Source: Candidatus Berkelbacteria bacterium (GTDB lineage Bacteria > Patescibacteriota > UBA1384 > JACPKC01). Taken from it: a stretch of 64,000 nucleotides of DNA. A program made the position numbers and the translations under genes. The stretch is from assembly GCA_016187225.1 (NCBI GenBank), contig JACPKC010000004.1, positions 17,004-81,003 of the forward strand, in the 5' to 3' direction. Numbering within the stretch: position 1 is the stretch's first letter; the number at the start of each line of letters is the position of its first letter. Of this stretch, positions 1-64,000 are shown piece after piece. The notes beneath the pieces were generated by a model that did not search any database, had not been told where the DNA came from, and was given only the letters and a program-made list of their open reading frames with translations.

Positions 1-690
1 ACGCCCGGCCGCTTAAAAGATTTTTTGGATCGCCGCCTACTCGATCTCCACAACGTTCGATTTTTGGTGCTTGATGAGGTTGATCGGATGCTCGATATGG
101 GTTTCATCCGCGATATTCGCTACATTCTGGATCAGGTTCCGACGGAGCGCCAGACTTTTTGCATGAGCGCCACCATGACCGCGGCCGTTGGACAACTCTT
201 GGGCGGATTGCTCACCAATCCGGCTCAAGTCTCGGTGAAAACCGGCGCCACTTGCCAGGCAGTTGAGCAAGATATTATCGAATATGCCCAAGAAGACGAG
301 AAGTTGGGCCTACTCCAAACGCTTCTGGCGCAAGCCGAGGTGGAAAAGGCGCTGGTCTTCAGCCAAACCAAACGCAATGCCCAACGGTTGGCGCACGCGC
401 TCGCCGCGGGTGGCGTGACGGCCGAGGCGATTCATGGCAACAAATCCCAAGCCCAGCGCACTCGCGCCCTTCAGGCTTTCAAGTCGGGCCGGGTAATGGC
501 GTTGGTTGCCACCGATGTGGCCGCGCGCGGCCTCGACATTCCCAACGTCAGCCATGTTATTAACTATGATCAGCCGATGACCTACACTGACTATATCCAC
601 CGAATCGGTCGAACCGGCCGAGCCGGTCAGCGCGGCACCGCTCTCACTTTCGTGCCGGGCCGATCTGCCGGAAGCGCCCACCAACGCTAA
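1..690 (+). CDS. ATP-dependent DEAD-box RNA helicase, C-terminal part (5' end outside the window)
   Basis: The frame is open from position 1. It has a DEVD (DEAD-variant) motif, SAT, a helicase C domain (VATDVAARGLDIP) and HRIGRTGRAG motif VI. Confidence 0.85.
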   Translation, partial: TPGRLKDFLDRRLLDLHNVRFLVLDEVDRMLDMGFIRDIRYILDQVPTERQTFCMSATMTAAVGQLLGGLLTNPAQVSVKTGATCQAVEQDIIEYAQEDEKLGLLQTLLAQAEVEKALVFSQTKRNAQRLAHALAAGGVTAEAIHGNKSQAQRTRALQAFKSGRVMALVATDVAARGLDIPNVSHVINYDQPMTYTDYIHRIGRTGRAGQRGTALTFVPGRSAGSAHQR

Positions 691-1171
691 ACTTTTTTTC
701 GGTCGAGCCGAGTGATCAGGCGATGGTCAGGATTACGCGACGTGGGTTGAAAGTGAATACGGTGTTGGTAGAGAAGCGATTTATAATCTCGCCAGCTATA
801 AACTCGATGTTACAACCGCAAAGTCTGCCCTAGTTGAACAGCTCGGGAAAACTGTGGCTTAATATCAAAAAAAGGGGGAATTATCCCTTCAAGAGTTATT
901 CTGTGAATTTACGACACGTCTGTAACTTAAGCCTCCTGTGGACGCACAATTCATCCCGCAAATGCATAATACTCTACTAGCCAGTCTCCTTTCTTACCAG
1001 CGTACACGACCGTCCACGACACACTTAATCCCCTAATTTTGCCAAGTGCCCCAAATCATTGTTTACACATTGGCGTTGGTTGTTTAGTTAATAACTTGTC
1101 GAACAAGAATACAAATGGCGAGAGGATAGGATCGCCACGACCAAAGCCTCGCGCTACCATTTAATAAAGAC

Positions 1172-1609
1172 CTAGGCCGCGTCCGGAATAGTCCAGGGTT
1201 TCGAGCGTTGGGCATCATCCTTCGGTTGCGGTTTTAATTTAGGTTCTGGCCGTGGTTGGTTGCGAAGTTGGAGAGCAAAATCGCCTTTATGGAGCAATCT
1301 CTTTGCTTCGTCAAGCACAATCGTTGTGTGCATCTGACCTTCAATATTTTTGTTTACTTCCCGAAGAAGCGCTTCAGCAAGCTGACGTGTTAGTAATGGA
1401 TAGCGATTAATAGCCGGCTCGGAATGCATGTATTCAGGTTGTTCTTGCTGGATTGATACCAACTCAAGTACGTCTTGGTAAACAGGCACCTCGTCGACAC
1501 GCTGATCATTATTGGCCTCGAAAATTGCATCCTTGATCTCATCAAGCGAACCAAGCGGTGTATTGTTATTTTTGATTTCTTCAGGAACTTGTGTGCTTGG
1601 AACAGTCAT
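1172..1609 (-). CDS. hypothetical acidic protein
   Basis: ATG start with an AGGAGG ribosome-binding site. The gene is divergent from the 1658 gene across a TATAAT-rich spacer. I see no recognisable domain. Confidence 0.45.
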   Translation of the reverse strand: MTVPSTQVPEEIKNNNTPLGSLDEIKDAIFEANNDQRVDEVPVYQDVLELVSIQQEQPEYMHSEPAINRYPLLTRQLAEALLREVNKNIEGQMHTTIVLDEAKRLLHKGDFALQLRNQPRPEPKLKPQPKDDAQRSKPWTIPDAA

Positions 1610-1626
1610 TCTTCCTCCTTTTGCGC

Positions 1627-1657
1627 TATAATATAATAAATTCACAGAGGAGGGAAT
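1627..1657. promoter_or_regulatory. divergent promoter region (tandem TATAAT boxes) between the 1609(-) and 1658(+) genes
   Basis: The spacer reads tataatataat and is flanked on both sides by AGGAGG ribosome-binding sites. Confidence 0.35.
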
Positions 1658-2797
1658 GTGCGTAAATTTTGGTTGGCAATGTGTGGAATACTTATTGTAA
1701 GCGCTGGCGGTTGGTCCATATTTAAAGTTCGATCACAACAAGCATCTCCCATAACCACAATTCCAACTCAAATTTCTACCCCCTCGCTGAATGCTCCCCA
1801 GCTTGAGGGCGTCGAGATACGCACAGTGGCGCTTACAGGAGCGTATCCAGCTGGTCTTGATCTCGATTCGAAAACTGGTTATTTCTACGTCAGTAATCAT
1901 GACACCATGTTAAATGGTTGCGAAGGAGATGAGGCGCGTTATGGCAAGAATACTTTAAGCATCGTCGATCCAGTTCAGGGCAAAGAAGTCGCTAATACTA
2001 AAACAGAAGCTGGCGCTCTTGGCATTCAAGTTGATTCAGGACGCGATTCAGTCTATGTGGCTGGATCGCGCACGGGCAAGATCGCTTTTCACGCTCTGGA
2101 TACCGGTGAAAAATCTAAAACAATTCCAGTCGGTGGTCAGCCCTTTGACTTGGCGCTCAATGCTGAAAAGGGCGTGTTACTTATTTCCAATACGAAAGAT
2201 GACCACTCTAAAAATATGTCAGTAGTCGACGTGAATAAAAAAGCGTTGTTTGGAACGCATGAAACGCCCGATCAGCCACGGGGGATCGCCCTTGACCCTG
2301 ATCGAGGCGTGGCTTACATGGTGAGCGCGAAGGATGGGACGATCGCAATCGTCGATACCGATACCGGCAATGTCTCGACTAGCTTTCGGCCGCTTGAGAT
2401 TAAAGATAGTAGCGGCATCACATTCTCCAGCAAACTTCGTCGAATTTTCGTTGTCGATACGCAGGAGACAAGCGCGATCACGGCGATTGATGCTAACAGT
2501 GAAAGTTTAGCTGGCAAGATTCGTTTTACTGAAAACGCAGTGCCAGCAAGCGGAATGCAAGTTGATGATGAAGCTGGCTTACTCTATGCGACCCTGCCAC
2601 GAAGCAATGCCATTGGGGTTGCTGAAGCTAAAACACTTAAATCACTGGGGATCATTTCGGTTGGCAAATGTCCGTCTGCAATCAAACTTGATCTTGAGCG
2701 AGGTCTCGGCGTGACTGCTAATCAAGGAGATGATACTGTAAGTGTATTCGATCTCGGTCAGGTTGAGATTGCTTTAAAGCAGAAAGGAGATGTATGA
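1658..2797 (+). CDS. secreted YVTN-family beta-propeller repeat protein
   Basis: GTG start with an AGGAGGG ribosome-binding site and an N-terminal signal or TM segment. Repeated YVSN, VYVAGS, AYMVSAKDGTIAIVD and FVVD blades. Confidence 0.55.
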   Translation: MRKFWLAMCGILIVSAGGWSIFKVRSQQASPITTIPTQISTPSLNAPQLEGVEIRTVALTGAYPAGLDLDSKTGYFYVSNHDTMLNGCEGDEARYGKNTLSIVDPVQGKEVANTKTEAGALGIQVDSGRDSVYVAGSRTGKIAFHALDTGEKSKTIPVGGQPFDLALNAEKGVLLISNTKDDHSKNMSVVDVNKKALFGTHETPDQPRGIALDPDRGVAYMVSAKDGTIAIVDTDTGNVSTSFRPLEIKDSSGITFSSKLRRIFVVDTQETSAITAIDANSESLAGKIRFTENAVPASGMQVDDEAGLLYATLPRSNAIGVAEAKTLKSLGIISVGKCPSAIKLDLERGLGVTANQGDDTVSVFDLGQVEIALKQKGDV

Positions 2798-3537
2798 TCT
2801 TGAAACTTAATCTTAAGGTTTTTATTCTCGCGCTTATACTCGTGATTGTCGGCATGTTGGCTGTTTGGCGGCCCTGGAAGGATGAGGCGGATACGCGCCA
2901 AATTACCACGAATGGTGAAGCCACGGTTTCGCGTGCCCCGGATGAGTTTGTTTTTTCACCTGTCTACGAAAAAGTCTCGGAAGATTCTAAAACGGCGGTC
3001 CGTGAGGTGACGGTAGTAGGGAATGAGATTTTGGCGAAACTCCGTGAACTTGGTGTCGTGGACGATCAGATGACGACCTCGGTAACAACAAACAACGATC
3101 GAGTCTATGCCTTCGAGCCTAATGCCGATGCGCCTAATGAATATCATGCGCTCTATAGCATCACTGCTACGCTTAACGATCTCACACTTGCTCAATCGGT
3201 ACTCGACTATTTGGCCACGACTCCGGTTCTCTACGCAATTACTCCGCAGAGTACTTTTAGTACGAAAACGCGTAAGGCGCTCGAAGACGAGGCGCGTAAA
3301 TTAGCGCTCGCCGATGCTCGAGAGCGAGCCGAGGACTCGGTAGCCGCGATTGGCGCAAGGCTCGGCAAGGTTATTACCATTTCCGAACCCTCATGGGGAG
3401 GTCCGGTGCCACTCATGGGTGCGCCCGAAGGCGTGGGAACAGCTAATCTTGACTCCAACGCTTCGGCGAGTCCGGAACTTTTAATCGGTGAACAGGATCT
3501 TACCTATACGATCAGCGTTACCTTTGCCTTAAAATAA
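2794..3537 (+). CDS. SIMPL (DUF541) domain periplasmic protein
   Basis: N-terminal TM, two SIMPL-like halves, and a C-terminal GEQDLTYTISVTFAL resembling the YggE family. A 4-nt overlap with the preceding gene suggests coupling. Confidence 0.55.
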   Translation: MILKLNLKVFILALILVIVGMLAVWRPWKDEADTRQITTNGEATVSRAPDEFVFSPVYEKVSEDSKTAVREVTVVGNEILAKLRELGVVDDQMTTSVTTNNDRVYAFEPNADAPNEYHALYSITATLNDLTLAQSVLDYLATTPVLYAITPQSTFSTKTRKALEDEARKLALADARERAEDSVAAIGARLGKVITISEPSWGGPVPLMGAPEGVGTANLDSNASASPELLIGEQDLTYTISVTFALK

Positions 3538-3553
3538 CTACTAAGGAGGGAAT

Positions 3554-4045
3554 ATGGCACAGAAACCGCGTTATTGGCTTGGAGTTGCAAGAATCTCTCT
3601 TGGTTTAATTTTCTTTTGGGCTTTTGTTGACAAACTTTTTGGCCTTGGCTTTAGCACTGAACCTGCCAAGGCGTGGATTATTGGCAACTCGCCAACTGAA
3701 TCATTTCTCCTGTATGCCACAAAGGGGCCATTTGCGTTCATTTTCCAAATGTTAGCTGGTAACTCGTTTGTCGATTGGCTCTTTATGCTTGGTCTATTCG
3801 GAGTTGGTCTGGCTCTGATTTTTGGAATTGGTCTGCGCTTGGCTTGTTATAGTGGCGCACTGATGTTGGCGCTTATGTATATCGCCGGATTTATGCCACC
3901 AAAAAATCATCCTTTTCTCGATGATCACATCATTTACATTATTTTGCTTTGGGGTTTGGCCGTTGAGGATGCTGGACGTGTTCTCGGTTTTGGCGCTTTC
4001 TGGCAGAGAACAGAGTTAGTTCGCAAATTTCCGATTTTGGAGTGA
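3554..4045 (+). CDS. DoxX-family membrane protein
   Basis: The N-terminus RISLGLIFFWAFVDKLFG is typical of DoxX, with multiple TM helices and an AGGAGG ribosome-binding site. Confidence 0.55.
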   Translation: MAQKPRYWLGVARISLGLIFFWAFVDKLFGLGFSTEPAKAWIIGNSPTESFLLYATKGPFAFIFQMLAGNSFVDWLFMLGLFGVGLALIFGIGLRLACYSGALMLALMYIAGFMPPKNHPFLDDHIIYIILLWGLAVEDAGRVLGFGAFWQRTELVRKFPILE

Positions 4046-4049
4046 CAAC

Positions 4050-5180
4050 TTATTTGCGACTTATGGCAATTGCCGCGAGGGCGGTTGTGATTGGCACAGC
4101 TAGGATAAGCGCACTACTGCCAATGAGCGTTCGCAGAATCTCTTCAAAGAGAAACTCACTATTTATCGCGACCCAAAGCGGGAGTGGTCGCTGAACTATC
4201 GCCATAAGAAACATCGGAAATGAGGCGCCCACATAGGCTAGGGCAAGGGTATTAACGAGCGATGCAACATGTTCGCGCCCAACACGCAAACCCCGCCGAT
4301 AAAGTTCTTGTGGCGAAAGGTTGGTGTTCGCATTTTTGAGCTCAAAAACCAGTGCGGCTTGAGCCGTGGCAACGTCATCCAGCACCCCCAGTGTGCCGAT
4401 TAAGATTCCACCAAGAAGCAGGCCGCGAAAATTCAAATCCGCAAAGGCGCCGATCTGAAGATAAAAAGACTCCTCGCTCCCCATGCCGGTAAGATGCGCG
4501 AGCGCGGCAAAAAGCATCGCCAGACTTGTTGCAACGCCGAGCGTTAAAATTGTGCCGACCACCGAAACAGTGGTCTGGAGGCGAAAGCCATGAGCAAGAT
4601 AAAGTGTTAATAAGGCAATCAAAATACTGCCGATCAGAGAAACAAGAAGCGGGTTATAGCCCCGAATAATCGCTGGCAGAATTCCGAAGATAAGGATCAA
4701 AATACTAACCAAGAGACCGATAAGCGCCGTTCCGCCACGCCAGCCGCTTACTAAAAGGACAAGACCAAGGAACATCGCCGCGAGCCAGAAGAGACTGCCG
4801 AGGCGTAGTCGATCAGCGATGTAATAATAGGTTGAGCCATCGATCTTTGTGCTTTTTGCTAGAATAATTGAATCGTTTGCCTCGACCATCTGCGCAGGTT
4901 GAATTGTGTATTGGCCGCCATGATCGACTTCGACTTCTTTGCCTTGTTCTTCACCGGATAAAATCCGAACTTGAAGGCGCTGAAAGAGTTGAGAAAAATC
5001 ACCCAGATCTTGCTCACCTTCTTCCAGCACCTCGAGCACTTGGGCGCGAGCATAGGTATCAGGCGGCAAGCCAGCTTCAAAGGCCGGATTTGGTTCAAGT
5101 ATGGGTGCATCTTGAGCCTGGACAAATGAATTGCTTAGAGGAAAAAATATTAAAATAACTAAAAAAATTCCGCGCCACAT
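4050..5180 (-). CDS. YibE/F-like polytopic membrane protein
   Basis: Signal peptide, a roughly 120-aa extracytoplasmic domain, then about 7 TM helices. The family assignment is tentative. Confidence 0.4.
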   Translation of the reverse strand: MWRGIFLVILIFFPLSNSFVQAQDAPILEPNPAFEAGLPPDTYARAQVLEVLEEGEQDLGDFSQLFQRLQVRILSGEEQGKEVEVDHGGQYTIQPAQMVEANDSIILAKSTKIDGSTYYYIADRLRLGSLFWLAAMFLGLVLLVSGWRGGTALIGLLVSILILIFGILPAIIRGYNPLLVSLIGSILIALLTLYLAHGFRLQTTVSVVGTILTLGVATSLAMLFAALAHLTGMGSEESFYLQIGAFADLNFRGLLLGGILIGTLGVLDDVATAQAALVFELKNANTNLSPQELYRRGLRVGREHVASLVNTLALAYVGASFPMFLMAIVQRPLPLWVAINSEFLFEEILRTLIGSSALILAVPITTALAAIAISRK

Positions 5181-5233
5181 ATTGCTAACGTAGATGGTAA
5201 TGCGGAATGCGTAAAGGGTGATAGACTACCGCT

Positions 5234-7018
5234 ATGTGCGGCATTATTGGCGTGGTTGGCCGGAAGCAGAACGCGCCTCAACTGGTGATTGACGGTCTCA
5301 AACGGCTTGAGTATCGCGGCTATGATTCTTGGGGAGTCGCTTTTTCCAAGCGAACCGGTTTAACGCTCGAGCGGGAGATCGGCAAGTTGGAAGAGAGTGG
5401 CGCTCGGCTCAAGCAGTTAGCGGCTGAACGGGCCAAGCTGGCCCTCGGCCACACCCGCTGGGCGACTCACGGCGGCCGGACGGTCGCTAATGCTCATCCG
5501 CATCGCTCCTGTGACGGTCGGATCGTTTTGGTGCACAACGGCATTATCGAAAACTATCAAGAATTGCGCGACGAACTTAAAGCTGTTGGTCATCGCTTCC
5601 AATCGGAAACTGACACCGAAGTTTTAGCTCATCTGATTGAAGCCGCCCGGCCTGACACTAAAACCTTGGCCGAGGCGGTGCGGCTGGCGCTCGGTAAAAT
5701 TCAGGGCAGCTTTGCAATCGCCGTTTTTGAGGTCGGCGGACGGGAGTTGGTCGGCGCGCGACGCGGCTCGCCGCTGGTGATTGGCTTGGGTTTAGATCAA
5801 GCCTACTTGGCCTCGGATGTGCCCGCCTTTTTGGCCGCCACTCGGTGGGTGATTTTTTTGGAAGAGAACGATCTGGTCGTCCTTAATGGGGGCCGGCCGG
5901 TGATTAGAAATCTGACCACCAACAAAATCGTCACTCGGTCGGAAGTACAAATTAGTTGGGACGCCGCTCAAGCTGAACGCGGCGAGCATCCGGACTTTAT
6001 GCACAAGGAAATTTTTGAGCAACCGGCAACGCTCCGCCGAGCGCTCGGGCAACCGCGCCGCGAACTTGAGCGTTTTGCCAAATTGATCCATCAGGCTTAT
6101 GGCGTTTTCTTGGTCGGTTGCGGTTCGGCCTATCATGCCGGTTTGACCGGGCTTTATCTTTTCTCTCATCTGGCTAAACGGCATGTCAATCTTGCCGTTG
6201 CCTCCGAATTTCCTTGTTATGAGGAGTTTTTAACGCCCAAAACGCTGTTGGTGCCGATTTCACAAAGCGGCGAGACGGCGGATACACTCGAAGCGGTCCG
6301 GGCGGCCAAACGGCGCGACGTCAAGGTGGCGGCGATCGTCAATGTGCAAGGTTCAACTTTGATGCGCGAAGCCGATCAAAGCCTCTTGACCTTGGCTGGC
6401 CCGGAACTGTGTGTTTTGGCCACCAAAAGTTTTACCAGCCAGGTCGCGCTTTTAACCTTGCTGGCCTATACTTTGGCCGATCAATACCGCGCCGGCCGGA
6501 ACTTGCTTGAGCGCGCGGCCGACGAGCTCGACGCCCAGTTGGCTGAAGGAACGATGGCCAGCCAACTCCAAGCTCTGGCGCGCACCCTCAAGGCTCGAGA
6601 GCATCTTTACACGGTCGGCCGGTCGCTCAATTACCCAACCGCTCTGGAAGCGGCCCTAAAAATTAAAGAGGTCAGTTATCTGCATGCCGAGGGTTTTGCC
6701 GGCGGCGAGCTTAAACACGGCTCGATTGCCTTGATCGAAGCAGGCACGCCGGTGCTTGTTTTTGCGAGCCGCGATCATGCCGAGGCGGAGATTCTCGCCA
6801 ACGCAATGGAACTAAAATCGCGCGGTGCCCAGATTATCGGGATTGCGCCTCGACCTAATGAAATTTTTAGCAATTGGTTGCCGGTTACCGATCTACCCGA
6901 AGCGATGCCGATTTTGGGCGCCATCCCGGCGCAACTCCTTGCCTACGAATTAGCCCTTGCTCGCGGCCTTGATCCGGATAAACCGCGCAACCTCGCCAAA
7001 TCGGTGACGGTGAAATAA
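5234..7018 (+). CDS. glmS: glutamine--fructose-6-phosphate aminotransferase (isomerising)
   Basis: MCGIIG with an N-terminal Cys (class II amidotransferase), two SIS domains, and a C-terminal KSVTVK. Confidence 0.95.
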   Translation: MCGIIGVVGRKQNAPQLVIDGLKRLEYRGYDSWGVAFSKRTGLTLEREIGKLEESGARLKQLAAERAKLALGHTRWATHGGRTVANAHPHRSCDGRIVLVHNGIIENYQELRDELKAVGHRFQSETDTEVLAHLIEAARPDTKTLAEAVRLALGKIQGSFAIAVFEVGGRELVGARRGSPLVIGLGLDQAYLASDVPAFLAATRWVIFLEENDLVVLNGGRPVIRNLTTNKIVTRSEVQISWDAAQAERGEHPDFMHKEIFEQPATLRRALGQPRRELERFAKLIHQAYGVFLVGCGSAYHAGLTGLYLFSHLAKRHVNLAVASEFPCYEEFLTPKTLLVPISQSGETADTLEAVRAAKRRDVKVAAIVNVQGSTLMREADQSLLTLAGPELCVLATKSFTSQVALLTLLAYTLADQYRAGRNLLERAADELDAQLAEGTMASQLQALARTLKAREHLYTVGRSLNYPTALEAALKIKEVSYLHAEGFAGGELKHGSIALIEAGTPVLVFASRDHAEAEILANAMELKSRGAQIIGIAPRPNEIFSNWLPVTDLPEAMPILGAIPAQLLAYELALARGLDPDKPRNLAKSVTVK

Positions 7019-7059
7019 CCCCCAAAGTTTTTTTCCATCAACTCTGTTATGCTGACAAC

Positions 7060-8409
7060 ATGAAGCTTTCGTTCTATGGAGCGGCGGGTGAGGTAACCGG
7101 CAGTAACTACTTGCTTGAAGCAAAAAACGCCTCTCTAATGGTGGATTGCGGCGCATTTCAGGGGGGCAAAGAGCAAGAGCTTAAAAATGCCGCGCCTTTT
7201 CTTTTTAATCCTAATATAGTTGATTCTTTTATTTTGACTCACGCTCATCTTGATCACGTTGGGCGGGTGGCGAAACTCGTCAAAGATGGCTACCGAGGTC
7301 ATATTTGGTGCACGCCGGCCACCATGGAACTCGCCGAACTTATTATGCTCGACGCGGCTAAGATCATGAGTCACGAAGAGCTTAAGTTTGGCGATGAGCC
7401 GCTATATCATGAACAAGACGTCTATCGCGCGCTCCGCCAGTTCAAAACTCTTGACTATGAAACTAAAATCGAGATCGCGCCCGGGATCGAGGCGCGTTTA
7501 GTCGATGCGGGTCATATTCTTGGTTCAGCTTCGGTGGAAGTGTGGGCAGGAGGCAAGAAGTTGCTTTTTTCAGGCGATATTGGCAATAAAGGAGCGCCGA
7601 TTATTAAAGACCCGAACCGAGTGGACGAGGCGGATTACGTGATTTGTGAGTCAACCTATGGCGGCCGCACGCATGAATCGATTGAAGATCGTCGGGTCAT
7701 TTTAAAAACCGCAATTGATCACTCGATTGCCAAGGGTGGAGTGCTTTTGATCCCAGCTTTTGCGCTCGAACGAAGCCAAGAGTTGCTCTATGAACTTCAC
7801 GATTTACTCACGAACCACAATATTAAAGCCCTGCCAATTTTTCTCGATTCCCCTCTAGCTATCAAAACGACTGAAGTTTTTGGTCATTTTCCCGAGTATT
7901 ACGACAACGAAGCAAAGGAAATTATTCATACCGGCAAGGATTTTTTCGAATTGCCCGGCTTACAATTCACGGAGACGGTTGAACAGTCAAAGCGGATCAA
8001 TAAGACTCCACCGCCCAAAATGATTATTGCCGGTTCGGGAATGATGACGGGTGGGCGGATTCGCTATCATCTAAAAGAGTATCTCGGCAGTCCGCAGACA
8101 ACGATTTTAATTGCCGGCTATCAAGTTAAGGGCACGCTCGGGCGCCGAATTCTAGATGGCGTGAAGACCGTTGATCTTTTTCATGAACCAGTTGCGGTCA
8201 AAGCAGAAGTGATTGCTTGCGGCGCATTTTCAGCTCATGCCGACCATAAACAACTCATGGATTGGCTCACAAGCGTTAAAACGCCCGTGCGTCAGATTTT
8301 CTTTACTCACGGCGATCGGGAAGGGTTGGTCGCGCTCGAGCAGGCGGTCTCAAAAGAACTCAACTGGCAGACCCACATTCCCCGTTTTGGCGAACATATC
8401 ACTTTGTAA
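7060..8409 (+). CDS. MBL-fold beta-CASP metallo-hydrolase (RNA-metabolising)
   Basis: HAHLDHVGR motif with beta-CASP-like downstream regions, about 450 aa. Confidence 0.7.
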   Translation: MKLSFYGAAGEVTGSNYLLEAKNASLMVDCGAFQGGKEQELKNAAPFLFNPNIVDSFILTHAHLDHVGRVAKLVKDGYRGHIWCTPATMELAELIMLDAAKIMSHEELKFGDEPLYHEQDVYRALRQFKTLDYETKIEIAPGIEARLVDAGHILGSASVEVWAGGKKLLFSGDIGNKGAPIIKDPNRVDEADYVICESTYGGRTHESIEDRRVILKTAIDHSIAKGGVLLIPAFALERSQELLYELHDLLTNHNIKALPIFLDSPLAIKTTEVFGHFPEYYDNEAKEIIHTGKDFFELPGLQFTETVEQSKRINKTPPPKMIIAGSGMMTGGRIRYHLKEYLGSPQTTILIAGYQVKGTLGRRILDGVKTVDLFHEPVAVKAEVIACGAFSAHADHKQLMDWLTSVKTPVRQIFFTHGDREGLVALEQAVSKELNWQTHIPRFGEHITL

Positions 8410-8423
8410 TTGATAATTCAGAG

Positions 8424-8921
8424 TTGATAGGTCATAGTTTTGGTATGCAAAATATCTATTTAGGTTCAGATCATGCGGGTTTTGAGTATAAACAAAAACT
8501 TATCCAGCTTTTGCGTGAACATGAACAAGATTTAGGCCTTAGCCAGATTATCGATTTGGGTCCAGAAACTTTAACTCCCGACGACGACTACCCAGAGTAT
8601 GCGTTTCGAGTCGCTGAACAGGTTGCGAATGCGCCCGCCGCTCTTGGAATTTTGATCTGTGGCAACGGTCAGGGCGTGTGCCTTGCCGCCAACAAAGTTG
8701 TCGGCAGTCGCGCCGTTTCGGCCTTTTCGCCTTTGATGGCCGCCTCAACCCGCACAGACGATCATGCCAACATTCTATGTCTGCCAGCTCGATTTTTATC
8801 TTGGGCACAGATTCAAGAGATTGTTACGACTTGGCTTAAAGCCCAGCCGAATCCGGAAATCCGACACCTGCGACGCCTGGCATTAGTTAAAAAATACGAA
8901 ACTAACCGCCCGCGTTTATGA
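8424..8921 (+). CDS. rpiB: ribose-5-phosphate isomerase B
   Basis: IYLGSDHAGFEYK and GNGQGVCLAANK are typical of the RpiB/LacAB family. Confidence 0.85.
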   Translation: MIGHSFGMQNIYLGSDHAGFEYKQKLIQLLREHEQDLGLSQIIDLGPETLTPDDDYPEYAFRVAEQVANAPAALGILICGNGQGVCLAANKVVGSRAVSAFSPLMAASTRTDDHANILCLPARFLSWAQIQEIVTTWLKAQPNPEIRHLRRLALVKKYETNRPRL

Positions 8922-9553
8922 CTCCGACGCTTGTGCCAGCGATTTTAGCAAAGACATCAGCGGAATTGGCACTCCAATTCGACCAAGTGCGAAATTTGAG
9001 CTCACTCTTGAGCTATGATGTCGCTGATGGTCAGTTTGTACCCAGTCTCACTCCGTCCCCGCGTGATTTTCCACAAACATCTAAGGCAGAAATCTTTTGG
9101 CATTTGATGGTGGAAAAACCTTTGGAATTCATCGATGAATGCTTAGCTTTACCGACAAAAATCATTGCCGTCCAGGCAGAGGCCGGCGGGGCGCCAGCAG
9201 CCATTGAGAAGTTAGCAAGTTCACCTGTTTTAACTGGTTTGGTTGTTAACCCGAGCACGCCGGTGCGCGCGTTGGAGCAATTTTTACCCCAAGTCGATTT
9301 GATTCAAATTATGACTGTTATCCCGGGTGCTCAAGGCCAACATTTTTTACCGGCAATGTTGCCTAAGTTGAGCCAGCTCCGTTGCCTGAAGTCTGATCTA
9401 ATGCTGGCAGTCGATGGTGGGGTGAGTAGTGCTACAATTGAGTCAGTCCTACGTTATCGGCCCGATTATATTGTGGTGGGAAGCGCTCTAACGCGCGCGC
9501 GCGATCCAGCTGAAGAGTGGCGCGTTTTGAGTCGTTTGGTTGCCGCAAGTTAA
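8918..9553 (+). CDS. rpe: ribulose-phosphate 3-epimerase family protein (divergent)
   Basis: YDVADGQFVP, HLMV, QVDLIQIMTVIPGAQGQHF and VDGGV align with Rpe motifs. The first metal-binding His positions are replaced by Y and Q. Confidence 0.55.
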   Translation: MTPTLVPAILAKTSAELALQFDQVRNLSSLLSYDVADGQFVPSLTPSPRDFPQTSKAEIFWHLMVEKPLEFIDECLALPTKIIAVQAEAGGAPAAIEKLASSPVLTGLVVNPSTPVRALEQFLPQVDLIQIMTVIPGAQGQHFLPAMLPKLSQLRCLKSDLMLAVDGGVSSATIESVLRYRPDYIVVGSALTRARDPAEEWRVLSRLVAAS

Positions 9554-9569
9554 GCGCAAGAGGAGGGGT

Positions 9570-10397
9570 GTGACGATTTGTGAGCTTGAGAAGCAAGCGA
9601 ACGCAATTCGGCAAGACATTATTAAGATGCTTGTCAGAGCCGGTTCTGGTCACTCGGCCGGCCCGCTTGGGATGGCCGATGTTTTTACCGCACTTTATTT
9701 CAATTCACTCCATCATAAGCCAAAACAGCCAACTTGGTCGGAGCGCGATCGAGTCGTGCTTTCAAACGGTCATATCTGTCCGGTGCTCTACGCCACTCTT
9801 GCCCATGCGGGTTATTTCCCAAAAAAAGAACTGTTCACCTTACGCGCTTTTGGCACACGACTTCAAGGACATCCGCATCGCGGAACTTTGCCGGGAATTG
9901 AAACTACCTCGGGGCCGCTTGGCTCGGGTCTCTCGCAGGCCGCCGGAATGGCGCTTGCCGGTCGGATGGACGCCGCTCGCTGGCGAGTTTATTGTTTGAT
10001 GTCTGACGGTGAGCACGACGCTGGCAACACCTGGGAGGCAGTAATGTTTGCTGGCAAGGAAAAATTCTCGAATCTGACGGCAATTTTGGATCGGAATAAT
10101 ATTCAAATCGATGGTTTTACAGAAGATGTTATGCCGCTTGAGCCACTCGCGGAAAAATACCGCGCCTTCGGTTGGCAAGTCTTGGAAACCGATGGGCATA
10201 ATATCAAGGCGATTATCGATTCAGTTAATCAGGCGCGTTCAACTTTTGAGCAACCAACGCTGATTCTTGCGCATACGATTCCGGGCAAGGGTGTGAGTTT
10301 TATGGAGCAGAGATTTGAGTGGCATGGCAAGTCGCCAAATAAAATCGAAGCCCAAAAAGCCCTCCATGAGCTCCGCACCTTGCAAGGTAAAATTTGA
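9570..10397 (+). CDS. tkt: transketolase, N-terminal (TPP-binding) subunit
   Basis: GSGHSAGPLGMADVF and GHPH motifs. GTG start 3 nt after AGGAGG. The track ORF extends back to a TTG at 9540. Confidence 0.8.
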   Translation: MTICELEKQANAIRQDIIKMLVRAGSGHSAGPLGMADVFTALYFNSLHHKPKQPTWSERDRVVLSNGHICPVLYATLAHAGYFPKKELFTLRAFGTRLQGHPHRGTLPGIETTSGPLGSGLSQAAGMALAGRMDAARWRVYCLMSDGEHDAGNTWEAVMFAGKEKFSNLTAILDRNNIQIDGFTEDVMPLEPLAEKYRAFGWQVLETDGHNIKAIIDSVNQARSTFEQPTLILAHTIPGKGVSFMEQRFEWHGKSPNKIEAQKALHELRTLQGKI

Positions 10398-10404
10398 GGG
10401 GAAC

Positions 10405-11355
10405 ATGAGTAGTCTAGAACGAGTGCCAATTCGGGATGGTTACGGCGACGGTTTGCTGTTAGCTGGCAGGCAAAATCCTAGTGTAGTCGCATTGTGTGCC
10501 GATCTAACTGAATCAACGCGAACAGAGCTGTTTGCCAAGGCTTTCCCCAAGCGATTTGTGGAGATTGGGGTTGCCGAGCAGAACTTGGCAACGGTGGCTT
10601 CAGGCTTAGCCGCGGCCGGAAAAATTCCTTTTATGACCAGCTACGCAAGTTTTTCGCCGGGCCGAAACTGGGAACAAATTCGCACCACCATTTGCTACAA
10701 CAACCAGCCTGTGAAGATTATTGGTTCACACGCGGGAATCTCGGTCGGTCCTGACGGTGCGACTCATCAAGCGCTTGAAGATATTGCGCTTATGCGAGTG
10801 CTGCCGAATATGACTGTGCTTGTGCCCTGTGATCATATTGAGGCGCGGAAAGCCACACTCGCGACTCTCGATCATCCAGGCCCGGTGTATCTGCGCTTGG
10901 CGCGCGAACCAACGCCTGTACTCACCACCGAATCAACGCCGTTCAAGATTGGCCAAGCGCAAGTTTATAAATTGGGCACAGACGTGAGCTTGGTTGCCTG
11001 CGGCCCGCTTGTATATGAAACGCTTATCGCCGCCGAAGAGCTCGCTCTTAAAAAAATTTCTGCTCGGGTGATTAATTGTCATACGATTAAACCCTTAGAT
11101 GAAGCAACTCTGCTTGCCGCTTTCCAAGAAACTGGCGCTGTGGTTACGGTTGAGGAGCATCAGATGGCTGGCGGCTTGGGTGGCGCGATTGCTGAATTAG
11201 CGACTCAATACGCGCCAGTGCCGATCGAAAGAGTTGGTGTGCGTGATCGCTATGGCGAATCCGGTCCGCCAGAGATTTTGTTGGAGCATTTTCATCTGAA
11301 AGCGCGTGATATTACAGCGGCGGCAGTGCGCGCCCTTAAGCGCAAGGAGGCATGA
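10405..11355 (+). CDS. tkt: transketolase, C-terminal (pyrimidine-binding/C-terminal domain) subunit
   Basis: ATG after a GAGGGG ribosome-binding site. EIGVAEQN and a transketolase C domain. The gene is split from the N-terminal subunit. Confidence 0.85.
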   Translation: MSSLERVPIRDGYGDGLLLAGRQNPSVVALCADLTESTRTELFAKAFPKRFVEIGVAEQNLATVASGLAAAGKIPFMTSYASFSPGRNWEQIRTTICYNNQPVKIIGSHAGISVGPDGATHQALEDIALMRVLPNMTVLVPCDHIEARKATLATLDHPGPVYLRLAREPTPVLTTESTPFKIGQAQVYKLGTDVSLVACGPLVYETLIAAEELALKKISARVINCHTIKPLDEATLLAAFQETGAVVTVEEHQMAGGLGGAIAELATQYAPVPIERVGVRDRYGESGPPEILLEHFHLKARDITAAAVRALKRKEA

Positions 11356-12242
11356 TGGCGAGTGCGGTTCAGCTTTTTAATCAAGCCAGGCATGAAGGTT
11401 GGGCAATCGGCGCTTTTAATGTTGCCAATCTTGAAACTATTCAGGCGATCTGTCAGGCCGCGGCGCGGCTTGAGGCGCCGGTGTTAATTGAATCATCGCC
11501 CGGTGAAACCGAGTATATTGGTGCAAAGGCGTTAGCCGATTTGGTTTCGGCCTATCGCGAGCGCTATGGCGTGCAGGTCTTTCTCAACCTCGATCACGCT
11601 ATAACTGAAGAAGTAATCACCGAGGCGCTCGCAGTGGGCTATGATTTGATTCATTTCGATGGTGGCGAACTTGAATTTGCTGAAAACCTAAAGCGCACTC
11701 AACAGCTTGTCCGCGTTGTTCATCGTCATAAAAAACTTATTGAGGGCGAGATCGATCATATCACTGGTTCCTCAACCTTGCATAAAGAATCAGCCAAAAC
11801 AGCTCAAGACAGTGCGCATTTTACAGATCCAGAACAGGCACACGAGTTTGTGCGAGTTACCAATATCGATACACTCGCCGTCTCGATCGGCAATGTGCAT
11901 GGGGTCTACGCCACGCCGCCCAGGCTCGATCTTGAACGACTTGCAAAAATTCACACTCAAGTACCCTGCTTCCTTTCATTGCATGGCGGTTCTGGTATAT
12001 CCGAAGCAGATATACGGGCCGCGATTAAAGCGGGTATCACAAAGGTCAACGTTAACAGCGAGTTGCGGATTGCGTTTTTGACGGCGCTTCAGAAAGCCGT
12101 CAAGGCGCCCAAGGAAATGGCGGCCTACAAATATCTCCCGCCGGTGATTAAGGCAGTTCAAGCAATTGTTGAGAAAAAAATCACCCTCTTTGGGAGCACG
12201 GGCAAGGCGAAACGAACCTGGATTAAAAGGATAATTGCATGA
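11352..12242 (+). CDS. fba: class II fructose-bisphosphate aldolase
   Basis: GAFNVANLE, LNLDHA and SLHGGSG motifs. Confidence 0.85.
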   Translation: MMASAVQLFNQARHEGWAIGAFNVANLETIQAICQAAARLEAPVLIESSPGETEYIGAKALADLVSAYRERYGVQVFLNLDHAITEEVITEALAVGYDLIHFDGGELEFAENLKRTQQLVRVVHRHKKLIEGEIDHITGSSTLHKESAKTAQDSAHFTDPEQAHEFVRVTNIDTLAVSIGNVHGVYATPPRLDLERLAKIHTQVPCFLSLHGGSGISEADIRAAIKAGITKVNVNSELRIAFLTALQKAVKAPKEMAAYKYLPPVIKAVQAIVEKKITLFGSTGKAKRTWIKRIIA

Positions 12243-13246
12243 AGACTATGAATTCTGTCGATTTTCTCTCAATTGGTGACACGCAGTACGATACGATTCT
12301 TTCACTCGCGCCAGAGGAAGTCTCGGTTCGCTGTCGATTGAACCGCGAAGATTGCAAAATGTGTCTCGATTACGCTGGTAAAATTCCAGTTTCAGAACTT
12401 CACGCTATGGTTGCTGGGAATGCGGCGAATGTGGCGGTGACAGCGGCGCGCCTTGATGGCACCGTGGCGCTCTGGACGCTTCTTGGCGATGATGAGATTG
12501 CCGATGAGGAAATCCAGACCCTTCAGCGTGAGGGAATTACGACCGCGTGGATGGAAAAAGTGCCTGGCGCCGAGAGTAATCGTTCGACCGTGATCACCGT
12601 CAATGGAGAGCGGACAATTCTTGTCTATCATGCTCCACGGCGCTATGTTTTGCCTAAAAATTTGCCGTCGGCGCGCATCGTCTACTTCACAAGTATGGGG
12701 CCGGGCGCCGAGACGCTTTTCCCGGCGGTGATTCGCTATGTAGAACGCACCGGAGCGCGTTTAGTTTACCAACCAGGCACGTATCAGCTTCGCCTGGGCG
12801 CCGAGCGCGCGCAACCACTCTTGGCGCTGGTGAACTGCATAATCATGAATAAAGAGGAAGCGCAAGCCTACACTCATCATCGCGCCGGCAAGCCTTTGGA
12901 GTTACTGCGTGCCTTGAAACGTTTAGGCGCCAAGATCGCTGTCGTTACTGATGGCACGAACGGCTCCTACGCGACCGATGGCGAGACAAGTTGGTCTATG
13001 GGCATTCGGCCTGAAATTCCGCGGATTGAAGCAACAGGCGCGGGCGATGCTTTCGCCTCGGCTTTTGGTGTCGCGCTCTTAGAAGGCGCAACGATTCCCG
13101 AAGCGCTTCGCTGGGGTACATTTAATGCCGAGGGCGTGATTCAGGAATTCGGCCCGCAAAAAGGCATTCTCAAGCGCAAGCAACTTGAAGAGTTATGTCT
13201 CCGTTACCCGCAGTTCGTGGCGAAAGAAATTGAAAGGAAGGCATGA
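12239..13246 (+). CDS. PfkB-family carbohydrate kinase
   Basis: Ribokinase-like fold with the GAGDAF motif near the C-terminus. Confidence 0.7.
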   Translation: MKTMNSVDFLSIGDTQYDTILSLAPEEVSVRCRLNREDCKMCLDYAGKIPVSELHAMVAGNAANVAVTAARLDGTVALWTLLGDDEIADEEIQTLQREGITTAWMEKVPGAESNRSTVITVNGERTILVYHAPRRYVLPKNLPSARIVYFTSMGPGAETLFPAVIRYVERTGARLVYQPGTYQLRLGAERAQPLLALVNCIIMNKEEAQAYTHHRAGKPLELLRALKRLGAKIAVVTDGTNGSYATDGETSWSMGIRPEIPRIEATGAGDAFASAFGVALLEGATIPEALRWGTFNAEGVIQEFGPQKGILKRKQLEELCLRYPQFVAKEIERKA

Positions 13247-14208
13247 GAATTGTTGTCACTCGCAGAATTCCAGAAGAAGGACTGGCGCTCTTGAGGCGCA
13301 TCGGCACAGTTGAGGTTTATACTCATGATAAAATTATTCCGCGCGCAGAACTCTTAAAGCGAATTCATGGCGCTAATGCGGCGCTGACACTGCTCACCGA
13401 AAAGGTTGACGCTGAATTTTTTGAGGCCGCTGGTTCAAGTTTGAAAATTGTCGCCAACTACGCCGTTGGTTTTGATAACATCGACATTCGTGAAGCGAAT
13501 AAGCATGGCGTAGTTATAACAAACACCCCAGGCGTACTAACTGAAGCCGTAGCCGAACATACACTCGCACTTATGTTTGCAGTGGCGCGGCGCGTTGTGG
13601 AAAGCGACGCGTTTATGCGCACCGGTCAGTATACTCACTGGTTGCCGCTGGGCTTTTTGGGTCAATCACTTTGGGGCAAAACCTTGGGGATTATTGGCCT
13701 AGGTCGAATTGGCACTTGGGTCGCCGAGGCCGCTCATCGCGGTCTCAATATGCAAATTCTTTACCACGATTCTGGGCGGAGTGATGAACTTGAAATGAAA
13801 TTAAATGCCGAATACCATGAGCTTGATGTGCTTCTGCGCAAATCCGATATAGTCACACTTCACGTTCCGCTCACGGATGAGACACAACATTTAATCGGCG
13901 AACGTGAATTGAGTAAAATGAAGCCAACGGCAATTCTTATCAATACGGCGCGCGGGCCGGTGGTTGATGAACAAGCACTCTACCATTCATTGCACGAACG
14001 TAAAATTTTTGGCGCGGGTTTGGATGTGTTCGAGCATGAACCCAAACTCTATCACGGTTTAGAAAAGTTGCCGAATGTGGTTTTAACGCCGCACATTGCC
14101 TCGGCAACTAACGAAGCTCGGCAAGCGATGGCGGAAATTGCCGCTCGCAATATCATCGAGGTCCTCGCCGGTCGACCGCCTTTGAATCCGATCAAAAGTG
14201 AATCCTGA
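13243..14208 (+). CDS. D-isomer-specific 2-hydroxyacid dehydrogenase (glycerate/hydroxypyruvate reductase-like)
   Basis: GIIGLGRIG NAD-binding motif with the catalytic R, E and H pattern. Confidence 0.8.
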   Translation: MRIVVTRRIPEEGLALLRRIGTVEVYTHDKIIPRAELLKRIHGANAALTLLTEKVDAEFFEAAGSSLKIVANYAVGFDNIDIREANKHGVVITNTPGVLTEAVAEHTLALMFAVARRVVESDAFMRTGQYTHWLPLGFLGQSLWGKTLGIIGLGRIGTWVAEAAHRGLNMQILYHDSGRSDELEMKLNAEYHELDVLLRKSDIVTLHVPLTDETQHLIGERELSKMKPTAILINTARGPVVDEQALYHSLHERKIFGAGLDVFEHEPKLYHGLEKLPNVVLTPHIASATNEARQAMAEIAARNIIEVLAGRPPLNPIKSES

Positions 14209-14209
14209 A

Positions 14210-15016
14210 TTACGGCCTATTGCTTACGATTAAGGCTACTTTCGCCCCTTCTGCGGGATTGTTGTTATTATAATCGCCAATTGCATCTAAAAGAATTTTT
14301 TCTTTATACAAAAAATTTGCGCCGCGTTTAGTGCCTGGATCATTTGTAATAAAATAACCGGTGTTCGTGTAACCTTTAACGACGAGCATGTGATACCGTG
14401 GCCCGGGTTGCTTGAAGTATGGATTGCCGAGTTCTTGACCCGCGGCCGGAACGATGACCAGTTTATTGTTTGCCAGCGCGCGCTTGAGCGCTTCACTAGA
14501 AACATTATTCTCGAGCTTAACCCCGACAGCGTAAACAGCTTCCAATAATTGGGCGGTTTCCGCGGCTGTTGTGCTTGCAGAGTAGCCAAGATTTTTTACT
14601 TCCCAGCTTTCAAGCTCTCGCATTGCCGCTTCAGCGTCTTTTGGTCCGACGATGCTTTCGCCACGAAAAAAACGTCCAACCATCAGTGTCGAGGCTTCTT
14701 CACAGTATTCTTCGTGGCGTGTATCCCAGACACCCTCGGGCGCTTGTGAGGTAAAGGGGACGTTAAGATTGACTTGAGCGGGAAGAGAGTCTGGTTCTGA
14801 ATTAGGAGCGTTCGATTCGGGCGCAGGCTTTTGGTTTACCGGTTGGCTATTAGCCGGAGTAACTTCAGGCAATTGGATACTCGCGGCAGTTTGCTCGTAT
14901 TGCTTGATTGCAATACGTCTTTGTCCAGGCCCAAGCCACAAACCAAGCGCCGTTACAAGTATGAGTAAGAGGATTCGACTATGGAGTTTCTGGCCAGATT
15001 TGATTGCCTGTTTCAT
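14210..15016 (-). CDS. membrane-anchored C39-like cysteine peptidase domain protein
   Basis: N-terminal TM, FTSQAP...EEYCEEAS with a putative Cys, and YHMLVVKGY with a His. The start is trimmed because the long ORF overlaps the ferredoxin gene. Confidence 0.35.
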   Translation of the reverse strand: MKQAIKSGQKLHSRILLLILVTALGLWLGPGQRRIAIKQYEQTAASIQLPEVTPANSQPVNQKPAPESNAPNSEPDSLPAQVNLNVPFTSQAPEGVWDTRHEEYCEEASTLMVGRFFRGESIVGPKDAEAAMRELESWEVKNLGYSASTTAAETAQLLEAVYAVGVKLENNVSSEALKRALANNKLVIVPAAGQELGNPYFKQPGPRYHMLVVKGYTNTGYFITNDPGTKRGANFLYKEKILLDAIGDYNNNNPAEGAKVALIVSNRP

Positions 15017-15239
15017 CATACAAACGAATTGCATCGACCGGGCAGGATTGAGCCGCCAAGAGAATCGTTTCGGCGTCATCGCTGATTGGGTCGTGGATAA
15101 TGGCAATGTTTTCATCGTCAAGTTCAAAGGTGCCAGGCGCGATCGCGACACAGCTTGCGGCGCCGATACAGAGGTTGCGATCAACCTCGATTCGCGCGAT
15201 GCGTTTGCCGTTTGGGAGTATGAGTGGTGGAAGCGCCAT
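14979..15239 (-). CDS. small ferredoxin (single [Fe-S] cluster, DUF1289/Fdx-like)
   Basis: CIGAASCVAIAP...CPVDAI cysteine pattern, 86 aa, directly downstream of the cysteine desulfurase gene. Confidence 0.6.
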   Translation of the reverse strand: MALPPLILPNGKRIARIEVDRNLCIGAASCVAIAPGTFELDDENIAIIHDPISDDAETILLAAQSCPVDAIRLYDETGNQIWPETP

Positions 15240-15267
15240 AAGTGGTTATCTTAGCACGTGGATGGAC

Positions 15268-16503
15268 TCATTGCGCACTGAATGCATAGTTACGGGCGAT
15301 AATTTTACCTGTGCGTGTCACGCGTCGAGTCAGGCCACTCTGCGCTTGACTGACTTGCAAGGCGATTTTGAACGCGTGGATTATTTTTTGAGTATCTCGT
15401 TGAGTCGTTGTCCAGCCTAGACTAATTCGAATCGTCGAATAAATATCATCATACTCGCGACCGATGGTGCGCAAATTCATCCCGGCATGTTTAGGATCAG
15501 TTTGAGAGCAAGCTGATCCAGTTGAAACGGCGATACCTGCTTGGTCAAGCAGATAAACAATTTGCTCCGCATCGAGGCTGGGGAAAGTGAGGCTCAATAA
15601 ATTCGGCAAACCCTCGGGCTGATCGTTGCGGATTGAGTTTGGGAAAAAATTTACGAGTTCATCGGCTATTTTATCTCGGTATATTCGAATCTTTTTTTTG
15701 ATTTTTGGCAGGCGTTGCCAAGTTTCTTGGAGCGCAATTTGGATGCGAATCGCACCCATCACATTCTCGGTGCCGCTTCGGAGGCCAGTTTGTTGTCCGC
15801 CGCCGTAAAAAAGCGGTTCAAGCGGTGTTTCGTGTTTATGATATAGAAGTCCGATGCCACTGCCCGCGCCAATTTTAGGGCCCGAGAGAGTTAGCAGATC
15901 GATGCCGAGTTGATCGACAGTGAATTGATGCCAGGCGGCAAATTGGCTGGCATCGGTATGCAACCAAATTTTTTGGCCGGTTTGTTTCTGGTAAGTTTTG
16001 AGGACGCCGGCAACTTGGCGGATCGGTTGGAGTGTACCGATTTCATTGTTAGCCGCCATAATCGAGACTAGGCGCGTTGTCGGCTTGAGAGCAGACTTCA
16101 AAGTTGCGAGCTTAACTTGCCCATGCGTTGTGACGGGTAAAATTGTCAGCGTGATACGTTTTGCTTTGGCTTCATGCTGAAGGGGCGCCAAAACGGCTGG
16201 ATGTTCAATGGCGAGTGTAATGACATGCGGTTTTCGCAATTGAGCGCGAATAATGCCGAGGAGAGCCAGATTGGTGCTTTCGGTAGCGCCTGAAGTGAAA
16301 ATCAGCTCATGCGGATGACACTCGAGAAGGCGGGCAATCTTTTGCCGAGCTAGATTCAGTAATTCTTTGCTCTCGCGACCAAACTGGTGCAGACTGCTCG
16401 GATTGCCAAAGTTTTTGCAGGCTCCTTGCCAGGCATGCTGAACTCGCGGCCACATTGGCGCCGCGGCGGCAAAGTCAGCATAAACTCGCGAAGAATAATT
16501 CAT
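15268..16503 (-). CDS. cysteine desulfurase (class V aminotransferase)
   Basis: DFAAAAP...NPSSLHQFG N-terminus and an SGHK-type PLP region. Confidence 0.8.
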   Translation of the reverse strand: MNYSSRVYADFAAAAPMWPRVQHAWQGACKNFGNPSSLHQFGRESKELLNLARQKIARLLECHPHELIFTSGATESTNLALLGIIRAQLRKPHVITLAIEHPAVLAPLQHEAKAKRITLTILPVTTHGQVKLATLKSALKPTTRLVSIMAANNEIGTLQPIRQVAGVLKTYQKQTGQKIWLHTDASQFAAWHQFTVDQLGIDLLTLSGPKIGAGSGIGLLYHKHETPLEPLFYGGGQQTGLRSGTENVMGAIRIQIALQETWQRLPKIKKKIRIYRDKIADELVNFFPNSIRNDQPEGLPNLLSLTFPSLDAEQIVYLLDQAGIAVSTGSACSQTDPKHAGMNLRTIGREYDDIYSTIRISLGWTTTQRDTQKIIHAFKIALQVSQAQSGLTRRVTRTGKIIARNYAFSAQ

Positions 16504-16571
16504 CTTGATTCCAAAACAGATAAAATTAGCATAACAGCAGACTAAATTCTAGCTCAAGGATGAACCAAGCC

Positions 16572-17153
16572 TTAGAATCGTTGATGATTACTGGGGTGCA
16601 AAAGGCGCATCTGGATAGTTAGAATAACAATCAGCAAAAGCGTGTTTAGAATCATCAAAACGACGAGCGTTTTCATCGAACGCTGAACACTCTTCGTTTG
16701 GGCTTGAAGCTCGCGCACAACTGGCTCGTCGGCGATCGCTTGAGCGATTACCGTTGGCATGATTGGGACAGGAGGCGTGACCGTCGCTTGGGTATCGGTT
16801 TTTTGTTCAACTTGAGAGGTCGTTGATTGCGTTTGTGTTGATCGAGGAGGAAGCGTGGGAGTTTTAGTCGAAGCGGTATTGATTGGCAAGGTTGTGTTTT
16901 GAGAACCAGCTTGAGTTGAAGTTTTCACTTTAACTTGCACGTTGGATTCGGGGTTGGTTTGCGCTTCGGCAACCGCGCGAGTAGTAGTATCTGTCGCCTG
17001 CGTTTCCGCGCTTGCTTTTGCGAAACCGGCTTGAGCCAGAGCGCTCGCCCCAGCGTTCGCGGCATTTGTCGGCGAGTTGATACCAAGCAACCAAATAAAG
17101 AGAACTCCAGTGAGGGCGTTGCGCATTCGGACCTTTCTCCCCTTTGAAGTCAT
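16572..17153 (-). CDS. secreted Thr/Gln/Ser-rich protein with C-terminal TM anchor
   Basis: Signal peptide, a low-complexity T/Q/S-rich region, and a C-terminal hydrophobic helix. Confidence 0.35.
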   Translation of the reverse strand: MTSKGRKVRMRNALTGVLFIWLLGINSPTNAANAGASALAQAGFAKASAETQATDTTTRAVAEAQTNPESNVQVKVKTSTQAGSQNTTLPINTASTKTPTLPPRSTQTQSTTSQVEQKTDTQATVTPPVPIMPTVIAQAIADEPVVRELQAQTKSVQRSMKTLVVLMILNTLLLIVILTIQMRLLHPSNHQRF

Positions 17154-17205
17154 TGGCCGTAGATTAGCAAGAGAGATTTCGCAGAGTCAAATTTTCATCC
17201 TGAAA

Positions 17206-18099
17206 TTAGCTAAAAGCCACGGTGTAGATTTTGAAATTTTTTTCTGTGGGGAAAAGTTTTAGTTCGTACCCAGAAAAGTATTTTGGAGCCCTTATCAATT
17301 CATAAAATCTTGGTTTGTGAACGTAGACATTGGTTTGATTAGATTGATTAGTCACATCACGGCCGTGAAATGCCTCCGGCACCGGTTTGCCGTTCAAAGT
17401 GAGAATTAATCTATTGCCTTGAGGCTGTTCCATGAGAAAATTAATAGCTTGCGCCGGAGTAGAGAGCGAGAGATAGTCTTCACCCGCTTGATTGTCGCGA
17501 GCATGGACGGTTGAGTCAGCCGTTGTCTGCCACTCGCCGTTGAGGGACACATTACTATACATTAGACATTCGTGATTAAAATGAATAGGATATGAAGTCG
17601 GGTAATGAGGGTGGGTCAGGTTATACATTTCACGATCGTTAAAAGCATATCGCGCCGCGCTTTTGATATTCAGAGCTCGTCGCAATGTGTTCTCAAGCTC
17701 CTTAAGTTCTCCCAGGCCAATCTGATCATAAAAGATTTTTTTATTTGGCATTGCAAGCAGGATTCGAGGTGTATATAAATTTCCGTACCGATTATTGAAA
17801 TCATTGGTTAGATCATTCACGTTCGGCCAATGTATATTTAAATTTTGACTCAAACTGTCAAGATAAGAAGGAGCTTTCTCAAATTTGAATTCGGGCGAAT
17901 GAATGCCAAGGATATGCAATCCACGTTCGTGATATGTGTCCCAGAGCGCATTTAAAATGGGGATCAGTTTAATTGAATATCCGCACGAAGATGCCCAGAA
18001 AAAAATCAGCGCTAGCCCATTGCCAGGAAGGAGAAATGAACGTTCATGAATTAAAGGAGTAGATAAACCAACGCAAGAATCTTGAACATAAGTGCGCAT
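17206..18099 (-). CDS. thioredoxin-like fold protein (CxxS variant) with a C-terminal unknown domain
   Basis: FFWASSCGYS...LNALW...LGIHSPEF...LYTPRILL shows TlpA/ResA-like topology, but the active site is SCGYS. Confidence 0.4.
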   Translation of the reverse strand: MRTYVQDSCVGLSTPLIHERSFLLPGNGLALIFFWASSCGYSIKLIPILNALWDTYHERGLHILGIHSPEFKFEKAPSYLDSLSQNLNIHWPNVNDLTNDFNNRYGNLYTPRILLAMPNKKIFYDQIGLGELKELENTLRRALNIKSAARYAFNDREMYNLTHPHYPTSYPIHFNHECLMYSNVSLNGEWQTTADSTVHARDNQAGEDYLSLSTPAQAINFLMEQPQGNRLILTLNGKPVPEAFHGRDVTNQSNQTNVYVHKPRFYELIRAPKYFSGYELKLFPTEKNFKIYTVAFS

Positions 18100-18103
18100 A
18101 CAT

Positions 18104-18787
18104 TTACCGATTGGAACGTGGCTGACTGCGTTTGGCAGTTTCTACGATTTGGTCAATATCGTCTGTAACAGTTATAATTTTCAAATCCTTCTCATCGATA
18201 TTTTGAAATTTTTTATACACCTGATTTTCAATCCAGCTTACAAGTGGTTGCCAATATGCAACTCCAAAAAGAATAACAGGGATATGATCTTCAATTTTTT
18301 TGGTTTGAATCAAAGTCACCATTTCAAACATTTCGTCGAGCGTGCCAAAACCTCCAGGAAAAAAAATGTAAATTTGGGAAGCGAAAGAGAGCATGACCTT
18401 GCGGGTGAAAAAGTACTCAAAACCGACGGCTTTCGTCACATAAGGATTCACTCGCTGTTCGGTAAAAAGTTCAATATTAAGACCGGCCGATGGCATGCCC
18501 GCGGCTTTGGCGCCTTGGTTGGCGGCCTCCATAATCCCAGGTCCTCCGCCGGTAATTACAGCAAAACCGGCACCGCCTAGTCGAGAAGCGAGATCGCGTG
18601 CTTGAAAGTAGTAGGGATCGTTCGGCTTAGTGCGAGCCGAACCAAAAAACGAAGCGCTTTTTTTGAATTCGGCGAGGAAGTCAAAGCCATCAACAAACTC
18701 GGCCATGATTCGAAAGATTCGCCAATTTGGATCGTGAGCATAGTCAAAACCGTTATGCTCATGAACCGGAATCGAAAGTGGTTGCAT
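18104..18787 (-). CDS. LOG family (TIGR00730) nucleotide 5'-monophosphate nucleosidase
   Basis: GGGPGIMEAANQGA and PGGFGTLDE motifs. ATG at 18787; the track M is an upstream GTG. Confidence 0.8.
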   Translation of the reverse strand: MQPLSIPVHEHNGFDYAHDPNWRIFRIMAEFVDGFDFLAEFKKSASFFGSARTKPNDPYYFQARDLASRLGGAGFAVITGGGPGIMEAANQGAKAAGMPSAGLNIELFTEQRVNPYVTKAVGFEYFFTRKVMLSFASQIYIFFPGGFGTLDEMFEMVTLIQTKKIEDHIPVILFGVAYWQPLVSWIENQVYKKFQNIDEKDLKIITVTDDIDQIVETAKRSQPRSNR

Positions 18788-18805
18788 CGCCCCTCGCACC
18801 CTTCG

Positions 18806-18967
18806 CTATTTGTGTTTTTCCACGAGACCGATAATCAAGCCCAAGAGGCCGATTACAAAATAGAGCCAAGCGTACATTATGCCCTCCACAGTGTAATTTC
18901 CGAAGAGGAGAATCCCAATCACAAAAAGCAGTAAACCAATCAAAACGGCGTACCACTGTGAAAACAT
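18806..18967 (-). CDS. small (53 aa) two-TM membrane protein, not in the ORF track
   Basis: ATG preceded by AAGGAGG. It translates to MFSQWYAVLIGLLLFVIGILLFGNYTVEGIMYAWLYFVIGLLGLIIGLVEKHK. Its stop abuts the LOG gene start. Confidence 0.45.
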   Translation of the reverse strand: MFSQWYAVLIGLLLFVIGILLFGNYTVEGIMYAWLYFVIGLLGLIIGLVEKHK

Positions 18968-19070
18968 AAACCTCCTTTAAGAGTTAGATAATAACATTAA
19001 ATCGTTGAAAGACTATTCACTTCGCGTGCACGAAACTTTTCTTTTCAACGATCTTCAACTATAGCATGCT

Positions 19071-20045
19071 CTAACTTATAAAGATGCGAACATAGGCGGC
19101 GGCTGGCGCTTGCAAAGAATATCTGGGGAGAGAGGCAGGGATTAGAACAAAGGAGAGCGGGGCAAGTTCTAGAACGCCTGACTTGCTTTTTAGTTTAATT
19201 TTTTGAGTTAGCGACATAAGAATCTCAAAACTGTCCCTGGGATGATGTTGACGTTCGCCCTCCAGGCGCCAGCGTTCAAGCGTGAAGTAAGGGCAATCAA
19301 CCAGAATTTCTTGATTTTCATTTTTTAACGGTGCCTGGAGCTGGGGTTCGGTGTCGCTAAAATCAATTGATCGGAGCGCCTGCCTGACATGGAGCTCGCG
19401 CGGTTTATGTGTGCGTGGATCAAGGCGATTCCAATCGAAAACGCGGTAGGTGGTGTTGGAGTTTTGCTGAACTTCTAGAAGGAGACAGCCTGCGTCGATG
19501 ACGTGCAAGCGGCCGGATGGTAAAAACATACAATCGCCTGGCTTGACGGCCAGATGATGGAGTAAAGGCTCGAGCGTGCCTTGTTTAAGCGCGGTTTCAA
19601 ATTGAGATTGAGTCACGTTTTTCTTGAGACCGGCAAGAATGTGAGCATTTGAATTTGTCCCATCAAGCATCAGCCAACATTCAGTTTTTGGCTCGCTGGC
19701 TCCATCCGCTGTTGATTCTTCAGGCGGGTGAACTTGAAGCGAGAGCCGTGCCTCGGCGTCAAGGAGTTTAATCAGCAATGGGAATTTGCCATTCACCGGA
19801 GCGACCTTGCCCAAGAGCGCTTCGCCATACTCTTCCATAAGCTCGTGAAGATTTTTTCCGGCGAGTGGACCGCTTGCAACAATGCTGACTCGGTCATCTT
19901 CGGGTCGGTCGCTAACTTCCCAAACCTCGGCCAATGGCTGACCGCTTGCGTGAGGCTTGCCGAAAGCACGAAGTTTTTGCCCACCCCAGAGGTAGGCTTG
20001 CGTCATATTCTCGAGTCGAAAAGTGAGGGGATAAAGTGATCGCAT
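19071..20045 (-). CDS. manA: mannose-6-phosphate isomerase, type I
   Basis: YLWGG N-terminus, QVHP, and HVIDAGCLLLEVQQNSNTTYRVFDW cupin motifs. Length about 320 aa. Confidence 0.8.
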   Translation of the reverse strand: MRSLYPLTFRLENMTQAYLWGGQKLRAFGKPHASGQPLAEVWEVSDRPEDDRVSIVASGPLAGKNLHELMEEYGEALLGKVAPVNGKFPLLIKLLDAEARLSLQVHPPEESTADGASEPKTECWLMLDGTNSNAHILAGLKKNVTQSQFETALKQGTLEPLLHHLAVKPGDCMFLPSGRLHVIDAGCLLLEVQQNSNTTYRVFDWNRLDPRTHKPRELHVRQALRSIDFSDTEPQLQAPLKNENQEILVDCPYFTLERWRLEGERQHHPRDSFEILMSLTQKIKLKSKSGVLELAPLSFVLIPASLPRYSLQAPAAAYVRIFIS

Positions 20046-20065
20046 CTTTCAATAATTATAGCAAG

Positions 20066-20109
20066 AAAAAGGACCAGACTACCGAGGGGGAATTATTGTA
20101 GCCTGGTCC
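20066..20109 (-). terminator. intrinsic terminator-like hairpin oriented on the minus strand, 20 nt upstream of the manA ATG
   Basis: On the minus strand a 10-bp stem (GGACCAGGCU/AGUCUGGUCC) is followed by UUUUU. Confidence 0.5.
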
Positions 20110-20340
20110 TGTGAGAAACTTTAGTTCTTGGAGCCGTTGGCCAGCTCCCGAACTATTTCCTCGAACCCTTTCGGCATGCGCAGAAAGGGTTCGAGGTGGA
20201 TGAGTTTACTGCCGCGTGTGCCAACGCGACAGTCGCGGCTCCTTTCGGGCGCGCCGGATACGATCGTCGCGGCGCTTGCCCCACCCGAAGCCGGGTCCGT
20301 TCGTGGGGACCTCTTTCCCAGAGGAGTTTCCACAAAAAAA
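20110..20340 (-). other. GC-rich, palindrome-dense structured element containing an RBS-led 77-aa ORF (20121..20354, minus)
   Basis: Roughly 65% GC against a roughly 50% background. All six frames are open. It holds a 14-bp perfect inverted repeat (20159-20196) and the palindrome CGCGACAGTCGCG. AAGGAGGAG lies 5 nt upstream of the minus-strand ATG. Confidence 0.4.
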
Positions 20341-20625
20341 TGAGAAAAATTCATTTATCTCCTCCTTGGAAAGTTCCGCCACGGTATGAAGACGAACCTG
20401 ATCGAGAGTTTCGTGTTGTTTCCTCTCGATCTGGTTCGACACAACCTTCTTTCTGATCAAGATTTTTCCTCCCTTTTATCTAAATTGAGAACGGCGGACC
20501 GTTCCCACGAACACGAATACTACACACTTTTTCCACAGTGGCAAGTCTCAAGCTATGTTAAACTGACATTTGTGCCTAAATGGGTGCAAACTTTTATCAA
20601 TATAAGCTTTCATAGAGGAGGGGGA

Positions 20626-23600
20626 ATGTTCAAACGTTTCTGGAGTGTACTGGCGCCGATCACACTGGTCGTGGCCATTGCGGTCCTCACTGTTGGTCCA
20701 AATAACGTGACGACGTTATTTGAGATCGACACCGCCAGAGCCGGCGATATCACAAGTCCAACGTGGACTCTTTCAGATACTACAGCGTCCGCCACGAATG
20801 TGACGTATACCCATACGTTCACGACCGAAACCGCGATCCCAATCAATACCGGTGGAGCTGAAATTTGGCTCAGCGTCCAGCCCGGAATGGAGCCGCCGCA
20901 ATTCACAAGTAGCACACTTGCAAGTGGTAGCACAGAGGGGTTTGCGGGGCAGGAAATCAATTTTTGGTCCGAGGGCAAGGGCGGGATGAGTATTTCGATT
21001 CACAATAAAGGGACAACGGCAATTCCGGCTGGTGAGATCACGCTTAAATTTAGCGGTGTCACTAACCCAAGTCGTGGCGGTGCGTTGCGAACTAATACTT
21101 ATACAAAAGATTCCTTTACTCCGCTCGACGGTCGCCAAGGGCCAGACAGTAATGGCGTGATCGCGATCGGTACGCAAAATGTCCAGGGAACGGTAACTGA
21201 AGCTTCGACCAGCGCTCCCGTCGCCAATTTCCCGCTTGAAATTCACGGTGAAAACGGGTTTTGGCAAGCAACAACTGCCACGAACGGCACTTATGGCTTT
21301 TATGGTGTGCCAGCTGGCAATTACATGCTTGAAATGAGTTACGCAATGGATCCAAATAGCAGTAACGCCTCCTCGATCTCGCAATATCTGCGTTTTGAGC
21401 AAATTCAAGTCACTGTCCCAGCCTCCGGCACAGTGACACAAAATATCTCTCTCCAAAAATCAAGCAAAGTCATTACTGGCGTTGTGAAATATTCAGATAC
21501 TGGCGCCGTGGTGGCCAATGCCAACGTCAATGCTTTTTCAAATGGCCCAGGCGGCTTTGCTTCTAGCCCAACAAACTCAAGTGGTGAATTTACCTTGCGA
21601 GTTGGCGGCGGCAACTACTATATTAATGTCATGCCGAACTTTTTCGGCGGTCCGGGCGGTCCAGGTAATCAATCACAAACGGGAAATGATTTTTTCCCAC
21701 GCGCGCCGCGCCAGGTCAGTTTTGTCCAGGCCGCATCAGTTGCTGAAACAATTGCAATGGGTGACGTTCTCGTCGATCGAGCCGATGCAACGGTAACCGG
21801 CAAACTTGAAAAACCGAATGGTAGCGGGGTTAATATGGGCGGCATGGGCGCAATGAATTTCCGCACTCACACTATGATCCCAATCATGGTCCAGCAAGAC
21901 GGCAATTTTTCATTTAAGGCCAAATCTGGCACCGGCACATGGGAGTTAAATTACTTTGATCCAGGCGCATCGGTTGCTATGCCACCAGATACACAGTTTA
22001 AGATCGATCCAGGCGCAAACAATCTCGGCACAATTAAAATGGTTGCGCTCGATAAAACCATTACCGTTAACGCCAAACGGATTGATGGCGGTAAAAACGA
22101 GGGCATTGCCAATATGCCAGTCATGACCTTTCAAATTAAACGACCGGGCCCGCCATTTATGAGCTTTACTGATTCAACTGGAACAGCGCAGATTAAGGTC
22201 CCGGCTGGCTTTGAAGGTCGGGTGATGGGCATTCCGGGTGGCAAAGGTGGCCCTGGCAAACGCGAGGGCGGTGAAGGTGATGGCGAAGAATTCGGTTGGC
22301 TCCAGATGTTTAACATTGCCGCGGCTTACGCCCAAGAAGGCCCGGGTGGTGGCTCCGCAGGTGGTTTTGATCAAGAAACTTCTCGTCTCTTCCCAGTTAC
22401 AGCGCCTCAACGCGCCAAAGCCGGCGATACCGTAACGCTTAACTTCGATCTGGCAGATAAAAGCGTAACGGTGCGGACGGTAGACAAAAATAATAACGCA
22501 GTTTCAGAAGGGGCCTTTGTTAATGCCCGGCCATTGGGCAGTGGTTTTACTGGCAAGGGCGGTGGTTTTGGTGGCTCGACATCCGGTGGAAGCGGCACAA
22601 TCTACACTACTAAAGGCGACTTTACTTTTAACACTTTTTTCCCACCGGATTCTAACTATATGGGAATTGCGAAAACTGTCACGGTCGGCGATAACGGCGC
22701 CACAGCCGATCTTTTAGCGGCAACCAAGACAGTGACAGTCACTGGTGAAGTTCGGGATGCTTCAAATAATAACGCGGTCGTTAAAGACGGTTCGCTCGGC
22801 ATTATGATCGGTCTCTTTGGCGAGAGTGGCTTCAGCGATGGCAAATACAACCCAGCCGATGGCACATATACGGCAAAGTTTGTGCCTGATACGAAATTCA
22901 GGATCGGTGTTGCCGCTGGCGATCCAGGTATGGTGCAAGAGGGTGGCTATATTCCTAACATTAGCCCTGTTGAACTTGAGGGCAATGACGGTGAGACTTT
23001 AACTCAACACGTTACCTTGGCAAAAGTTGATGCCAAGATTAAGGGCACAGTCAAAGATCAAAATGGAACAGCAATTAAAGGCGTTACAATTACCGCTGAT
23101 CCTGGTTTGGCTGAACTGATCGGCGAAGGCCCAGGCGGACCTGGTCCGGGCCCAGAAGAAGAGGGAATCGACTTTGGTTTCTCTGATGTAACCGAAGATG
23201 ATGGTAGCTACGAAATTGATGTGGCGGCGAATAAGTACAGCATGATTGTGAATGCGCGCAAGGAAGGTTTATTTGTCACGCAGAATGTGACCGTTGACAT
23301 TAAGGCGCGTGAGACGAAAGAAAATATTAACCTAAGTCTGCAAAAGGCTGATGCCAAGGCGACTGTTGAGGTCAATAATAAAGACAGTAACGATCTTGGC
23401 GGCGCCGAGGTGCAGATTTTTAATGATGAAGGTACGATTAATTTCTCGTCAACGGCGGGTAGCGATGGCAAAGTGACGATTGATCTGCCGGCCGGGACAT
23501 ACAACATTAAGGCCGGCAAAGATAGCCCAGAAGATAATGGCAAGGTTGAGGGTAGCGCCATTCAAAAAGTGATTATCGATAAAAACGAAACCGAAAGCAT

Positions 23601-24543
23601 GGTCTTCAAAACAGAAACGGATACCGGCGTCTTACCCGCTCCGGTTGTGCAGGAAATTAGTAGTAGTTCGCCGAGCACGGTCAGCCTCTCGAAGGGTGGC
23701 GATGAGAAAATTGCTTTGAATATTCCGGCTGGCGCCTTGAGTTCAAGTAGTTCGAGTAGTGATGAGAGTAGCGATTCAAGTAGTTCGAGTAGTGATCCAC
23801 TTCTATCGGTCACTCCGCTCGATAAAGAGCTTGTGCCAACCAAGGCTTTGGAGCCAATTGTCGGCATGAGCGTCGACGCGACTGACTCAAGCGGCAATGC
23901 AATTACCTCTCTCTCCGGTCAGGTATCCGGGTCGATTAAATACGATGCGAACAAACTTCCAACCGGCGTGAAAGAAGATAATTTGGAAGTTCGCTCTTTT
24001 AATGAAGATAGCGGAATTTGGGAACCAGTTATTTCGAGCGCAGTTGACAAAGCCTCCGATAAAGTAACGTTTTCAACTAACCACTTTACCGACTTCGCAA
24101 TTGTGGCCGCGACCGATACAACTGCACCATCAGCGCCGACAAATGTCGCCGCCGCTGACCTTGGGACAAGCGGTAAAGTTGCGCTTACCTGGACTAACCC
24201 GAGCGATTCTGATTTCAACCATATTAATATTTACCGCTCAACGACGTCTGGCACAGTTGGGAGTAAAATTGGTTCAACAACTGCCTCCAGCACAACACGT
24301 TATGAGGATAGTAGTCTGACAAATGGCACAAAATACTATTATGTAGCGCGGTCAGTTGATGCGACTGGCAATGAATCGGCGAACACGACGCAGGTTTCAG
24401 CGACACCCAGCGCTACGACCTTGCCACTCACTGGGCCAGTTGAGACATCGAATAACGGCTTACTCATGGTCGTGGCAGCATTCCTTGCCGCCCTGGCAGG
24501 CGTAGGTGCAGGTATTGCGCACAAGCAGTATGCGTCGGCCTAA
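20626..24543 (+). CDS. giant LPXTG-anchored cell-surface protein (Cna-B/carboxypeptidase-regulatory-like repeats, Gly-rich linkers, FN3 domain)
   Basis: ATG after a GGAGGGGG ribosome-binding site and a signal/TM segment (MFKRFWSVLAPITLVVAIAV). The C-terminus ends LPLTG, then a hydrophobic helix, then HKQYASA. An FN3-like segment is present (TWTNPSDSDFNHINIYRS). Confidence 0.8.
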   Translation: MFKRFWSVLAPITLVVAIAVLTVGPNNVTTLFEIDTARAGDITSPTWTLSDTTASATNVTYTHTFTTETAIPINTGGAEIWLSVQPGMEPPQFTSSTLASGSTEGFAGQEINFWSEGKGGMSISIHNKGTTAIPAGEITLKFSGVTNPSRGGALRTNTYTKDSFTPLDGRQGPDSNGVIAIGTQNVQGTVTEASTSAPVANFPLEIHGENGFWQATTATNGTYGFYGVPAGNYMLEMSYAMDPNSSNASSISQYLRFEQIQVTVPASGTVTQNISLQKSSKVITGVVKYSDTGAVVANANVNAFSNGPGGFASSPTNSSGEFTLRVGGGNYYINVMPNFFGGPGGPGNQSQTGNDFFPRAPRQVSFVQAASVAETIAMGDVLVDRADATVTGKLEKPNGSGVNMGGMGAMNFRTHTMIPIMVQQDGNFSFKAKSGTGTWELNYFDPGASVAMPPDTQFKIDPGANNLGTIKMVALDKTITVNAKRIDGGKNEGIANMPVMTFQIKRPGPPFMSFTDSTGTAQIKVPAGFEGRVMGIPGGKGGPGKREGGEGDGEEFGWLQMFNIAAAYAQEGPGGGSAGGFDQETSRLFPVTAPQRAKAGDTVTLNFDLADKSVTVRTVDKNNNAVSEGAFVNARPLGSGFTGKGGGFGGSTSGGSGTIYTTKGDFTFNTFFPPDSNYMGIAKTVTVGDNGATADLLAATKTVTVTGEVRDASNNNAVVKDGSLGIMIGLFGESGFSDGKYNPADGTYTAKFVPDTKFRIGVAAGDPGMVQEGGYIPNISPVELEGNDGETLTQHVTLAKVDAKIKGTVKDQNGTAIKGVTITADPGLAELIGEGPGGPGPGPEEEGIDFGFSDVTEDDGSYEIDVAANKYSMIVNARKEGLFVTQNVTVDIKARETKENINLSLQKADAKATVEVNNKDSNDLGGAEVQIFNDEGTINFSSTAGSDGKVTIDLPAGTYNIKAGKDSPEDNGKVEGSAIQKVIIDKNETESMVFKTETDTGVLPAPVVQEISSSSPSTVSLSKGGDEKIALNIPAGALSSSSSSSDESSDSSSSSSDPLLSVTPLDKELVPTKALEPIVGMSVDATDSSGNAITSLSGQVSGSIKYDANKLPTGVKEDNLEVRSFNEDSGIWEPVISSAVDKASDKVTFSTNHFTDFAIVAATDTTAPSAPTNVAAADLGTSGKVALTWTNPSDSDFNHINIYRSTTSGTVGSKIGSTTASSTTRYEDSSLTNGTKYYYVARSVDATGNESANTTQVSATPSATTLPLTGPVETSNNGLLMVVAAFLAALAGVGAGIAHKQYASA

Positions 24544-25126
24544 TGTCCCTGCCCTGCCCAGGGTAGCAAGTCTTCTCTTACTCCTAATTGTAATTGGTGG
24601 CGCGGTTGCGGGTGTTCAGGCTAAGAGCGCCCGTCCCGTCACCCCAGTCCAAGAGGTAGTTGCCGAAGAGACCGCTCTTGAGGTGCCACCCAAGAGCGAG
24701 AGTTACTCCCTCGTGATCGAAGAACTAAAATTGGACGTTCCAATTGTTGAAGATGTGCCCGGCACCGACGAGAAGGCTTATTTGGCGGCGCTTACACATG
24801 GCGTAGCTCACTATGCCGGCACACCCAAGCCTGGGCAAGCCGGCAACAGTTTTATTTTCGGCCATTCCGCCTACTTAAAAGGCGATAAAGGCGATTACAA
24901 CGAAGTTTTCAGAGAACTCAATAAATTAATTAAAGATGAAACCTTTATAGTCAAACACAACGACGAAGTTTTGAACTACAAAGTGTTTCGGAGCGAGGTC
25001 GTAGAAGCAAATGATTTTTCTATTCTTGATCAAACTGATCAAGAAATTGTAACCTTGATGACTTGTTGGCCGCCTGGCACAATCGAAAAACGTTGGGTGG
25101 TTCAGGCTGAACGAGTTAAGAGTTAA
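24530..25126 (+). CDS. sortase (transpeptidase)
   Basis: N-terminal TM anchor. Conserved His in FIFGHSAY, catalytic Cys in VTLMTCWPPGT, and Arg in RWVVQAERV. It overlaps the 3' end of the LPXTG gene. Confidence 0.75.
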   Translation: MRRPNVPALPRVASLLLLLIVIGGAVAGVQAKSARPVTPVQEVVAEETALEVPPKSESYSLVIEELKLDVPIVEDVPGTDEKAYLAALTHGVAHYAGTPKPGQAGNSFIFGHSAYLKGDKGDYNEVFRELNKLIKDETFIVKHNDEVLNYKVFRSEVVEANDFSILDQTDQEIVTLMTCWPPGTIEKRWVVQAERVKS

Positions 25127-25149
25127 TATTCCACTATTGAAAGGGCAAT

Positions 25150-26100
25150 ATGGGTCGAGTAATTATTATTGGCCTTGTGGTTATTTTACTTATTGTCGGA
25201 ACTGGTTGGTTGATTTTACGCGTTTTACCCCAGGCACAGCCTGAAACACAAGATTCAATTACTTCTCAAGTTTCAGAAAATGAAGATTTATGGGTTGAGC
25301 AGGAAGTAGCGGTCGCTGGCAAATACGCTGATGCCGATGTTGTGGATTTAGGCGATGGACGATTTCGCATGTACTATGCCATTGAACCAGAAGTGTCCGG
25401 CAATCAACTCGAGGTTTATTCAGCGCTTTCAGCCGATGGCATTACTTGGACACCGGAAGCTGGCGTGCGACGCACGCTGTCAACTTTTCCGGATGTTATG
25501 AAACTACCCGACAACACCTGGCGGATGTACTTTCAGAATAGCGGCGTTATTAAGAGCGCAATCTCGACCGATGGCCTCAAGTGGACTGATGAAGCGGGCA
25601 CGCGAGTCGATGCAGTGAATACACTCGGTTTAGCGCTTGAAAGTGTCGGCGCCTCGACCACGATTCTCGTTTCCGATGGCACGTATCTTATGGTTTATCG
25701 GGGCACAATTAACTCCTCATATAATTCACAAGTACCGAATAAAACTCAAGGTGTTTTACTTATCGCAACTTCAGCCGACGGTCTTGAATGGGAGAAGAAG
25801 GGCTTTGCGCTTGATACGCGCACGAACGTTTTTGAGGGCTGGGCTGATGGACCTGAATGGATCAATCGCGATGATGGTTCGCTCGGGCTTTATTTTTGGG
25901 GATACAAGGGTATTTACGAAAGCGCTTACTCAAATACTTTTGGCTCACCTGAACTCATCTATCGTGGACCAAATGTCGATCAAAAAGTGATGTATTCACC
26001 GAATCCACCTGGCGACCCGACACTTGCCAAGATTGGGAGCGCCTGGATGATGTACTATGGCCAACACGAAAAAGGCATTTATCGCGCTACTCTCAAGTAG
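25150..26100 (+). CDS. secreted glycoside-hydrolase-like five-bladed beta-propeller protein (GH43/32 superfamily-like)
   Basis: N-terminal TM. Repeated blade signatures FRMYYAIE, WRMYFQN, YLMVYRG and WMMYYG. Confidence 0.4.
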   Translation: MGRVIIIGLVVILLIVGTGWLILRVLPQAQPETQDSITSQVSENEDLWVEQEVAVAGKYADADVVDLGDGRFRMYYAIEPEVSGNQLEVYSALSADGITWTPEAGVRRTLSTFPDVMKLPDNTWRMYFQNSGVIKSAISTDGLKWTDEAGTRVDAVNTLGLALESVGASTTILVSDGTYLMVYRGTINSSYNSQVPNKTQGVLLIATSADGLEWEKKGFALDTRTNVFEGWADGPEWINRDDGSLGLYFWGYKGIYESAYSNTFGSPELIYRGPNVDQKVMYSPNPPGDPTLAKIGSAWMMYYGQHEKGIYRATLK

Positions 26101-26117
26101 TCAGCCTTCCCCTTCGT

Positions 26118-26807
26118 ATGGAATCCCAAAATTCATTCCATTTTCAGCAGGGGCGCTACATTAAAGACTTGGTTTTTGGTGCGAATGACGGTTTAATTAC
26201 AACTTTCGCGATCGTTGCGGGCGTGGCTGGCGCCGATCTGCCTATTTCGGTCGTTCTCATTCTCGGCTTTGCAAATCTTTTTGCTGACGGTTTTTCAATG
26301 GCGGCCGGCGATTATTTAGGGAGTCGTTCCGAGCTTGATTTTGTGCAAAGTGAGCGAGCTGATTTAGAAAAGGCTATCCTTAAGACTCCCAGCGAGGCCA
26401 AAAAAGCGCTCTCGGAGTATTATTATTCGCAAGGATTTCGGGATTCTGTGTTAACTGAATTAACACGGATCGTGAGTAGCCATCGCCGAGCCTGGGTCGA
26501 GGCGCTCGCTCGCGGTCGATTTCGATTGCCCGCTGAAGATGGTCAACCGTATAAGAACGCTGGAGCGATCTTTCTTGCGTTCATTTTAGTTGGCTCTTTG
26601 CCTCTTTTGCCCTTTATTCTGGCGTTACCGAATGCTTTTTTGACTTCCATTCTTGTCACGACTTTGACGCTTTTTGTGCTCGGCGCGCTCCGTACCAGGG
26701 TTACCCGACAAGATTGGTTTATGTCCGGGCTTGAGATGCTTGCTGTTGGCGCCCTTGCCGCCGGAGTTGCCTACGCTGTCGGCGCTCTCCTTGGCTCGAT
26801 TGCCTAA
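26118..26807 (+). CDS. VIT1/CCC1-family Fe/Mn transporter
   Basis: LVFGANDGLITTFAIVAGVAGA motif with C-terminal TM helices. Confidence 0.8.
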   Translation: MESQNSFHFQQGRYIKDLVFGANDGLITTFAIVAGVAGADLPISVVLILGFANLFADGFSMAAGDYLGSRSELDFVQSERADLEKAILKTPSEAKKALSEYYYSQGFRDSVLTELTRIVSSHRRAWVEALARGRFRLPAEDGQPYKNAGAIFLAFILVGSLPLLPFILALPNAFLTSILVTTLTLFVLGALRTRVTRQDWFMSGLEMLAVGALAAGVAYAVGALLGSIA

Positions 26808-26826
26808 AACTCTTCAATTCGTTTAT

Positions 26827-28311
26827 TTATAGTTCTAAAAGTTGCTCGTAAATCCGAACCATCGCGAGCGTGTCGAGTTCACAGTAGTGCAGGAGGTCTT
26901 TCTTAATCTGTTCGCGCCGATCTGCGTATTTGCCATTGAGCACAGTTTCCATCCAAAGCCGTTGCGCCGTTTGCCCTTCTTGGATATTGAGTGTCGCATA
27001 GCTCAACTTCGGCACAAGTACCGGTAAGATTTTTTTGATACTTGCACTTCCAAAAAAACGGTAGTCTTCATACCAGTGCGCCGAGAACGGTAGCATAAGG
27101 TCGATAATTCGGGTATTGAGTGATTTCATAAACGCCCGGTGTTCCGGAAACATCTCACCAAGATCTAAGTTGCATTGCTTTTCGAATTTTTCATTCCAGA
27201 CGAGAATGGTACCAATTTCGCCGAAATCCTCTCGCAGCTGTGTCACAAGAGGCGGACCGGGATTCGTGGTATCGAAGTGAAGAAATTCTCGGTGCTCAAG
27301 CTCGCCATCGGGTTCGCGTAGGATGTGAAGAGAATACTCCATGGGGAGTTGCTGAAACGGGCGCATCTCGTTCATCGGCGGGATGATGCCGCCAATTGTT
27401 TCATAGTCAAAGAAGTAGAGTGGGAATTGGAATGACTTAAGAAATGTCCGAATCTGCTCGAGCTGGATGACTGGCTTCTCAAGTCTCGTCAGTTCCACTT
27501 GGCGGCGGTGTTTGGCATTGTCGAATTCAAAACGATCCGGAATATGCTTGATGAGTTCGATACCCTGATCCTCAAGTTCACCAATTAGGTCGTTGTTCGG
27601 TGGATTGATCTGATAGATATTATACGCGTCGGTGTTGAGTTTCAGGGTATAAAAAATCTCGAGCCACTCTTTAAGATATTGTTGTTGGGCATGACGAGGC
27701 GAAATGTCTGGCCGTTCAGATGATTTCATGACTGTCAGAGCCTGCTTGATTTTTTGTTCTGTTTCGGCGAGTTTGGCAGTTACCTTTTCGGTGAGTTCAA
27801 TAATTTGCGTGATCGCTTTCGCCTCGATATTGCCATGAAGGGTGTAGGTATTGTTCACAACAATTACCGAGATTTTCTCGATAGCCAGTCCAGCACGCTC
27901 GAGCACTATCTTTTGGAATGCCAGATCATCGATGTGTTCCGGCTTATCTTTTGTACTCGATTTGACTTCATAGAGATCGAACGTATTTTTGCCGGTTCGA
28001 TCGAGAATATCGAAGATGCAGGTTAGCTCATCCGCTTCGACGCGCCCTTGGAAGATAGTTTTAGCGTTATCGTTTAAAGTCGATTGCGTGCGAGCCGTGA
28101 GCGCCCGATATTCAGTGAACCCATTAAAACCGAGTTTTACACCCTCCGGAAACCGCGCCTCCGCATAGGCCTCGAACGCATGGCCGGCATCGAAAATTGC
28201 CTGAACGTTGGCGTCGATAGGAGGCAATTTTTCCGGATTGTGTTTTTTAAGCCACAGCCACGCCGGGTGCTTGAGAAACATCATGTAGTCGGATTTAGAA
28301 AGTTGCATCAT
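26827..28311 (-). CDS. DUF2779-like predicted dual nuclease (N-terminal PD-(D/E)XK, C-terminal DEDDh 3'-5' exonuclease)
   Basis: LSKSDYMMFLKHPAWLWL N-terminus and a D...DLYEVK PD-(D/E)XK-like motif. YFFDYETIGG (exo motif I) and HYCELDTLAMVRIY (exo motif III). Confidence 0.5.
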   Translation of the reverse strand: MMQLSKSDYMMFLKHPAWLWLKKHNPEKLPPIDANVQAIFDAGHAFEAYAEARFPEGVKLGFNGFTEYRALTARTQSTLNDNAKTIFQGRVEADELTCIFDILDRTGKNTFDLYEVKSSTKDKPEHIDDLAFQKIVLERAGLAIEKISVIVVNNTYTLHGNIEAKAITQIIELTEKVTAKLAETEQKIKQALTVMKSSERPDISPRHAQQQYLKEWLEIFYTLKLNTDAYNIYQINPPNNDLIGELEDQGIELIKHIPDRFEFDNAKHRRQVELTRLEKPVIQLEQIRTFLKSFQFPLYFFDYETIGGIIPPMNEMRPFQQLPMEYSLHILREPDGELEHREFLHFDTTNPGPPLVTQLREDFGEIGTILVWNEKFEKQCNLDLGEMFPEHRAFMKSLNTRIIDLMLPFSAHWYEDYRFFGSASIKKILPVLVPKLSYATLNIQEGQTAQRLWMETVLNGKYADRREQIKKDLLHYCELDTLAMVRIYEQLLEL

Positions 28312-28858
28312 TCTTGTTATCGCTTTCATATGAACCGTTCGGCACGTTTTGATGCCACGCTAATTGGTACTCGGCCAGTTGTTTGGGCGTAAAAGCGACA
28401 AACCGGATTTCACTGAACTGATCCGGATACTGCTTAATCCACTCGACTACAGTTGCAATAGCAATCGTTGTCGCTTCGGCGGCGGGGTAACCGTAAGTTC
28501 CGGTGCCAAGTGATGGGAAGGCGATACTGCGTACCTGACGCTCTGCCGCAAGAATCAAGCATGATCGGTAACAGTGCGCGAGGAGTTCAGCCTCTTGGCC
28601 TGCATGGTGACTATAAACTGGAGCCACTGTATGAATCACGAAACGGACTGACAGTGTGTGCCCCCGTGTCACAACGGCTTGGCCAGTCTCGCAGTGACCA
28701 AGCTTCTGACATTCGGTCCAAAGTTCTGGTCCAATTGCCCGATGAATGGCGCCCGAAACGCCTGAACCGGGCCGCAAATGTGGGTTCGCCGCGTTAACGA
28801 TCGCATCAACTACTTGTTTTGCAATATTGCCTTCAACGAAAGTCACCCGAGTGGTCAT
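28295..28858 (-). CDS. macro domain protein (ADP-ribose/O-acetyl-ADP-ribose hydrolase, YmdB-like)
   Basis: DAIVNAANPHLRPGSGVSGAIHRAIGPEL and GTGTYGYP motifs. It overlaps the downstream nuclease gene. Confidence 0.8.
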   Translation of the reverse strand: MTTRVTFVEGNIAKQVVDAIVNAANPHLRPGSGVSGAIHRAIGPELWTECQKLGHCETGQAVVTRGHTLSVRFVIHTVAPVYSHHAGQEAELLAHCYRSCLILAAERQVRSIAFPSLGTGTYGYPAAEATTIAIATVVEWIKQYPDQFSEIRFVAFTPKQLAEYQLAWHQNVPNGSYESDNKNDATF

Positions 28859-28953
28859 GGTAAGATTGTAGCTCGTTTTTTCAGGATTAAATAGGGGGAG
28901 CGATAGGACTACTGGACGCTGTTTGCACATTGAAACTACCGTGCGGCCAGACC

Positions 28954-29802
28954 TTAATCACAAAAGTCGCTTTTGCTACCACTCATGGAATCAGCGGCCG
29001 GCAGTGTTTTGATCCGCGCTTGATCTTCACTTGGCATATAGGGAAACGGGCAGATTACGTAGTGATACAAACCCGGATGTTCGGCCGCCCAAGTTGAATT
29101 GCTAGAGATCTTATTTTTTTGCCTCAAGTCGTAAGCTGTCCACGAAATGAACGTGTTATTATTTTTGCGCATTCCAACCGCGGTTGCGATGGTTTCACCT
29201 TGAAATATCTTAATCGGCGGTGAGATAGGCGTTGAGCGTGAATCATTTTCTTTTGGCTCTGGGAGTTTATCGATCATAGCTTGCAGTTTGAAAGGAATTT
29301 CAAGCAAATGATCAAAACGATTTAGAATTCCGCAGGGCGATAAAACGTCAAAAACATATTGTGTCTCCTCGCCAACTAGAAATCGAGCGGCCTGAACGAT
29401 TTCTCCATTCATCGGCGCCGTAATGGAGATTGCTTCATTAGGTGATCTATCGAAACGAAAACCAGCTGTTGGCTCATAGCCGACCGAGCGCATCTGGCCC
29501 GGATAGAGCACCGAAGTTGCCTCGTCAAGCTCGGTGATCGAAGAGAACGCCAATGGCTCGGGGCAAGCTATCGGAGTGCCGACTGATTGCCAACCATCCG
29601 CGCTCTGGACCCAGTATTTGCTTGCGTTTTGACTGTCTTGCGCAGAACTGTCATCCGTTATGTTTGTTTGAGGATTATCTCGACTTTGCTTCCCATCAAT
29701 GGTATTTATAGCCACAAAAACAGCAAGCAAGGCGACGCTTATGAGCAAAATCCACTTAAGCCATGAGTGAGGTGATTTTTTTGATTGCAAATTTTCTTCC
29801 AT
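28954..29802 (-). CDS. membrane-anchored extracytoplasmic hypothetical protein
   Basis: N-terminal TM. It abuts the upstream PQQ-repeat gene at 29802/29803. Confidence 0.4.
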   Translation of the reverse strand: MEENLQSKKSPHSWLKWILLISVALLAVFVAINTIDGKQSRDNPQTNITDDSSAQDSQNASKYWVQSADGWQSVGTPIACPEPLAFSSITELDEATSVLYPGQMRSVGYEPTAGFRFDRSPNEAISITAPMNGEIVQAARFLVGEETQYVFDVLSPCGILNRFDHLLEIPFKLQAMIDKLPEPKENDSRSTPISPPIKIFQGETIATAVGMRKNNNTFISWTAYDLRQKNKISSNSTWAAEHPGLYHYVICPFPYMPSEDQARIKTLPAADSMSGSKSDFCD

Positions 29803-31485
29803 TTAATCTCCCCGATACCCACTTTGAGTATCTTCCGGCCAAATAGTATCCTTACAGTTCTTCCGGTATTGATCTAATTCAGTTTGAATGATATTTCTCT
29901 GATCCATGCCGAAAATTCCATAGTAACTTCCTGCATCGCCATAGACACGACGAGGACAAGGGTTAGCACTCGAAGCGGGGGCGCTTGCAGAATCATTTTT
30001 ACTATTTTTATTAAAAACAGACCAAATAAGTATTATCAAGAATACTGAACAGATCACTAAAGCAACAATAATCATTTTGTTTGCTTTGTGGATCGCTAAG
30101 ATGATGGCGACAAAAATTACCAAAAGCGTACCGACGGCGATTAGGGTGAGTAGTAAATTTGAATTTGAATTTTTTGTTGACTGACCTTGTGTAGCGAATG
30201 AGTTTTGTACGGCTGGTCCCTGGCCAGAACCGATTGCATAAAGACTCCCGGCGATCGATGTAAAATAAATCGTACCGTCAGAGCCGATTGCCGGCGATGA
30301 GTCAACTCCGCTTGAGACAGGTATTTTCCACTTTTCTTTTCCATCTGGAGAATAGGCGTAGAAGTAATTTGCTAAAGTTCCAAAATATATTGTGCCGTCG
30401 GAACCGAGTGCCGGTGATGAGCTTAGAGCCTCATATTGATTTGGAGTTTGTGAGCGCCAAAGCTCCTTGCCGCTTGTATCGTATCCGTAAAAAATTCCTC
30501 CCCAGTCACCGAAAAAGAGCTTAGAGTCATTTGAAAGTGCCGGAGTAATGCTTAGTCCGTTTTCAAAAGGCGTTCGCCATTTTTGCTCTCCATCGGAAGT
30601 TAGAGCATAAGCAAAAGCTTTTCGTGGATCCTTAGCGCCCTTGGCGAGAAAATATATCGTCCCGTCAGGCCCGATCATTGGAGAACCCTCTTGAACGCCT
30701 TCCGGAGGATTGAATTTCCATTTAATTTCTTTGTTAGTAGTTATTGCGAAGAGCATATTGGCACAATTGTTATCTGCGCAATCGTTCGCTGAAACTAAGA
30801 TAGTACCGTCATCGGCAATAGCTGGTGTTCCATTGACCCACGAAGAGCCGCCTGGGTCCCAGCTCCACTTTAGGCTTCCATCTGGATTAAATGCATAAAA
30901 ATAAGAAGGTCTCTCTTGCGGTCTGCCGGTTTCAGTTGGCGGATAGAGTTCGCTACCCACATAGATCGTTCTATCAAGTCCAATGGCTGGAGTTGGCCAG
31001 GCATTTTTAAAAGTAAAAACAGGATATTTCCATTTTTCACTTCCGTCAGATGTTATAGCATAAAAATTGCCACTCATCGGCAAAAAATAAATTGTTCCAT
31101 CATTACCTATTGTTGGAGAACCTTGAGCACAGCTTTCGCCACCCCATTCGATAGAACGCACTGGCTCGCCGCCTTTGAATTTCCACTTTAAACTCCCATC
31201 TTGATTGATCGCATAGAGATAACATCGGTGATCGGCGAAATAAATCACACCTTTTGCGTCAATAACAGGAGATGTTTCTATCTGCCCTTCGGCTTTGAAT
31301 TCCCATTTGATAGTGCCATTAGTTTTTGAGGTATCGTACTTAGATTGTCCAGTTAACTTTCGATCACCGTGGAACACTGGCCAAGATGAATCGGCAAGAC
31401 CAGAGATAGTAGCAAGAGACGTTTCTGTTTGAATAAAAAGAGCGACAAATAATCCGAGAATGGCGAGTGACTTTTTAATTTTCAT
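29803..31485 (-). CDS. PQQ-like beta-propeller repeat surface protein with C-terminal TM helices
   Basis: Signal peptide. Repeated DGS(L/E)KWK(F/Y) and GTIYF motifs. Two C-terminal TM helices and a cytoplasmic tail. Confidence 0.6.
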   Translation of the reverse strand: MKIKKSLAILGLFVALFIQTETSLATISGLADSSWPVFHGDRKLTGQSKYDTSKTNGTIKWEFKAEGQIETSPVIDAKGVIYFADHRCYLYAINQDGSLKWKFKGGEPVRSIEWGGESCAQGSPTIGNDGTIYFLPMSGNFYAITSDGSEKWKYPVFTFKNAWPTPAIGLDRTIYVGSELYPPTETGRPQERPSYFYAFNPDGSLKWSWDPGGSSWVNGTPAIADDGTILVSANDCADNNCANMLFAITTNKEIKWKFNPPEGVQEGSPMIGPDGTIYFLAKGAKDPRKAFAYALTSDGEQKWRTPFENGLSITPALSNDSKLFFGDWGGIFYGYDTSGKELWRSQTPNQYEALSSSPALGSDGTIYFGTLANYFYAYSPDGKEKWKIPVSSGVDSSPAIGSDGTIYFTSIAGSLYAIGSGQGPAVQNSFATQGQSTKNSNSNLLLTLIAVGTLLVIFVAIILAIHKANKMIIVALVICSVFLIILIWSVFNKNSKNDSASAPASSANPCPRRVYGDAGSYYGIFGMDQRNIIQTELDQYRKNCKDTIWPEDTQSGYRGD

Positions 31486-31491
31486 TATCTG

Positions 31492-32367
31492 CTAAAGTTC
31501 CGGATAGCCAAAAATCGGAATTTCATAGTTGCCATATTTCCAGACACGCTGGCTCTTCTCTGGAGCGGGCGTAAAAATATTATCAATTGGTTGCGCACTT
31601 GATTTAGGATCGACATAAACACCATCGCCACAATTTGTGATGATGTTATTTTTGATAATTTGCGATCCAGCAATAGACGCTATGCCGGTATGGCAATCAT
31701 CTATCATATTGCCTGAAACTTCTTGATCGCTGTTGAACTTAAGATCAATCCCCTCGTGTCCCGCGTCAGATAAATAATTTTTAATTATTTTGATATTTGA
31801 GTTAGCCGACGATATCGCTCCCCACAGAGCGTGTCGAGATATAGTATTTTGGATAACGCTATTTGGCTGTTTTCCAGTCGGGTTAATTCCGTTGCGAGTA
31901 TATTCAACAGTAACATTGTCTACGATACTCTCATCGCCTTGAAAGATTATCGCCTCCCAATCAGCTAAATTTGGTTTTTTTTCCGCAGATGTGAAGACAA
32001 TGGGTTTCGCTTGTTCACCTTTGGCGATGATTTTTTTTAAAATAAAAAGACTAGAGTGAGTGGTTGAATACGCTTTGAGTCGTGTTGGGTCTTTGTCGTT
32101 AAAACCATCTGGCGGTATTTCGTCCCCCCAATGGCGATCATCCCCAACAGAAAATTTAATCGTCGTTCCAGGTAAAACAGTCAGGTCCCCTAGAATTACA
32201 ATATCCCCGGTAACGAAAATGTTATCACTCCAAACCTGATTGCCGATAAACCACCCGCTTATAGAAGCATTGGATGTTTGGGTTGTTGAAAAAAATTTGT
32301 AGGTGGTGAAGATAATAATAAAAACTATAATTATCAGCAAAATATATGATATTTTTTTCCAGTTCAT
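31492..32367 (-). CDS. secreted right-handed beta-helix repeat protein
   Basis: N-terminal TM. Parallel beta-helix-like repeats NCGDGVYVD and DDCHTGIAS. Confidence 0.4.
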   Translation of the reverse strand: MNWKKISYILLIIIVFIIIFTTYKFFSTTQTSNASISGWFIGNQVWSDNIFVTGDIVILGDLTVLPGTTIKFSVGDDRHWGDEIPPDGFNDKDPTRLKAYSTTHSSLFILKKIIAKGEQAKPIVFTSAEKKPNLADWEAIIFQGDESIVDNVTVEYTRNGINPTGKQPNSVIQNTISRHALWGAISSANSNIKIIKNYLSDAGHEGIDLKFNSDQEVSGNMIDDCHTGIASIAGSQIIKNNIITNCGDGVYVDPKSSAQPIDNIFTPAPEKSQRVWKYGNYEIPIFGYPEL

Positions 32368-32458
32368 AAAATTAGTTTAGCATGATTCGCCCCGCCAATG
32401 GCGGGGCTGGGCGAGCGAACCTTCTCATCTTCAAAAAATGAGTTCGTATCTAATTTCT

Positions 32459-32533
32459 TGGCTCCGGGGGTAGGATTCGAACCTACGATTTCCACGTCCA
32501 GAGCGTGGCGTCCTGCCGCTAGACGACCCCGGA
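32459..32533 (-). tRNA. tRNA-Gln (anticodon CUG)
   Basis: A 75-nt cloverleaf with a TTCGAAT T-loop, the anticodon loop CUCUGGA, and an encoded CCA. Confidence 0.85.
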
Positions 32534-32552
32534 AGAATGAATCAAGTTTACC

Positions 32553-34346
32553 TTACGCGACACTAGCCATGAGCCGGGCAAATTCTTCGCGTTCGATAGT
32601 TTCTTGCTTTAGAAGTTTTTCAGCAATTTTTTTGAGCGTTGCCTTATGTTTGGTGAGAAGGGTGCGAGTTTTTTGCTCGGCCTCGAGAATAATTCGGCGC
32701 ACTTCAGAATCAAGTTGGGCGGCGATCGTTTCAGAGTAATTGTGTTCGTCGCGGAAATCTCGACCCAGAAAAACTAATTCGTCGCGATGGCCAAACTGGA
32801 TTGGTCCCAAAGCTTCGCTCATGCCATAAACGCGTACCATATCGCGGGCGATTTTAGTCGCTTTTTTCAAATCATTTTCAGCGCCTGTCGTTGTTTCATT
32901 AAAGATCAATCGTTCAGCCTCGCGCCCGCCTAAAAGAGAAGCGATCTCATCTTCAAACTTGCTCTTTGTGACCAGTCGTCGATCTTCCTCGGGCAAGCTC
33001 CAGGTATAACCAAGGGCTGATCCGCGCGAAACGAGCGAGATTTTATGGATTGGATCGGTATTGGGCAGTAAATGGCCGACAAGCGCGTGTCCCACTTCAT
33101 GGTAGGCGGCAACCTGTTTTTCTTGTTCGTTCATGAGTTTGCTTTTACGCTCTGGCCCGATCAGCACTTTCTCGATCGCGTGATTAAAAGTCTGCTGATT
33201 CACTTCCTTAAGACTATCGCGCGCCGCCAAAATAGCCGCTTCATTGACGATATTTTTAAGGTCGGCGCCCGAGGCGCCTGGGGTGGCGCCGGCGATATGC
33301 TCTAAGTTTATATCTTTAGCAATCGGCTTGTTATTCATGTGGAGTTTAAGAATTTCTTTACGTTCTTCTCGGTCAGGGAGCTCCATGATGACGCGTCGAT
33401 CAAAGCGACCCGGTCGCAAGAGCGCTGGGTCGAGAACATCGGGTCGATTAGTGGCCGCGATTACAATGACGCGCGCATCAGTTTCAAAACCATCCATCTC
33501 CACCAAGATTTGATTGAGAGTTTGTTCGCGTTCATCATGACTGCCTCCAAGCCCCGTGCCGCGCTGACGACCAATCGCATCGAGTTCATCGATGAAGATC
33601 ACGGCTGGCGCATTCCGCTTGGCTTTTGAAAATAGATCACGCACGCGCGACGCCCCCACGCCAACAAACATTTCCACAAATTCAGAAGCTGAAAGCGAGA
33701 AGAATGGCACCTTAGCCTCGCCGGCCACGGCTTTGGCGAGAAGAGTTTTACCGACACCAGGAGGCCCAACAAGCAGAACGCCTTTAGGGATCTCGGCGCC
33801 GATCTCGGCATACTTTTTTGGATTTTTGAGAAAGTCAACAACCTCGATCAGTTCCTGCTTGGCTTCACGCGCTCCCGCCACGTCTTTAAAGGTAATTTTC
33901 TTTTTGCCTACAAATAACCGCGCTTGAGATTTACCAAACGAAAGGGCGCGCATACTGCCAGCTTGAGCTTGGCGCAAGATGAACCAGAGCAAGAGCCCAA
34001 CAAAAATAAAGGGCAAAAACAGAGAAATCAGCGAACCCAGAAGCGCGCCGCTGGCGGGATTTTCGATTTTAATTGAAACTTTTTCAGGCGTGATGCCGTA
34101 GTCAGTTAAGCTAACGCCAGCTTCCTTAAAAGTGCGTAGTTTGGTTCCATCTGCCAGCTCGGCGATCACCTCTTCATTGTCGACAGTTACTTGACGGATT
34201 TGGTTTTCTTTAACAAGTTGGGCAATTTCTGAAATCGTTGATTCTTTGGGCGTGGAACTGTCATTTCGAATCAACCCAAAAAGCACCAGACCAGCCAGGG
34301 CTAAAAAAATGAGCGTAAAAATCGAGCGATTTAGTTGAGGATTCAT
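32553..34346 (-). CDS. ftsH: ATP-dependent zinc metalloprotease FtsH
   Basis: N-terminal TMs, AAA Walker A (GPPGVGKT), SRH, and HEXXH (HEVGH). Confidence 0.95.
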
Positions 34347-34349
34347 ATT

Positions 34350-34424
34350 TGGTGGCTCCGGGAGGATTCGAACCTCCGACCCACGGCTTATGATGCCGTT
34401 GCTCTACCGCTGAGCTACAGAGCC
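34350..34424 (-). tRNA. tRNA-Met (anticodon CAU), elongator-like
   Basis: A 75-nt cloverleaf with a G1-C72 pair, a TTCGAAT T-loop, anticodon loop AUCAUAA, and an encoded CCA. It starts 4 nt upstream of the ftsH start codon. Confidence 0.85.
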
Positions 34425-34442
34425 AAGCAGAGCTTTTTAATT

Positions 34443-34516
34443 TGGGCGCGGGGCCAGGATTTGCACCTGGGACTGAGGCTTATGAGACCTCCATGTTGCT
34501 ACTACACTACCCCGCA
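34443..34516 (-). tRNA. atypical tRNA with CAU anticodon (Met/fMet/Ile2 candidate)
   Basis: A 74-nt cloverleaf with a U1.G72 pair, C73, a T-loop reading UGCAAAU (G at position 55), no G19 in the D-loop, anticodon loop CUCAUAA, and an encoded CCA. Confidence 0.55.
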
Positions 34517-34560
34517 TCGGCAAGGCGCATTATATCAGCGTTGATGAGGAGCGGCAAGCT

Positions 34561-34989
34561 TCAGGATTTGCTCCGGCGGTGAAGAAGCCAGTTAATCCAT
34601 GTTTGGGCATTTGAACTTGCTTTATCAAAAAACCCTTTAGCTGTATCTGTTTGTGTATCTTTGGCAACTACCGGGAATTCAGTCGTTTGTGATTGATTGT
34701 CGCGGTTTTTGGCAATTAAAACAACAGTTTCACCGGGTCGTTTTAGACCCAATCGGCGGCGCGCTTCCAACTCACGATACGCCGTGCTTTGATAGTAAAA
34801 AATCTGATTTTTTAAATATGCAAGCCGATACTCCAAGGTTTCAATATCCTCTTTAAGTTGACGAATCTGTTCACTGATGGAGTAGTTTTTTTGGATTGCT
34901 CGGCCAAGGTTAATAAATACATAACTTAACATAAGCACTGCTAGTGTTCTGATCACAATCAAACCTAGACGAGCTTGAATTCGCGCCAT
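34561..34989 (-). CDS. septum formation initiator family protein (FtsB/DivIC-like)
   Basis: N-terminal TM, a coiled coil, and an ELEARRRLGLKRPGE signature. Confidence 0.6.
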   Translation of the reverse strand: MARIQARLGLIVIRTLAVLMLSYVFINLGRAIQKNYSISEQIRQLKEDIETLEYRLAYLKNQIFYYQSTAYRELEARRRLGLKRPGETVVLIAKNRDNQSQTTEFPVVAKDTQTDTAKGFFDKASSNAQTWINWLLHRRSKS

Positions 34990-35023
34990 CCCAACTATTA
35001 TACAGCTTTTAGCTGGTTAAAGT

Positions 35024-37519
35024 TTACCAACGGCCGCCGCGGTCATTCCGTCTGTTTTTTTTGGGTTCCGAAGGAGGAGGGGTCGAGTCGGCGGCATTTG
35101 TTTCAGGTTTTGAAATCCACCATTGGTAGCCATAATAGCCGCCAAAGCCGGCGGCCGCGGCGATGATAATAATAAGAAGAGTCACCCAGGTTCGGGTTGT
35201 GTCCGAAACCTTTTTTTCATCCGTGCCGCCTTTAATTTGGCCCGAGTCATCAGTCGGTTTTTCGCCTTCAGCTTGGCCACCGATTGGCGCAGGTTCTTCA
35301 GTTTCGGCTGGCGCCGTCGTCGGAGTTGGCGTGGCAGAAAGTTTTGCTGGTTGGGGTGTTGGCGTGGCAGTTGGCGCGCTGGTTGTAGTTGCAACTACAA
35401 AGTCGGCGATCGGTTGAGGTTTTCTAGGAGTGACAGTGACTGTTGTGTAGGCGCTTGAGTTTCTCACCGCATCAAGGCTGGCGAGGCCAATTTCATAAGT
35501 CATGTCGTTGAGTAAGCCTTTGAGCGTCAGCTGGGTAAAGTCGCCGCCCGAGAGAAAGAGGGTGGTGTATTCGGTTTGATTCGAAGCGCGATAACGCAGA
35601 TTGTAACCAATTGCCTCCGGCACCGCATTCCAGTTCAGCATCGCCTGTCCATCGCTCTGCTCAACACGTGTAAATGTTGGCAAGGCAGGCGCCGCAATAT
35701 CGGCTGAACCAGTAACGTTGTCCAAAGTTTCGGCACGCGCATAAAGAAAGCCCGCGTAATTCACACCTTCTAATGTAATATCGGTTGCGTTGACACCAGT
35801 GCTTGCATAGAGATCCCAACGTTTTTCCGTCTCATTATAGAAACGGATGCCTTCCAGTTGCGTTTCGGTTGTAATGCCGGCGGCAGTGAGATCGGCTTGA
35901 GTGTAGAAAAGACGAATTTCAAGTGGTAAAGCGCTCGAATCACTTGAGCTTAAAGTTGCAATTCGACCAACGCGAATTTTGCCTATTGGTAATTCAACGC
36001 CAGTTGGATTCATCGCATCGTGATCGTGCACGCCCAAAATTGCTTCAGTTACACTGGGAGCGGCGATGAGAAGCAGTTGCGAAGGAACAAGAAAGTTTGC
36101 CAATCGATTTGCGCTTGTTACCGTCTGTTCGGTCAAAGCACTGTCATTAATCTCAACATCTATCTGGTCACCTTGGCTATCTTCATTGAGCGCCTCGTCG
36201 AGTGAGCGGACAATAAATTTGTGCTCACCGTTAGCAAAGATGTCGGTCGTGTAAGCCATCGTCAAAGAATCAACGGTCGTGAGAAGTGTATCTTCACCAT
36301 TTGAATGATGGTAAATCCGGTAACTTGCCACGTCACTTGATTCGGAAGGCAACCAGGTCAGTAGTACCATGCCGCGGTGAGTCGCGGCTTGCGTCTGCTG
36401 GGGTGGATTCGGCACAACCGTATCTTTGATAACCTCTGTCCGGGTAGCTTGACTGGATCGGTTTCCGAATTGATCCCAAACCCAAGCGCTTAATGTAAGT
36501 GGACCATCGGCAAGTAAATGCGCATCGAGCGTTAAAGTTGCTCCAGGCAAACCAGTGGCTGTCACTTCTCGCTCATTATCAGCGAGCGCAACTTCAATGG
36601 TTCTCACTAAACTTGGATCAGCCAGTGGAACCTCGATGACAACCGCAGTTTCATTCGCGCGATTCACTGTATTGGCTGGGTTTGTTTCGGTGGCGATAAT
36701 AGCGGACTGATTCGAAGCCAGAATGCTCATAGTTTGCTTGATGGCGCTGAATTGCGTCCACGCGCTCATAATTCCGGCATGTTCAGTATAGCCCTGGAGT
36801 GTGATCGCGCCGTCGACAAGGGTTTGAGCATCGATTTTTGCAAGAGTGGCGCTTGCAATCTGCTCATCGCGAGTCGAGGCGAGAGGGGTTAGATTGCCCA
36901 AACTGTCGACAATAGACGCGTTCAAGCTGGCGCTTCCTTCAAATGCGCCGAGCAAGGTGACCTCGTTCACATTGGCGCTAGTGATTACGTTTTCAGGTGT
37001 CTGATCGGTGGCGGCGACAATTAAACTCGCTAAAGTGTTTGGCGCCTCAATTATTGCGGTTGCGTTTGTTGCCGCTTCGGTCTCATCGACATTCGAAACC
37101 CAACGACCGGTGCCATCGATGGTCCGGGCGATTGAGTCACTCAAAGATGGAGCAGGTATGGTCGCAGCCAGTGAATCACCCCACGCGAGTGTTTCAACAG
37201 TAATATCCGCTTGATTTAGCTTGACCCAATCTTCACTGCGCTCAAGGGATTCAGGTAACTCAACTGCCAAATAACTCCCAGCATTCAAATTATCATTTCC
37301 GAGCAGGAGTGAAGAGCTCGACGAGCTAATACTCCAACTCGAAAGATTGATTGGCGCCGTTGATGGATTAAAAATTTCAACCCAGTCATGCGTCGGTGAA
37401 ACTTCATTGATGACGAGCCGATTTTCAGCGCCTGGCTCCGTGGCCAAAGCAAAATTCGGTGGCAAAAACTGCACGCATAAAGTCACAAGCAAACAACGCG
37501 CGACCCAAATCTTCCACAT
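35024..37519 (-). CDS. surface protein with a lamin-tail domain, FN3 repeats, a Pro/Thr-rich stalk and a C-terminal TM anchor
   Basis: ATG with an AGGAGG ribosome-binding site and a signal peptide. Lamin-tail domain (LVINEVSPTHDWVEIFNPS...LSSWSIS) and FN3 segments (LLTWLPSESSDVASYRIY, AMLNWNAVPEAIGYNLRY). A C-terminal TM is followed by a basic tail. Confidence 0.6.
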   Translation of the reverse strand: MWKIWVARCLLVTLCVQFLPPNFALATEPGAENRLVINEVSPTHDWVEIFNPSTAPINLSSWSISSSSSSLLLGNDNLNAGSYLAVELPESLERSEDWVKLNQADITVETLAWGDSLAATIPAPSLSDSIARTIDGTGRWVSNVDETEAATNATAIIEAPNTLASLIVAATDQTPENVITSANVNEVTLLGAFEGSASLNASIVDSLGNLTPLASTRDEQIASATLAKIDAQTLVDGAITLQGYTEHAGIMSAWTQFSAIKQTMSILASNQSAIIATETNPANTVNRANETAVVIEVPLADPSLVRTIEVALADNEREVTATGLPGATLTLDAHLLADGPLTLSAWVWDQFGNRSSQATRTEVIKDTVVPNPPQQTQAATHRGMVLLTWLPSESSDVASYRIYHHSNGEDTLLTTVDSLTMAYTTDIFANGEHKFIVRSLDEALNEDSQGDQIDVEINDSALTEQTVTSANRLANFLVPSQLLLIAAPSVTEAILGVHDHDAMNPTGVELPIGKIRVGRIATLSSSDSSALPLEIRLFYTQADLTAAGITTETQLEGIRFYNETEKRWDLYASTGVNATDITLEGVNYAGFLYARAETLDNVTGSADIAAPALPTFTRVEQSDGQAMLNWNAVPEAIGYNLRYRASNQTEYTTLFLSGGDFTQLTLKGLLNDMTYEIGLASLDAVRNSSAYTTVTVTPRKPQPIADFVVATTTSAPTATPTPQPAKLSATPTPTTAPAETEEPAPIGGQAEGEKPTDDSGQIKGGTDEKKVSDTTRTWVTLLIIIIAAAAGFGGYYGYQWWISKPETNAADSTPPPSEPKKNRRNDRGGRW

Positions 37520-37653
37520 ATTTCCTCCTCGTTCGTAGTTGAAATGGCTACTTCTTACGTAGCCAGGGTCGAGGAGGCATGTCAAGTGGAAAATTCATTA
37601 TACATTTTGCGTTCGTACAGAAAATGTTTTTTACGAGTTTAAATTTAGAAAAC

Positions 37654-38229
37654 TCATTTCACGTTCGTAGCAGAAGTGCCGAACATTTGGACAACTAGAA
37701 CAGTTTCCTTGCCTTCAAGTGTGCCTTTAACCACAGCGACGCCAATATCTTGAAAATCGGCACTCAAAATGTTTGCTCGGTGAGTGTCGCTTTCCATCCA
37801 CGCTGGCACAACTTGTTTTTGATCCAAAAAGCCGGCCGCTAAATTCTCGCCAGCCATTTGGTACTGGTAGTGGCTTGCCTCGATAAAACTCCAAGGAGTG
37901 ACGCCAACTGGGCTGATATGTTCAAAATACTGTCCCGAGAACATGTCGCGCGCCTTGGCTTGTGCCGCCGCTTGCAGATTAGAGTTCCATTTTAAGTCTG
38001 GTAAGCCAGTTAAGAGTCTTTCGGTGTTTGTTTTAGTCAAAATTACTTTTTCATCCTCCAAAATCACCGGTAGAGTGGCACCGTGAATTTGACCGACTGT
38101 GCGAGAAAAAGTAACGTTGTAACTGAATAAAAGAATAAGAGCAAAAATTATTCCGGCTGTCAGGCTAATCAGATATGGCAGGCGAACGTTTTTGAGAGGT
38201 AGGTTGTGATAGGTCATGGCAAAATTCAT
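37654..38229 (-). CDS. CAP (SCP/PR-1-like) domain protein, membrane-anchored
   Basis: N-terminal TM and the CAP motifs GQYFEHIS and YQYQMAGENLAAGF. Confidence 0.65.
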   Translation of the reverse strand: MNFAMTYHNLPLKNVRLPYLISLTAGIIFALILLFSYNVTFSRTVGQIHGATLPVILEDEKVILTKTNTERLLTGLPDLKWNSNLQAAAQAKARDMFSGQYFEHISPVGVTPWSFIEASHYQYQMAGENLAAGFLDQKQVVPAWMESDTHRANILSADFQDIGVAVVKGTLEGKETVLVVQMFGTSATNVK

Positions 38230-38321
38230 CCGATCTTGCCTGACCTTACTGTTAAAGGCAGTATAGCACACTATCTGTTAGACGTCAATTGTTTGTGTAT
38301 TAAATAGTAAAAACTACTCTG

Positions 38322-38396
38322 TGGTGACCCCAGGGGGAGTCGAACCCCCGTTCCCACCGTGAGAGGGTGATGTCCTAACCACTAGACGATGAGGCC
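38322..38396 (-). tRNA. tRNA-Glu (anticodon CUC)
   Basis: A 75-nt cloverleaf similar to E. coli tRNA-Glu, with anticodon loop CUCUCAC, a TTCGACT T-loop, and an encoded CCA. Confidence 0.85.
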
Positions 38397-38464
38397 CTAA
38401 ACCGAAGTAGTTTATCAAGCATGGACGACGCATTCAATTATATTGTATACTTTGTGCCGCGCAG

Positions 38465-38540
38465 AGGCCCGTAGCTTAGTGGTTAGAGCAGTCGGCTTAT
38501 ATCCGACCGGTCACAGGTTCGAATCCTGTCGGGCCTACCA
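38465..38540 (+). tRNA. tRNA-Ile (anticodon UAU)
   Basis: A 76-nt canonical cloverleaf. Acceptor AGGCCCG/CGGGCCU with A73 and CCA, anticodon stem GUCGG/CCGAC, loop CUUAUAU, and a TTCGAAT T-loop. Confidence 0.75.
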
Positions 38541-38551
38541 AAATTCTTTTT

Positions 38552-39532
38552 ATGTTTCACAAAAATTTTTTTACCTTTACTGCGCATGACAATGCCGATC
38601 TGGGCTTCCAGATGGGTAAGGTTTTTACTGCCCAGGCTCGGACGGGAATTCAGCGTGCTCGTCGGCACAAGAACTGGTCGGCCAAGCGTGTTCGCGCTCA
38701 AAAATTTCTTGTCTTCCAGACACAATACTTTCCAGAGTATTCAGAGGAATTGCAGGCTTACGCAAAAGGTGCGCACGTTGATTTTCTCGATCTCTTCACG
38801 TTGAGTCTAGAGGATGAGGTAGAAGATCGGCTTACTGAGCACTGCACAACTGTAATTACAGACGACGGCTTCCTCTTGGCGCATAATGAAGATGAAAACG
38901 AAATTTCGGAAGACCAAATTTGTGTTGTGCAAAAAACGATTGAGGCGCTAACACTTTTTGAGCTTTATTATTACAATACTTTAGGCGGTAATTCAGTCAC
39001 AGTTAACTCCCATGGTTTCGTGATCGCGATTAATTCGCTCTCCTCAAAGGCTTTACAAGTCGGGGTGCCCAGAAATGCGATCGCCCGATTTTTTTCAGAA
39101 ACGAACGACCCAGAACGCGCGCTTGCGAAACTTGACGTTTTGCCTCGCGGCGCTGGTTACAGCATCAATATCGTCAACGCCAAGCAAGAAGTTTGGAACA
39201 TTGAATACAACTCAAAGTCTGTTTCAGTGACGCGCCCTACGCTACCTTTCGTCCACACCAATCATCATCTTTCTCATCTTAAAGCTGATGAAGCCAATTT
39301 GGGCGAGAGTTCGCGTAACCGTTATCGAATGGCCTCTAAATTAGTGCGCGCGCAGATGACGCCGATGAGCCTCTTTGGCCTGATGGCAGATACCTCAAAC
39401 GGAGCTGAAATCAGTTTGACGAATCGGCATACCGTTGCCCGGATCATAGTCGAGCCGGCGGCGGCCCAGATTTGGCTCAAACGAGAACGTTTAAGCGGCG
39501 CCCTTACTTATCCTCTGACTCTCTTGAAATAA
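38552..39532 (+). CDS. Ntn-hydrolase family protein (C45/acyl-CoA:6-APA acyltransferase-like)
   Basis: About 325 aa with an internal EHCTTVITDDGFLLAHNED segment that looks like an Ntn-hydrolase Cys nucleophile. The ATG lies 12 nt after the 3' end of tRNA-Ile. Confidence 0.4.
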   Translation: MFHKNFFTFTAHDNADLGFQMGKVFTAQARTGIQRARRHKNWSAKRVRAQKFLVFQTQYFPEYSEELQAYAKGAHVDFLDLFTLSLEDEVEDRLTEHCTTVITDDGFLLAHNEDENEISEDQICVVQKTIEALTLFELYYYNTLGGNSVTVNSHGFVIAINSLSSKALQVGVPRNAIARFFSETNDPERALAKLDVLPRGAGYSINIVNAKQEVWNIEYNSKSVSVTRPTLPFVHTNHHLSHLKADEANLGESSRNRYRMASKLVRAQMTPMSLFGLMADTSNGAEISLTNRHTVARIIVEPAAAQIWLKRERLSGALTYPLTLLK

Positions 39533-39585
39533 CAGAAAGAAATTAGTATGGTCAGAAACTCATTAGTTTGAGACAAGGAGACTCC

Positions 39586-41757
39586 ATGGAACAGGCGGCA
39601 CTCTATTTTGCGCTCGGGAGCGCAATTTTATCGGTCATCTACGGCTTATTTTTATCTCGTTGGATAACAAAACGTCCCATGGGTACCGGTAAAATGGTTG
39701 AGATTTCGTATGCGATTCGTCAAGGCGCTAAGGCGTATCTTGCTCGTCAGTATAAAACCATCACACTCGTTGCCTTAATTTTAGCGCTTGCAATCGGCTT
39801 CGGACTCAACTGGATTACGGCCGCCGGTTTCATTGTTGGTGCGGTTTTTTCCGGCATAACTGGTTTTATTGGCATGATGATTTCAACCCAAGCAAATGTG
39901 CGTGTCGCTGAAGCCGCTAAAACTGGACTTCGGTCAGCTCTTGCAATTGCTTTTCAAGGCGGCGCTGTGACGGGCTTGCTTGTTGCTGGTCTTGGCCTGC
40001 TGGCAGTCGCCGGTTTTTATGCACTGACCAAAGATGTTAATGCCTTGATCGGGCTTGGTTTTGGTGGCTCGTTAATTTCAGTTTTTGCCCGCCTCGGCGG
40101 CGGAATTTTTACCAAAGCCGCGGATGTCGGCGCTGATCTTGTTGGTAAAGTTGAGGCTGGTATTCCAGAAGATGATCCGCGCAATCCAGCTGTGATTGCT
40201 GACAATGTGGGTGATAACGTTGGTGATTGTGCTGGAATGGCCGCTGACTTGTTTGAAACTTATGCCGTCACAACCATTGCCGCGATGCTCCTCGCTCAAG
40301 CTTTTGACGATTTTCTCGGTGAGTCAACTCGGTTGGTTGTCTATCCGCTTGCGTTAGGCGGCGCCGCAGTTCTCTCTTCGGTTATTGGTACCTGGTTTGT
40401 GCGTTTGCCAAGCGGCGGTAAGTCGCCACGCATTATGGCGGCAATGTATCAAGGGCTGGCGGTTTCGGCGCTCATCGCTGCCATCGCTTTCTATTTTATC
40501 ACCACCTCGCTTTTAAATGGTTCTCCGATTGCGAGTATTATTCCAATCAATAATATCTACTACTCAAGCTTGATCGGTCTCGCGATCACCGCGCTGATGG
40601 TCTGGATTACTGAATATTATACCGGCACGGGCTTTGGCCCTGTGCGTTCGATCGCCCAAGCCTCAACTACTGGCCATGGCACTAATGTGATCCAAGGACT
40701 CGCAATCTCGATGAAAAGCACTGCTCTGCCGGTTGCAGTGATTTGCGCGGGTTTACTCGCCGCTTATTCCCTGGCCAATATTACCGGTGTGGCAATCGCA
40801 GCGTTTGCGATGCTGTCAATGACGGGTTTAATCGTGGCAATTGATGCCTACGGTCCAATTACCGACAACGCTGGCGGCATTGCTGAAATGAGCAGTCTAC
40901 CTAAAAAAGTTCGCGATGTCACCGATCCTCTCGATGCGGTGGGCAACACCACTAAAGCCGTCACCAAGGGTTATGCGATTGCTTCGGCTGGATTAGCCTC
41001 GCTGGTGCTCTTTGTCAGTTACGTCCTTGAACTTTCCAAAGCGGGGAGCGAGGGCGGTTTGGGTGCGGCTTACAGTTTTGATCTGGCTAATCCGTTCGTG
41101 ATCGTTGGGCTCTTTATCGGTGGCCTTCTGCCATTTATTTTTGCCGCTCTCTCGATGGAGGCGGTCGGTAAAGCGGCTGGCGCGGTCGTGGAGGAGGTCC
41201 GCCGTCAGTTTCGCACCTTTAAAGGTATCATGAAGGGTACCGAGAAACCCGATTACTCCCAAGCAGTCGATATCGTGACAAAAAGCGCCTTGCGCCAGAT
41301 GATCTTGCCAGCGCTCTTGCCAATTTTGGCTCCGATTCTCGTCGGTGTCTTCTTTGGCCCCGCGAACGGCCCAATCGTTTTGGGCGCTATGTTGGTTGGA
41401 ACAATTATTACCGGCCTCTTTTTAGCTCTCTCAATGACAGCTGGTGGCGGCGCTTGGGATAACGCTAAAAAATATATCGAAGAGGGAAATTTTGGTGGCA
41501 AGGGGTCTGAAGCGCATAAAGCCGCGGTGACGGGTGATACCGTCGGCGATCCATACAAAGATACCGCCGGCCCAGCGCTTAACCCGCTTATTAAAGTTGT
41601 CAATCTTGTTGCCTTGCTGATTATTCCTCTGGTCGTGGCAATTGAGCTTCCCAGTTGGGTCAAGCCAGCTATCGCGCTAACTGCTATTATATTATTGGCA
41701 ATTGGCTTGCGTCTTGCGCGCTCTAGGCCAGTTGTGGAAGTATCCGCAGTGAAGTGA
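39586..41757 (+). CDS. hppA: membrane-bound proton-translocating pyrophosphatase
   Basis: [18 protein letters not shown] with multiple TM helices. ATG after an AAGGAG ribosome-binding site. Confidence 0.9.
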
Positions 41758-41761
41758 GGAC

Positions 41762-42016
41762 ATGGCTCAAGCGCCAATTCAACTGCGTGCCGTCGTCGAC
41801 CGATTTGAGGGCCATAAAGGAGTTTTACTCTTTGATGACGCTGATCTTCTCGGCCCGCTTGCTGGTCAAGAATTGGTTTTGCCAAAACGTCTCTTGCCAA
41901 CTGGTTGCCGCGAGGGCGACGTGATTGTGTTTGATATGCTGACTGATCTTCAGGCTACCCAACATCGTGAGACCCTAGCGCGTCAAGTTCTTGAGGAAAT
42001 TTTGAATGGTCGATAA
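41762..42016 (+). CDS. DUF3006-like small protein
   Basis: An 84-aa protein. VDRFEGHKGVLLFDD...LPKRLLPTGCREGDVIVFD matches the DUF3006 pattern. It overlaps the start of the VanW gene by 11 nt. Confidence 0.45.
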   Translation: MAQAPIQLRAVVDRFEGHKGVLLFDDADLLGPLAGQELVLPKRLLPTGCREGDVIVFDMLTDLQATQHRETLARQVLEEILNGR

Positions 42017-43868
42017 AAATTCAATTTCGCGTCGCACACTCCGGCGCTGGATTGTTGGAGGGATAAGCGCCTTACTAGGCGTTCTTGTTTTTGCAGGCGG
42101 AATCTATGGTTTCTATACGATTGCTTACGCCGATAGCATTTTTCCAAATACCTATGTCGGGCCAGTCAGTGTGGGCGCCGAATCGCTTGTCGAAGCCGAG
42201 ACAAGTATTACTCGCGCCGTTCAGGAATACCAAAAGACGTCTTTGAAATTTGCGATTGAGAATGAAGCTCTTTCTTTGGCGCTCGATGAGCTCTCGGTCA
42301 ATTACGATGCGCTGGAAAGCGCAACGCTAGCCTATGGCTTGGGGCGCACTGGTTCACTTTGGGAAAATCTGCTTATTCAAGTTGGCGGTTTAATTGAACC
42401 CAATACTCTTGAGCTTCGTTTGACTTATAATGAGGAAAATCTCAATGATTTTCTTGAGCTCCAAAGTACTAAATTTGATGAGCCAGAACAGAATGCCACG
42501 ATTGCTTATATTGATGGCGAGGTGAACGTGGTGCCGGAAATGAGTGGTCAGCGCTTCGATCAGGATCGTCTGCGCGCTGAAATCATCGCGAGTCTTAAAA
42601 CCTTGACCCCGCTTCAAACCGCTGTTTACGAACTTCGGCCTTCAACTCCAACTGTCACGGCTGATCAAGTCAAGGCGCTTTTGCCAATGATCGAGCGGGT
42701 TGCGACTCAACCACTGACTTTAGTCGCCGAAGGCAAAAACTATAAAGTCTCGCCGGAACAGTTAAGCGAGTGGCTCGCGATCAGCAAAGAATCAAACCAA
42801 ACGCCGACAGTTGAAGGATTTTTTGAAACCAACAGCACGGTGATGGTCGGTTTCGATCAGGAGAAAATTCAAGGCTATCTTAAAACTATTGCCACTGAAA
42901 TTAATCAAGACCCTGTTGATGCGCGCCTGACAATTAAAGATGGCCGTGCGAGCGTTTTTCAAACAAGCAAAGATGGCAAAGCGTTAGATTTGGAGAAGGC
43001 GTCGGCCGAAATTATTCAACTTCTCGAAGTGCGCTATCGCAATGCTCGAACGCGCGCTGACGCCAAGGCGGAAACACTCACCCTGCCTGTTAAACTGACG
43101 AAGCCAATTGTTAATTCGAGCACAGTTGATGATTTAGGGATTAAGGAGCTGATTGGCAAAGGCACAACCGATTTTTCCGGCTCACCAAATAATCGAGTGC
43201 ATAATTTGGCAAATGGCACCAAGTTTTTAAGCGGCATTCTTGTTAAACCAGGTGAGGAGTTTTCAACTGTTAAAGCACTGGGCGCCGTCGACGCCTCGAC
43301 GGGTTATTTGCCGGAGCTCGTCATCAAAGAGAATCGGACAATCCCGGAATATGGCGGTGGATTATGTCAGGTCTCAACAACCCTTTTTCGGGCGATTCTA
43401 GACGCTGGCTTGAAGGTGACGGAGCGGAAGGCTCATTCATACCGGGTTAGTTATTATGAGCGGAATGTCGGACCTGGGCTTGATGCAACGGTTTATCTGC
43501 CCAAACCCGATCTCAAATTTTTAAATGACACACCCGGTTGGATTCTGGTTCAAGGTTATGTCACCGATAAAGAGCTGACTTTCGAACTCTATGGCACTTC
43601 CGACGGCCGCACCGCCAAGATTGATGGTCCCCAAACTTTGTCGCGGACACCACCACCAGCTGATGTTTATGAAACTTCGAGCAGTTTGGCGCCTGGCGAG
43701 GTCAAGCAAATTGAAAAACCGCATGAAGGCGCTCGCACCACGGCCACGTATACCGTGATGCGCAATGGAGAAGTGATCAACAGTCAAACTTTTACTTCCA
43801 GTTACAAGGCTCTGCCGGCGCGTTTTCTCAAAGGGCCGGATCAGCCAACTGATCAGCCGTCAAACTAA
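42006..43868 (+). CDS. VanW-family protein with N-terminal TM
   Basis: YGGGLCQVSTTLFRAILDAGL (VanW core) with an upstream PG-binding-like region. Confidence 0.75.
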   Translation: MVDKNSISRRTLRRWIVGGISALLGVLVFAGGIYGFYTIAYADSIFPNTYVGPVSVGAESLVEAETSITRAVQEYQKTSLKFAIENEALSLALDELSVNYDALESATLAYGLGRTGSLWENLLIQVGGLIEPNTLELRLTYNEENLNDFLELQSTKFDEPEQNATIAYIDGEVNVVPEMSGQRFDQDRLRAEIIASLKTLTPLQTAVYELRPSTPTVTADQVKALLPMIERVATQPLTLVAEGKNYKVSPEQLSEWLAISKESNQTPTVEGFFETNSTVMVGFDQEKIQGYLKTIATEINQDPVDARLTIKDGRASVFQTSKDGKALDLEKASAEIIQLLEVRYRNARTRADAKAETLTLPVKLTKPIVNSSTVDDLGIKELIGKGTTDFSGSPNNRVHNLANGTKFLSGILVKPGEEFSTVKALGAVDASTGYLPELVIKENRTIPEYGGGLCQVSTTLFRAILDAGLKVTERKAHSYRVSYYERNVGPGLDATVYLPKPDLKFLNDTPGWILVQGYVTDKELTFELYGTSDGRTAKIDGPQTLSRTPPPADVYETSSSLAPGEVKQIEKPHEGARTTATYTVMRNGEVINSQTFTSSYKALPARFLKGPDQPTDQPSN

Positions 43869-45504
43869 CTAACTGTCGTTTTTTTGCCGCCGTTACAAAG
43901 GCCGTAAAAAGCGGGTGAGGGGAGAGTGGACGGGATTGAAATTCTGGATGAAATTGCGTGCCGATGAAAAACGGATGGCGCTCCCCCGGGAGCTCAATAA
44001 TTTCAGCCAAACGACCGTCAGGTGAGGCGCCGGAAATTACCAGGCCGGCAGATTCCAAAATTTCTCGATATTCGTTGTTAAGTTCATATCGATGTCGATG
44101 ACGCTCGCTCACCCGTCCCCTACCGTAAATTTTTTCCGCGCGGGTGTCTTTTTTAAGTTTAGCTGGGTAGGCACCCAAGCGCATTGTGCCGCCATATTCA
44201 AACTTTAAAAGTTTTTTCTCCTGTTCCGGTATAATGTGGATCACTGGATGAGTCGGTCGTTTTTTAATTTCAGTTGTGTGAGCGCCAATGAGATGAGCCA
44301 CGTGGCGAGCGAACTCAACGGTTGCGAGTTGCATGCCGTAGCAGAGTCCGAGATAAGGAATTTTTTGCTCGCGAGCAAATTTAATCGCTGTGATAATGCC
44401 TTCCACTCCTCGACTTCCAAAACCGCCCGGCACGATCACACCGGCGTAAGTATTTAATTCCTGAACGAGTTTGGGATTTGTTTCATATCGTTCAGCGTCA
44501 ATCCAAGTCATATTTGGCTTAATGCCTTGGGTCCAACCACCATGCTTAACCGCCTCAATCACCGAAATGTAGGAATCGGAGAGTGTATAGTCACCCGTGC
44601 CGAAATACTTCCCAACCACCGCAATTTTAATTTCGCGTTTGACGCGCTGGATCGACGCAACTAACTTGCGCCAGTCTTTAAGGTTGTGCCGTCTCGGTTT
44701 TAGGCCGAGTTTTTCCAGGATGATCTCCCCTACTCTTTGAGCCTCAAGGATCAAGGGGACTTCATAAATTGAGTCAACATTTGGATTCGAGATCACATCT
44801 TCGGGGCGGACATTGCAAAAGAGCGCGAGGCGTTCCCGTCGTCGTTTATCGATTGGCGCATCGGCTCGGCCAACAATCATATCCGGCTGGATGCCCATTG
44901 AGTTTAGGAGCTTAACTGATTGTTGAACGGGTTTTGATTTCATCTCGCCAAGCGAGACAGGAATCGGTAAGTAGGCAACATGCACTTGTAGAATATCGGC
45001 CGGGGTTTTAAACTTCATAATTCTAGACGCTTCGAAAAATAGAGCATTTTGATATTCGCCGACTGTGCCGCCAAACTCGATAATCACAATTTCAGCCCGC
45101 TGGACTCGGCCTGCCTCTTTAATCCTATGGATGATCTCATCAGTCACATGCGGAATCGCCTCCACATCTTCACCCTGATATTCAAAGGCGCGTTCGCGGC
45201 GCAGAACCTCCTGATAGACTTGGCCAGTTGTAATGTAATTCGCGCGTCCCAAATTGACGTTCATGAAACGTTCGTAATTGCCCAAATCCTGATCGGATTC
45301 TAATCCATCATCGGTTACAAAGACCTCGCCATGCTCTTGAGGGCGGATGGTGCCGGCATCAAGATTTAAATACATATCGACTTTAATCGCTGTCACGCTA
45401 AAACCGGTCGATTCCAACAAACGCCCGATCGAAGCGGCGGTCACCCCTTTGCCGAGGCCGGAAATTACTCCGCCCGAAATGAAGATATATTTTCTTGAGT
45501 TCAT
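43828..45504 (-). CDS. pyrG: CTP synthase
   Basis: KYIFISGGVISGLGKG N-terminus and a C-terminal glutamine amidotransferase domain (GLCYGMQ). ATG at 45504 with an AAGGGGA ribosome-binding site; the track ORF extends further upstream. Confidence 0.95.
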   Translation of the reverse strand: MNSRKYIFISGGVISGLGKGVTAASIGRLLESTGFSVTAIKVDMYLNLDAGTIRPQEHGEVFVTDDGLESDQDLGNYERFMNVNLGRANYITTGQVYQEVLRRERAFEYQGEDVEAIPHVTDEIIHRIKEAGRVQRAEIVIIEFGGTVGEYQNALFFEASRIMKFKTPADILQVHVAYLPIPVSLGEMKSKPVQQSVKLLNSMGIQPDMIVGRADAPIDKRRRERLALFCNVRPEDVISNPNVDSIYEVPLILEAQRVGEIILEKLGLKPRRHNLKDWRKLVASIQRVKREIKIAVVGKYFGTGDYTLSDSYISVIEAVKHGGWTQGIKPNMTWIDAERYETNPKLVQELNTYAGVIVPGGFGSRGVEGIITAIKFAREQKIPYLGLCYGMQLATVEFARHVAHLIGAHTTEIKKRPTHPVIHIIPEQEKKLLKFEYGGTMRLGAYPAKLKKDTRAEKIYGRGRVSERHRHRYELNNEYREILESAGLVISGASPDGRLAEIIELPGERHPFFIGTQFHPEFQSRPLSPHPLFTAFVTAAKKRQLVSLTADQLADPAL

Positions 45505-45741
45505 CAACTTTTCCCCTTTGTGACTGATTCTAATAAAAAATGGCACCAAGCTCTGGGAGTTTTCAAGTGCCCTTTTTAAAGTATCGAACGGAGGTAAAAA
45601 TACAAGCAATCTTGTGCACAATTAAGTGCGTGGTTAGGATAAGCTAAGGGAGTTGTTGAGTTAAGGATTTTTTCACTTCTGTCAGTCTCGCGCTGACATT
45701 TAAAGAGAAAAGTGAGGAAGTCTTATCCATAAGGAGACGAT

Positions 45742-47097
45742 ATGAATATGGCTGAAAGCATTTTCAAGGCTTACGATATTCGCGGCATCTATCCAGATCA
45801 ACTCGACGAAGAGGGTGTTTATCAAATTATTCAGGCGTATATTAAAGTTGTAAAGCCTAAAAAAGTTGTTGTCAGTCGCGATGTGCGTGAACATGGACCC
45901 CAGCTTCAGCAAGCGGCCATTCGGAGTTTTATCGAAGCTGGAGTGGATGTTGTCGATGCGGGTTTGGTCTCGACAGATATGTTCTATTGGGCGGTCGCTA
46001 ATTTACCCGTCGAGGGCGGAGTCACTTTATCTGCCTCACATAACGCTCGAGAGTGGAACGGTTTAAACATGGCTCGACAAGGCGCCGAACCGATTTCGAA
46101 GGAATCGGGTCTAGATGAGATTAAAAATCTTGCCCTAGCCGGATGTCGAGTCGAGAGTGATCGCAAAGGTATGATTAAGGAACAAGACATTCTCGATGAT
46201 TATTGTCGCTGGCTTCTTTCGTTAATCGATGTCGGCAAATTGACCCCGCTCACACTTGCTGTTAATCCCAACCATGGCTATCAAGGAATTGTTTTAGAGC
46301 GGATCATCGAGCTTGGCAAACTCCCAATCAAAGTTAAGAAAATCTATTTCGAACCGGATGGTACTTTTCCTCTGCCCGGTGGGCACCCTAATCCGCTGAT
46401 TCCGGAGAATCGTCACGCAAGCGTTGAACTTGTGCAGACCTCGGCCGCCAATCTTGGTGTTTCATGGGATGCAGACGGTGATAGATGTTTTCTCATCGAT
46501 GAGACAGGACGGTTCCTTGAGGGCTATTTCACGACAGCTGTACTTGCGGTTGAACAACTCAAGAAGCATCCGGGTGGCAAAGTGATTATTGACCCAAGGC
46601 TGATTTGGGCTTCAACCCAGGCGATTCTGGCAAATGGCGGTCTGCCAATTATCTCGCGGGCTGGTATGACCATTATCGCCAAGCGCATGCAGGCTGAAGG
46701 CGCAATTTTTGCAGGCGAGATGAGCGCGCATTATTATTTTCCCGAGACGTATAATCGAGATAATGGCATGTTGCCGCTTTTCCGCATTCTTGAGCTAATG
46801 GCCTCAAGCAGGAAGAAGCTTTCAGAAATTTATGATCCCTACCTTGCCAAGTACTTTGTCTCCGGGGAGATCAACAGCACAGTCACTGATATTCAAATGA
46901 TTCTAAAATCAATCGAGACCAAGTATGTTGGTGGCAAAGTTGAGCATATCGACGGGGTTTCAGTTGAGTACCCTGACTGGCGCTTTAATTTGCGCTCTTC
47001 AAACACTGAACCACTTCTGCGGCTCAATGTTGAGGCGAATTCGAAGAAAGTGATGGAGCAAAAGCGTGACGAACTGCTCGCAATTATTCGAGCGTAA
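45742..47097 (+). CDS. phosphomannomutase/phosphoglucomutase (alpha-D-phosphohexomutase)
   Basis: SASHNAREWNG active-site Ser loop and GDGDRC metal-binding loop, after an AAGGAGA ribosome-binding site. Confidence 0.85.
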   Translation: MNMAESIFKAYDIRGIYPDQLDEEGVYQIIQAYIKVVKPKKVVVSRDVREHGPQLQQAAIRSFIEAGVDVVDAGLVSTDMFYWAVANLPVEGGVTLSASHNAREWNGLNMARQGAEPISKESGLDEIKNLALAGCRVESDRKGMIKEQDILDDYCRWLLSLIDVGKLTPLTLAVNPNHGYQGIVLERIIELGKLPIKVKKIYFEPDGTFPLPGGHPNPLIPENRHASVELVQTSAANLGVSWDADGDRCFLIDETGRFLEGYFTTAVLAVEQLKKHPGGKVIIDPRLIWASTQAILANGGLPIISRAGMTIIAKRMQAEGAIFAGEMSAHYYFPETYNRDNGMLPLFRILELMASSRKKLSEIYDPYLAKYFVSGEINSTVTDIQMILKSIETKYVGGKVEHIDGVSVEYPDWRFNLRSSNTEPLLRLNVEANSKKVMEQKRDELLAIIRA

Positions 47098-48076
47098 TTA
47101 GACCGATTTGTTCTTTGACCGTTTTAAGAGTTTGTGCGGCGACTGGTTGCACTCGCTCGGTGCCATCTTTAAGAATTTGCGCAAGATACTGTTCGTCGGC
47201 AATTAATTTGTCGTATCTCGCTTGGACCGGTGCCAGAAACTTATTGATTTCATTTGCCAGACTCTCCTTAAACTCGGCATAGCCTTTGCCAGTGTATTCA
47301 GCGACAATCGTTTCGATTGTTCGGTCGGTAACGCCAGCGAAAATCGTGAGTAGGTTTTTGAGCGCCTGTTTATCATCTGAAAATTCAATCTCATTGCCGG
47401 AATCGGTGACAGCTTTTCTGATTTTCTGCCGAACGGTATCGGCAGTGTCGGTCAGTGCGATGTAATTATAGGTAGATATTGCCGACTTGCTCATTTTATT
47501 CGCTGGATCATCAAGACCGAGAATTCGTTTTGTCTCATCGATGAGGCGCGGTTTTGGCAGGGTAAACGTTTCACCGAAACGACTATTGAAGCGCTTGGCA
47601 AGATCGCGTGTGAGTTCGATGTGTTGAACCTGGTCTTCGCCAACGGGCACTTCTTCAGTTTGGTAAAGTAAAATGTCGGCCGCCATCAAAGTCGGGTAGG
47701 CAAAAAGTCCAACATTGACGCGCGCGCGATCGATGCCTCGTCCTTTTTCCTTAAACTGGGTCATCCGCTCAAGTTCGCCAAGATTTGTCAGTGTCAATAG
47801 AATCCACTGAAGCTCGCAGTGTTCTGGGCGGGAACTTTGCAAGAAGAGTGTTGAGCGAGCTGGGTCAAGACCAAGCGCAAGGTACATTGCCGCGACAGAT
47901 AAAATTTGGTTGGCAAGTTTTTTGGGTTCCTGTAAGACGGTGAGCGCATGCAAGTCGGCGATAAAATATGTTACTTGTTCACCTTGAGCCTGAAGTTCAA
48001 TCTGTTGCTTGATCGCTCCCAAATAGTTTCCAAGATGCAGGCAACCCGACGGCTGGATTCCAGACAAAATTTTCAT
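47084..48076 (-). CDS. trpS: tryptophan--tRNA ligase
   Basis: SGIQPSG..HLGNY (HIGH variant) and KMSKS. About 330 aa. Confidence 0.9.
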   Translation of the reverse strand: MKILSGIQPSGCLHLGNYLGAIKQQIELQAQGEQVTYFIADLHALTVLQEPKKLANQILSVAAMYLALGLDPARSTLFLQSSRPEHCELQWILLTLTNLGELERMTQFKEKGRGIDRARVNVGLFAYPTLMAADILLYQTEEVPVGEDQVQHIELTRDLAKRFNSRFGETFTLPKPRLIDETKRILGLDDPANKMSKSAISTYNYIALTDTADTVRQKIRKAVTDSGNEIEFSDDKQALKNLLTIFAGVTDRTIETIVAEYTGKGYAEFKESLANEINKFLAPVQARYDKLIADEQYLAQILKDGTERVQPVAAQTLKTVKEQIGLITLE

Positions 48077-48136
48077 AACACCACCTTACTTTTGCCTCTA
48101 GCCTATCAATAAGCGAGTGCTATAATCAACCACGCA

Positions 48137-49072
48137 ATGCCTCTCTCGAATGCCGAGAAAGCGATTCTTGTTCCACTCATTTTTTTCGATCTTTTTGATC
48201 GTCCGCTTCGGCCGGAGATTGTTTATTTATTGACCTATCGCACCTCGCTCACTCGCAAACGTTTTGACGACGTAGTTGAGGGGTTGATTGAACGCGGTCT
48301 GCTCATGTCTCGACGCGGTTTTTTGCATTTAAGCGACCGGCCGGGACTCGCTGAAAATGGTATTCTGCGCGAGCGTATTTCACGCGAATTATATGAAGAC
48401 GCAGTGCAACTCGTCAAAAAGTTCACGACCGTTCCATTTATAAAAATGATTGCGGCGATTAATTCGCTTGCTTTTTGGAATGCGCATCATAATTCAGACA
48501 TTGACCTTTTAGTGGTGACCGAGCCTGGTAAAATTGCGGTTGCGCGCGATCATATCAATCTGCTTTTGACTTTTTGGCGTCGTCGCAATACCCGCCCGCC
48601 CAAACGGCGCAAGGTTGCCGTCGATGTAATGGTAGATACGCTTCAACTCGATGCGATGGATTGGCGCCAAAAACCTCAAGATATCTACTTTGAATTTTGG
48701 TTTGCGCGCCTGGCGCCGCTCATCGATCGCGATTCAACCTATGCTCGTTTAATGAATAAAAATATGTGGATCCGAGGAGTGTTTCCACAGTTCAAGCCGC
48801 GTGATGATTTTCTTATTCAGTCAAGTGAAGCGCGGGATCGTCAGCCTTCGGTATGGGAACGTTGGTACCAAACATCGCTTGGTCAACGCTTAGGCGCCTT
48901 GATGGCTTACAAGCAGAGATATCGCCTAAAGAACTATCAAGCTCGAATTGGCAAACAGGGTCTAGTTGTTGTCAAGCCGCATCTTTTGCGTTTTCATGTC
49001 CCGGATCGTCGGGCAGAGTATCAGGAACAGTTTGAACGTCGATGGAAAACAGTCGAAGAATTAGCCTTGTAA
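48137..49072 (+). CDS. hypothetical protein with a nucleotidyltransferase-like motif
   Basis: NSDIDLLVV segment. TGCTATAAT sits 9 nt before the ATG, so the mRNA is near-leaderless. Confidence 0.35.
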   Translation: MPLSNAEKAILVPLIFFDLFDRPLRPEIVYLLTYRTSLTRKRFDDVVEGLIERGLLMSRRGFLHLSDRPGLAENGILRERISRELYEDAVQLVKKFTTVPFIKMIAAINSLAFWNAHHNSDIDLLVVTEPGKIAVARDHINLLLTFWRRRNTRPPKRRKVAVDVMVDTLQLDAMDWRQKPQDIYFEFWFARLAPLIDRDSTYARLMNKNMWIRGVFPQFKPRDDFLIQSSEARDRQPSVWERWYQTSLGQRLGALMAYKQRYRLKNYQARIGKQGLVVVKPHLLRFHVPDRRAEYQEQFERRWKTVEELAL

Positions 49073-50226
49073 GCGCCCATTTCCCGCCGAATGTTGTTGG
49101 CGGCGCAGAGTTAAATGCGGCGTTTTTGGCCGAACTTCTAACTCGCGAAGGTTGGGACGTAGTCATGCTCACGGGCGCCGCAGTTTTACCGCGCAAGCCA
49201 CCATATCGAATTATCAGCGTACCCGCTCTGCGGCCACGTCCAAGTTTAATTTATGAACCGTGGTGGGCGCGTCGAACCGCTCAAAAAATTCAACGCTTAA
49301 TTGGTCATTCAACGCTTGTGCATTCTTTCGATGTGCTCTCGCGCGCCGTGGTGGCGGAAGCGAGTCATCCTAAAAAAGTCACTACTCTGCAAGACATTTC
49401 GGCAGTCTGCGGCACAATCAATCGACTCTGGGTTGACGGCCGGATTTGTCCAGGTTGCAATCTTCAAAATTTACGCCATCACTGTTTGACGGTGCAAGGA
49501 AAGAAAGGTGTCGCTCGCTGGGCGCGAATCGCGCGGTACTGGAGCGCAACGGTTAGGCCCTATCGCAAAAATCTTCTCGATTCGTATCAAGCGATTACCA
49601 CTGTTTCGGAGTTTATTAAAACATTTGTCGGAGTTCCGCGCGCTGTTGTCGTTCCCGATCTTTTACATCCGCTCAAACCAACGTGCAAACTGCCGCACAC
49701 AACCGCGCCAACCATTCTAGTAGTTGGTCGCCTAGCCTTTGATAAAGGCACCGATCTCATTTTAAAAGCCTTAGCCGAATTGCCTGAATTTTTGCTTGAG
49801 TTTGTTGGTCGCGGCGACCAAGCGCGCTGGCAAAATTTGACTCACGCACTCAAGATTGCCGATCGAGTCACTTTTCATGAGGCTATTGCGCATGCTGAAA
49901 TCGGAAGTTGGTATCAGCGCGCGGACGTAGTCGTTCTACCCTCGCGCGCACCTGAAGCCTCGAGTCGCTCACTTCTCGAAGCAATGAGTTGCGGTCGAGC
50001 AGTCGTTGCGCCCAACTACGCTGGTCCTAAAGAGCTTATCATCGATGGCTCAACCGGCCGCTTATTTGATCGTGGTGATCCACATGATCTTGCCCGAGTA
50101 ATCCGTCAGGCATACAGAGAACGCGTTTCGCTCGGCAAACGTGCTCTCGCCGTTAGTTTGAAGTATCATCCCGATAAAGTTTTGCCTCAATATCTCGAAC
50201 TTTATCGGGAACTTTTACAAGCTTGA
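49042..50226 (+). CDS. glycosyltransferase family 4
   Basis: N-terminal GT4 pattern (VSAHFPPNVVGGAEL) and the C-terminal EGFG-like region ASSRSLLEAMSCGRAVVA. Confidence 0.75.
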   Translation: MENSRRISLVSAHFPPNVVGGAELNAAFLAELLTREGWDVVMLTGAAVLPRKPPYRIISVPALRPRPSLIYEPWWARRTAQKIQRLIGHSTLVHSFDVLSRAVVAEASHPKKVTTLQDISAVCGTINRLWVDGRICPGCNLQNLRHHCLTVQGKKGVARWARIARYWSATVRPYRKNLLDSYQAITTVSEFIKTFVGVPRAVVVPDLLHPLKPTCKLPHTTAPTILVVGRLAFDKGTDLILKALAELPEFLLEFVGRGDQARWQNLTHALKIADRVTFHEAIAHAEIGSWYQRADVVVLPSRAPEASSRSLLEAMSCGRAVVAPNYAGPKELIIDGSTGRLFDRGDPHDLARVIRQAYRERVSLGKRALAVSLKYHPDKVLPQYLELYRELLQA

Positions 50227-50365
50227 CAAACTTCTCGTCTACGGAGTAAAGTAAAAATCTGGCGGTGGCGGAAGAGGGTTCCCCCTTACCTCCCGTCCCG
50301 CCTTAAAATACGACTCCGAGGGGGTCAATTTAATGTTAAATATCAATAAGTTAGCGGAGGCAAAG

Positions 50366-50662
50366 ATGTTTGCAATCCAACCACTTGGAGATCGCGTTCT
50401 CCTTAAACTCCTCCCGGCCGAGGAGACGACGCACAGTGGAATCATTATTCCTGATACCGCCAAAGATAAATCCCAGCAGGCCACCGTTGTTGCTGTCGGA
50501 CCGGGCAAACGCGACAAAGACGGCAAGCGCATTGAGCTCGACGTTAAAGAAAGCGATGTCGTTTTAATCCCGCAATATGGAGGAGATGAAATTAAATATG
50601 AGGGCGAAGAATACAAAATCGTTGGCGCCGATGATATTTTGGCGCGCGTGACAAAAAAGTAA
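50366..50662 (+). CDS. groES: co-chaperonin GroES
   Basis: ATG after a GGAGG ribosome-binding site. Starts [14 protein letters not shown] and contains [20 protein letters not shown]. 98 aa. Confidence 0.9.
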
Positions 50663-52294
<1,632 letters not shown>

Positions 52295-52313
52295 GTTTTA
52301 CCAAGACTGAAAA

Positions 52314-52337
52314 AGCGCCTCGATGAGGCGCTTTTTC
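52314..52337 (+). terminator. intrinsic terminator after groEL
   Basis: An 8-bp stem AGCGCCUC/GAGGCGCU with a GAU loop, followed by UUUUU. Confidence 0.6.
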
Positions 52338-52385
52338 ATGCCATTTGCTCTCTTTATACTCGGGATAAGTCATATTTTCCTATCG

Positions 52386-52634
52386 TTAACGCTTGAGACT
52401 CTGTTCGATCAGGGGTGTGATGCGTTGGAAGATTGTTCCAACGCCCGGCAAAACCTCAAGTTTTTGAAGAATAATCAGTAGACTGTAAAGAATAATTACG
52501 GCTCCAAGCGTTGAGCCGATTCCGAATAAGATGCCTCGCCAAATAATTAGCCGCCAGGAATTTTCACGCCTGGACATTTTGCGAAGCGTAGTCTGAATCT
52601 CCTCAAACTGTTTCTCAATCTTCGTATCAGTCAT
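52386..52634 (-). CDS. small membrane protein (1 TM)
   Basis: 82 aa with a central hydrophobic helix. It overlaps the 5' end of the ABC permease gene. Confidence 0.4.
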   Translation of the reverse strand: MTDTKIEKQFEEIQTTLRKMSRRENSWRLIIWRGILFGIGSTLGAVIILYSLLIILQKLEVLPGVGTIFQRITPLIEQSLKR

Positions 52635-53841
52635 GGCGCAACGCGGCAATTGGGTCTAGGCGCGCGGCTCGATAAGCGGGCGCAATGCCAAAGATCAGTC
52701 CGACGGTAATGCCCACGCCAACGGCAAGCAAGATCGCATCGGGCGTGATGATCGGTGTTAAGGCCGAGTATTTAATTGTAAGTTGGGTTCCAATCCAGGC
52801 GATACCAACCGCTAAAAGCGCGCCAAAAACGGAAAGCACTATGGATTCAATCAGAAATTGCCACAAGATCGCGCTCGTGGTCGCGCCGACGGCTTTGCGC
52901 AAACCAATTTCTCGCGTGCGTTCAGCTACTGAAACAAGCATGATATTCATAATACCTACACCCGCCACGACAAGCGAGATGCTTGCAATCGCCGCGACCG
53001 CCGCAGTCAGGAGATCGAGAATAGTATTCACCGTGCCGATGAGATCATCTTGCGTTAGCACTGTAAAGTCTTCCGGCGCATGATTTTCTTCCAAACGAGT
53101 TTGAATGATTTTAACGTAGTTTTTGGCATCGACATCTGAATCAAGCGTCAAAATAATCCGCATCACTTTCACGCCGCCGGCAATCTCACCGGCCGTGTGA
53201 ATAGGAATCAAAACGATGCTGGAATAGTCTGATCCTCCAAGGACGCTCGCAGAGTCGGGCACCTTTGTAATGCCGACTACTTCAAAAGTTTCTTTACCGA
53301 TCTGCACTGATTCGCCAAGGGCTTCAGCATCGCCAAAAAGCGTTTTTTTAATGCCAGGGCCAAGCACAATCACGCGTTTAGCTAACCGATCTTCGTCATC
53401 AGAAAATATCCGACCGCGATCGATCTCAAGGCTCGACATAGTTGTGGTAATTGCGGAATTGGTGCCGAGCAAGAGCGCTTGAGGCGCGGTCGTTTGATCA
53501 CGGCGCAGAACTCCCCCAACTAACATATAGGGCGAAATTGCCTTGACGTCAGCAAGTTCATCAAGCGTTGCGACATCCTCTAGTTTGAGAATGTCGCCGG
53601 AAATTAAATTAGTGCTAAATCCTCCGCCGTTTGAAGGATCAAATTCGCCGGGAAGAATTGCGATCAGATTCGAACCAAGTGTCGAAATTTCTGAATTAAC
53701 GTCGCGGCGCAAGCCTTCGCCTAGAGCGAGAAATGTAATCACCGACGAGATGCCGATTATTACTCCTACGATCGTGAGAAATGTCCGCAATTTGTGTTGC
53801 CAGATCGATGCGATTGCCAGTTTGAATGCATCCCAAATCAT
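52627..53841 (-). CDS. ABC transporter permease (MacB/FtsX-like)
   Basis: A MacB-type periplasmic domain flanked by TM1 and a C-terminal FtsX 3-TM bundle (MNIMLVSVAERTREIGLRKAVGA). Confidence 0.8.
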   Translation of the reverse strand: MIWDAFKLAIASIWQHKLRTFLTIVGVIIGISSVITFLALGEGLRRDVNSEISTLGSNLIAILPGEFDPSNGGGFSTNLISGDILKLEDVATLDELADVKAISPYMLVGGVLRRDQTTAPQALLLGTNSAITTTMSSLEIDRGRIFSDDEDRLAKRVIVLGPGIKKTLFGDAEALGESVQIGKETFEVVGITKVPDSASVLGGSDYSSIVLIPIHTAGEIAGGVKVMRIILTLDSDVDAKNYVKIIQTRLEENHAPEDFTVLTQDDLIGTVNTILDLLTAAVAAIASISLVVAGVGIMNIMLVSVAERTREIGLRKAVGATTSAILWQFLIESIVLSVFGALLAVGIAWIGTQLTIKYSALTPIITPDAILLAVGVGITVGLIFGIAPAYRAARLDPIAALRHD

Positions 53842-54506
53842 ATGATTATTCCGTCTTTAACTTGGATTTTAGTATCTGCTTGAGCGGCAATTGCGGGATC
53901 ATGCGTAACTACAATCAAAGTTTTACCGTCGTGATTAAGTTCACGAAGCAGACTCAAGATTGACCCGCCAGTCACGGAATCTAAATTGCCCGTTGGCTCA
54001 TCGGCCAGAATGATTTTTGGATCGTTAATGAGCGCGCGGGCGATCGCCACTCGCTGTTGCTCCCCGCCCGAAAGCTGATTTGGCCGGTGATGCAGACGTT
54101 GACCAAGGCCGACTAATTTCAGTAGGGCCTGCGCTTTCGGTTTGCGATCCCGGAGGTGGGTGTATACGCCTGGCATCATAACGTTTTCAAGCGCCGTAGA
54201 CTTGGGGAGTAAATGGAATTGTTGGAATACGAACCCGATTAACTCGCGTCGCATTTGAGCTCGTCTTAAATCATGAGTGAGGTCATCGACTCGTTTGCCA
54301 TCCAATTTATAGGCGCCATCGCTTGGTCGATCGAGCAGGCCAAGAATATTGAGAATCGTGCTTTTGCCAGAACCAGATGGCCCAATAATTGCAGTGAAAC
54401 TTCCTGGTTCAATCGAAAAAGAAGCTTGGATGAGGGCTTTCGTTGCGCCTTCACCCTTGCCATACATTTTACTCACGTTCGTGAAACGTATAATCGGAGG
54501 AATCAT
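53838..54506 (-). CDS. ABC transporter ATP-binding protein (MacB/LolD-type)
   Basis: Walker [10 protein letters not shown], signature [15 protein letters not shown], and Walker [12 protein letters not shown]. Confidence 0.9.
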
Positions 54507-55024
54507 GCCGTTGCCTGCTCTTTGAGTAAAAAGCTCTCGGCCACTGTCGCGCGTCGGGTGCTGTCCCGCACGACAATAATTTTAGGTGTCACCTTAACAA
54601 TTTGTTCTCGTGCGATAATTCGTTCCGGGCCGAAAAGTTGATTGACGTGAATTTTAGCTAGCATTTCAAGATCAGTTTCAATTACCAAATCTGAAACTCG
54701 GCCGATGTATTCGTGCTCTTCGCTTTCCACGCGTTTACCCAGCCAGCGTTCGCGGCGCCGGGTGGCGGATTTGAAAGGTTGAATTTCATCTGGGGAGAGG
54801 AGTGAATCGTGGCTATTAATGATGATTGCTTGCGCCTCATAACTGACTACATCGCGACTTGAAAGAGCTTTCTTGCGGCTCAACCAACCCATTGGTTGAA
54901 TCCAAAAACCAATCAACTCACCTGTGTCGGGATGTAAAACTACATCGAGGACTGTCCCAACTCGCGCTTCTTCATCAAGCGCCGCGACTGGCAATTGTTT
55001 GAGCATGCCAAGTTGCAAAAGCAT
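54503..55024 (-). CDS. tandem PRC-barrel-like domain protein
   Basis: Two G..VG.V.D...D...G-type segments. The gene is coupled to the ABC operon by 4-nt overlaps. Confidence 0.35.
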   Translation of the reverse strand: MLLQLGMLKQLPVAALDEEARVGTVLDVVLHPDTGELIGFWIQPMGWLSRKKALSSRDVVSYEAQAIIINSHDSLLSPDEIQPFKSATRRRERWLGKRVESEEHEYIGRVSDLVIETDLEMLAKIHVNQLFGPERIIAREQIVKVTPKIIVVRDSTRRATVAESFLLKEQATA

Positions 55025-55044
55025 ATTGGTATTTTACCAGATAA

Positions 55045-55608
55045 CTACTCATTTACGCGTTCTACATACTGCCCGGTCGCCGTATTGATCCGTACCTTGT
55101 CGCCGCTTTTAATAAAGAGCGGCACTTGAATTATGAGACCGGTTTCAAGAGTTGCTGGCTTCATGGCCGCTGATTGAGTGTCTCCCTTAAACCCTGGTTC
55201 GGTGTAGCTAATCGAAAGTTCAACTTTAGCCGGAAGTTGGATTGCAAGAATTTGATTATTATAAAGTATTAAATCCACTTCCAAGCCATCAACTAGATAA
55301 TTAATATCTGCTCCTATTCGCTCCTCGGCGAGTGTATACTGCGCAAAGGTATCGCTTTCCATAAAAGTCGCGCTGGTTGGATTATTGTAAAGAAATTGGC
55401 CTTTGCGACGAGCGATGTCGGACTCCTCAAATGATTCACCGCCCCGGAAGGTGCGTTCATAAATTGCGCCAGTTTTCAAATTACGCACTTTAGTGCGGAG
55501 GACCGCCCCGCCTCGCCCCATTTTCGAGTGTTCGGCCGCGATTACCTGATGCGGCGCCCTATCAAGTTCGAAAAATGTCCCTACCTTAAGGTCGGTAATT
55601 CCAAGCAT
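55045..55608 (-). CDS. efp: elongation factor P
   Basis: MLGITDLKVG...KMGRGGAVLRTKVRNLKTGAI and a KOW-like N-terminus. ATG at 55608. Confidence 0.9.
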   Translation of the reverse strand: MLGITDLKVGTFFELDRAPHQVIAAEHSKMGRGGAVLRTKVRNLKTGAIYERTFRGGESFEESDIARRKGQFLYNNPTSATFMESDTFAQYTLAEERIGADINYLVDGLEVDLILYNNQILAIQLPAKVELSISYTEPGFKGDTQSAAMKPATLETGLIIQVPLFIKSGDKVRINTATGQYVERVNE

Positions 55609-55645
55609 AATTGTTCCTTTAATCCAGCGACTCGCTATTGGCAAC

Positions 55646-55861
55646 TTACCGCGTTGTGTAGGGCAAAATTGCTAGGTAGCGGGCACGTTTAACTGCCTCC
55701 GCTAACCGCCGCTGATGGCGAGCGCAAGTGCTGGTGTCTTTAGCTGATTTGAGTTTACTCCAAGTGCCCAAATAACGGCGCAGAAGGCCAGCATCTTTGT
55801 AATCGATCCAGTCAATTTTCTTTTTGCAAAATGCGCAACTGCGCTGGGAAATTCGAGGCAT
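55646..55861 (-). CDS. rpsR: 30S ribosomal protein S18
   Basis: CAFCKKKIDWIDYKD...RRLAEAVKRARYLAILPY. Confidence 0.85.
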   Translation of the reverse strand: MPRISQRSCAFCKKKIDWIDYKDAGLLRRYLGTWSKLKSAKDTSTCARHQRRLAEAVKRARYLAILPYTTR

Positions 55862-55870
55862 AATTCCTTT

Positions 55871-56335
55871 CTAAAATGGAATATCGTCGAGGTTGATTTC
55901 ATCTGGGGCAGTGACCGGTGCGGTTTGAGGACTGCCCTTTTTATTCGGTTTAGGCATTTCAAGCTTAACCCCACCCGATGGCTCGCTTTCCTCGCTACCG
56001 CGACTGCTCGGGCCAAGCGCGCTGATCTGATCGGCAATGATTTCAGTTGTGAAACGCTTCACACCGTCTTGTCCTTCCCAGGAGCGAGTGCGGAGTCGGC
56101 CGACCACTAAGACTTTGCGCCCTTTGTGCAAAATTTGGCTACAAATTTCAGCAAGCTTGGCCCAGGCAACAATATTATGAAACTCCGCTTCTTCTTGTTG
56201 TTGGCCATCTTTGCTTGTCCAGCGGCGATTAGTCGCTACGCTAAAACTCGCCACGGACTGACCCGATGTTGTTGAACGCAGTTCTGGATCGCGCGTCAGG
56301 TTTCCGAGAACGATTGCTTGATTAAAATCGGCCAT
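55871..56335 (-). CDS. ssb: single-stranded DNA-binding protein
   Basis: OB-fold N-terminus (NQAIVLGNLTRDPELR) and an acidic C-terminal tail ending DDIPF. Confidence 0.9.
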   Translation of the reverse strand: MADFNQAIVLGNLTRDPELRSTTSGQSVASFSVATNRRWTSKDGQQQEEAEFHNIVAWAKLAEICSQILHKGRKVLVVGRLRTRSWEGQDGVKRFTTEIIADQISALGPSSRGSEESEPSGGVKLEMPKPNKKGSPQTAPVTAPDEINLDDIPF

Positions 56336-56344
56336 CCTTCCTCC

Positions 56345-56797
56345 TTATTGAGCTTTTATTTGGTCTTGATCGTTGGCGAGGAGTTTATCAAGTTGTTCTT
56401 GGAGCTTTTGTTCACGCTCGCGCGTGTTGGCTTCGCTTTCTGGAGTCGGAGTTTTGGCAGTTGCTTGCTCGGGTTGTTCCAAATCCTTTGCTTCCTGCAA
56501 ACCTTCGATCTTCAAGTCGGCTGTAATCATCGAGGTTGCTGGCGCGGTCACGATTAAATACCGGAGAAGTTCATTCATAAGACGCAGGCGACGGTCGAGG
56601 ATTTCGAGTTGATCAGGCTCGAGAGTAAAGCGTAAGGCGGTGTAATAACCGGCGGTTTCTTTGTGCATTGGGTAGGTGAATTGTCGGCGACCCAGAGCGC
56701 GCTCGGCAGTGATATGGCCTTTCAATTCTTGAATCAGATTCGCGACACCTGCATTGGTCTCGTCGCGAGTGATAACCGTAATTTCATATTGATGCAT
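56345..56797 (-). CDS. rpsF: 30S ribosomal protein S6
   Basis: MHQYEITVI...YYTALRF...ILDRRLRL with an acidic C-terminal extension. Gene order is rpsF-ssb-rpsR. Confidence 0.9.
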   Translation of the reverse strand: MHQYEITVITRDETNAGVANLIQELKGHITAERALGRRQFTYPMHKETAGYYTALRFTLEPDQLEILDRRLRLMNELLRYLIVTAPATSMITADLKIEGLQEAKDLEQPEQATAKTPTPESEANTREREQKLQEQLDKLLANDQDQIKAQ

Positions 56798-56880
56798 GCT
56801 AATTTTCCTTTTTCTGTTCTTTCAGGAGTGGAGTGTAACAAACTAATCGCTATGGGTAAAGAGTTGGCGCTCAATAATTT

Positions 56881-57984
56881 TTAGACATTGAATCTAAACT
56901 CAATGACATCGCCATCGGCAACCACATAGTCTCGGCCCTCTTGTCGCAATTTACCGGCGCTTTGGGCGCCATCCTTGCCGTGGTAGGTGAGAAAGTCGGC
57001 ACAACTAATCACCTCGGCTTTGATGAAACCGCGTTCGAAATCAGTATGAATCACCCCAGCCGCTTGAGGCGCGGTTGCGTCTCGCTGGATTGTCCAGGCT
57101 CGCACTTCTTTCGGTCCGGCCGTAAAGTAGGTGATTAAGCCGAGCAGGGCAAAGGCCTCACGGATTAGGCGATCCAAGCCTCGTTCCTTGAAGCCGAGAC
57201 TGGCTAGATATTCAATCTGTTCGTTTTCGTTCAGCGTTGAGAGTTCGGCTTCGATCTTGGCCGAGATTGGAACCAATGGTGTGCTGGCAAATAAGCTCGG
57301 CTCGGCCTCAATCAATTCCTTGATTCGCTCCCCTGTTTTGTCAAGTTTTGTTTCTGACACATTGAGCACACACAGCATAGCTTTGGCAGTTAAAAGTCGA
57401 AATGATTTGAGGCGTGCACTTTCTGCTTGCGAAAGAGGGATCGAACGGACTCCCCTGCCCTGCTCGACTTCGGTTTTGATTCGCTTGAGGAGAGATTGCA
57501 AAGTAGTCGCTTCAGGATCACGAGCTTTAATCTTCCCTTCCAGATTCGCGAGAGCGTGTTCAAGAGTCTCCAAATCTTTGAGCGCCAATTCGGTTTGAAG
57601 AATGTGAATGTCTTCAAGCGGGTCGACGACACCTGTCACATGCACAACGTCTGGATCGGTAAAATCCCGCACCACGAGAGCAATCGCATCAACGTCGCGG
57701 ATATTGGCCAGAAATTTATTGCCCAAACCTTCGCCTTGATGAGCGCCGGCAACGAGTCCGGCAATGTCCACAAAAGTCACCGTTGCTGGCACAATTCGCG
57801 TTGGCTGAACAAGCTCGGCAAGTTTTTGGAGTCGATTATCGGGCAAATCCACAATCCCGATGTTTGGATTGATCGTGGTAAAAGGAAAATTACTTGCTTG
57901 CGCGTTCTGTTTTTTCGTGAGCGCGTTAAAAAGCGTTGATTTACCAACGTTAGGGGGTCCAACAATCCCAATCGTGAGTGACAT
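56881..57984 (-). CDS. ychF: redox-regulated ATPase YchF (Obg-family GTPase)
   Basis: [19 protein letters not shown]1 motif and a C-terminal TGS domain. ATG at 57984. Confidence 0.9.
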
Positions 57985-58078
57985 GGGCGAAATTGTACTG
58001 CATCCTCTCCTGAATAGAAAGGGTCTGGTAAAAGAAAAGCCCGGCGGCTCCATTGAGGAGCTCTTGCCGGGTGTGTGA

Positions 58079-58378
58079 TTAGGCGGAGCGCAAGTTGGCT
58101 CGCAGGGCGATCATCGAGGTTTTTAGCCTTTCGATGTTTTCGCCCCGCCTACCTGGCCTTTGATTGAGAAGTTCGATCGAAATCTCGAGCATCCCAAGCA
58201 ATTTGGCGCGTTGCAGTCTTGCAAGCTCGCGCCGGATGCGAAAGAAAGCCTTGAGCTTGCCTTCCACATCCTTGACGACTGCGCCGATTTTATCATGGGC
58301 GCAGATATCGGGTTCGCTCAACTCCCAACACTTTGTGTGAATGGAGTCGATGAGATTGCGAAAATCTTCATCGCTCAC
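58079..58378 (-). CDS. hypothetical small helical protein (99 aa)
   Basis: GTG start 8 nt after a GAAGGAAGG ribosome-binding site. It is coupled 3 nt after the stop of the upstream ORF. Confidence 0.4.
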   Translation of the reverse strand: MSDEDFRNLIDSIHTKCWELSEPDICAHDKIGAVVKDVEGKLKAFFRIRRELARLQRAKLLGMLEISIELLNQRPGRRGENIERLKTSMIALRANLRSA

Positions 58379-58381
58379 TTT

Positions 58382-58720
58382 TTACCGCCTTCCTTCGCAT
58401 AGTCCGCCTTGGTTGAGGTAGGCGTAGAGAAGATCGAGCTCGCGGAGCAGAGCGCGATTTTGCTCGCGGTAGCTTGACTGATCGAGCGCCTCGAGCGCCT
58501 CGGTGATGTGTGTTCGAATGACCTTTTCTCGATCACTGCCATGTGGCGCGTCGACCGAAAGTAGCAATAACTCATTTATTGCATTTCTCATCTCGTACTC
58601 GCCCGCGCCTTGCCCGGTTATTATCCGGTTGATCATGGCGTGGAAGGAGGCGAATACGAGTTCGCGCTTCCGTTCCTTTGCGAGACTTAGGTCAGAACGC
58701 CTCTTATTAGATTCCTCCAT
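58382..58720 (-). CDS. hypothetical small protein (112 aa)
   Basis: ATG with an AAGGGGA ribosome-binding site. It contains an R-x6-H element (REKVIRTH), which I read only weakly as HEPN-like. Confidence 0.4.
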   Translation of the reverse strand: MEESNKRRSDLSLAKERKRELVFASFHAMINRIITGQGAGEYEMRNAINELLLLSVDAPHGSDREKVIRTHITEALEALDQSSYREQNRALLRELDLLYAYLNQGGLCEGRR

Positions 58721-59106
58721 TTTTCCATCATCCCCTTCTTTTTCGGTCTCGGTTTTTTCTCGTTATGTTGTTGATAGAACTCTCCAAGCGCCTCAAAAAG
58801 CGCTCGGAAAGTCCACTGCGAACAGCGGCCGATCGGACTCCGCACCTTCCCGATCCAACGGCGCAGAGCTGGTAACTCTTGTTCTTCGGCGCGCTCGAAG
58901 AGTAACATCACCGCGCCCTCGATCCGACCGGCTTGATAAGCGCTCTCCCGGATCGAACCCGGCTCGCGGATGAGCGTTTCCATCAGCCGTTCAATTTTAT
59001 CTTGGCATTCTTTGGACGTATGAATTGTAAAAACCTCCTCTTCTTTACTCAACTCAATATAGGCCGAGCAATCAGGCAGAGTAGTCCAAACTTCCGCACG
59101 GGTCAA
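58687..59106 (-). CDS. hypothetical protein (139 aa as tracked; the start is uncertain)
   Basis: Only a TTG start is available at 59106 and there is no clear ribosome-binding site. An internal ATG sits at residue 42. It lies 38 nt downstream of xerC. Confidence 0.25.
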   Translation of the reverse strand: MTRAEVWTTLPDCSAYIELSKEEEVFTIHTSKECQDKIERLMETLIREPGSIRESAYQAGRIEGAVMLLFERAEEQELPALRRWIGKVRSPIGRCSQWTFRALFEALGEFYQQHNEKKPRPKKKGMMEKWRNLIRGVLT

Positions 59107-59143
59107 TGCATTAAGGCTTTTACATTACTTTTTCAAGAGTTTC

Positions 59144-60034
59144 TTACTTACTGTTTATCCTTTTCCGACCATGGAAAGCTTTGTGGACCTCGTGGAGATG
59201 CTGATCGGTGAGATGAGTGTACCGCTGAGTTGTGGCCACCGAGGAATGACCCAGTAGCGCCTGGACTGATCTCAAATCAGCCCCGGATCGGAGTAAATCT
59301 GTTCCGAAAGAATGGCGCAATGTATGCGGAGTAACGTGTTCAGCCAAACCGGCTTGGGCCGCGTAGCCTTGAATTAAACGCTGGATAGTTCTTGGAGTGA
59401 GTCGCCCCCCGCTTTCTCCGTTCCGCTTGATCCTTACAAAAAGCGCCGGATCATCATCTGTTCGCGCGGCGACATATGTTTTAATGGCGCTTTGAGCGCC
59501 AGGAGAGAGAAAGACGACTCGGCGTTTTCTGCCCTTCCCCACCACACTCACCTCTTCCCTATTTTCCACTTCTTGGCGGTCGAGCCGCACGAGTTCGGCC
59601 ACACGCAAACCGGTTGAAAAGAGCGTCTCCAGAATCGCTTGGTCTCTCTTTCCTTTTTGGACGCGAAGATTAGGCGCGGCTAAGAGTTTGGCGAGATGCT
59701 CTCTGTCCAAAAAATTTACTTCAATCGTTTCGGCGCCCGGTAGGTCAATTCTTTCGCTTGAAAGAGTTCGGATATTTTGTTTTGCCAGCCAACCCAAGAG
59801 CGCTCTTAGGGCAACGAGGTGGTAATTCTGTGTCGCGCGACTCAATTCACGTTCGTTTAATTTTAGCCGATAGGTTCGAACATGCTCGTCGGTGAGTGCG
59901 CCGACATTTATGTTATGTGTGAAGTCTAGAAAACGGCCTAAATAGTGCTCATAGTTTTCAATTGTTCGCGGTGCTAGGCCTTGTGCGAGTTCGCAATCTT
60001 CTAAAAAACGTCGAATTGCTTGAGAAAGTTGCAT
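59144..60034 (-). CDS. xerC: tyrosine recombinase XerC/XerD
   Basis: Active-site R..HTLRHSFGTDLLRSGADLRSVQALLGH..Y. Start taken at MQLSQAIRRFLE; the track ORF starts 30 nt further upstream. Confidence 0.85.
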   Translation of the reverse strand: MQLSQAIRRFLEDCELAQGLAPRTIENYEHYLGRFLDFTHNINVGALTDEHVRTYRLKLNERELSRATQNYHLVALRALLGWLAKQNIRTLSSERIDLPGAETIEVNFLDREHLAKLLAAPNLRVQKGKRDQAILETLFSTGLRVAELVRLDRQEVENREEVSVVGKGRKRRVVFLSPGAQSAIKTYVAARTDDDPALFVRIKRNGESGGRLTPRTIQRLIQGYAAQAGLAEHVTPHTLRHSFGTDLLRSGADLRSVQALLGHSSVATTQRYTHLTDQHLHEVHKAFHGRKRINSK

Positions 60035-60066
60035 CGCGGGTATTATAGCATGTACCATACTCATAT

Positions 60067-60681
60067 ATGTTGAATTTTTTACTTGCGGTCGACCAACTCG
60101 ACCGATCTTTACTTAAAAACGTCAATAGTTTGGTTGGCATTTCGTCGGCCCTCGATCTTGTTTTGCGCGTGATAGCTGAATGGTTTATTTACCTTACGCC
60201 GCTTCTGCTCCTTGGCGCGTGGTTTTGGCTTCGTTTTAGCGCCCGCTCTCAAAATTGGCTGACAGATCGCATTCGACTCGTTGAGTTCACAGCCGCCGGA
60301 CTGCTCGCCTGGCAGATTTTGAGCCGGATTATTAAGGCATTTTACTTTAGAGAGCGCCCCATCTCGGCTGGCAATGGCGTCAAGGAAGTTTTTTTTCATC
60401 GCCCCGATGAATCTTTTCCTTCTGATCATGCGGCCTTCCTATTTGCGCTCACTGCTTACGCCTATCTTCTTGGTTGGCGTCGCGTCGGTCACGCGCTTTT
60501 ACTGGTTAGCCTTTTGATCTCTTCTGCTAGGATTATCACGGGCACTCATTGGTTTAGCGATATTCTAGCGGGGACGCTCCTCGGCATCGCAAGCGCGTTT
60601 TTGCTCTGGAAATTTAGGGTTCAATTCAGACATTACTTTGCCGCACCCGTTACACGCTTAATAAATAATTTAGGGCTCTAA
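60067..60681 (+). CDS. PAP2-family phosphatase (undecaprenyl-diphosphatase-like)
   Basis: The three PAP2 motifs: KAFYFRERP, PSDHAA, SRIITGTHWFSD. Confidence 0.7.
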   Translation: MLNFLLAVDQLDRSLLKNVNSLVGISSALDLVLRVIAEWFIYLTPLLLLGAWFWLRFSARSQNWLTDRIRLVEFTAAGLLAWQILSRIIKAFYFRERPISAGNGVKEVFFHRPDESFPSDHAAFLFALTAYAYLLGWRRVGHALLLVSLLISSARIITGTHWFSDILAGTLLGIASAFLLWKFRVQFRHYFAAPVTRLINNLGL

Positions 60682-60727
60682 ACGATGAAGTTATTGTGCA
60701 TCTTCATGTCATCGCGAGGGCGCAACT

Positions 60728-61354
60728 GTGGCGATCCCGAATATCGCGAGGACTCAAATGTTTGATTTTGAACTTACTGAACTCATTAAAACAGTCGGAC
60801 TCCTGGGTGTTTTTGGGATCGTTTTTGCCGAATCGGGCTTATTGATAGGTTTTTTCCTACCCGGTGATAGCTTGCTTTTTACAGCTGGTTTTTTAGCCTC
60901 GCAAGGTTATTTAAATCTTAGCCTCTTGATCGTCGGCAGTTTTGTGGCGGCAGTGATTGGCGATAGCGTCGGCTACGCCTTTGGCAAAAACATCGGCCCA
61001 GCGCTTTTTAAGCGCGCCAATAGTCGCTGGTTTAAGCAGGAGCATTTAATTCGCGCTCGTGAGTTCTATGCTAAGTACGGCGGTCGGACGATCGTGCTGG
61101 CCAGATTTATACCTTTCATTCGAACATTTGCCCCGATCGTGGCAGGGATCAGCGAGATGGGTTATCAAACTTTCATCTTGTATAATCTTATTGGCGGAGC
61201 GCTCTGGGCAGTTGGCGTGCCGTTTTTGGGCTATTTTTTAGGGAGTATCATACCGAATGTGGATCAATTGCTTTTGCCAATTATCGCAACTATTATCTTA
61301 GTTTCTATTCTGCCACCAATCGTAGAATATATGAGACGTCGCAAGAAAGGCTGA
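60728..61354 (+). CDS. DedA-family membrane protein
   Basis: VFAESGLLIGFFLPGDSLLFTAGFLAS DedA signature. Confidence 0.8.
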   Translation: MAIPNIARTQMFDFELTELIKTVGLLGVFGIVFAESGLLIGFFLPGDSLLFTAGFLASQGYLNLSLLIVGSFVAAVIGDSVGYAFGKNIGPALFKRANSRWFKQEHLIRAREFYAKYGGRTIVLARFIPFIRTFAPIVAGISEMGYQTFILYNLIGGALWAVGVPFLGYFLGSIIPNVDQLLLPIIATIILVSILPPIVEYMRRRKKG

Positions 61355-61355
61355 C

Positions 61356-62630
61356 ATGAATTTTACACGTTCTACGTTCGTGAATGGTATAAGAATTTTA
61401 ACAGCGCCCCAACATGAAACGAAGGCGATGACTCTGCTCTTTCTAGTTGGCGCTGGTTCGCGTTTTGAAAACCCGACTCAAAACGGCATCTCGCATTTTT
61501 TGGAGCATATTTTATTTAAAGGCACGGAAAAATATCCAAGCCCACAGGCGCTAGCTGAAACACTCGACGGTATCGGTGCGGCCTTTAATGCCTATACGTC
61601 AGAAGAGTATACGGGTTTTTATGTGCAAGCGGCGGCTGAACATTTTTTGCTTGCGCTTGATGTGCTCCACCAGATGTTTTATCACCCTTGTTATGCCGAA
61701 GCGGATATTGAGCGTGAAAAGGGTGTTATCATTGAGGAGATAAATATGTATCGCGATCTACCTCAACGTCATGTCTGGGATGTCCTAAAATCCTTGTTGT
61801 ATGGCGACACGCCGCTGGGACGAAATATCGCTGGTAGCAAAGAAACTGTCACCAGCTTTACACATACTACGTTCGTAGATTACCAAAAAGATTTTTACAC
61901 GCCTGATAATCTTATTTTGGCAGTCGCCGGTAATCCCGCCACTTATGACTGGCAAAAAGAAATTCAAAATTTATTTGCGCAAAAACAGGGCAAACGCATA
62001 AAACAATTTGATCACGTTCGTATAATAAGTAGCGCACCACAAGTGCGAGTCGAAAACCGCCAGACCGATCAAACTCATCTTGCGCTCGCCCTGCCGGCCA
62101 TTAAAGAAACCGATGAGCGTTTGCCAATTCTGGCAATCTTAAACACAATTCTGGGTGGCTCGATGAGTTCGCGGCTTTTCAATGAGGTGCGTGAAAAAAG
62201 GGGCTTGGCCTACTATGTGCGCTCAAGTGTTGATACTTATCACGACACCGGTAATCTCGTCATTGCAACCGGGGTGCGCAACTCGCATGCGCAAGAGGCG
62301 ATCAAAGTGATTTTGAATGAACTCGATCTCTTGCGTCGCAAGCCCATTTTGCCTGCTGAACTTAAAAAGGCTCAGGAGCATTTTAAGGGCAAACTCGCGC
62401 TCGAACTTGAGTCGTCGTCTGAAATTTCGGCTTTTCTAGCGCAACAAGAACTTTATTATCGTCAGCAATTTCAGCCTGAAGAGTTAATCGCTAAAATTGA
62501 AGCCGTGACGACAAAGCAAGTGCAAGAACTCGCGGAAGAGCTCTTTGTCTCGAGTCGACTAAACCTGGCAGCGATTGGTCCATTTGAGGAATCAGATTTC
62601 CTGCCAATCCTTGAGCGAGTCTTTACGTGA
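61356..62630 (+). CDS. M16-family zinc peptidase (insulinase-like)
   Basis: HFLEH inverted zinc motif, followed by a downstream Glu region. Confidence 0.8.
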   Translation: MNFTRSTFVNGIRILTAPQHETKAMTLLFLVGAGSRFENPTQNGISHFLEHILFKGTEKYPSPQALAETLDGIGAAFNAYTSEEYTGFYVQAAAEHFLLALDVLHQMFYHPCYAEADIEREKGVIIEEINMYRDLPQRHVWDVLKSLLYGDTPLGRNIAGSKETVTSFTHTTFVDYQKDFYTPDNLILAVAGNPATYDWQKEIQNLFAQKQGKRIKQFDHVRIISSAPQVRVENRQTDQTHLALALPAIKETDERLPILAILNTILGGSMSSRLFNEVREKRGLAYYVRSSVDTYHDTGNLVIATGVRNSHAQEAIKVILNELDLLRRKPILPAELKKAQEHFKGKLALELESSSEISAFLAQQELYYRQQFQPEELIAKIEAVTTKQVQELAEELFVSSRLNLAAIGPFEESDFLPILERVFT

Positions 62631-62724
62631 AGCAATTTACCGCTTACTATTTCATTGATCGTCACACTTCGCTCGCGATTACATGTAAAAGGAAGAGTAA
62701 GGAAGCCCCAATCAGAAAGGCACT

Positions 62725-63201
62725 ATGAATACAACTGAACGAACGGTCGTAATCATTAAACCCGATGGTGTTCAGCGGGGGATTATCGGCGAGATTTTGC
62801 ATCGTTTTGAGCGCCGCGGCTTGAAGCTAATTGGGATGAAGTTTCTCAAACTCCCAGTCGAACTCCTTGAGGAACATTACGCCCATCACAAAGACAAGCC
62901 CTTTTTCTCCAAGCTGATTGCCTTCATGACTTCAGCGCCGGCGCTGGCGATGGTTTTAGAAGGTAAGGATGGTGTGAATGTTGTTCGGGCAATGACAGGC
63001 CCGACTAAAGGCACAGATGCGTTTCCCGGCACGATTAGAGGTGATTTTGCTCTGTCGCATCAACAGAATGTTATTCATGCTTCAGAGAGTATTGAGATTG
63101 CGAACCAGGAAGTAAAACGTTTTTTCGACGACCGTGAACTTTTTGACGACTATCAACGCGCTGATTGGCCGATGGTTTACGCCGAAGATGAACGAAATTA
63201 A
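62725..63201 (+). CDS. ndk: nucleoside-diphosphate kinase
   Basis: ERTVVIIKPDGVQRG and the NVIHASES active-site His. Confidence 0.9.
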   Translation: MNTTERTVVIIKPDGVQRGIIGEILHRFERRGLKLIGMKFLKLPVELLEEHYAHHKDKPFFSKLIAFMTSAPALAMVLEGKDGVNVVRAMTGPTKGTDAFPGTIRGDFALSHQQNVIHASESIEIANQEVKRFFDDRELFDDYQRADWPMVYAEDERN

Positions 63202-63320
63202 CGCATCTATGATTAAGTGTAAGAAATTGCCCAAACAATTTTCTTTACGCAAGTCAGCTCGCGTTCAATCTGCATCAACAGCCTCACGCCACGCCCGAAA
63301 TGTTGACAAATAATTGACGA

Positions 63321-64000
63321 TGAACATCTCGCAACTTTTGATTCCCTTCTTTGCCGCCGTTTTAGTTTCGCTTAGCCTCACCCCATTAGTTAGGAAGCTT
63401 GCTCTTATTTGGGGCGCAATTGCCAAACCCGGCGGGCGACATATTCATGTTCGCACCACACCTAAACTCGGTGGTTTGGCGATCATCGGCAGTTTTTTCA
63501 CGGTCGTAGTTTATATACTCATAACCAATCCAAGCCAGCTTCATTTCGTCGACATGGCCATTCTCGGTCTTGATGCAAATCTTTTTGGAGTGCTCGCGGG
63601 CGCTTTGATTCTCGTTGCACTGGGTGTGGTTGATGACAAATACGATCTGCCGCCGCGTGTTAAACTTCTCTTTCAAATGATCGCAACTCTCACAGTAGTT
63701 CTCTTTGGCGTAAAAATTTGGTGGGTGAGTCATCCATTCGGTGGCCCCGATATTCTCCTTGGCAACTGGACATATCTTATCGTCCCGCTTTGGCTTCTGG
63801 CAATGATCAATGTGATGAATTGGTTCGATGGCTTGGATGGCTTGACTTCGGGTCTCTCCATTATCGCGAGCCTTGCCATTGCTTTCCTTGCCCTGGAGCC
63901 GTTTGTCGATCAACCCGCAACCGCTCTTCTGGCGATCATTCTCGCTGGCGCTACTTTGGGTTTTCTACCCTTCAACTGGAACCCAGCCTCGATTTTTCTT
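63321..64000 (+). CDS. polyprenyl-phosphate sugar-1-phosphate transferase, WecA/MraY family (3' end outside the window)
   Basis: AKPGGRHIHVRTTPKLGGLAI and NVMNWFDGLDGL motifs with multiple TMs. The track does not list it because it has no stop within the window. Confidence 0.7.

Follow-up and report, generated by a model that had tools for sequence, protein, structure and literature searches.

The 64-kb window of a Candidatus Berkelbacteria genome analyzed here, to which all positions refer, contains a hairpin-dense, GC-rich stretch on the minus strand directly upstream of manA; its existence, described in an earlier note, is confirmed, and its features are collected in Table 1. Its composition is somewhat less extreme than that note had it, as the GC content over 20110-20340 is 0.59 rather than ~65%, rising to 0.62 over 20121-20327 and to 0.67 over 20162-20311, in a window with a mean of 0.487. 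The highest 100-nt GC value of the whole 64 kb, 0.73, is reached at 20209-20308. The other GC peaks of the window are found inside ordinary ORFs. All six frames had been described as open throughout 20110-20340; this is true of about 20209-20340 and fails for the rest, and 0.3% of mononucleotide shuffles of 20216-20335 (120 nt) are likewise stop-free in all six. The palindromes were found as reported: the 14-bp inverted repeat CCTCGAACCCTTTC-N10-GAAAGGGTTCGAGG lies exactly where it had been placed and can be extended to 17-nt arms of 94% complementarity, the palindrome at 20225-20237 consists of 6-bp arms around one central base (CGCGAC-A-GTCGCG), and the minus strand also carries CCCCA..CCCG-GCUU-CGGG-UGGGG as a nested hairpin. 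The core is bracketed by an imperfect inverted repeat of 10-13 bp. There is no second copy of the element within the 64 kb, and no target-site duplication is seen at the borders of the inverted repeat.

Table 1. Features of the GC-rich element and its surroundings in the 64-kb window
Feature	Coordinates	Strand	Basis
manA promoter TGcTATAAT (20063-20055) and ATG (20045-20043)	20043..20063	-	eight-locus alignment
Intrinsic terminator, loop AAUAAUUCCCCCUCG, then UUUUUCUU	20063..20110	-	fold, inverted repeats
GC-rich core, closed RNA domain (predicted)	20108..20336	-	fold of 20106-20341
SD AAGGAGGAG, ATG (20354) and 77-aa Arg/Gly/Ser/Pro-rich ORF (20354-20121)	20121..20367	-	ORF list
14-bp perfect stem, 17 bp if one mismatch is allowed, 10-nt loop	20159..20196	-	inverted-repeat search, folds
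SD GGGAGG (20471-20466), TTG start (20460) and 84-aa ORF	20206..20471	-	ORF list
T7 run	20334..20340	-	read from sequence, frame offsets from codon-score analysis
16-bp hairpin CGAACCAGAUCGAGAG / CUCUCGAUCAGGUUCG, 14-nt loop	20393..20438	-	inverted repeat and folds
5' leader hairpin GAACGG-UCCG-CCGUUC	20489..20504	-	sequence and fold of 20046-20530
Promoter-like site TTGCCA-N16-TAGTAT, sigma-70-like	20517..20544	-	consensus scan
RBS and start of divergent 1305-aa surface-protein gene (CUUUCAUAGAGGAGGGGGAAUG)	20607..20628	+	repeat search, loop duplex ranking

No other 300-nt stretch of the window folds as strongly as the element. When folding energy is regressed on GC, its minus strand ranks first among 638 overlapping 300-nt windows, and the top three GC-corrected windows of the 64 kb all overlap it. 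Relative to dinucleotide shuffles, the minus-strand fold has z scores of -7.4 for 20046-20385, -8.9 for 20046-20530 and -10.8 for 20062-20460; coding controls from manA range from +0.8 to -2.1. The core by itself (20106-20341) folds at -119.6 kcal/mol (z -7.8), a stability equaled by none of 200 shuffles, and is predicted to form a closing helix, UUUGUGGAAACU (20336-20325) with AGUUUCUCACAGG (20120-20108), around six hairpins. The hairpin at 20159-20196 and the one next to it jointly amount to -44.6 kcal/mol. The minus strand folds more stably than the plus strand (-155.9 versus -136.3 kcal/mol), and several stems contain G-U pairs that become A-C mismatches on the plus strand; in strand preference of folding energy the element ranks only 31st of 638. 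The perfect 14-bp arms with their 10-bp spacer speak for the suggestion that the site is an operator bound as DNA by a protein. However, operator half-sites are usually much shorter than these arms, seven further hairpins surround the repeat in what looks like a transcribed unit, relatives show no similar repeat at this position, and no regulator gene is adjacent. We find an operator scarcely credible.

The sequence on either side of the core has the layout of a self-contained transcription unit. Upstream, a scan for promoter consensus returned one site against 0.6 expected by chance, a weak match when taken alone; its succession of -35, -10, leader hairpin, SD and non-ATG start resembles that in the small-gene promoter region of four related loci (L008, L009, L011 and L012). 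A transcript from this site would start near 20510. The segment 20501-20512, which overlaps the leader hairpin, is complementary to 20299-20310 over 12 nt (92%) and could engage in an alternative long-range pairing. Downstream, the terminator that the earlier note had placed behind the 77-aa ORF is present together with its U5 (20070-20066), its stem being 12-13 bp (20070-20082 with 20098-20110, including one G-U pair, around a 15-nt loop) and not the 10 bp claimed; it ends 17-20 nt before the manA ATG. An own terminator and folding beyond chance on the transcribed strand, as expected of an sRNA gene, are thus both in place.

Between this terminator and manA lies a further conserved signal. 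A TGnTAYAMT box is found 6-9 nt before the manA ATG in seven of eight aligned loci, the window included: it stands 9 nt before the ATG in the window and 6 nt before it in the six related loci. In all of these this extended -10 box directly follows the upstream terminator, and terminators at the matching position, right before the box, were located in L001, L008, L009, L010 and L012. The manA start used here is also that called by NCBI (324 aa). Because the conserved box sits between terminator and ATG, manA of this clade appears to be effectively leaderless and served by an extended -10 promoter; and since the box comes directly after the terminator, the element would be a separate minus-strand unit. 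These observations bear directly on the proposal that the element is a cis-regulatory leader of manA, a riboswitch or attenuator with the terminator as its expression platform. That proposal draws on the position of the element, which immediately precedes manA and shares its strand, on its pronounced structure, and on the short distance from terminator to ATG. A leader should be cotranscribed with manA with no promoter in between and should be conserved upstream of orthologous manA genes. Instead, TGcTATAAT intervenes and leaves no room for an SD (as read from the sequence), six related loci share the box and have no such element, no similarity to the element is found upstream of manA in L001 and L008-L014, the upstream unit in relatives is a protein gene, and Rfam yields no manA motif or riboswitch match even at E <= 10. 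We therefore abandon the leader proposal as very improbable, and the element should not carry a manA riboswitch annotation.

The occupants of the same slot in related Patescibacteria are informative in this regard. The nearest relatives, whose manA proteins are 52-59% identical, lack the element. In its place they have a gene, rich in hairpins, that encodes a conserved protein of ~80 aa and in L008, L009, L011 and L012 comes with a promoter, leader hairpin, SD, GTG or TTG start and terminator; the ORF is ~80 aa long in L008, L009 and L012 and 105 aa long in L011. A tRNA-Gln gene flanks the slot in the relatives and lies 12 kb away in the window. The relatives' units are themselves unusually structured, with z scores of -2.5 to -8 against the range of the manA controls given above. 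Their protein is characterized by a conserved block, A-x-P-L-F ... I-x-Y-A-x-P, with a Pro/Gly-rich linker of variable length between the conserved blocks, and is under protein-level selection, as indicated by synonymous third-position changes at the conserved P-L-F codons; the family has no match in Pfam, NCBIfam or PHROGs. The idea of a common hairpin at the P-L-F codons was dropped: each sequence does form one there, but RNAalifold gives no consensus structure. The window unit has in common with the relatives' gene the slot, the strand, the layout of promoter-like site, leader hairpin, SD and non-ATG start, the terminator abutting the manA -10 box, and a hairpin-rich transcript. It differs in being about 100-140 nt longer, in having a GC-rich core devoid of coding signal, and in showing no detectable sequence homology to the gene in any frame: hmmsearch with the relatives' family on all six frames gives E > 1, and hhalign a probability below 0.1. 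One marginal match in 20 shuffle-calibrated Smith-Waterman tests pairs the 84-aa frame with the protein of L012 (p = 0.002). A likeness to a GC-rich stretch near tRNA-Gln in L010 and L011 proved to be a short motif match compatible with chance. That a hyper-structured small gene recurs in the slot from tRNA-Gln to manA is a modest comparative observation.

The conserved protein gene of the relatives raises the question of whether the window unit is also translated. Two ORFs come into consideration, arranged as AAGGAGG-N6-ATG with 77 codons and GGGAGG-N5-TTG with 84 codons, which overlap by 149 nt in different frames. The 77-aa ORF opens at ATG 20354 as previously described and its stop lies 11 nt ahead of the terminator stem. 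Its SD is likewise real, near-perfect and well placed, though the spacing of 5 nt ascribed to it does not hold: the gap to the ATG is 4 nt after AAGGAGGAG (20367-20359) and 6 nt after GGAGG. In the minimum-energy fold this SD is paired with CUCCUC (20326-20321). Both ORFs possess the SD, start, open frame and stop of a small gene. The 77-aa ORF scores 0.028 per codon, lower than 99.4% of real-gene windows, under a codon model which, being trained on genes of ~49% GC, would give too low a score to coding sequence that is GC-rich or disordered; no frame of the core stands out, and the core shows no 3-base periodicity in GC (p = 0.39, in a short, GC-atypical sample of limited power). Locally, the 77-aa frame outscores the other two over 20230-20185 (0.15-0.19), and the 84-aa frame is gene-like over its first 25-30 codons only (about 20440-20380), where its sliding score is 0.21-0.46 before falling to ~0 (real genes, 0.27 +/- 0.10). 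AlphaFold2 (AF2) finds no confident fold for the 77-aa ORF (mean pLDDT 44.9). Its sole true match is itself, both by word-index search among 5.8 billion clusters and by phmmer against 1.84 billion representatives, which makes it unique among about 15 billion proteins; phmmer adds two matches of compositional appearance, of which one is to a protein of 4984 aa and the other is broken up into six stretches. The 84-aa ORF has no homolog in the protein search, and neither ORF matches a family in Pfam, NCBIfam or PHROGs. The gene caller of the Logan assemblies does call the 77-aa ORF; the NCBI protein set for the genome includes manA and omits it.

The main rival to the reading preferred below is a true small-protein gene, orphan or frameshifted, that is specific to this lineage and has a strongly structured mRNA. 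Its product would be the 77-aa ORF or a ~112-aa protein read from the TTG (20460), with a change of frame at the T7 run that could be due to slippage, to phase variation or to a frameshift mutation of recent date; by inference from the frame offsets only, loss of one T from this run would fuse the TTG-start and 77-aa frames into 112 aa. The GC-rich part would then encode an expanded disordered linker, in keeping with the variable length of the linker in the relatives' protein. The gene-like order of SD, start, ORF, stop and terminator, the Logan call, the selected protein gene in the relatives' slot, the gene-like first ~30 codons of the TTG frame, the local lead of the 77-aa frame and the weak alignment of the 84-aa frame with L012 all speak for it. 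Strong folding is compatible with coding, as the conserved protein gene of the relatives can be equally hairpin-rich (L008, z -7). On the other hand, the phmmer result, the lack of signal in hmmsearch and hhalign against the relatives' family, the codon score and missing periodicity, the low pLDDT, the absence of the 77-aa sequence from NCBI protein sources and the extensive overlap of the two candidate ORFs tell against it. We regard such a gene as unlikely, though it deserves serious attention, and advise caution over the 77-aa ORF, which is doubtful as a gene.

Nor do database searches supply the element with relatives other than identical copies. At gathering thresholds, Rfam finds only five tRNAs in the whole window; over 19950-20650 at E <= 10 it returns four chance-level matches (13-19 bits, against gathering scores of 41-75), none of them to manA, riboswitch, RNase P, SRP, 6S or tmRNA models, and ARAGORN finds no tmRNA. 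The earlier failure to assign the element to a known RNA family is thus borne out by the Rfam search, at the gathering threshold and, as regards meaningful matches, at E <= 10. A blastn search of phage and plasmid collections gave no match. The more than 120 matches of a metagenome scan for GAACCCTTTC-N6-14-GAAAGGGTTC were all unrelated hairpins, the best of them (L032) falling within ferredoxin-like coding sequence from an organism of high GC, and viral pattern scans similarly returned chance matches to unrelated hairpins. Three copies of the element are available, all 100% identical; L006 and L007, the only close ones, show 100% identity over 12-20 kb of DNA. Because the copies do not differ, covariation and dN/dS could not be computed.

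These results bear on two readings that invoke foreign DNA. The first, a small GC-rich gene acquired horizontally, retains the SD, ATG, ORF, terminator and Logan call but gains no homolog, codon periodicity, gene-like codon score or phage or plasmid match, and is weakly supported. The second is foreign or decaying DNA that has no dedicated function: either a GC-rich palindromic insertion, resembling a MITE, a REP element or an att remnant, destroyed the 3' part of the small gene, or the element is the eroded remnant of an ancestral small gene. A core of 62-67% GC in a 48.7% GC genome with an imperfect inverted repeat at its borders, the absence of the element from every related locus, and the rearrangement of the locus seen in the displaced tRNA-Gln speak for it. 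Yet the element is single-copy in the 64 kb, has no visible target-site duplication and matches no phage or plasmid, and the hairpins recovered by the metagenome and viral pattern scans are unrelated to it; moreover, neutral decay would not be expected to spare seven or eight stems in near-perfect form along with a terminator and two SD-start pairs that are all intact. We consider this second reading improbable.

The reading that we prefer, at a probability of about 0.5, is that of a lineage-specific structured RNA in a remodeled small-gene transcript. On this view, the element would make up the body of a minus-strand transcription unit of its own, ~450 nt long, which may run from the sigma-70-like promoter at 20544-20517 to the terminator at 20110-20063 and occupy, just upstream of manA, the slot of the relatives' hairpin-rich ~80-aa protein gene. 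Only the 5' part, namely the promoter, leader hairpin, SD, TTG start and ~30 codons, would remain gene-like, and the GC-rich 3' two-thirds (20108-20336) would constitute the lineage-specific RNA domain with its closing helix and six hairpins. We infer that this core functions either as a non-coding RNA or as a long structured 3' region of the remodeled transcript. The terminator would stop the unit just before the manA promoter, so that manA would be expressed on its own. A non-coding core is favored by the six open frames, by the lack of a standout frame, of GC periodicity, of homologs and of a confident AF2 fold, and by the missing NCBI call; the gene-like arrangement around the 77-aa ORF with its Logan call, the weak promoter match and the modest rank in strand preference count against the reading. 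The option of an independent structured sRNA, raised in the earlier note, is compatible with the terminator, the promoter-like site, the extreme folding and the strand-specific G-U pairs, and as a candidate RNA it forms part of the preferred reading; the element may act as an RNA or may encode a small protein.

A possible target for such an RNA is suggested by the terminator loop. It is complementary to 20618-20627 at 10 of 10 positions, and nowhere else in the window, the loop's own antisense strand aside, does it find a better duplex partner than the RBS of the divergent surface-protein gene (-20.2 kcal/mol). When the full-length RNA is compared with gene starts by RNAduplex, the surface-protein gene comes 13th of 33, an uninformative ranking. 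The start of this gene as an antisense target is speculative. It would be reached if the C-rich terminator loop and the second CUCCUC segment paired with the RBS of the sortase-type surface-protein gene, and the core, as part of a remodeled small-gene transcript, would then be a new, lineage-specific structured RNA with a regulatory role in a CPR bacterium, controlling surface-protein translation; we rate this as a long shot. More broadly, the slot upstream of the leaderless manA in this clade might encode fast-evolving, hyper-structured dual-function RNAs. RsaE/RoxS-type sRNAs of Firmicutes possess C-rich loops with anti-SD character, and the element likewise has a C-rich motif (UUCCCCCUC) in a loop complementary to a G-rich RBS; it differs from them in that the match is a single 10-nt stretch in a terminator loop and in lacking an Rfam match. 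Any C-rich loop favors SD-like sequences.

Parallels with other known systems are similarly partial. The manA RNA motif (Rfam RF01745) is a structured RNA candidate upstream of mannose-6-phosphate isomerase genes, and the element too is structured and upstream of manA; in contrast to the motif, it lies outside the manA 5' UTR and does not match the Rfam model. SgrS/SgrT, RNAIII/hld and CpxQ are bacterial sRNAs that have dual functions or derive from 3' UTRs. The element resembles them in combining, as predicted from its sequence, a short ORF and a structured RNA in one transcript with one terminator, but has no homology to any of them. REP/BIME and MITE-type elements are palindromic and intergenic, and the element shares with them its GC-richness, palindrome density, intergenic position and short flanking inverted repeat; unlike them, it is single-copy in 64 kb, lacks a target-site duplication and has no related copy in the collections searched. 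The present practical value of these findings is mostly corrective, as regards the manA riboswitch label, the 77-aa ORF and the leaderless state of manA. To our knowledge, almost no regulatory RNAs have been described in bacteria of the Candidate Phyla Radiation (CPR); for this reason, if experimentally confirmed, a structured sRNA or dual-function transcript beside a surface-protein gene would provide a useful first example from these organisms.

The safest conclusions are that the GC-rich, hairpin-dense element in the 580-nt gap separating manA from a surface-protein gene is real and exceptional within the window, that it is an orphan, that it is not a manA leader, and that it is part of an independent minus-strand unit with its own terminator. 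The perfect 14-bp inverted repeat, the palindrome, the nested GC hairpin and the 77-aa ORF described in an earlier note are all present, whereas several details needed adjustment. The SD and the ATG at 20354 both exist, with AAGGAGGAG 4 nt and GGAGG 6 nt before the ATG rather than a spacing of 5 nt. The terminator carries its U5 run on a stem of 12-13 bp, not 10, with a 15-nt loop, and ends 17-20 nt ahead of the manA ATG. GC enrichment holds, but 20110-20340 is 0.59 GC, not 0.65; the core itself is 0.62-0.67 against a window mean of 0.487, and the peak of 0.73 is the top 100-nt value of the window. All six frames are indeed stop-free, but just over ~20209-20340.

Features of the window and of related manA loci (window coordinates unless a locus is named)
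Feature	Coordinates	Strand	Remark
manA	19071-20045	-
LOG-family and thioredoxin-like genes		-	alongside manA
53-aa hydrophobic ORF	18806-18967	-	between manA and LOG-family gene
Surface-protein gene	start 20626	+	1305 aa, signal peptide
Sortase gene		+	with surface-protein gene
Promoter-like site	20544-20517	-	TTGCCA-N16-TAGTAT
Leader hairpin	20504-20489	-	GAACGG-UCCG-CCGUUC
GGGAGG and TTG start	20460	-	84-aa ORF
16-bp hairpin	20393-20438	-	ahead of GC-rich core and terminator
77-aa ORF	20354-20121	-
T7 run	20334-20340	-	between the two overlapping ORFs
SD-pairing CUCCUC	20326-20321	-
Palindrome	20225-20237		CGCGAC-A-GTCGCG
14-bp inverted repeat	20159-20196
Terminator loop	20084-20093	-	AUUCCCCCUC
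Extended -10 box and ATG of manA	20043-20063	-	TTGCTATAAT
Surface-protein SD and start	20618-20627		GAGGGGGAAU(G)
Second segment of the element	20313-20326		CUCCUCUGGGAAAG
Its match (RBS sequence)	20607-20620
tRNA-Gln(CTG)	32459-32533	-
Three small ORFs	58079-59106	-	99, 112, 139 aa
Candidate tyrosine recombinase ORF	59144-60064
Small-protein ORFs of relatives	L008:178-417; L009:3700-3933; L011:695-1012; L012:128-379		77-105 aa
GC-rich stretch	L011:270-465; L010:2935-3130		~200 nt

Compared with dinucleotide shuffles, the minus strand of the element gives folding z scores of -7.4, -7.8, -8.9 or -10.8, depending on which of four boundaries is used (manA coding controls, +0.8 to -2.1). When folding energy was regressed on GC over all 638 overlapping 300-nt windows, this strand of the element came out first, and each of the top three windows overlaps the element. 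The same scan places second a stretch with three successive small minus-strand ORFs, helical by eye, that closely follow, in the minus-strand direction, an ORF resembling a tyrosine recombinase, as judged by eye from its C-terminal motif. The minus strand of the element is ~20 kcal/mol more stable than the plus strand, its stems containing G-U pairs that become A-C on the opposite strand; because this difference by itself ranks only 31 of 638, the U-tract, both SD-start pairs and the promoter-like site serve as additional grounds for the strand assignment. Folded in isolation, the core is predicted to form a closed domain of six hairpins (-119.6 kcal/mol, z = -7.8) with the closing helix UUUGUGGAAACU / AGUUUCUCACAGG, and folding of a longer stretch predicts pairing between the SD GGAGGAG and CUCCUC, enclosing the ATG of the 77-aa ORF.

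The earlier suggestion of a cis-regulatory leader or attenuator for manA is not borne out. Upstream regions were compared in eight loci (the window and the related L001, L008, L009, L010, L011, L012 and L014), and in seven (the window, L001, L008, L009, L010, L012 and L014) the manA ATG follows 6-9 nt after an extended -10 box (TGnTAYAMT; TTGCTACACT, TGGTACACT, TTGCTATACT) that is conserved throughout the clade and directly adjoins the terminator U-tract on its downstream side. As this leaves no space for an SD, manA appears, from its upstream sequence, to be a leaderless mRNA driven by its own promoter, and the terminator would then end a different transcript; the manA start used here is that of the NCBI annotation. 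With this promoter lying past the terminator and no match for the element in Rfam (which includes the manA motif and riboswitch families) even at E <= 10, a riboswitch-type reading was rejected. On the other side of manA, the 53-aa ORF probably encodes a genuine small membrane protein, because L013 and L014 both have a called 55-aa ORF in the matching place.

In four relatives (L008, L009, L011 and L012), the slot upstream of manA presents a consistent order: tRNA-Gln(CTG) on the opposite strand, then a sigma-70-like promoter (TTGACG-N17-CATACT), a leader hairpin, an SD, a GTG or TTG start, an ORF of ~80 aa (105 aa in L011), a terminator and the manA -10 box. The four ORFs have A-x-P-L-F and I-x-Y-A-x-P blocks in common, joined by a variable Pro/Gly-rich linker, and their conserved codons vary at third positions; on these sequence features they are a real protein family, albeit one matching nothing in Pfam, NCBIfam or PHROGs. 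From its candidate promoter to the terminator, the window unit resembles this layout. Unlike manA controls, the small-gene transcripts of the relatives are far more stable than shuffles (z down to -7; L008 -7, L012 -4.5, L009 -3.8, L011 -2.5); L010 gave -6 to -7, and L001, whose unit is a different one, -7 to -8. Hairpin density is thus a property of the slot in the clade and alone no argument against coding.

The tRNA-Gln(CTG) gene, which in the four relatives immediately precedes the small gene and manA, is 12 kb off in the window, in the opposite relative orientation, with the surface-protein and sortase cluster between it and the element, pointing to a rearrangement with a breakpoint beside the element. 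This rearranged locus, together with the GC contrast and the flanking inverted repeat, could fit a foreign or decaying insertion, an origin that we consider improbable: the element has no second copy within the 64-kb window, and blastn against phages and plasmids found no donor. Separately, L010 and L011 carry a GC-rich stretch (0.69 GC in a ~0.47 GC locus in L011), bounded on one side by the tRNA-Gln gene and on the other by an incomplete copy of that gene's 3' end (CGGGACTWGGA). This stretch is without match in Rfam, has the look of a small integrated element or of what is left of an att site, and shares only a short motif with the window element.

The manA protein encoded in the window and NCBI MBI2589576.1, which comes from a Candidatus Berkelbacteria (Patescibacteria/CPR) MAG, are 100% identical, and two Logan contigs (L006 and L007) match the window at 100% identity across 20.2 and 11.9 kb. 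In ~5.8 billion clusters, identity to the next-closest manA proteins drops to just 52-59%, indicating that this lineage is very thinly sampled; all available copies of the element are identical, leaving no substitutions from which to compute covariation or dN/dS. The 77-aa ORF matched only its own entry in the 5.8 billion clusters, and itself plus two compositional-looking sequences by phmmer against 1.84 billion representatives; a protein search with the 84-aa ORF returned no match. Neither resembles the family of the relatives by hmmsearch, shuffle-calibrated Smith-Waterman or hhalign, barring one marginal score against L012 (p = 0.002, one of 20 tests). The 77-aa sequence is on record from Logan gene calls only and absent from NCBI, which holds manA of the same genome, suggesting that PGAP left it uncalled. 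Scanning metagenomes for the 10-bp core of the large hairpin gave >120 loci, rejected as relatives since they had in common only the seeded stem within unrelated palindromes or coding regions. Dozens of these unrelated contigs (L023-L134) carry a nearly identical long palindrome (...GGGTCTGGGGAACCCTTTCTTGCAAGAAAGGGTTCCCCAGACCC...), seemingly a widespread repeat family, and one unrelated to the element.

With 33 long ORFs of the window as training set, codon scoring finds the TTG frame gene-like over its first 25-30 codons only (0.21-0.46, against 0.27 +/- 0.10 for real genes), and no frame distinct in the core. The 77-aa ORF scores 0.028 per codon, under 99.4% of real-gene windows; the core has no three-base periodicity in GC (p = 0.39), and AF2 gives the ORF a mean pLDDT of 44.9. 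The main rival, a true orphan small-protein gene, is a lesser but serious possibility. Loss of one T from the T7 run, a candidate site of frameshift, slippage or phase variation, would fuse the gene-like TTG frame to the 77-aa frame as a 112-aa product; AAGGAGGAG would then merely encode Lys-Glu-Glu, and the GC-rich part might be an expanded disordered linker comparable to the variable linker of the relatives. We favor instead, at a probability of about one-half, a lineage-specific structured RNA domain that would be borne on a remodelled form of the clade's small-gene transcript, because the core combines a coherent closed fold with the lack of any testable coding signature.

A further link may exist with the divergent surface-protein gene. 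Over 10 nt, the terminator loop is exactly complementary to the SD and start of this gene, a site that, the loop's own antisense strand excepted, is the loop's best duplex partner on either strand of the 64 kb (-20.2 kcal/mol). A second segment of the element agrees with the neighbouring RBS sequence in 12 of 14 positions. Antisense control by the element is speculative, and chance among SD-like sequences would serve as well; as any C-rich loop favors such sequences and the full-length duplex ranking for this start is unremarkable, we keep it as an idea only.

The element is a real, strongly structured, orphan transcript-like unit of one of two kinds: a structured, sRNA-like transcript that is as yet uncharacterised, or the transcript of an orphan small ORF.

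Follow-up and report, generated by a model that had tools for sequence, protein, structure and literature searches.

A conserved two-gene cassette encoding a sortase and its predicted LPXTG surface-protein substrate in Candidatus Berkelbacteria

Introduction

Several described systems provide points of comparison for the locus reported here. S. aureus SrtA is a membrane-anchored cysteine transpeptidase with His, Cys and Arg catalytic residues and a TLxTC motif, and a single enzyme serves many scattered substrates. These include SdrD/Cna-type MSCRAMMs, which have an N-terminal signal, tandem CnaB/prealbumin-like domains, a wall-spanning Pro/Ser-rich segment, and a C-terminal LPXTG followed by a hydrophobic helix and a tail. 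Class C (pilus) sortases are encoded beside their substrates, and the pilins SpaA, BcpA, RrgB, and FimP contain CnaB-type domains. The class GN 'marine' sortase (TIGR03784) is found beside a single cognate target in a pairing that is conserved, and the TIE proteins, such as that of Bacillus anthracis (PDB 6fwv), are multi-domain Ig-like LPXTG surface proteins whose defining features are thioester, isopeptide, and ester cross-links. To our knowledge, all characterised sortases are transpeptidases.

Sortases in CPR bacteria have already been published, and more than half of CPR genomes are reported to have one (PMC6744442); for the sortase family fam000526, Meheust et al. 2019 (PMC6744442) describe presence and distribution only. 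A cultivated CPR bacterium needs protein adhesins in order to grow as an epibiont (PMC10633639). We found no description in the CPR sortase literature searched of a cognate ~1300-aa substrate family, of the cassette organisation, or of the tail variants reported below. The cassette lies in a 64 kb stretch of DNA (hereafter the window) from a member of Candidatus Berkelbacteria (CPR), a tiny, uncultured, groundwater bacterium. The initial annotation had considered a CPR-like organism only as a condition; that the organism is CPR is confirmed by the sortase, which matches the NCBI entry 'sortase [Candidatus Berkelbacteria bacterium]' at 100%.

Results

The downstream gene of the pair encodes the sortase, with the following features.

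24530..25126, + strand: sortase gene, 198 aa from ATG 24530 (NCBI call)
24563-24613, + strand: N-terminal hydrophobic membrane anchor
24863-24865, + strand: catalytic His112, in FGHS
25064-25066, + strand: catalytic Cys179, in TLMTCWP
25091-25093, + strand: catalytic Arg188

The 14-nt overlap with the surface-protein gene that was noted initially holds if translation starts at ATG 24530; the alternative start at GTG 24506 (Logan call) gives a 206-aa product and a 38-nt overlap. The initial description of a membrane-anchored enzyme with a His, TLMTC-Cys, and Arg triad is confirmed, as H112, C179, and R188 are invariant across 17 aligned sortase homologs, and the catalytic residues align with those of class C and class D structures (LTGH, TLITC, and HRLLV of 2xwg). 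Pfam PF04203 is matched over its full length (1-125/125; E 1.7e-26, 92.9 bits against a cutoff of 26.6) and TIGR01076 at 67.4 bits (cutoff 39.35). The protein is a member of the sortase superfamily, and transpeptidation of an LPXTG substrate is predicted.

Assignment to a class by sortase-class HMM, proposed at the outset, did not succeed, as scores against the curated NCBIfam class models reach none of the class A–F cutoffs. Class C (NF033745) is the highest-scoring model at 71.9 bits, less than half of its cutoff of 160, followed by class D (68-71 bits; cutoffs 140-165), class E (48; cutoff 160), class F (38; cutoff 166), and class GN (TIGR03784; 33.8; cutoff 158), and the class A models have no sortase match at E <= 0.01. 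Because the enzyme fits no curated class, its specificity is not transferable from a characterised enzyme. The best matches among solved sortases are likewise of class C (2xwg, 2w1k, and 8t28; E 3e-8 to 1e-6). Unlike those enzymes, however, the window sortase lacks both a DP[WFY] lid motif and a C-terminal anchor, ending ...VVQAERVKS right past the catalytic domain. It also differs from S. aureus SrtA in its signature, TLMTCWPPGT. Like fam000526 it is of a CPR-wide type, the "TCWP" family, which is present across Berkelbacteria, Saccharibacteria, Microgenomates, Gracilibacteria, and other CPR, with at least 558 confirmed matches among species-representative genomes.

The upstream gene encodes a large surface protein, organised as follows.

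20615..20624, + strand: Shine-Dalgarno-like run GAGGAGGGGG, just 5' of ATG 20626 (direct sequence reading)
20626..24543, + strand: 1305-aa LPXTG surface protein gene (NCBI: hypothetical protein HYW32_00875)
20626..20742, + strand: N-terminal export signal (sequence and ortholog alignment)
20743..21180, + strand: N-terminal beta-sandwich domain, residues 40-185 (model pLDDT about 80-96)
21181..23625, + strand: about eight tandem CnaB/transthyretin-like (CarboxypepD_reg, SpaA) beta-sandwich domains
21646..21681, + strand: Gly/Pro-rich loop 1, GGPGGPGNQSQT, inside domain 283-386 (pLDDT below 50)
22234..22374, + strand: largest Gly-rich loop, residues 537-583 (model, ortholog alignment)
22534..22596, + strand: Gly-rich loop 3, residues 637-657, inside domain 611-699
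23107..23175, + strand: Gly/Pro-rich loop 4, residues 828-850, with GPGGPGPGP, inside domain 802-908 (pLDDT 27)
23626..24120, + strand: beta-sandwich domain, residues 1001-1165 (model; no Pfam match)
24121..24411, + strand: fibronectin type III (FN3) domain, residues 1166-1262 (seven-strand model)
24421..24540, + strand: cell-wall sorting signal (LPLTG, spacer, hydrophobic helix, tail)

The open reading frame spans 20386-24543 (+), and its in-frame ATG at 20626 yields the 1305-aa product, which is identical to the gene call in public assemblies. This start is favoured over the upstream ATG at 20386 because of the Shine-Dalgarno-like run and because ortholog N-termini align from the Met at 20626. 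The export signal comprises MFKR, a hydrophobic core (residues 5-23) and, after a longer than usual gap of 14 residues, a conserved A-x-A motif followed by Gly (ARA, residues 37-39), which on sequence grounds may be the site of signal-peptidase cleavage.

At the other end of the protein, LPLTG (residues 1266-1270 of 1305; 24421-24435) lies about 35 residues from the C-terminus and almost directly after the FN3 domain, and is followed by an 8-residue spacer and a 20-residue hydrophobic helix, LLMVVAAFLAALAGVGAGIA (24460-24519; maximum Kyte-Doolittle mean 2.74 over 15 residues). Both elements agree with the canonical sorting signal proposed initially; the charged tail is less clear-cut, since HKQYASA (24520-24540), which precedes the stop codon, carries only weak charge, from a single Lys and a single His, where most orthologs have 2-5 Lys/Arg. 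The surface protein has no match to Pfam Gram_pos_anchor (PF00746) at E <= 0.01; two orthologs, P0039 and P0042, carry precomputed matches. A six-frame scan of the window found no further LPXTG-type C-terminal signal. About one third of the orthologs have a short amphipathic tail in place of the membrane helix, suggesting that membrane retention may not be obligatory in the family. Other CPR LPxTG proteins encoded beside sortases have short amphipathic tails, or only 1-4 residues, after LPxTG.

In AlphaFold models (pLDDT about 81), the chain folds into a novel N-terminal domain followed by about eight beta-sandwiches of CnaB/transthyretin-like type, an unassigned domain, and FN3. Gram-positive LPXTG adhesins and pilins give the top structural matches, together with CnaB/transthyretin-like domains. 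Conservation along the protein peaks in the N-terminal domain, at ATNVTYTHTFTT.TAIP; this domain has no sequence match in Pfam or PDB. The Ig-like or Cna-B-like domains recognised initially correspond to the CnaB-type array that follows, which starts near residues 186, 283, 387, 476, 611, 700, 802, and 909; CnaB/prealbumin-like (SpaA, CarboxypepD_reg) domain models score above cutoff and the fold agrees, with conserved lysines K281 and K800 placed in domain-start strands. The FN3 domain is likewise supported: Pfam fn3 (PF00041) matches residues 1169-1254 just under its 25-bit cutoff (23.7 bits, E 5.5e-5), and the assignment is further backed by the model, by Foldseek matches to FN3 arrays, and by orthologs named FN3 domain-containing. 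The protein is similar in general plan to the B. anthracis TIE protein, but with a sequence identity of 10-15%. It contains no cysteine, which excludes the Cys-Gln thioester domains that are among the defining features of TIE proteins and also sets it apart from the SdrD/Cna-type MSCRAMMs.

Two low-complexity features had been interpreted differently. The Gly-rich GPGGPG segments, described as linkers between domains, are actually conserved loops within domains, since they are conserved in orthologs and placed between the beta-strands of single domains, 26-104 residues past the domain-start motifs. GPGGPG itself occurs at residues 342 and 835. Loop 1 is flanked by strands of one domain and is present in all orthologs with variable length, and the largest loop encloses a conserved amphipathic helix ending A-x-A-Q (EFGWLQMFNIAAAYAQEG, 22288-22341), predicted with low confidence at model residues 524-532. 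The presumed Ser/Asp stalk, SSSSSSSDESSDSSSSSSD (residues 1039-1057; 23740-23796), is a 19-residue low-confidence loop within domain 1001-1165, which ends with a conserved H-F-T-D-F-A-I-V strand, and it does not span the wall. The wall-spanning Pro/Ser-rich segment that precedes LPXTG in the MSCRAMMs is missing from the window protein.

The 19 orthologs of the surface protein are collinear, about 1230-1360 aa long, and 31-64% identical, and the family is evenly conserved along its length, with the N-terminal tip and Gly-rich loops no exception. Even conservation of a whole protein, tip included, is atypical for adhesins under host-driven diversification. LPxTG is retained in 17 of the 19, and the catalytic Cys and His are present in all 17 aligned sortases; the two conditions named initially as refuting the interpretation, loss of the motif from orthologs and of these residues from the downstream gene, therefore do not refute it. 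A sortase gene lies directly downstream in every LPxTG-bearing ortholog examined, while the surrounding genes otherwise differ: the same order is seen in L002/L003, L004/L005, and L006, where flanking genes are unrelated, and in L007, L008, L009, L011, L012, L014, L015, L023, and L028, such that the pair is kept in at least 13 loci with differing flanks. The two family members that lack LPxTG (P0048 and P0057) have no neighbouring sortase. The surface protein and sortase are a conserved cassette, and the Gram-positive-type pairing of a sortase with an LPXTG substrate is supported. This one-to-one overlapping arrangement differs from that of S. aureus SrtA; it resembles the class GN pairing, but lineage, substrate architecture, and gene order (substrate first) are different.

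Discussion

In this CPR bacterium, the two genes probably make up a dedicated sortase-substrate cassette, through which the sortase would anchor the 1305-aa protein to the cell wall. The N-terminal signal would direct Sec export, and the C-terminal hydrophobic helix would hold the protein in the membrane until the co-translated, membrane-anchored sortase cuts LPLTG between Thr and Gly, using Cys179 with His112 and Arg188. A peptidoglycan-precursor amino group is the presumed acceptor, resolving the thioester and leaving the protein covalently attached to a thin cell wall. The mature product would be an outward rod tens of nanometres long of about eleven beta-sandwich domains, ordered from a unique N-terminal tip through about eight CnaB/transthyretin-like domains and one unassigned domain to FN3 next to the wall.

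That the two genes are neighbours by coincidence and functionally unlinked is very improbable, given that they overlap and recur together amid different flanks, and that P0048 and P0057 have lost both motif and sortase; the co-occurrence data effectively refute it. We also doubt that the main activity of the sortase is proteolytic processing or release, or that it passes its substrate to an acceptor other than peptidoglycan (a lipid or glycan, for example). The undefined class of the enzyme and the short tails of several orthologs and other CPR LPxTG proteins, unlike a canonical retention signal, are consistent with such a role, but the window's own protein has the canonical hydrophobic helix, characterised sortases transpeptidate, and the window includes peptidoglycan-related genes (GlmS, and a VanW protein with PG_binding_4 domains). 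A sortase-assembled pilus, with class C-like head-to-tail polymerisation via a Lys side chain or an N-terminal Gly exposed by signal cleavage, is quite unlikely. It draws on the class C affinities of the sortase, on the CnaB-type domains that the substrate shares with pilins, and on the Gly right after the conserved A-x-A, which would become N-terminal. However, the class C model scores only 72 bits against 160, the class C lid and C-terminal anchor are absent, and a regular-expression scan of the 1305-aa protein found neither a YPKN-type pilin motif nor an E-box. The subunit is far above the size of known pilins, and the cassette is one sortase and one substrate with no minor pilins and no second, housekeeping sortase nearby. 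The pilus-like system raised in the initial annotation is thus not upheld.

A more serious, although still less likely, alternative is that the protein is sortase-anchored but is no adhesin, being instead a lineage-core structural component of the envelope, such as a spacer or S-layer-like fibre of the outer surface. Collinearity, near-fixed length, and even conservation of tip and loops argue for this, as do the presence of the gene as a single copy among housekeeping genes in every genome and the small, lineage-restricted family (16 clusters at E <= 1e-30 among 1.84 billion representatives). Against it, structural comparison puts adhesins and pilins, not S-layer proteins, at the top, no lattice-forming or SLH-type domain was found in the surface protein, and some Berkelbacteria lack the family, which is absent, for example, at the sortase locus of the complete genome CP011213 (L034). 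Such collinear and even conservation is at least as compatible with a surface fibre that is core to the lineage as with a fast-evolving adhesin.

The two-gene cassette is a real and essentially ordinary Gram-positive-type system, and it is the lineage that is unusual. For wall anchoring by the sortase, the reading we prefer, an adhesin role is plausible: the protein would most likely serve as a surface fibre for attaching to a host cell or substrate, and it may be a core component of the envelope.

Organization of the surface protein–sortase cassette

The initial annotation described a 1305-aa protein ending in LPLTG, a hydrophobic helix and a tail, with an overlapping sortase gene downstream, and this arrangement is confirmed in the sequence. 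The features of the locus are listed here, with reading frames taken from the ORF listing.

20386–24543, + strand: ORF containing the surface-protein gene
24421–24435, + strand: LPLTG motif
24460–24519, + strand: hydrophobic helix
24520–24540, + strand: tail, HKQYASA
24506/24530–25126, + strand: sortase ORF, overlapping the surface-protein ORF
25150–26100: 316-aa protein with an N-terminal membrane anchor, starting 24 nt past the sortase stop

The surface protein is identical to 'hypothetical protein HYW32_00875' of Candidatus Berkelbacteria bacterium (NCBI), and the start originally chosen at 20626 is accepted because GAGGAGGGGG is present at 20615–20624 before the ATG, the 1305-aa product is the same gene call in two public assemblies, and the N-termini of orthologs line up from the Met at 20626. 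The protein begins with a signal-like N-terminus in which an A-x-A|G motif sits 14 residues past the hydrophobic core. It ends TT-LPLTG-PVETSNNG-LLMVVAAFLAALAGVGAGIA-HKQYASA (motif, spacer, helix and tail, in that order); a candidate peptide substrate for the sortase would be ...SATTLPLTGPVE. Scanning the full 64 kb in six frames identified no other ORF with an LPXTG-like C-terminal signal. The overlap with the sortase ORF is 14 nt from ATG 24530, as annotated, or 38 nt from GTG 24506. The proposal that the organism is CPR-like also holds, as the sortase is 100% identical to the NCBI entry 'sortase [Candidatus Berkelbacteria bacterium]'.

Scans for sigma-70 promoters and intrinsic terminators between 19900 and 26900 gave counts not above those of shuffled sequences, and the operon boundaries are thus drawn from gene overlap only. 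The upstream intergenic region has no Rfam match, and the window as a whole yields only tRNAs. Horizontal acquisition of the locus was rejected, since its GC content (0.48–0.50) is that of the remainder of the window. The third gene (25150–26100) was likewise dismissed as a cassette member, as it is not conserved beside the cassette in other genomes; its product has no Pfam match and no sequence match in the PDB, and a weak NCBIfam match to beta-mannosidase (E 0.008, 15 bits vs 550) was discarded.

Other features of the window

The other genes in the window are housekeeping genes, coding for GlmS, transketolase, aldolase, FtsH, H+-PPase, CTP synthase, GroEL and a TrpRS/TyrRS-type synthetase, and are accompanied by the following:

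20050–20360, - strand: GC-rich patch between the mannose-6-phosphate isomerase gene and the surface-protein gene
35024–37585, - strand: 853-aa protein with a lamin-tail domain (domain match)
38465–38540: tRNA-Ile with a UAU anticodon (ARAGORN call, confirmed as a tRNA by Rfam)
42006–43868, + strand: VanW protein with two PG_binding_4 domains (domain match)

The VanW protein is indirect evidence for a peptidoglycan wall, and the lamin-tail protein may be another surface protein. A tRNA-Ile(UAU) is an uncommon bacterial way to read AUA. The GC-rich patch (69% GC at 20200–20299 vs a window average of about 48%) has a minus-strand fold of -140.6 kcal/mol (z = -6.9 vs shuffles), in which a long-range helix closes a domain of several hairpins. 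This domain is followed by a 13-bp hairpin with perfect pairing and a U-run (about 20058–20110), resembling an intrinsic terminator. Rfam gave no match to the patch, nor did nhmmer in 85 other loci, and one assembly calls a 77-aa ORF there that lacks a Pfam match; the patch is a candidate for a structured RNA of no known class or for a small gene.

Architecture of the surface protein

Searching 5.8 billion proteins recovered 19 collinear family members of about 1230–1360 aa (31–64% identity) from Berkelbacteria and Patescibacteria MAGs, which align with few gaps and with conservation that is fairly even over the entire length, the most conserved stretch being the N-terminal motif ATNVTYTHTFTT.TAIP. 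Exhaustive HMMER searching with residues 36–700 against 1.84 billion cluster representatives returned only 16 clusters at E <= 1e-30, and on these sequence comparisons the 1300-aa substrate family is small and lineage-restricted. The domain order is:

N-terminus: signal sequence
Residues 40–185: unclassified N-terminal domain
Residues 186–1000: about eight CnaB/transthyretin-like domains
Residues 1001–1165: unclassified domain
Residues 1166–1262: FN3, followed by the sorting signal

Pfam reports CarboxypepD_reg in four stretches (E 1.1e-19) and a SpaA prealbumin-like domain above cutoff, with fn3 scoring just under cutoff; the N-terminal domain and the domain at 1001–1165 have no Pfam match at E <= 0.1, and the former has no sequence match in the PDB. 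AlphaFold2, given the ortholog alignment, modelled residues 36–700 and 690–1275 confidently as all-beta (pLDDT 81.3 and 81.8, respectively). In Foldseek searches of the PDB the Bacillus anthracis TIE protein ranks first for both models; next come PitA, SdrD, SpaC and numerous pilins of Gram-positive bacteria, joined by FN3 arrays in the case of the C-terminal half. A TIE-type thioester adhesin is nonetheless ruled out, because the surface protein contains no Cys, which excludes both thioester domains and disulfides.

The Gly-rich GPGGPG segments had been described as interdomain linkers, but their position, the models and the orthologs identify them as conserved insertions in loops within domains. 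Domain-start motifs of the form [D/K/T][A/K][T/K][V/I]T[G/V] occur at residues 387, 476, 611, 700, 802 and 909, and the Gly-rich stretches (residues 341–352, 537–583, 637–657 and 828–850) lie 26–104 residues past a domain start. The models have low confidence in exactly these stretches and nowhere else; the stretches are flanked on both sides by strands of one domain, and are kept in essentially all orthologs at variable length. Similarly, the Ser/Asp run previously read as a stalk (residues 1039–1057) is a loop within the 1001–1165 domain; the protein contains no wall-spanning low-complexity segment, and the FN3 domain ends eight residues ahead of LPLTG. The largest Gly-rich, disordered loop encloses an amphipathic helix ending A-x-A-Q (FGWLQMFNIAAAYAQE; 22288–22341, residues 555–572), which is conserved in most orthologs and looks like a signal-peptide core with a signal-peptidase site.

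The sortase

The 198-aa enzyme consists of an N-terminal hydrophobic membrane anchor and a sortase domain (Pfam PF04203, E 1.7e-26, full-length match), and the catalytic residues attributed to it are upheld by alignment: His112 (FGHS), Cys179 (TLMTCWP) and Arg188 are invariant in 17 aligned homologs that are only 31–51% identical, and match the catalytic positions of sortases of solved structure. Its best matches among solved structures are of class C (2xwg, 2w1k, 8t28) and class D (4d70), at E 3e-8 to 1e-6. The enzyme exceeds the cutoff of the general sortase model TIGR01076 (67 bits vs 39), whereas scores fall far below every class cutoff (C, 72/160; D, 68–71/140–165; E, 48/160; F, 38/166; GN, 34/158 bits), no class A model matched, and neither a DP[WFY] lid nor a C-terminal anchor is present. 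By sequence, the enzyme is a member of the sortase superfamily that falls outside every class against which it was scored.

A pattern scan for sortases of this TCWP type, using one genome per species, gave more than 600 matches, at least 558 of them confirmed, and the confirmed matches are nearly all in CPR (Berkelbacteria, Saccharibacteria, Gracilibacteria, Microgenomates groups, Moranbacteria and Nealsonbacteria). Nine TCWP loci (L050, L053, L060, L066, L074, L075, L083, L084 and L085) carry the titles 'uncultured Gammaproteobacteria' or 'Pseudomonadales', which are probably taxonomic mislabels of MAGs. Meheust et al. 2019 (PMC6744442) report that over half of CPR genomes contain sortases, and one Microgenomates genome paper likewise mentions a sortase (PMC7143001).

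Coupling of sortase and substrate

The LPxTG motif is retained in 17 of the 19 orthologs, most commonly as LPKTG, with LPLTG, LPVTG, LPATG, LPRTG and LPSTG also present. At the loci examined (P0041 at L002/L003, P0055 at L004/L005, P0038 at L006, and L007, L008, L009, L011, L012, L014, L015, L023 and L028) a sortase gene lies directly downstream of every LPxTG-bearing member, usually overlapping it, and the flanking genes differ. The two members without LPxTG, P0048 (43% identity, with a Lys/Ala-rich tail) and the distant P0057, have no sortase gene within 3–5 kb downstream or 6 kb upstream. Of the available evidence, this co-occurrence and co-loss of LPxTG and sortase argues most strongly for the sortase acting on the surface protein. 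Among 80 CPR sortase loci, an LPxTG protein is directly upstream in 21 and within 7 kb in 18 more, where about one would be expected by chance (estimated from residue frequencies).

In one MAG, two tandem family genes, each encoding LPKTG and a helix, precede a single sortase (L012:1-7002). A different giant protein (about 1560–2020 aa) with LPATG or LPSTG in a conserved signal, ...VLGAST(E/D)LP(A/S)TGA..., recurs ~1 kb upstream of a CPR-type sortase in Microgenomates-like genomes (L041, L058, L060, L066, L070, L074, L075, L082 and L084), and may represent a second conserved sortase–substrate pairing.

Variant sorting tails are also found. About one third of orthologs (P0040, P0041, P0043, P0046, P0051, P0055, L011:2845-6798 and L023:2963-6850) have an 18–30 residue amphipathic tail in place of the helix and charged tail, often ending NLF, SLF or NIF (e.g. 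GNWYLGWVNSLF), and the sortase is kept beside them at all loci examined (P0041, P0055, L011 and L023). Other CPR LPxTG proteins adjoining sortases (L013:5409-6905, L072:5317-6804, L034:6011-6853, L035:3201-6728 and L044:4279-6798) have the same amphipathic tails, or just 1–4 residues past the motif. Together with the A-x-A-Q helix and the distant A-x-A|G, these tails are features through which CPR sorting could depart from the textbook pathway; they do not alter the conclusions on the cassette in the window.

Mechanism and role

By analogy with established sortase biochemistry, Cys179 would attack the Thr-Gly bond of LPLTG and the acyl-enzyme would be resolved by the amine of a lipid II-type precursor. 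The acceptor would be peptidoglycan; GlmS and the peptidoglycan-binding VanW protein are encoded in the window, but the mur genes lie outside it. The resulting rod is predicted to extend outward from the wall, its conserved N-terminal domain farthest out, and may mediate attachment. The even conservation of the surface protein makes a structural or envelope role a serious competing explanation of its biological function. The pilus-like system originally suggested is not supported, as no YPKN-like pilin motif, E-box, lid motif, or additional sortases or substrates were found.

A broader reading joins these observations, and we regard it as rather unlikely: the TCWP sortases would form a distinct class in one-to-one cassettes with lineage-specific giant substrates, able to process substrates that lack a transmembrane retention signal (those with short amphipathic '...NLF' tails or 1–4 residues after LPxTG); the 1300-aa protein would be the principal host-contacting surface fibre of Berkelbacteria; and the Gly-rich loops and A-x-A-Q helix would take part in a further event, for instance a second cleavage or insertion into the membrane. 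Processing without a transmembrane retention signal would, if true, imply a hand-over mechanism unlike the Gram-positive paradigm.

GenBank already lists the enzyme as a sortase and CPR sortases have appeared in the literature, and the cassette leaves the understanding of sortases unchanged. The papers found by literature searches on sortase and CPR, Patescibacteria, Saccharibacteria or Berkelbacteria do no more than mention that sortases are present, and they do not describe the 1300-aa substrate family. The cassette would function as a Gram-positive sortase does with an LPXTG substrate of the MSCRAMM type, and in organization resembles the dedicated sortase–target pairs of comparative genomics, with one enzyme and one adjacent substrate. 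As a divergent sortase, the enzyme could be of practical use in protein ligation.

Attachment to other cells is the presumed lifestyle of CPR/Patescibacteria, and the surface molecules of most lineages are unknown. The Gram-positive sorting pathway operates in this lineage, at least genetically, in a minimal one-enzyme, one-substrate form, and the cassette provides a concrete, testable candidate surface molecule for Berkelbacteria: a rod of about eleven domains, predicted to be attached covalently to the wall, that has a dedicated sortase and carries a conserved domain of no known class at its tip.

Follow-up and report, generated by a model that had tools for sequence, protein, structure and literature searches.

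Do two overlapping genes in a compact Candidatus Berkelbacteria genome, one encoding a macro-domain protein and the other a nuclease with two predicted active sites, form a functional module? The original prediction coupled them in a repair module for ADP-ribosylated nucleic acids or in a defence module. The genes lie in a 64-kb stretch of DNA, the whole of which was analysed and is called the window here. The pairing is lineage-specific and defines no functional module. Probably, two independent genes of known families have come to be adjacent and overlapping by chance in this one genome.

Both predicted open reading frames are present on the minus strand where they had been placed. The macro-domain gene (28295..28858, minus strand; stop codon 28295-28297) encodes a protein of 187 aa which begins MTTRV and is a homolog of MacroD/YmdB-type ADP-ribosyl hydrolases, or O-acetyl-ADP-ribose deacetylases. 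An alternative ATG at 28930 makes a 211-aa reading possible, but alignments with homologs begin at residue 1-2 of the 187-aa form. The nuclease gene belongs to family DUF2779 (26827..28308, minus strand; 493 aa). Its maximal reading frame starts at 28329 and encodes 500 aa, the numbering used below for its residues. The start at MQLSK (ATG at 28308) is common to 23/23 aligned nuclease homologs, and an identical database protein (P0001, 493 aa) begins there as well. With 28308 taken as the start, the overlap runs from the macro stop codon to MQLSK and is 14 nt long (28295..28308, minus strand). An overlap of 17-35 nt had been predicted; the overlap is real and alternative ATGs of the nuclease give 17 or 35 nt, but the start supported by homology gives the shorter figure.

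The 14-nt overlap suggests that the two genes are probably co-transcribed here and possibly translationally coupled. The macro start is preceded by a 95-nt intergenic gap (28859..28953, minus strand). A TACAAT hexamer in this gap (28865-28870) ends 6 nt ahead of the macro ATG, and the pair may thus have a candidate promoter of its own there. The hexamer is not called by a consensus promoter scan, whose calls in this region are no more frequent than chance. Between 26 and 33 kb, consensus scans for promoters and terminators return counts equal to the shuffled expectation and nothing useful at the pair.

The macro assignment is borne out by a match to Pfam Macro (PF01661) far beyond chance (E=1.2e-40; 138.6 bits, gathering cutoff 22). 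The protein further matches human MACROD2 (4iqy; 3e-39) and E. coli YmdB (1spv/5cb3; 1e-35). The NCBIfam equivalog models for O-acetyl-ADP-ribose deacetylase give a near miss; the best of them, NF001664, has a cutoff of 200 bits and gives 176.5. The core Macro domain (28460..28798, minus strand) holds the NAAN motif (residues 22-25; 28784-28795), the Gly-rich loop GVSG (28751-28762; GSGVSG is residues 31-36) and the second phosphate loop GTGTYGY (28487-28507; GTGTYGYP is residues 118-125), all read on the minus strand. The macro protein was aligned with its 120 best homologs, and in these 121 sequences the positions of the ADP-ribose-binding motifs (NAAN, Gly-rich, GxGxYG(Y/F)P) are invariant or nearly so. 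The catalytic site is Asp in 109/121. It is Ser in six, including the macro protein and its identical copy: Ser35 (codon 28754..28756, minus strand) occupies the site of the canonical MacroD catalytic Asp, equivalent to D35 of YmdB and D40 of OiMacroD, and GVDG becomes GVSG.

The catalytic Asp of MacroD-type enzymes is not strictly required. In OiMacroD the D40A change lowers activity without abolishing it (about 14% of catalytic efficiency is kept), and Ala is the natural residue at this position in Af1521 and TTHA0132 (PMC5413906). Given this residual activity and these natural variants, the macro protein is probably active, and by analogy the Ser35 form would probably be a slower enzyme, not an inactive one. 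It would most likely work as a stand-alone member of the MacroD/YmdB class which hydrolyses O-acetyl-ADP-ribose, takes mono-ADP-ribose off acidic protein residues, or both. In sequence comparison the macro protein stands apart phylogenetically. After an identical copy annotated in a Candidatus Berkelbacteria genome, its best match has 60% identity, and those below it have about 50% and come from unrelated phyla. Both contigs carrying the 60% homolog (P0122) stop directly after the gene.

The nuclease matches Pfam DUF2779 over the full profile, positions 1-126 (E=6.1e-34; 117.4 bits, gathering cutoff 23.3). A PDB sequence search with the protein gave no match even at E<=10, and structure prediction was therefore used; the AlphaFold model has a pLDDT of 93 and a pTM of 0.85. 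Three parts can be told apart on the minus strand. A Cas4/RecB-like PD-(D/E)XK domain is N-terminal (27715..28308; about residues 8-205). A helical linker follows in the secondary structure of the model (27430..27714; about residues 206-300) and has no significant family match. The C-terminal part is a DnaQ-like 3'-5' exonuclease (26830..27429) and corresponds to the DUF2779 Pfam region. The catalytic residues of the first domain are D107 (28009-28011), E121 (27967-27969) and K123 (27961-27963). The key residues of the second are D308 (27406-27408), E310 (27400-27402), E383 in a WNxxFE motif (27181-27183), Y482 (26884-26886) and D486 (26872-26874); D410 (27100-27102) is also invariant. All of these codons are on the minus strand. 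Both hallmarks of the family are thus present: the D...ExK triad is conserved in the N-terminal PD-(D/E)XK domain, and the C-terminal DEDD exonuclease has its four acidic residues and the Tyr.

All three motifs quoted in the original prediction are recovered by translation: FDLYEVK holds E121-x-K123, YFFDYETIGG holds D308-x-E310 in its YFFDYET portion, and HYCELDTLAM begins with HYCELD, residues 481-486. The dual nuclease assignment stands for both domains, but the DEDDh subtype does not. Y482 and D486 are invariant in 24/24 nuclease sequences, whereas H481 is found in this nuclease only and is E, R, K or Q in homologs. An H-x4-D pattern is thus not conserved; Y-x3-D is the DEDDy signature, and the exonuclease is DEDDy.

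The two-domain architecture of DUF2779 is already described in the literature. PF11074 has been assigned to a clade of 3'-5' exonucleases and associated with a PD-(D/E)XK domain of DUF83 (PMC3985635). No biochemically characterised member was found in the literature on the family. DUF2779 has more than 4,300 homologs, mostly from Patescibacteria, and is very common in the genome-reduced members of that group; 7,092 clusters at 50% identity are found in 1.84 billion representatives. With two predicted active sites in one polypeptide (D107/E121/K123 and D308/E310/E383/Y482/D486), the nuclease would most likely degrade or resect linear DNA ends, presumably with both polarities. Its role may be general DNA-end processing or clean-up in small genomes. 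A Mollicutes homolog is quasi-essential in a minimal cell which is free of phage (PMC13621843).

Conservation of the linkage decides whether the pair is a module. A macro gene lies within about 6 kb in 1/100 other DUF2779 loci (98 surveyed together, one with a macro gene, plus L103 and L104, which have none), and the arrangement there is convergent. The control gene YchF has a macro gene nearby in 1/80 loci. None of the six closest DUF2779 relatives (57-74% identity) has a macro neighbour. Orthologs of the two genes are thus unlinked among close relatives, an outcome that the original prediction had itself named as a refutation, and meet elsewhere at the chance rate; the proposed functional coupling in a repair or defence module is not supported. 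As the pairing is found in one organism only, it is an accident of gene order and not a module. No fusion of macro and DUF2779 occurs among the best 120 word-indexed matches or the best 150 representatives.

Nor does DUF2779 keep any other partner. Its 44 tightly linked same-strand upstream neighbours fall into 37 families, none of which occurs more than three times, and clustering of neighbours across about 80 loci reveals no fixed partner (the top family is present in eight). Recurrent annotated neighbours are RpoD, DnaG, TypA, DsbA and a RecD/Pif1-like helicase; an N6_N4 methylase, an RNase_H_2 exonuclease, a histidine kinase and a serine recombinase also recur. The other locus at which DUF2779 abuts a macro gene (L070) likewise has a macro protein lacking the catalytic Asp; the macro gene there is convergent with DUF2779 and part of a type III restriction-modification (R-M) operon. 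An apparent macro gene upstream of DUF2779 at another locus (L042) was rejected; the weak tblastn match is spurious and the reading frame encodes an unrelated protein of 250 aa.

Three same-strand genes lie upstream of the pair; one encodes a PQQ beta-propeller, one a NosD-like beta-helix and one an unannotated protein of 282 aa. All three products have N-terminal signal or transmembrane segments, in agreement with the description of the pair as the end of a string of secreted-protein genes. Window genes are housekeeping genes and include FtsH, DivIC, H+-PPase, VIT1, sortase, GlmS, CTP synthase, GroEL and YchF. GC and GC3 of both genes are within about +/-1.1 SD of the window, and this window-like composition gives no support to recent transfer of the pair. 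A phage origin is ruled out. A PHROGs scan of both proteins and the product of the upstream gene gave no matches, and 2.9 million viral contigs contain only 13 DUF2779 loci.

The checks suggested with the original prediction include one for a DarT-like partner and one for a defence system recognised by PADLOC; neither was found in the window. Models of DarT and other ADP-ribosyltransferases match none of the 59 proteins of the 64-kb window at E<=1e-4. A PADLOC scan of the window proteins other than FtsH and a helicase fragment (25-690) that dominates the match list leaves generic matches (a cysteine desulfurase matching SspA/DndA, and ABC or AAA ATPases), and no defence system is recognised in the 64 kb. 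For the pair itself PADLOC returns only weak matches to Cas4 (E about 1e-3) and DarG (E=6.5e-4), which share no common system. Apart from the weak Cas4 matches it detects no Cas proteins in the window, and cas1 and cas2 have no match. No R-M or other defence gene lies near the pair, and jackhmmer finds none in the whole 64 kb.

A side observation concerns DUF2779 at large. R-M-like genes occur within 6 kb of DUF2779 in 21/78 loci, compared with 0/80 for the YchF control (Fisher p=7.6e-8), a control that is not taxon-matched. As the YchF loci are higher in GC (median 0.555 vs 0.394), the comparison was stratified by GC; below a GC of 0.46 the counts are 20/60 and 0/26 (p=4.8e-4), and the match of taxa is still imperfect. 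The DUF2779 loci with R-M genes are mainly low-GC (<46%) and mostly from Patescibacteria. In all six closest relatives of the nuclease, genes for type I, IIG or III R-M, GmrSD, Pif1 or a recombinase lie at most one or two genes away. Two homologs (P0017 and P0018) have the upstream gene in common, and different R-M systems lie downstream. Distances from DUF2779 to R-M genes are roughly uniform over +/-6 kb; the association is at the level of the island, not of the operon. In one case a DUF2779 homolog forms a fusion with MzaC, a defence protein. Together with the R-M enrichment, this fusion indicates that a purely housekeeping view of the nuclease may be incomplete.

These observations lend themselves to a different account of the locus, in which the flank of DUF2779 is a variable slot for defence cargo. 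The macro protein would then provide immunity or counter-defence against ADP-ribosylating toxins or phage effectors, and DUF2779 would be a post-restriction nuclease. The R-M counts, also in the low-GC stratum, the defence and mobility genes beside all six closest relatives, the different R-M systems found downstream where the upstream gene is shared, and the lack of close macro relatives in related genomes are all consistent with it. Against it, this locus has no defence gene near the pair or in the 64 kb, PADLOC recognises no system, and neither gene is compositionally foreign. The control loci differ in taxon and GC, the quasi-essential Mollicutes homolog functions in a cell without phage (PMC13621843), and DUF2779 is rare in viral contigs and has no PHROG match. 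The account is unlikely. Its fuller form is likewise improbable: DUF2779 of Patescibacteria would be an R-M or defence partner, for example destroying restricted foreign DNA from both ends in cells that have no RecBCD or AddAB, and the slot beside it would here hold a translationally coupled, Asp-less macro protein that protects against or reverses the ADP-ribosylation of nucleic acids or proteins by invaders.

Three points weigh against adjacency by chance. A 14-nt overlap on the same strand is an arrangement that often accompanies functional coupling; the Asp-less macro protein belongs to a minority that could use a non-standard substrate; and L070 also pairs an Asp-less macro protein with DUF2779, though in convergent orientation. 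In vitro, MacroD-type enzymes can take ADP-ribose off the phosphorylated ends of nucleic acids. From these points a lineage-specific repair module could be built, in which the macro protein strips ADP-ribose from the bases or phosphorylated ends of DNA or RNA and the co-translated nuclease processes the cleaned ends. Such coupling is quite unlikely here, given that adjacency is at chance level (1/100 loci against 1/80 for the control), that the six closest relatives have no macro neighbour, that the 64-kb window holds no DarT-like transferase, and that no fusion appears among the matches searched. E. coli YmdB binds RNase III directly and lowers its activity (PMC4329070). On that precedent the macro protein, a close YmdB homolog (1e-35) which the overlap would bring to roughly equal output with the nuclease, might be a protein-protein regulator of its neighbour and not an ADP-ribose enzyme, an analogy that is highly improbable because the linkage is not conserved, DUF2779 is unrelated to RNase III, and the ADP-ribose-binding motifs are all intact and favour a ligand-dependent enzyme.

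Chance adjacency of two independent genes is thus the preferred reading, and the pair itself is of little importance: in this single case an ordinary macrodomain hydrolase stands beside a member of a nuclease family that is described but biochemically uncharacterised. That family is of wider interest, as DUF2779 is among the few conserved unknowns that are quasi-essential in the minimal cell JCVI-syn3.0. The present analysis adds a confident model-based confirmation of both predicted nuclease domains, the DEDDy assignment, and a first, imperfectly controlled sign that R-M genes are much commoner beside DUF2779 than beside a control gene. If the association holds in a taxon-matched comparison, it offers a concrete hypothesis of function, the clean-up of restricted or broken DNA.

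Among known systems, the macro protein is closest to the MacroD/YmdB hydrolases (E. coli YmdB, human MacroD1/MacroD2, Oceanobacillus OiMacroD). It shares with them a single domain of about 180 aa, the NAAN motif, the Gly-rich loop, an HRA motif and the G-x-G-x-Y-G-Y-P phosphate loop. It differs in having Ser for the catalytic Asp (GVSG) and Pro for the first Gly of the loop; such variants make up about 10% of aligned sequences. DarTG, which consists of the antitoxin DarG and the DNA ADP-ribosyltransferase DarT, has a macro domain and overlapping operon genes in common with the pair. However, the NCBIfam model antitoxin_DarG, with a cutoff of 250 bits, gives the macro protein 15.9, and the PADLOC DarG match covers the macro part only. 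The DarG models have 338 and 329 positions, and the 187-aa macro protein has no counterpart of their C-terminal region. Its gene lies between those of a DUF2779 nuclease and of a secreted protein, and no DarT is adjacent. With scores so far below threshold and a length of 187 aa, the macro protein is MacroD-type and not DarG-type.

The Cas4-like domain of the nuclease is likewise distinct from CRISPR Cas4, as Pfam Cas_Cas4 scores 18.3 bits, below the gathering cutoff of 22.7. In comparison with Cas4 and relatives in the RecB family (EXO5, MGME1, Dna2 and the AdnA/AddB nuclease domains), the nuclease lacks a four-Cys Fe-S cluster; it has three Cys in total (104, 386 and 483) and only C104 is in the N-terminal domain. 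Its PD-(D/E)XK domain is also fused to a second exonuclease, unlike theirs. The closest match in architecture is within DUF2779/PF11074 itself. In MMSYN1_0389 of JCVI-syn3.0 and in the UU173 family of Mollicutes, too, a DEDD exonuclease comes after a Cas4-like PD-(D/E)XK domain; Tyr takes the place of His, and the D...ExK triad and all four acidic residues are conserved. The form in Patescibacteria is shorter (about 495 vs 650 aa), and the nuclease scores 62.5 bits with the UU173 subfamily model, for which the cutoff is 225. Overlap with a macro gene is found only here among DUF2779 genes. With DEDD exonucleases in general (Pol III epsilon, ExoI, TREX1, ERI1, MrfB, polymerase proofreading domains) the C-terminal domain shares the RNase H-like fold and the ExoI D-x-E, ExoII-like WNxxFE and ExoIII Y-x3-D motifs. 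It is set apart from them by its DEDDy type, by Glu in place of Asp as the ExoII acid, by the additional invariant Asp410 and by its fusion to a PD-(D/E)XK domain.

The macro-domain gene and the DUF2779 (Pfam PF11074) nuclease gene are best explained as two independent genes, both of known families. Both open reading frames are minus-strand and sit at the positions given in the original prediction, and all of the peptide motifs it quoted are found. The macro ORF is at most 28295-28930; its preferred start is ATG 28858 (187 aa, beginning MTTRV), because PDB and database homologs align from the first residues of this form. The nuclease ORF is at most 26827-28329 (500 aa). MxLSKS is the N-terminus of 23/23 aligned nuclease homologs, and the identical database protein P0001 has 493 aa; judged from these homologs, the true start is almost certainly ATG 28308. 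The two genes do overlap, as predicted. The predicted range of about 17-35 nt corresponds to other in-frame ATGs (17 or 35 nt); with the homology-supported start, the nuclease gene overlaps the macro gene, stop codon included, by 14 nt.

The DNA comes from a member of the Patescibacteria (CPR); NCBI annotates the identical macro protein under Candidatus Berkelbacteria. The predicted run of secreted-protein genes is present upstream of the macro gene: three same-strand neighbours, encoding an unannotated 282-aa protein, a PQQ/BamB-like beta-propeller and a NosD-like beta-helix, carry signal or transmembrane segments. The macro and nuclease genes are probably co-transcribed, given the tight packing of a small genome. 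Inside a 95-nt intergenic gap, 6 nt separate an upstream TACAAT hexamer (28865-28870) from the macro ATG (28858). The hexamer may serve as a -10 box for a leaderless or nearly leaderless macro-nuclease transcript; it was not called by the consensus scan. Neither gene is unusual in composition. The beta-propeller, beta-helix and DivIC-like genes (29803-32367 and 34561-34989) are markedly more AT-rich than the remainder of the window (GC 0.39-0.43, z -1.7 to -2.8; GC3 z -1.9 to -2.3).

Linkage between the two families is not conserved. The comparison covered 80 reference-genome and 13 viral-contig DUF2779 loci, plus contigs from the six closest relatives (57-74% identity). Beyond the window's own organism (L081, L082), a macro gene occurs within ~6 kb of DUF2779 at a single locus, L070 (6001-13221), from a MAG labelled Pseudomonadales. 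There, the 3' end of DUF2779 is overlapped convergently by an Asp-less macro gene (168 aa; 7403-7909, minus), which closes a type III R-M operon with restriction helicase (8854-11703) and methylase (11713-13221) genes. A weak macro match at L042 is spurious. The identical search of 80 control loci centred on the unrelated gene YchF also found one macro gene; adjacency is thus no commoner than expected by chance. The six closest relatives all lack a macro neighbour, and no macro-DUF2779 fusions are present among the homologs listed. The 44 genes found tightly linked upstream of DUF2779 on the same strand belong to 37 families, none of them represented more than three times; DUF2779 is without any conserved operon partner. 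The proposal that the pair forms a functional module is thus not upheld. The commonest neighbours are infrequent (6-8 of ~80 loci, e.g. L015, L016, L020) and include an upstream dnaG-rpoD pair, a DsbA-like thioredoxin directly downstream, and, two genes downstream, an RNase_H_2 (PF13482) predicted 3'-5' exonuclease.

The macro-domain assignment is well founded (Pfam Macro, E=1.2e-40); PDB matches include human MACROD2 (3e-39), MacroD1 (1e-38) and E. coli YmdB (~1e-35). Several NCBIfam O-acetyl-ADP-ribose deacetylase equivalogs also match, the top one at 176.5 bits, slightly below its 200-bit cutoff. A DarG identity is rejected: the protein reaches 15.9 bits on the NCBIfam DarG model, whose cutoff is 250, and its PADLOC DarG match (E=6.5e-4) covers the macro part only. 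The ADP-ribose-binding motifs (NAAN, the Gly-rich loop and GTGTYGYP) are intact. A Ser codon (28754-28756) replaces the canonical MacroD catalytic Asp, giving GVSG rather than GVDG. Asp is found at this position in 109 of 121 aligned sequences (the window protein and its 120 best homologs); the Asp-less minority, ~10%, has a Pro-Gly-(Gly/Ser)-Gly-Val-[Ser/Ala/Cys]-Gly loop. By sequence, the protein is classified as a MacroD/YmdB-class ADP-ribose hydrolase of this minority variant. In OiMacroD, D40A removes 86% of catalytic efficiency but activity remains, and Af1521 and TTHA0132 naturally have Ala at this position (PMC5413906). The literature on these other macrodomains indicates that Asp loss need not abolish activity; substrate preference may differ from that of classical MacroD enzymes. 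Close relatives of the protein are absent from related genomes: the next-best match is 60% identical and the rest ~50%, from diverse phyla.

The window contains no recognised defence system. PADLOC returns only weak Cas4 and DarG matches for the pair, and the DarT-like partner which had been suggested is not found in the window; DarT and other transferase models match none of the 59 window proteins at E<=1e-4. Other PADLOC matches are generic (cysteine desulfurase as SspA/DndA, ABC or AAA ATPases). An SF2 helicase C-terminal domain ORF near the window start (25-690) matches 33 PADLOC helicase models, including PsyrT, BrxHI, DpdF and DrmD; these appear to reflect general resemblance among helicases rather than a defence system. 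Annotated window genes have housekeeping or envelope functions: FtsH, DivIC, H+-pyrophosphatase, VIT1, sortase and an LPxTG surface protein, GlmS, beta-CASP RNase, CTP synthase, phosphoglucomutase, GroEL, MacB/FtsX, YchF and M16 peptidase. The 1385-aa surface protein (within 20386-25126) has a C-terminal LPLTG sorting signal, hydrophobic segment and basic tail, and its end is overlapped by the sortase gene (24506-25126), a sortase/substrate pair in a Patescibacteria genome. Readings of the macro-nuclease pair as a repair module, as defence cargo or as a YmdB-like regulator are together unlikely, and would at most describe lineage-specific curiosities.

The sole item deserving follow-up is an association between DUF2779 and restriction-modification (R-M): DUF2779 genes lie near R-M or GmrSD-type genes much more often than a control gene does. 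Defence-type genes lie one or two genes from DUF2779 in all six closest relatives, and the R-M types vary: type I HsdM/S/R with an AAA_15 gene and GmrSD (P0005); HsdM, DUF3800, an EcoR124_C fragment and Pif1 (P0008); Pif1 and an MmeI-type enzyme (P0013); Pif1, a ParB-methylase and a serine recombinase (P0002); MazG and a type III R-M system (P0017, L086/L087); and an MmeI-type enzyme and PLD-SNF2 protein (P0018, L104). The observation draws on DUF2779 loci (L001-L080, L083-L087, L103, L104) set against YchF controls (L105-L184). Loci were searched by jackhmmer with 13 R-M query proteins, the two query-supplying loci being excluded from counts. R-M-like ORFs are present in 21/78 DUF2779 loci vs 0/80 controls (Fisher p=7.6e-8), and in 18/60 vs 0/35 of loci >=9 kb (p=9e-5), although the controls are not taxon-matched (median GC 0.555 vs 0.394 for DUF2779 loci). 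The contrast persists below GC 0.46 (20/60 vs 0/26; p=4.8e-4). As R-M genes have no strong proximity preference within +/-6 kb, the association is at island level. Rare fusions of DUF2779, with DUF4391 (P0370) and a DUF2726/REase-like domain (P0266), point in the same direction. This suggests that the two-headed nuclease often works beside restriction systems, e.g. degrading cleaved DNA. Alternatively, the DUF2779 flank may be an insertion hotspot. The related genomes that encode P0017 and P0018 have a common upstream gene (a HemolysinCabind protein of ~286-290 aa) and differ in their downstream cargo, as expected if the 3' flank were such a site. No R-M gene was found in the window by jackhmmer, so the verdict on the pair is unchanged.

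The predicted two-headed nuclease is borne out. Pfam DUF2779 matches residues 305-430 (500-aa numbering; E=6e-34), and Cas4 matches residues 105-200 below threshold; a PDB sequence search gave no match. The AlphaFold2 model (24-sequence alignment) is confident (mean pLDDT 93, pTM 0.85). Invariant residues mark both the PD-(D/E)XK site (D107, E121-x-K123, Q139) and the exonuclease site (D308-x-E310, E383 in an ExoII-like WNxxFE, Y482-x3-D486, also D410). The exonuclease is DEDDy, not DEDDh as first labelled: that label goes back to HYCELD, in which H481 falls by coincidence four residues ahead of D486, but H481 is unique to the window sequence and Y482 is invariant. The analysis establishes the folds, the conserved residues and the absence of conserved linkage; substrates, polarity and physiological role are inferred, and the nuclease would most plausibly resect or degrade linear DNA ends from both polarities.

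The family is large, with >4,300 word-indexed matches, the majority from Patescibacteria; a search of 1.84 billion representatives (E<=1e-3) gives 7,092 clusters at 50% identity. Its two-nuclease architecture was known before. Within the RNase H-like superfamily, Majorek et al. 2014 (PMC3985635) assigned PF11074 to the 3'-5' exonuclease clade and recorded its association with a DUF83 PD-(D/E)XK domain. A Mycoplasma bovis homolog was among the genes disrupted by transposon in a cell-culture survival study (PMC7373297). The JCVI-syn3.0 homolog, MMSYN1_0389, is quasi-essential; it joins a Cas4-like nuclease to a DEDD nuclease in which Tyr replaces His, and both sites are predicted to be active (2026 mSphere paper). 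The window nuclease differs from Cas4 itself: it has three cysteines in total, and thus no Fe-S cluster.

Follow-up and report, generated by a model that had tools for sequence, protein, structure and literature searches.

The synthesis of lysidine by TilS is commonly viewed as an essential function that nearly all bacteria share. The original prediction for the locus described here started from the view that bacteria normally read AUA with a tRNA-Ile2 whose CAU anticodon is modified in this way. This view is correct, and the precedents that the prediction named for a genomically encoded UAU anticodon, Mycoplasma mobile and a few other lineages, are likewise on record (PMC3575796, PMC1635315). 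Nine species without tilS were reported to carry a TAT gene in 2013 (PMC3575796), a TAT tRNA gene was counted in 19 species in 2014 (PMC4013482), and the 2021 account of tRNAscan-SE 2.0 lists 17 genomes in which a 'tRNA-Ile3(UAU)' replaces Ile2 (PMC8450103). The U34 of the M. mobile UAU tRNA is unmodified, and this tRNA reads AUA strongly and AUG weakly (PMC3575796). As in the Berkelbacteria genome studied here, the M. mobile tRNA-Ile2(UAU) combines a genomic UAU anticodon with isoleucine identity in an organism that uses AUA (PMC3575796, PMC1635315). The tRNA-Ile(UAU) of Berkelbacteria is a further case of this known bacterial class, the tRNA-Ile3(UAU).

The tRNA-Ile(UAU) gene and its chromosomal setting

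The window, by which we mean the whole stretch of 64,000 nucleotides that was analysed, is a segment of a bacterial chromosome with housekeeping genes. These encode GlmS, a split transketolase, a class II aldolase, TrpRS, GroES/GroEL, EF-P and YchF, as well as XerC, PyrG, FtsH and a membrane H+-pyrophosphatase. In the homologue lists, the closest relatives of GroEL and FtsH are annotated as Berkelbacteria or 'Patescibacteria group', and the GroEL and GlmS of the window were also found on Logan metagenome contigs from SRR12113420 and SRR12113424. The host is an uncultured bacterium of the Candidate Phyla Radiation (CPR/Patescibacteria).

ARAGORN detected five tRNA genes in the window, among them a tRNA-Glu(CUC) and a tRNA-Gln(CUG), both isoacceptors with C34. 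The gene of interest, a predicted AUA decoder, was assigned the anticodon TAT and the isotype Ile at exactly 38465-38540 on the forward strand. It comprises 76 nt with an encoded CCA, and its positions 38465-38537 matched the full Rfam model RF00005 with 72.8 bits (E-value of 5.4e-14; gathering score 29), which is the top Rfam tRNA score in the window. The 5' half of the molecule reads AGGCCCG UA GCUU AGUGGUUA GAGC A GUCGG CUUAUAU CCGAC, and the 3' half reads CGGUC ACAGG UUCGAAU CCUGU CGGGCCU A CCA. The acceptor stem has 7 bp, with A1-U72, and is followed by A73 and the CCA end, while the 7-nt anticodon loop CUUAUAU corresponds to C32-U33-U34-A35-U36-A37-U38. The gene thus has two of the features expected of the class, a canonical cloverleaf and a UAU anticodon flanked by U33 and A37 within a loop of 7 nt. 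This is what the original prediction had read from the DNA, and ARAGORN, Rfam and the sequence itself bear it out; in particular, ARAGORN returned neither a different anticodon nor a different isotype.

The divergently oriented neighbour of this gene is a tRNA-Glu(CUC) gene (38322..38396, minus strand; ARAGORN and Rfam). A sigma-70-like promoter candidate, TGGACG-18-TATACT (38422..38451, forward strand), ends 13 nt 5' of the tRNA-Ile(UAU) gene. It agrees with the consensus at 9 of 12 positions and, as a consensus match, is a presumed promoter. The consensus scan yielded 3 sites, compared to 0.5 expected from shuffles. The GC content is flat around the locus.

The ftsH gene (32553..34346, minus strand, identified by translation) is the anchor of a conserved block in which a gene for a DivIC/FtsB-type septum formation initiator is followed by two tRNA(CAU) genes and FtsH. 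The DivIC/FtsB-type gene (34561..34989, minus strand; Pfam PF04977, E-value of 1.3e-10) forms the upstream boundary of this block and recurs at each of the seven related loci. Three other Berkelbacteria assemblies (L124, L125 and L126), with FtsH proteins that are 74-75% identical, carry tRNA-Ile(UAU) at the same syntenic position, and the pair of tRNA-Glu(CUC) and tRNA-Ile(UAU) is kept in these three closest Berkelbacteria. The gene order shared in Berkelbacteria is PyrG-VanW-DUF3006-HppA, the tRNA-Glu(CUC)/tRNA-Ile(UAU) pair and, after an interval, a large surface protein, DivIC, the two tRNA(CAU) genes and FtsH. Four more distant CPR genomes, with FtsH proteins that are 62-65% identical, retain the DivIC-tRNA-tRNA-FtsH part, and tRNA-Ile(UAU) was found within 10 kb of ftsH in three of them (L129, L131 and L132).

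The cloverleaf itself is maintained in these genomes. In the alignment of seven orthologues, all 147 cells are standard pairs and all 21 stem pairs are held, 13 of them with compensatory changes on both sides. None of 500 shuffles reached the observed pairing values, and sliding the partners against each other abolished the signal. The UAU anticodon, G3-C70 and U12-A23 are invariant across the seven orthologues. L124, L125 and L126 share with the window the exact anticodon arm, GUCGG-CUUAUAU-CCGAC, and show compensatory changes in the T stem and at the 1:72 pair. The tRNA-Ile(UAU) is thus a canonical tRNA under purifying selection, and it is the fixed, conserved norm in this CPR lineage. The conserved arm and the covariation in the orthologues exclude a sequencing error, a pseudogene and a recent mobile acquisition. 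An error in the anticodon loop, which had been named as a possible objection at the outset, is excluded by the identity of the arm in three independent assemblies and by the invariance of UAU in the seven orthologues.

Isoleucine identity and the use of AUA

Met and fMet tRNAs carry C3-G70, while Ile tRNAs carry G3 or A3 with C70 or T70, and tRNA-Ile2 often has C4-G69 and C5-G68 (Silva 2006, PMC1635315). The tRNA encoded at 38465-38540 has G3-C70, C4-G69, C5-G68, A73, U12-A23 and C29-G41, and its acceptor stem is very similar to the one in E. coli tRNA-Ile(GAU), AGGCUUG...CAGGCCUACCA. The E. coli IleRS identity set, which was reportedly defined by Nureki et al. in 1994, includes U12-A23, C29-G41 and A38 among its elements. 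The features expected of an isoleucine tRNA outside the anticodon are therefore all present, with U38 for A38 as the one exception. As far as can be read from the nucleotides, the tRNA carries an isoleucine-type signature in the acceptor stem, the D stem and the anticodon stem.

A similar picture was obtained for the 112 distinct tRNA(UAU) genes among the matches listed from the genome scan described below. C3-G70 occurs in none of these 112 genes, the 3-70 pair being G-C in 94, A-U in 11 and U-A in 7. A73 is present in 108 of the 112 genes among the matches listed, and U38 in 3.

AUA is in use in this genome, with 97 AUA codons in 47 ORFs, which amounts to 5.4 per 1000 codons and to 7.8% of the Ile codons. 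The meaning of the codon was checked against 60 homologues each of GroEL and FtsH. In this small sample, all 4 AUA codons of the two genes fall at Val/Ile columns and none at Met columns, and one of the 4 columns shows Ile in 60 of 60 homologues. AUA at Ile/Val columns points to a rare but genuine isoleucine codon that requires a decoder.

Neither tblastn with E. coli IleRS nor inspection of the flanks revealed an ileS gene in the window and the ~8.5 kb that border it. A linked module of ileS and tRNA(UAU) was also considered for the CPR. In 7 CPR cases, the tblastn matches beside tRNA(UAU) turned out to be ValRS according to NCBIfam, and the synthetase adjacent to tRNA(UAU) was IleRS in only 2 cases, both archaeal. 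The idea of such a module in the CPR was therefore rejected.

The CAU tRNAs beside ftsH and the absence of tilS from the block

The original prediction also pointed to two CAU tRNAs at 34350-34516. Both are present on the minus strand, one next to ftsH at 34350..34424 (CAU_B; ARAGORN, Rfam 71.6 bits) and one distal to ftsH at 34443..34516 (CAU_A; ARAGORN and Rfam). CAU_B is conserved in all eight genomes, and in nearly all of them it resembles E. coli metT in having C3-G70, U4-A69 and A73. It most probably represents an elongator tRNA-Met and not a tRNA-Ile2, an assignment that the sequence cannot fully settle, since C3-G70 is found in E. coli ileX as well. A profile HMM of the tRNA(UAU) genes (112 genes) gave 52.6 bits for E. 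coli tRNA-Met and 53.8 bits for E. coli tRNA-Ile2, and this test of Met versus Ile2 was dropped because the E. coli controls were not separated.

CAU_A displays U1.G72, C73, U11:A24, U31.G39, the T-loop UGCAAAU and a D loop without GG. When judged as an initiator, G12:C23 and the weak U1.G72 pair fit, whereas U11:A24, U31.G39 and C73 deviate. Relatives have U1-A72 in place of U1.G72, and a U1-A72 pair is found in 1.5% of initiators according to a literature figure. The positional orthologues in the four more distant CPR genomes (L129-L132) are canonical initiators of the form CGCGGGG...CCCCGCU-A-CCA, with a C1xU72 mismatch, A73 and A11:U24, and two of them already have the UGCAA T-loop. The CAU_A alignment contains 20 pairs, of which 11 are compensatory and none is broken. 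Because CAU_A is orthologous by position and sequence to canonical CPR initiators, it is identified here as a putative initiator tRNA that was remodelled in Berkelbacteria. This strongly remodelled initiator beside ftsH is the most interesting by-product of our analysis.

An initiator and an elongator together make up the minimal bacterial CAU set, and the CAU pair therefore gives no sign of a second AUA system. CAU_A, an initiator orthologue with C73, does not have the Ile-type features of a CAU tRNA that would serve as a TilS substrate, and CAU_B probably does not have them either. The proposal that the two CAU tRNAs reflect a genome with both decoding solutions, or one in transition, is not supported, since one of them is the orthologue of initiators and the other has the Met-type pairs C3-G70 and U4-A69.

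In many bacteria, tilS is located just upstream of (hpt-)ftsH. In Southlakia epibionticum, a cultivated Saccharibacterium and thus a member of the CPR, the gene order is FtsH (0729)-TilS (0730)-...-tRNA-Met (0733)-...-tRNA-Met (0739)-DivIC (0740) (Wang et al. 2023, PMC10633639). This TilS-positive, UAU-negative genome has three 'tRNA-Met' (CAU) genes and one tRNA-Ile gene (PMC10633639). The Berkelbacteria-type genomes share with it the DivIC-tRNA-tRNA-ftsH block, but without tilS. In none of the eight genomes was tilS found beside ftsH, and inspection of the ftsH neighbourhoods with Pfam revealed no PF01171 gene within 10 kb of ftsH in the seven relatives. Likewise, none of the eight genomes has a third CAU tRNA less than 10 kb from ftsH. 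A tblastn search with E. coli TilS gave no match in the window and ~1.1 Mb of the relatives' loci, a comparison of low power with little sequence per genome. No tilS was found in the ~8.5 kb past both window edges, so that ~72 kb of the organism were covered in total, and no tRNA-modification genes were found in the window. Judged from the ~72 kb viewed, it is fairly likely that tilS is absent from this genome. The UAU tRNA is probably the only AUA decoder, because the CAU pair appears to consist of an initiator and an elongator Met tRNA and because tilS is missing from the ftsH block.

AUA decoding in Berkelbacteria and in other lineages

Taken together, we consider it likely that the Ca. Berkelbacteria chromosome encodes a functional, vertically inherited tRNA-Ile(UAU) that reads AUA without lysidine and that is probably the sole AUA decoder. 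A promoter of its own would drive transcription of the tRNA, which would then be matured and receive its isoleucine from IleRS, the last step being deduced solely from the features of the tRNA. In the codon-anticodon helix, U34 would pair with the A of AUA, which would allow AUA to be read without lysidine. AUG would be protected because an unmodified (or non-xm5) U34 should bind G-ending codons weakly and because tRNA-Met competes. The two bacterial UAU tRNAs for which experiments exist, those of M. mobile and of a B. subtilis suppressor strain, show this behaviour. CPR genomes have no inosine wobble system and encode separate GCG, UCG and CCG Arg tRNAs (PMC8629427), and in the annotated CPR genome that we checked MnmA is listed, and MnmE and MnmG are not. 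The lack of inosine wobble, the C34 isoacceptors for Glu and Gln, and MnmA without MnmE and MnmG suggest that the CPR employ one tRNA per wobble class with few U34 modifications, in which case a UAU tRNA would by its nature be specific for A. As a matter of speculation, the unusual combination of C32 and U38 might tune the codon affinity.

The main alternative is that decoding is redundant, the tRNA-Ile(UAU) being an extra or transitional component next to tilS and a tRNA-Ile2(CAU) located elsewhere. Bacteria with both systems are documented, namely Lactobacillus plantarum and L. casei (Taniguchi 2013, PMC3575796), TilS occurs in at least one CPR lineage, and the ~72 kb that are visible represent a part of the genome. 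Against this stand the conserved ftsH-proximal slot, which is free of tilS in eight of eight genomes, the lack of a third CAU tRNA within 10 kb of ftsH in the same eight genomes, and the TilS-positive CPR comparator, which has no second tRNA-Ile gene. Moreover, small CPR genomes would seldom be expected to retain redundant translation parts. We therefore regard redundancy as unlikely, while still giving it some weight.

Far less probable is the view that the UAU tRNA is not an isoleucine tRNA at all, either because AUA has taken on another meaning, such as Met or Lys, or because another synthetase charges the tRNA. U38 does depart from the E. coli IleRS identity set, and code changes are known in CPR lineages (PMC8629427). 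This view is nevertheless difficult to reconcile with AUA codons at Ile/Val and never at Met columns, with the presence of A73, G3-C70, C4-G69, U12-A23 and C29-G41, and with an acceptor stem so close to that of E. coli tRNA-Ile(GAU). It could lastly be argued that the gene is an artefact or a passenger, namely a pseudogene, a tRNA of a phage or mobile element, or a gene whose anticodon was misread during sequencing or assembly, since the source is a metagenome-assembled genome and a XerC-type recombinase gene lies ~20 kb from tRNA-Ile(UAU). However, independent assemblies agree on the anticodon arm, the whole cloverleaf is maintained by selection, the housekeeping block PyrG-VanW-HppA-tRNAs-...-DivIC-tRNAs-FtsH is conserved and the GC content is flat over the locus, so that this explanation is effectively refuted already.

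To what extent such tRNAs occur elsewhere was assessed by scanning species-representative genomes, one per GTDB species, with the pattern AGAGC-N6-CTTATA-N7-GGTC-N4-GTTC, for which ~1 chance match is expected as estimated from the 20 fixed bases and the collection size. At least 120 loci were obtained, the source genome not being among the matches listed, and ARAGORN confirmed a tRNA(UAU) in 117 of 120 loci among the matches listed. According to the record titles, the matches listed include at least 68 CPR taxa, at least 10 'Uncultured Gammaproteobacteria' MAGs, at least 7 Planctomycetota, at least 6 Archaea (DPANN included), at least 5 Chloroflexota, at least 2 Dormibacterota, at least 2 Actinomycetes, at least 6 others and at least 14 unclassified records, labels that are not frequencies because the scan order is unknown. 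The CPR labels comprise Saccharibacteria, Parcubacteria/Paceibacteria, Kaiser-, Taylor-, Nomura-, Uhr- and Falkowbacteria, as well as Dojka-, Shapiro-, Woese-, Peri- and Kuenenbacteria and others. These results suggest that isoleucine tRNAs with a UAU anticodon are commonplace among uncultured phyla. The rarity that had been ascribed to a genomic UAU tRNA-Ile was therefore overstated: with at least 120 loci, at least 68 of them from the CPR among the matches listed, and with the gene as the norm in this lineage, rarity holds only for cultured bacteria. In the library searched, nothing relevant was found that ties CPR/Patescibacteria to TilS, lysidine or a UAU tRNA.

A wider reading, which we put forward tentatively and consider possible but doubtful, is that the whole AUN codon box has been rebuilt in Berkelbacteria, and possibly in much of the CPR, with TilS lost, a UAU tRNA in place and an altered initiator. 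Reading of AUA may then fall to a dedicated UAU tRNA, whose loop has the unusual C32/U38 combination. The initiator may have lost each of the three classical determinants of formylation (the C1xA72 mismatch, A11:U24 and A73), and it may have A18/G55 in place of the universal G18/Psi55 elbow contact. If this is true, AUA decoding without lysidine would rank as a major strategy of bacteria instead of a curiosity confined to nine to nineteen species, and there would be a hint of altered initiation in the clade, possibly without formylation. Should tilS be truly absent, TilS-targeted antibacterials and lists of 'essential genes' would be inapplicable to a large share of bacterial diversity, and the CPR would offer many natural experiments on how the ribosome and IleRS discriminate AUA from AUG without a modified cytidine. 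Taken by itself, the window mostly yields the correct annotation of a tRNA that looks ordinary and belongs to a known minority class.

The anticodon loop of the M. mobile tRNA-Ile2(UAU) is CUUAUAA, with A38, whereas that of the Berkelbacteria gene is CUUAUAU, with U38. M. mobile belongs to the Tenericutes and Berkelbacterium to the CPR. Reading of AUA without lysidine has been shown for M. mobile, whereas we only infer it for Berkelbacteria; likewise, tilS and tRNA-Ile2(CAU) are absent from M. mobile, whereas the loss of tilS in Berkelbacterium is judged from ~72 kb. In M. mobile, experiments have established the unmodified U34, an adaptation of IleRS at Arg865 (the E. coli W905 position) and the exclusion of AUG on the ribosome, while the Berkelbacteria system is known from its sequence (PMC3575796). 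A tRNA-Ile1(G34U) that suppresses a tilS deletion in B. subtilis also has an unmodified U34, binds AUA strongly and AUG weakly, and supports near wild-type growth (Kohrer et al. 2014, PMC3919564), with misincorporation of ~1 in 1000 (PMC3919564). This suppressor arose from the GAU tRNA by mutation in the laboratory, whereas the Berkelbacteria UAU gene is natural and separate. As in Berkelbacterium, the UAU tRNA of L. plantarum and L. casei operates amid an otherwise standard translation system (PMC3575796), but these species keep tilS (PMC3575796), while Berkelbacterium has none at the conserved position.

The same UAU solution is seen in other reduced, symbiotic or uncultured lineages, namely Nanoarchaeum equitans, Korarchaeum cryptofilum and DPANN MAGs. 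Of the at least 6 archaeal loci among the matches listed, 2 include an IleRS gene, in both cases beside tRNA(UAU). These organisms belong to another domain, in which the alternative system is TiaS and agmatidine and not the bacterial TilS and lysidine. Within the bacteria, Bifidobacterium and Neorickettsia have replaced the Ile2(CAU)/TilS pair with a UAU tRNA in whole genera (PMC3575796; 'tRNA-Ile3(UAU)', PMC8450103). Charging in these two genera has been attributed to a eukaryote-type IleRS2 (PMC3575796), and Berkelbacterium is compared with them by its tRNA alone. The replacement across whole genera indicates that the UAU tRNA is a trait of lineages rather than an isolated event.

Departures of the initiator tRNA from the bacterial norm

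The ftsH-distal CAU tRNA gene of the window (34443-34516, minus strand) encodes, by orthology to canonical initiators of related CPR genomes, the initiator tRNA, and its orthologues are present in the ftsH regions of the three closest Berkelbacteria assemblies (L124, 9759-9833; L125, 9697-9770; L126, 9575-9648). As judged from their sequences, the classical bacterial initiator hallmarks are lost from these tRNAs. The C1xA72 mismatch is replaced by U1-A72 (U1.G72 in the window), the discriminator is C73 instead of A73, U31.G39 is present, and the D-stem carries U11:A24 where bacteria have A11:U24. Positions 1:72, 11:24 and 73 are the formylation determinants of initiator tRNA and, with all three of these sites changed, formylation of the Berkelbacteria initiator may be altered or lost. 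A11:U24 is reported to be kept by every initiator gene except that of one divergent tRNA (Silva 2006, PMC1635315).

An alignment of the window initiator with those of L124-L126, four more distant CPR genomes (L129-L132) and E. coli metZ revealed a tertiary covariation between the T-loop and the D-loop. G55, found in a UGCAA T-loop at the position that is universally U or Psi, is invariably accompanied by the D-loop motif UAG, in which A replaces G18, whereas initiators with the canonical T-loop UUC invariably have UGG or AGG in the D-loop. The split is six sequences (the window, L124-L126, L129 and L132) versus three (L130, L131 and metZ), and the absence of any exception suggests that an A18/G55 pair substitutes for the G18-Psi55 elbow contact.

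Genes adjoining tRNA-Ile(UAU)

Only 12 nt separate the 3' end of tRNA-Ile(UAU) from the ATG of a gene for a C45-family autoproteolytic acyltransferase/hydrolase (38552-39532), and no terminator-like site lies between them (38540-38552). Co-transcription of the two genes is possible on this arrangement. The C45-family gene is missing 3' of tRNA-Ile(UAU) in the related loci. The divergent neighbour, tRNA-Glu(CUC) (38322-38396, minus strand), is kept in the three closest assemblies. This C34 isoacceptor and a second one, tRNA-Gln(CUG) (32459-32533, minus strand), fit a tRNA set in which G-ending codons are read without dependence on modified-U34 wobble.

In other genomes, tRNA-Ile(UAU) shows conserved adjacency to synthetase genes. 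Among the matches listed from species-representative genomes, valS (ValRS) adjoins it in seven CPR-type loci (L013, L040, L045, L051, L063, L086 and L099, from CPR and unclassified genomes), and ileS immediately adjoins it in two DPANN-type archaeal loci (L046 and L071). A Thermoguttaceae MAG (JAXGPP010000005.1, 72001-80000) has an array of 35 tRNA genes within 8 kb, among them tRNA-Ile(UAU) and one unusual gene call of 93 nt whose anticodon has four bases.

AUA codons and other genes of the window

Two adjoining genes for secreted or surface proteins (29803-32367, minus strand), one with PQQ-like beta-propeller repeats and the other right-handed beta-helix-like, hold 20 of the 97 AUA codons of the window and lie in its GC minimum (0.42 versus about 0.48). 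AUA demand is therefore concentrated in a segment that was possibly acquired.

The beta-CASP/MBL ribonuclease encoded at 7060-8409 (plus strand) scored 407 bits with the NCBIfam 'type VII CRISPR Cas14' model, below the cut-off of 800, and 311 bits against archaeal aCPSF1. A generic RNase J/CPSF-like enzyme is its probable identity, rather than a CRISPR component. Transketolase is split, its N- and C-terminal halves being separate genes (9540-11355, plus strand), and such split genes are common in CPR and archaea.
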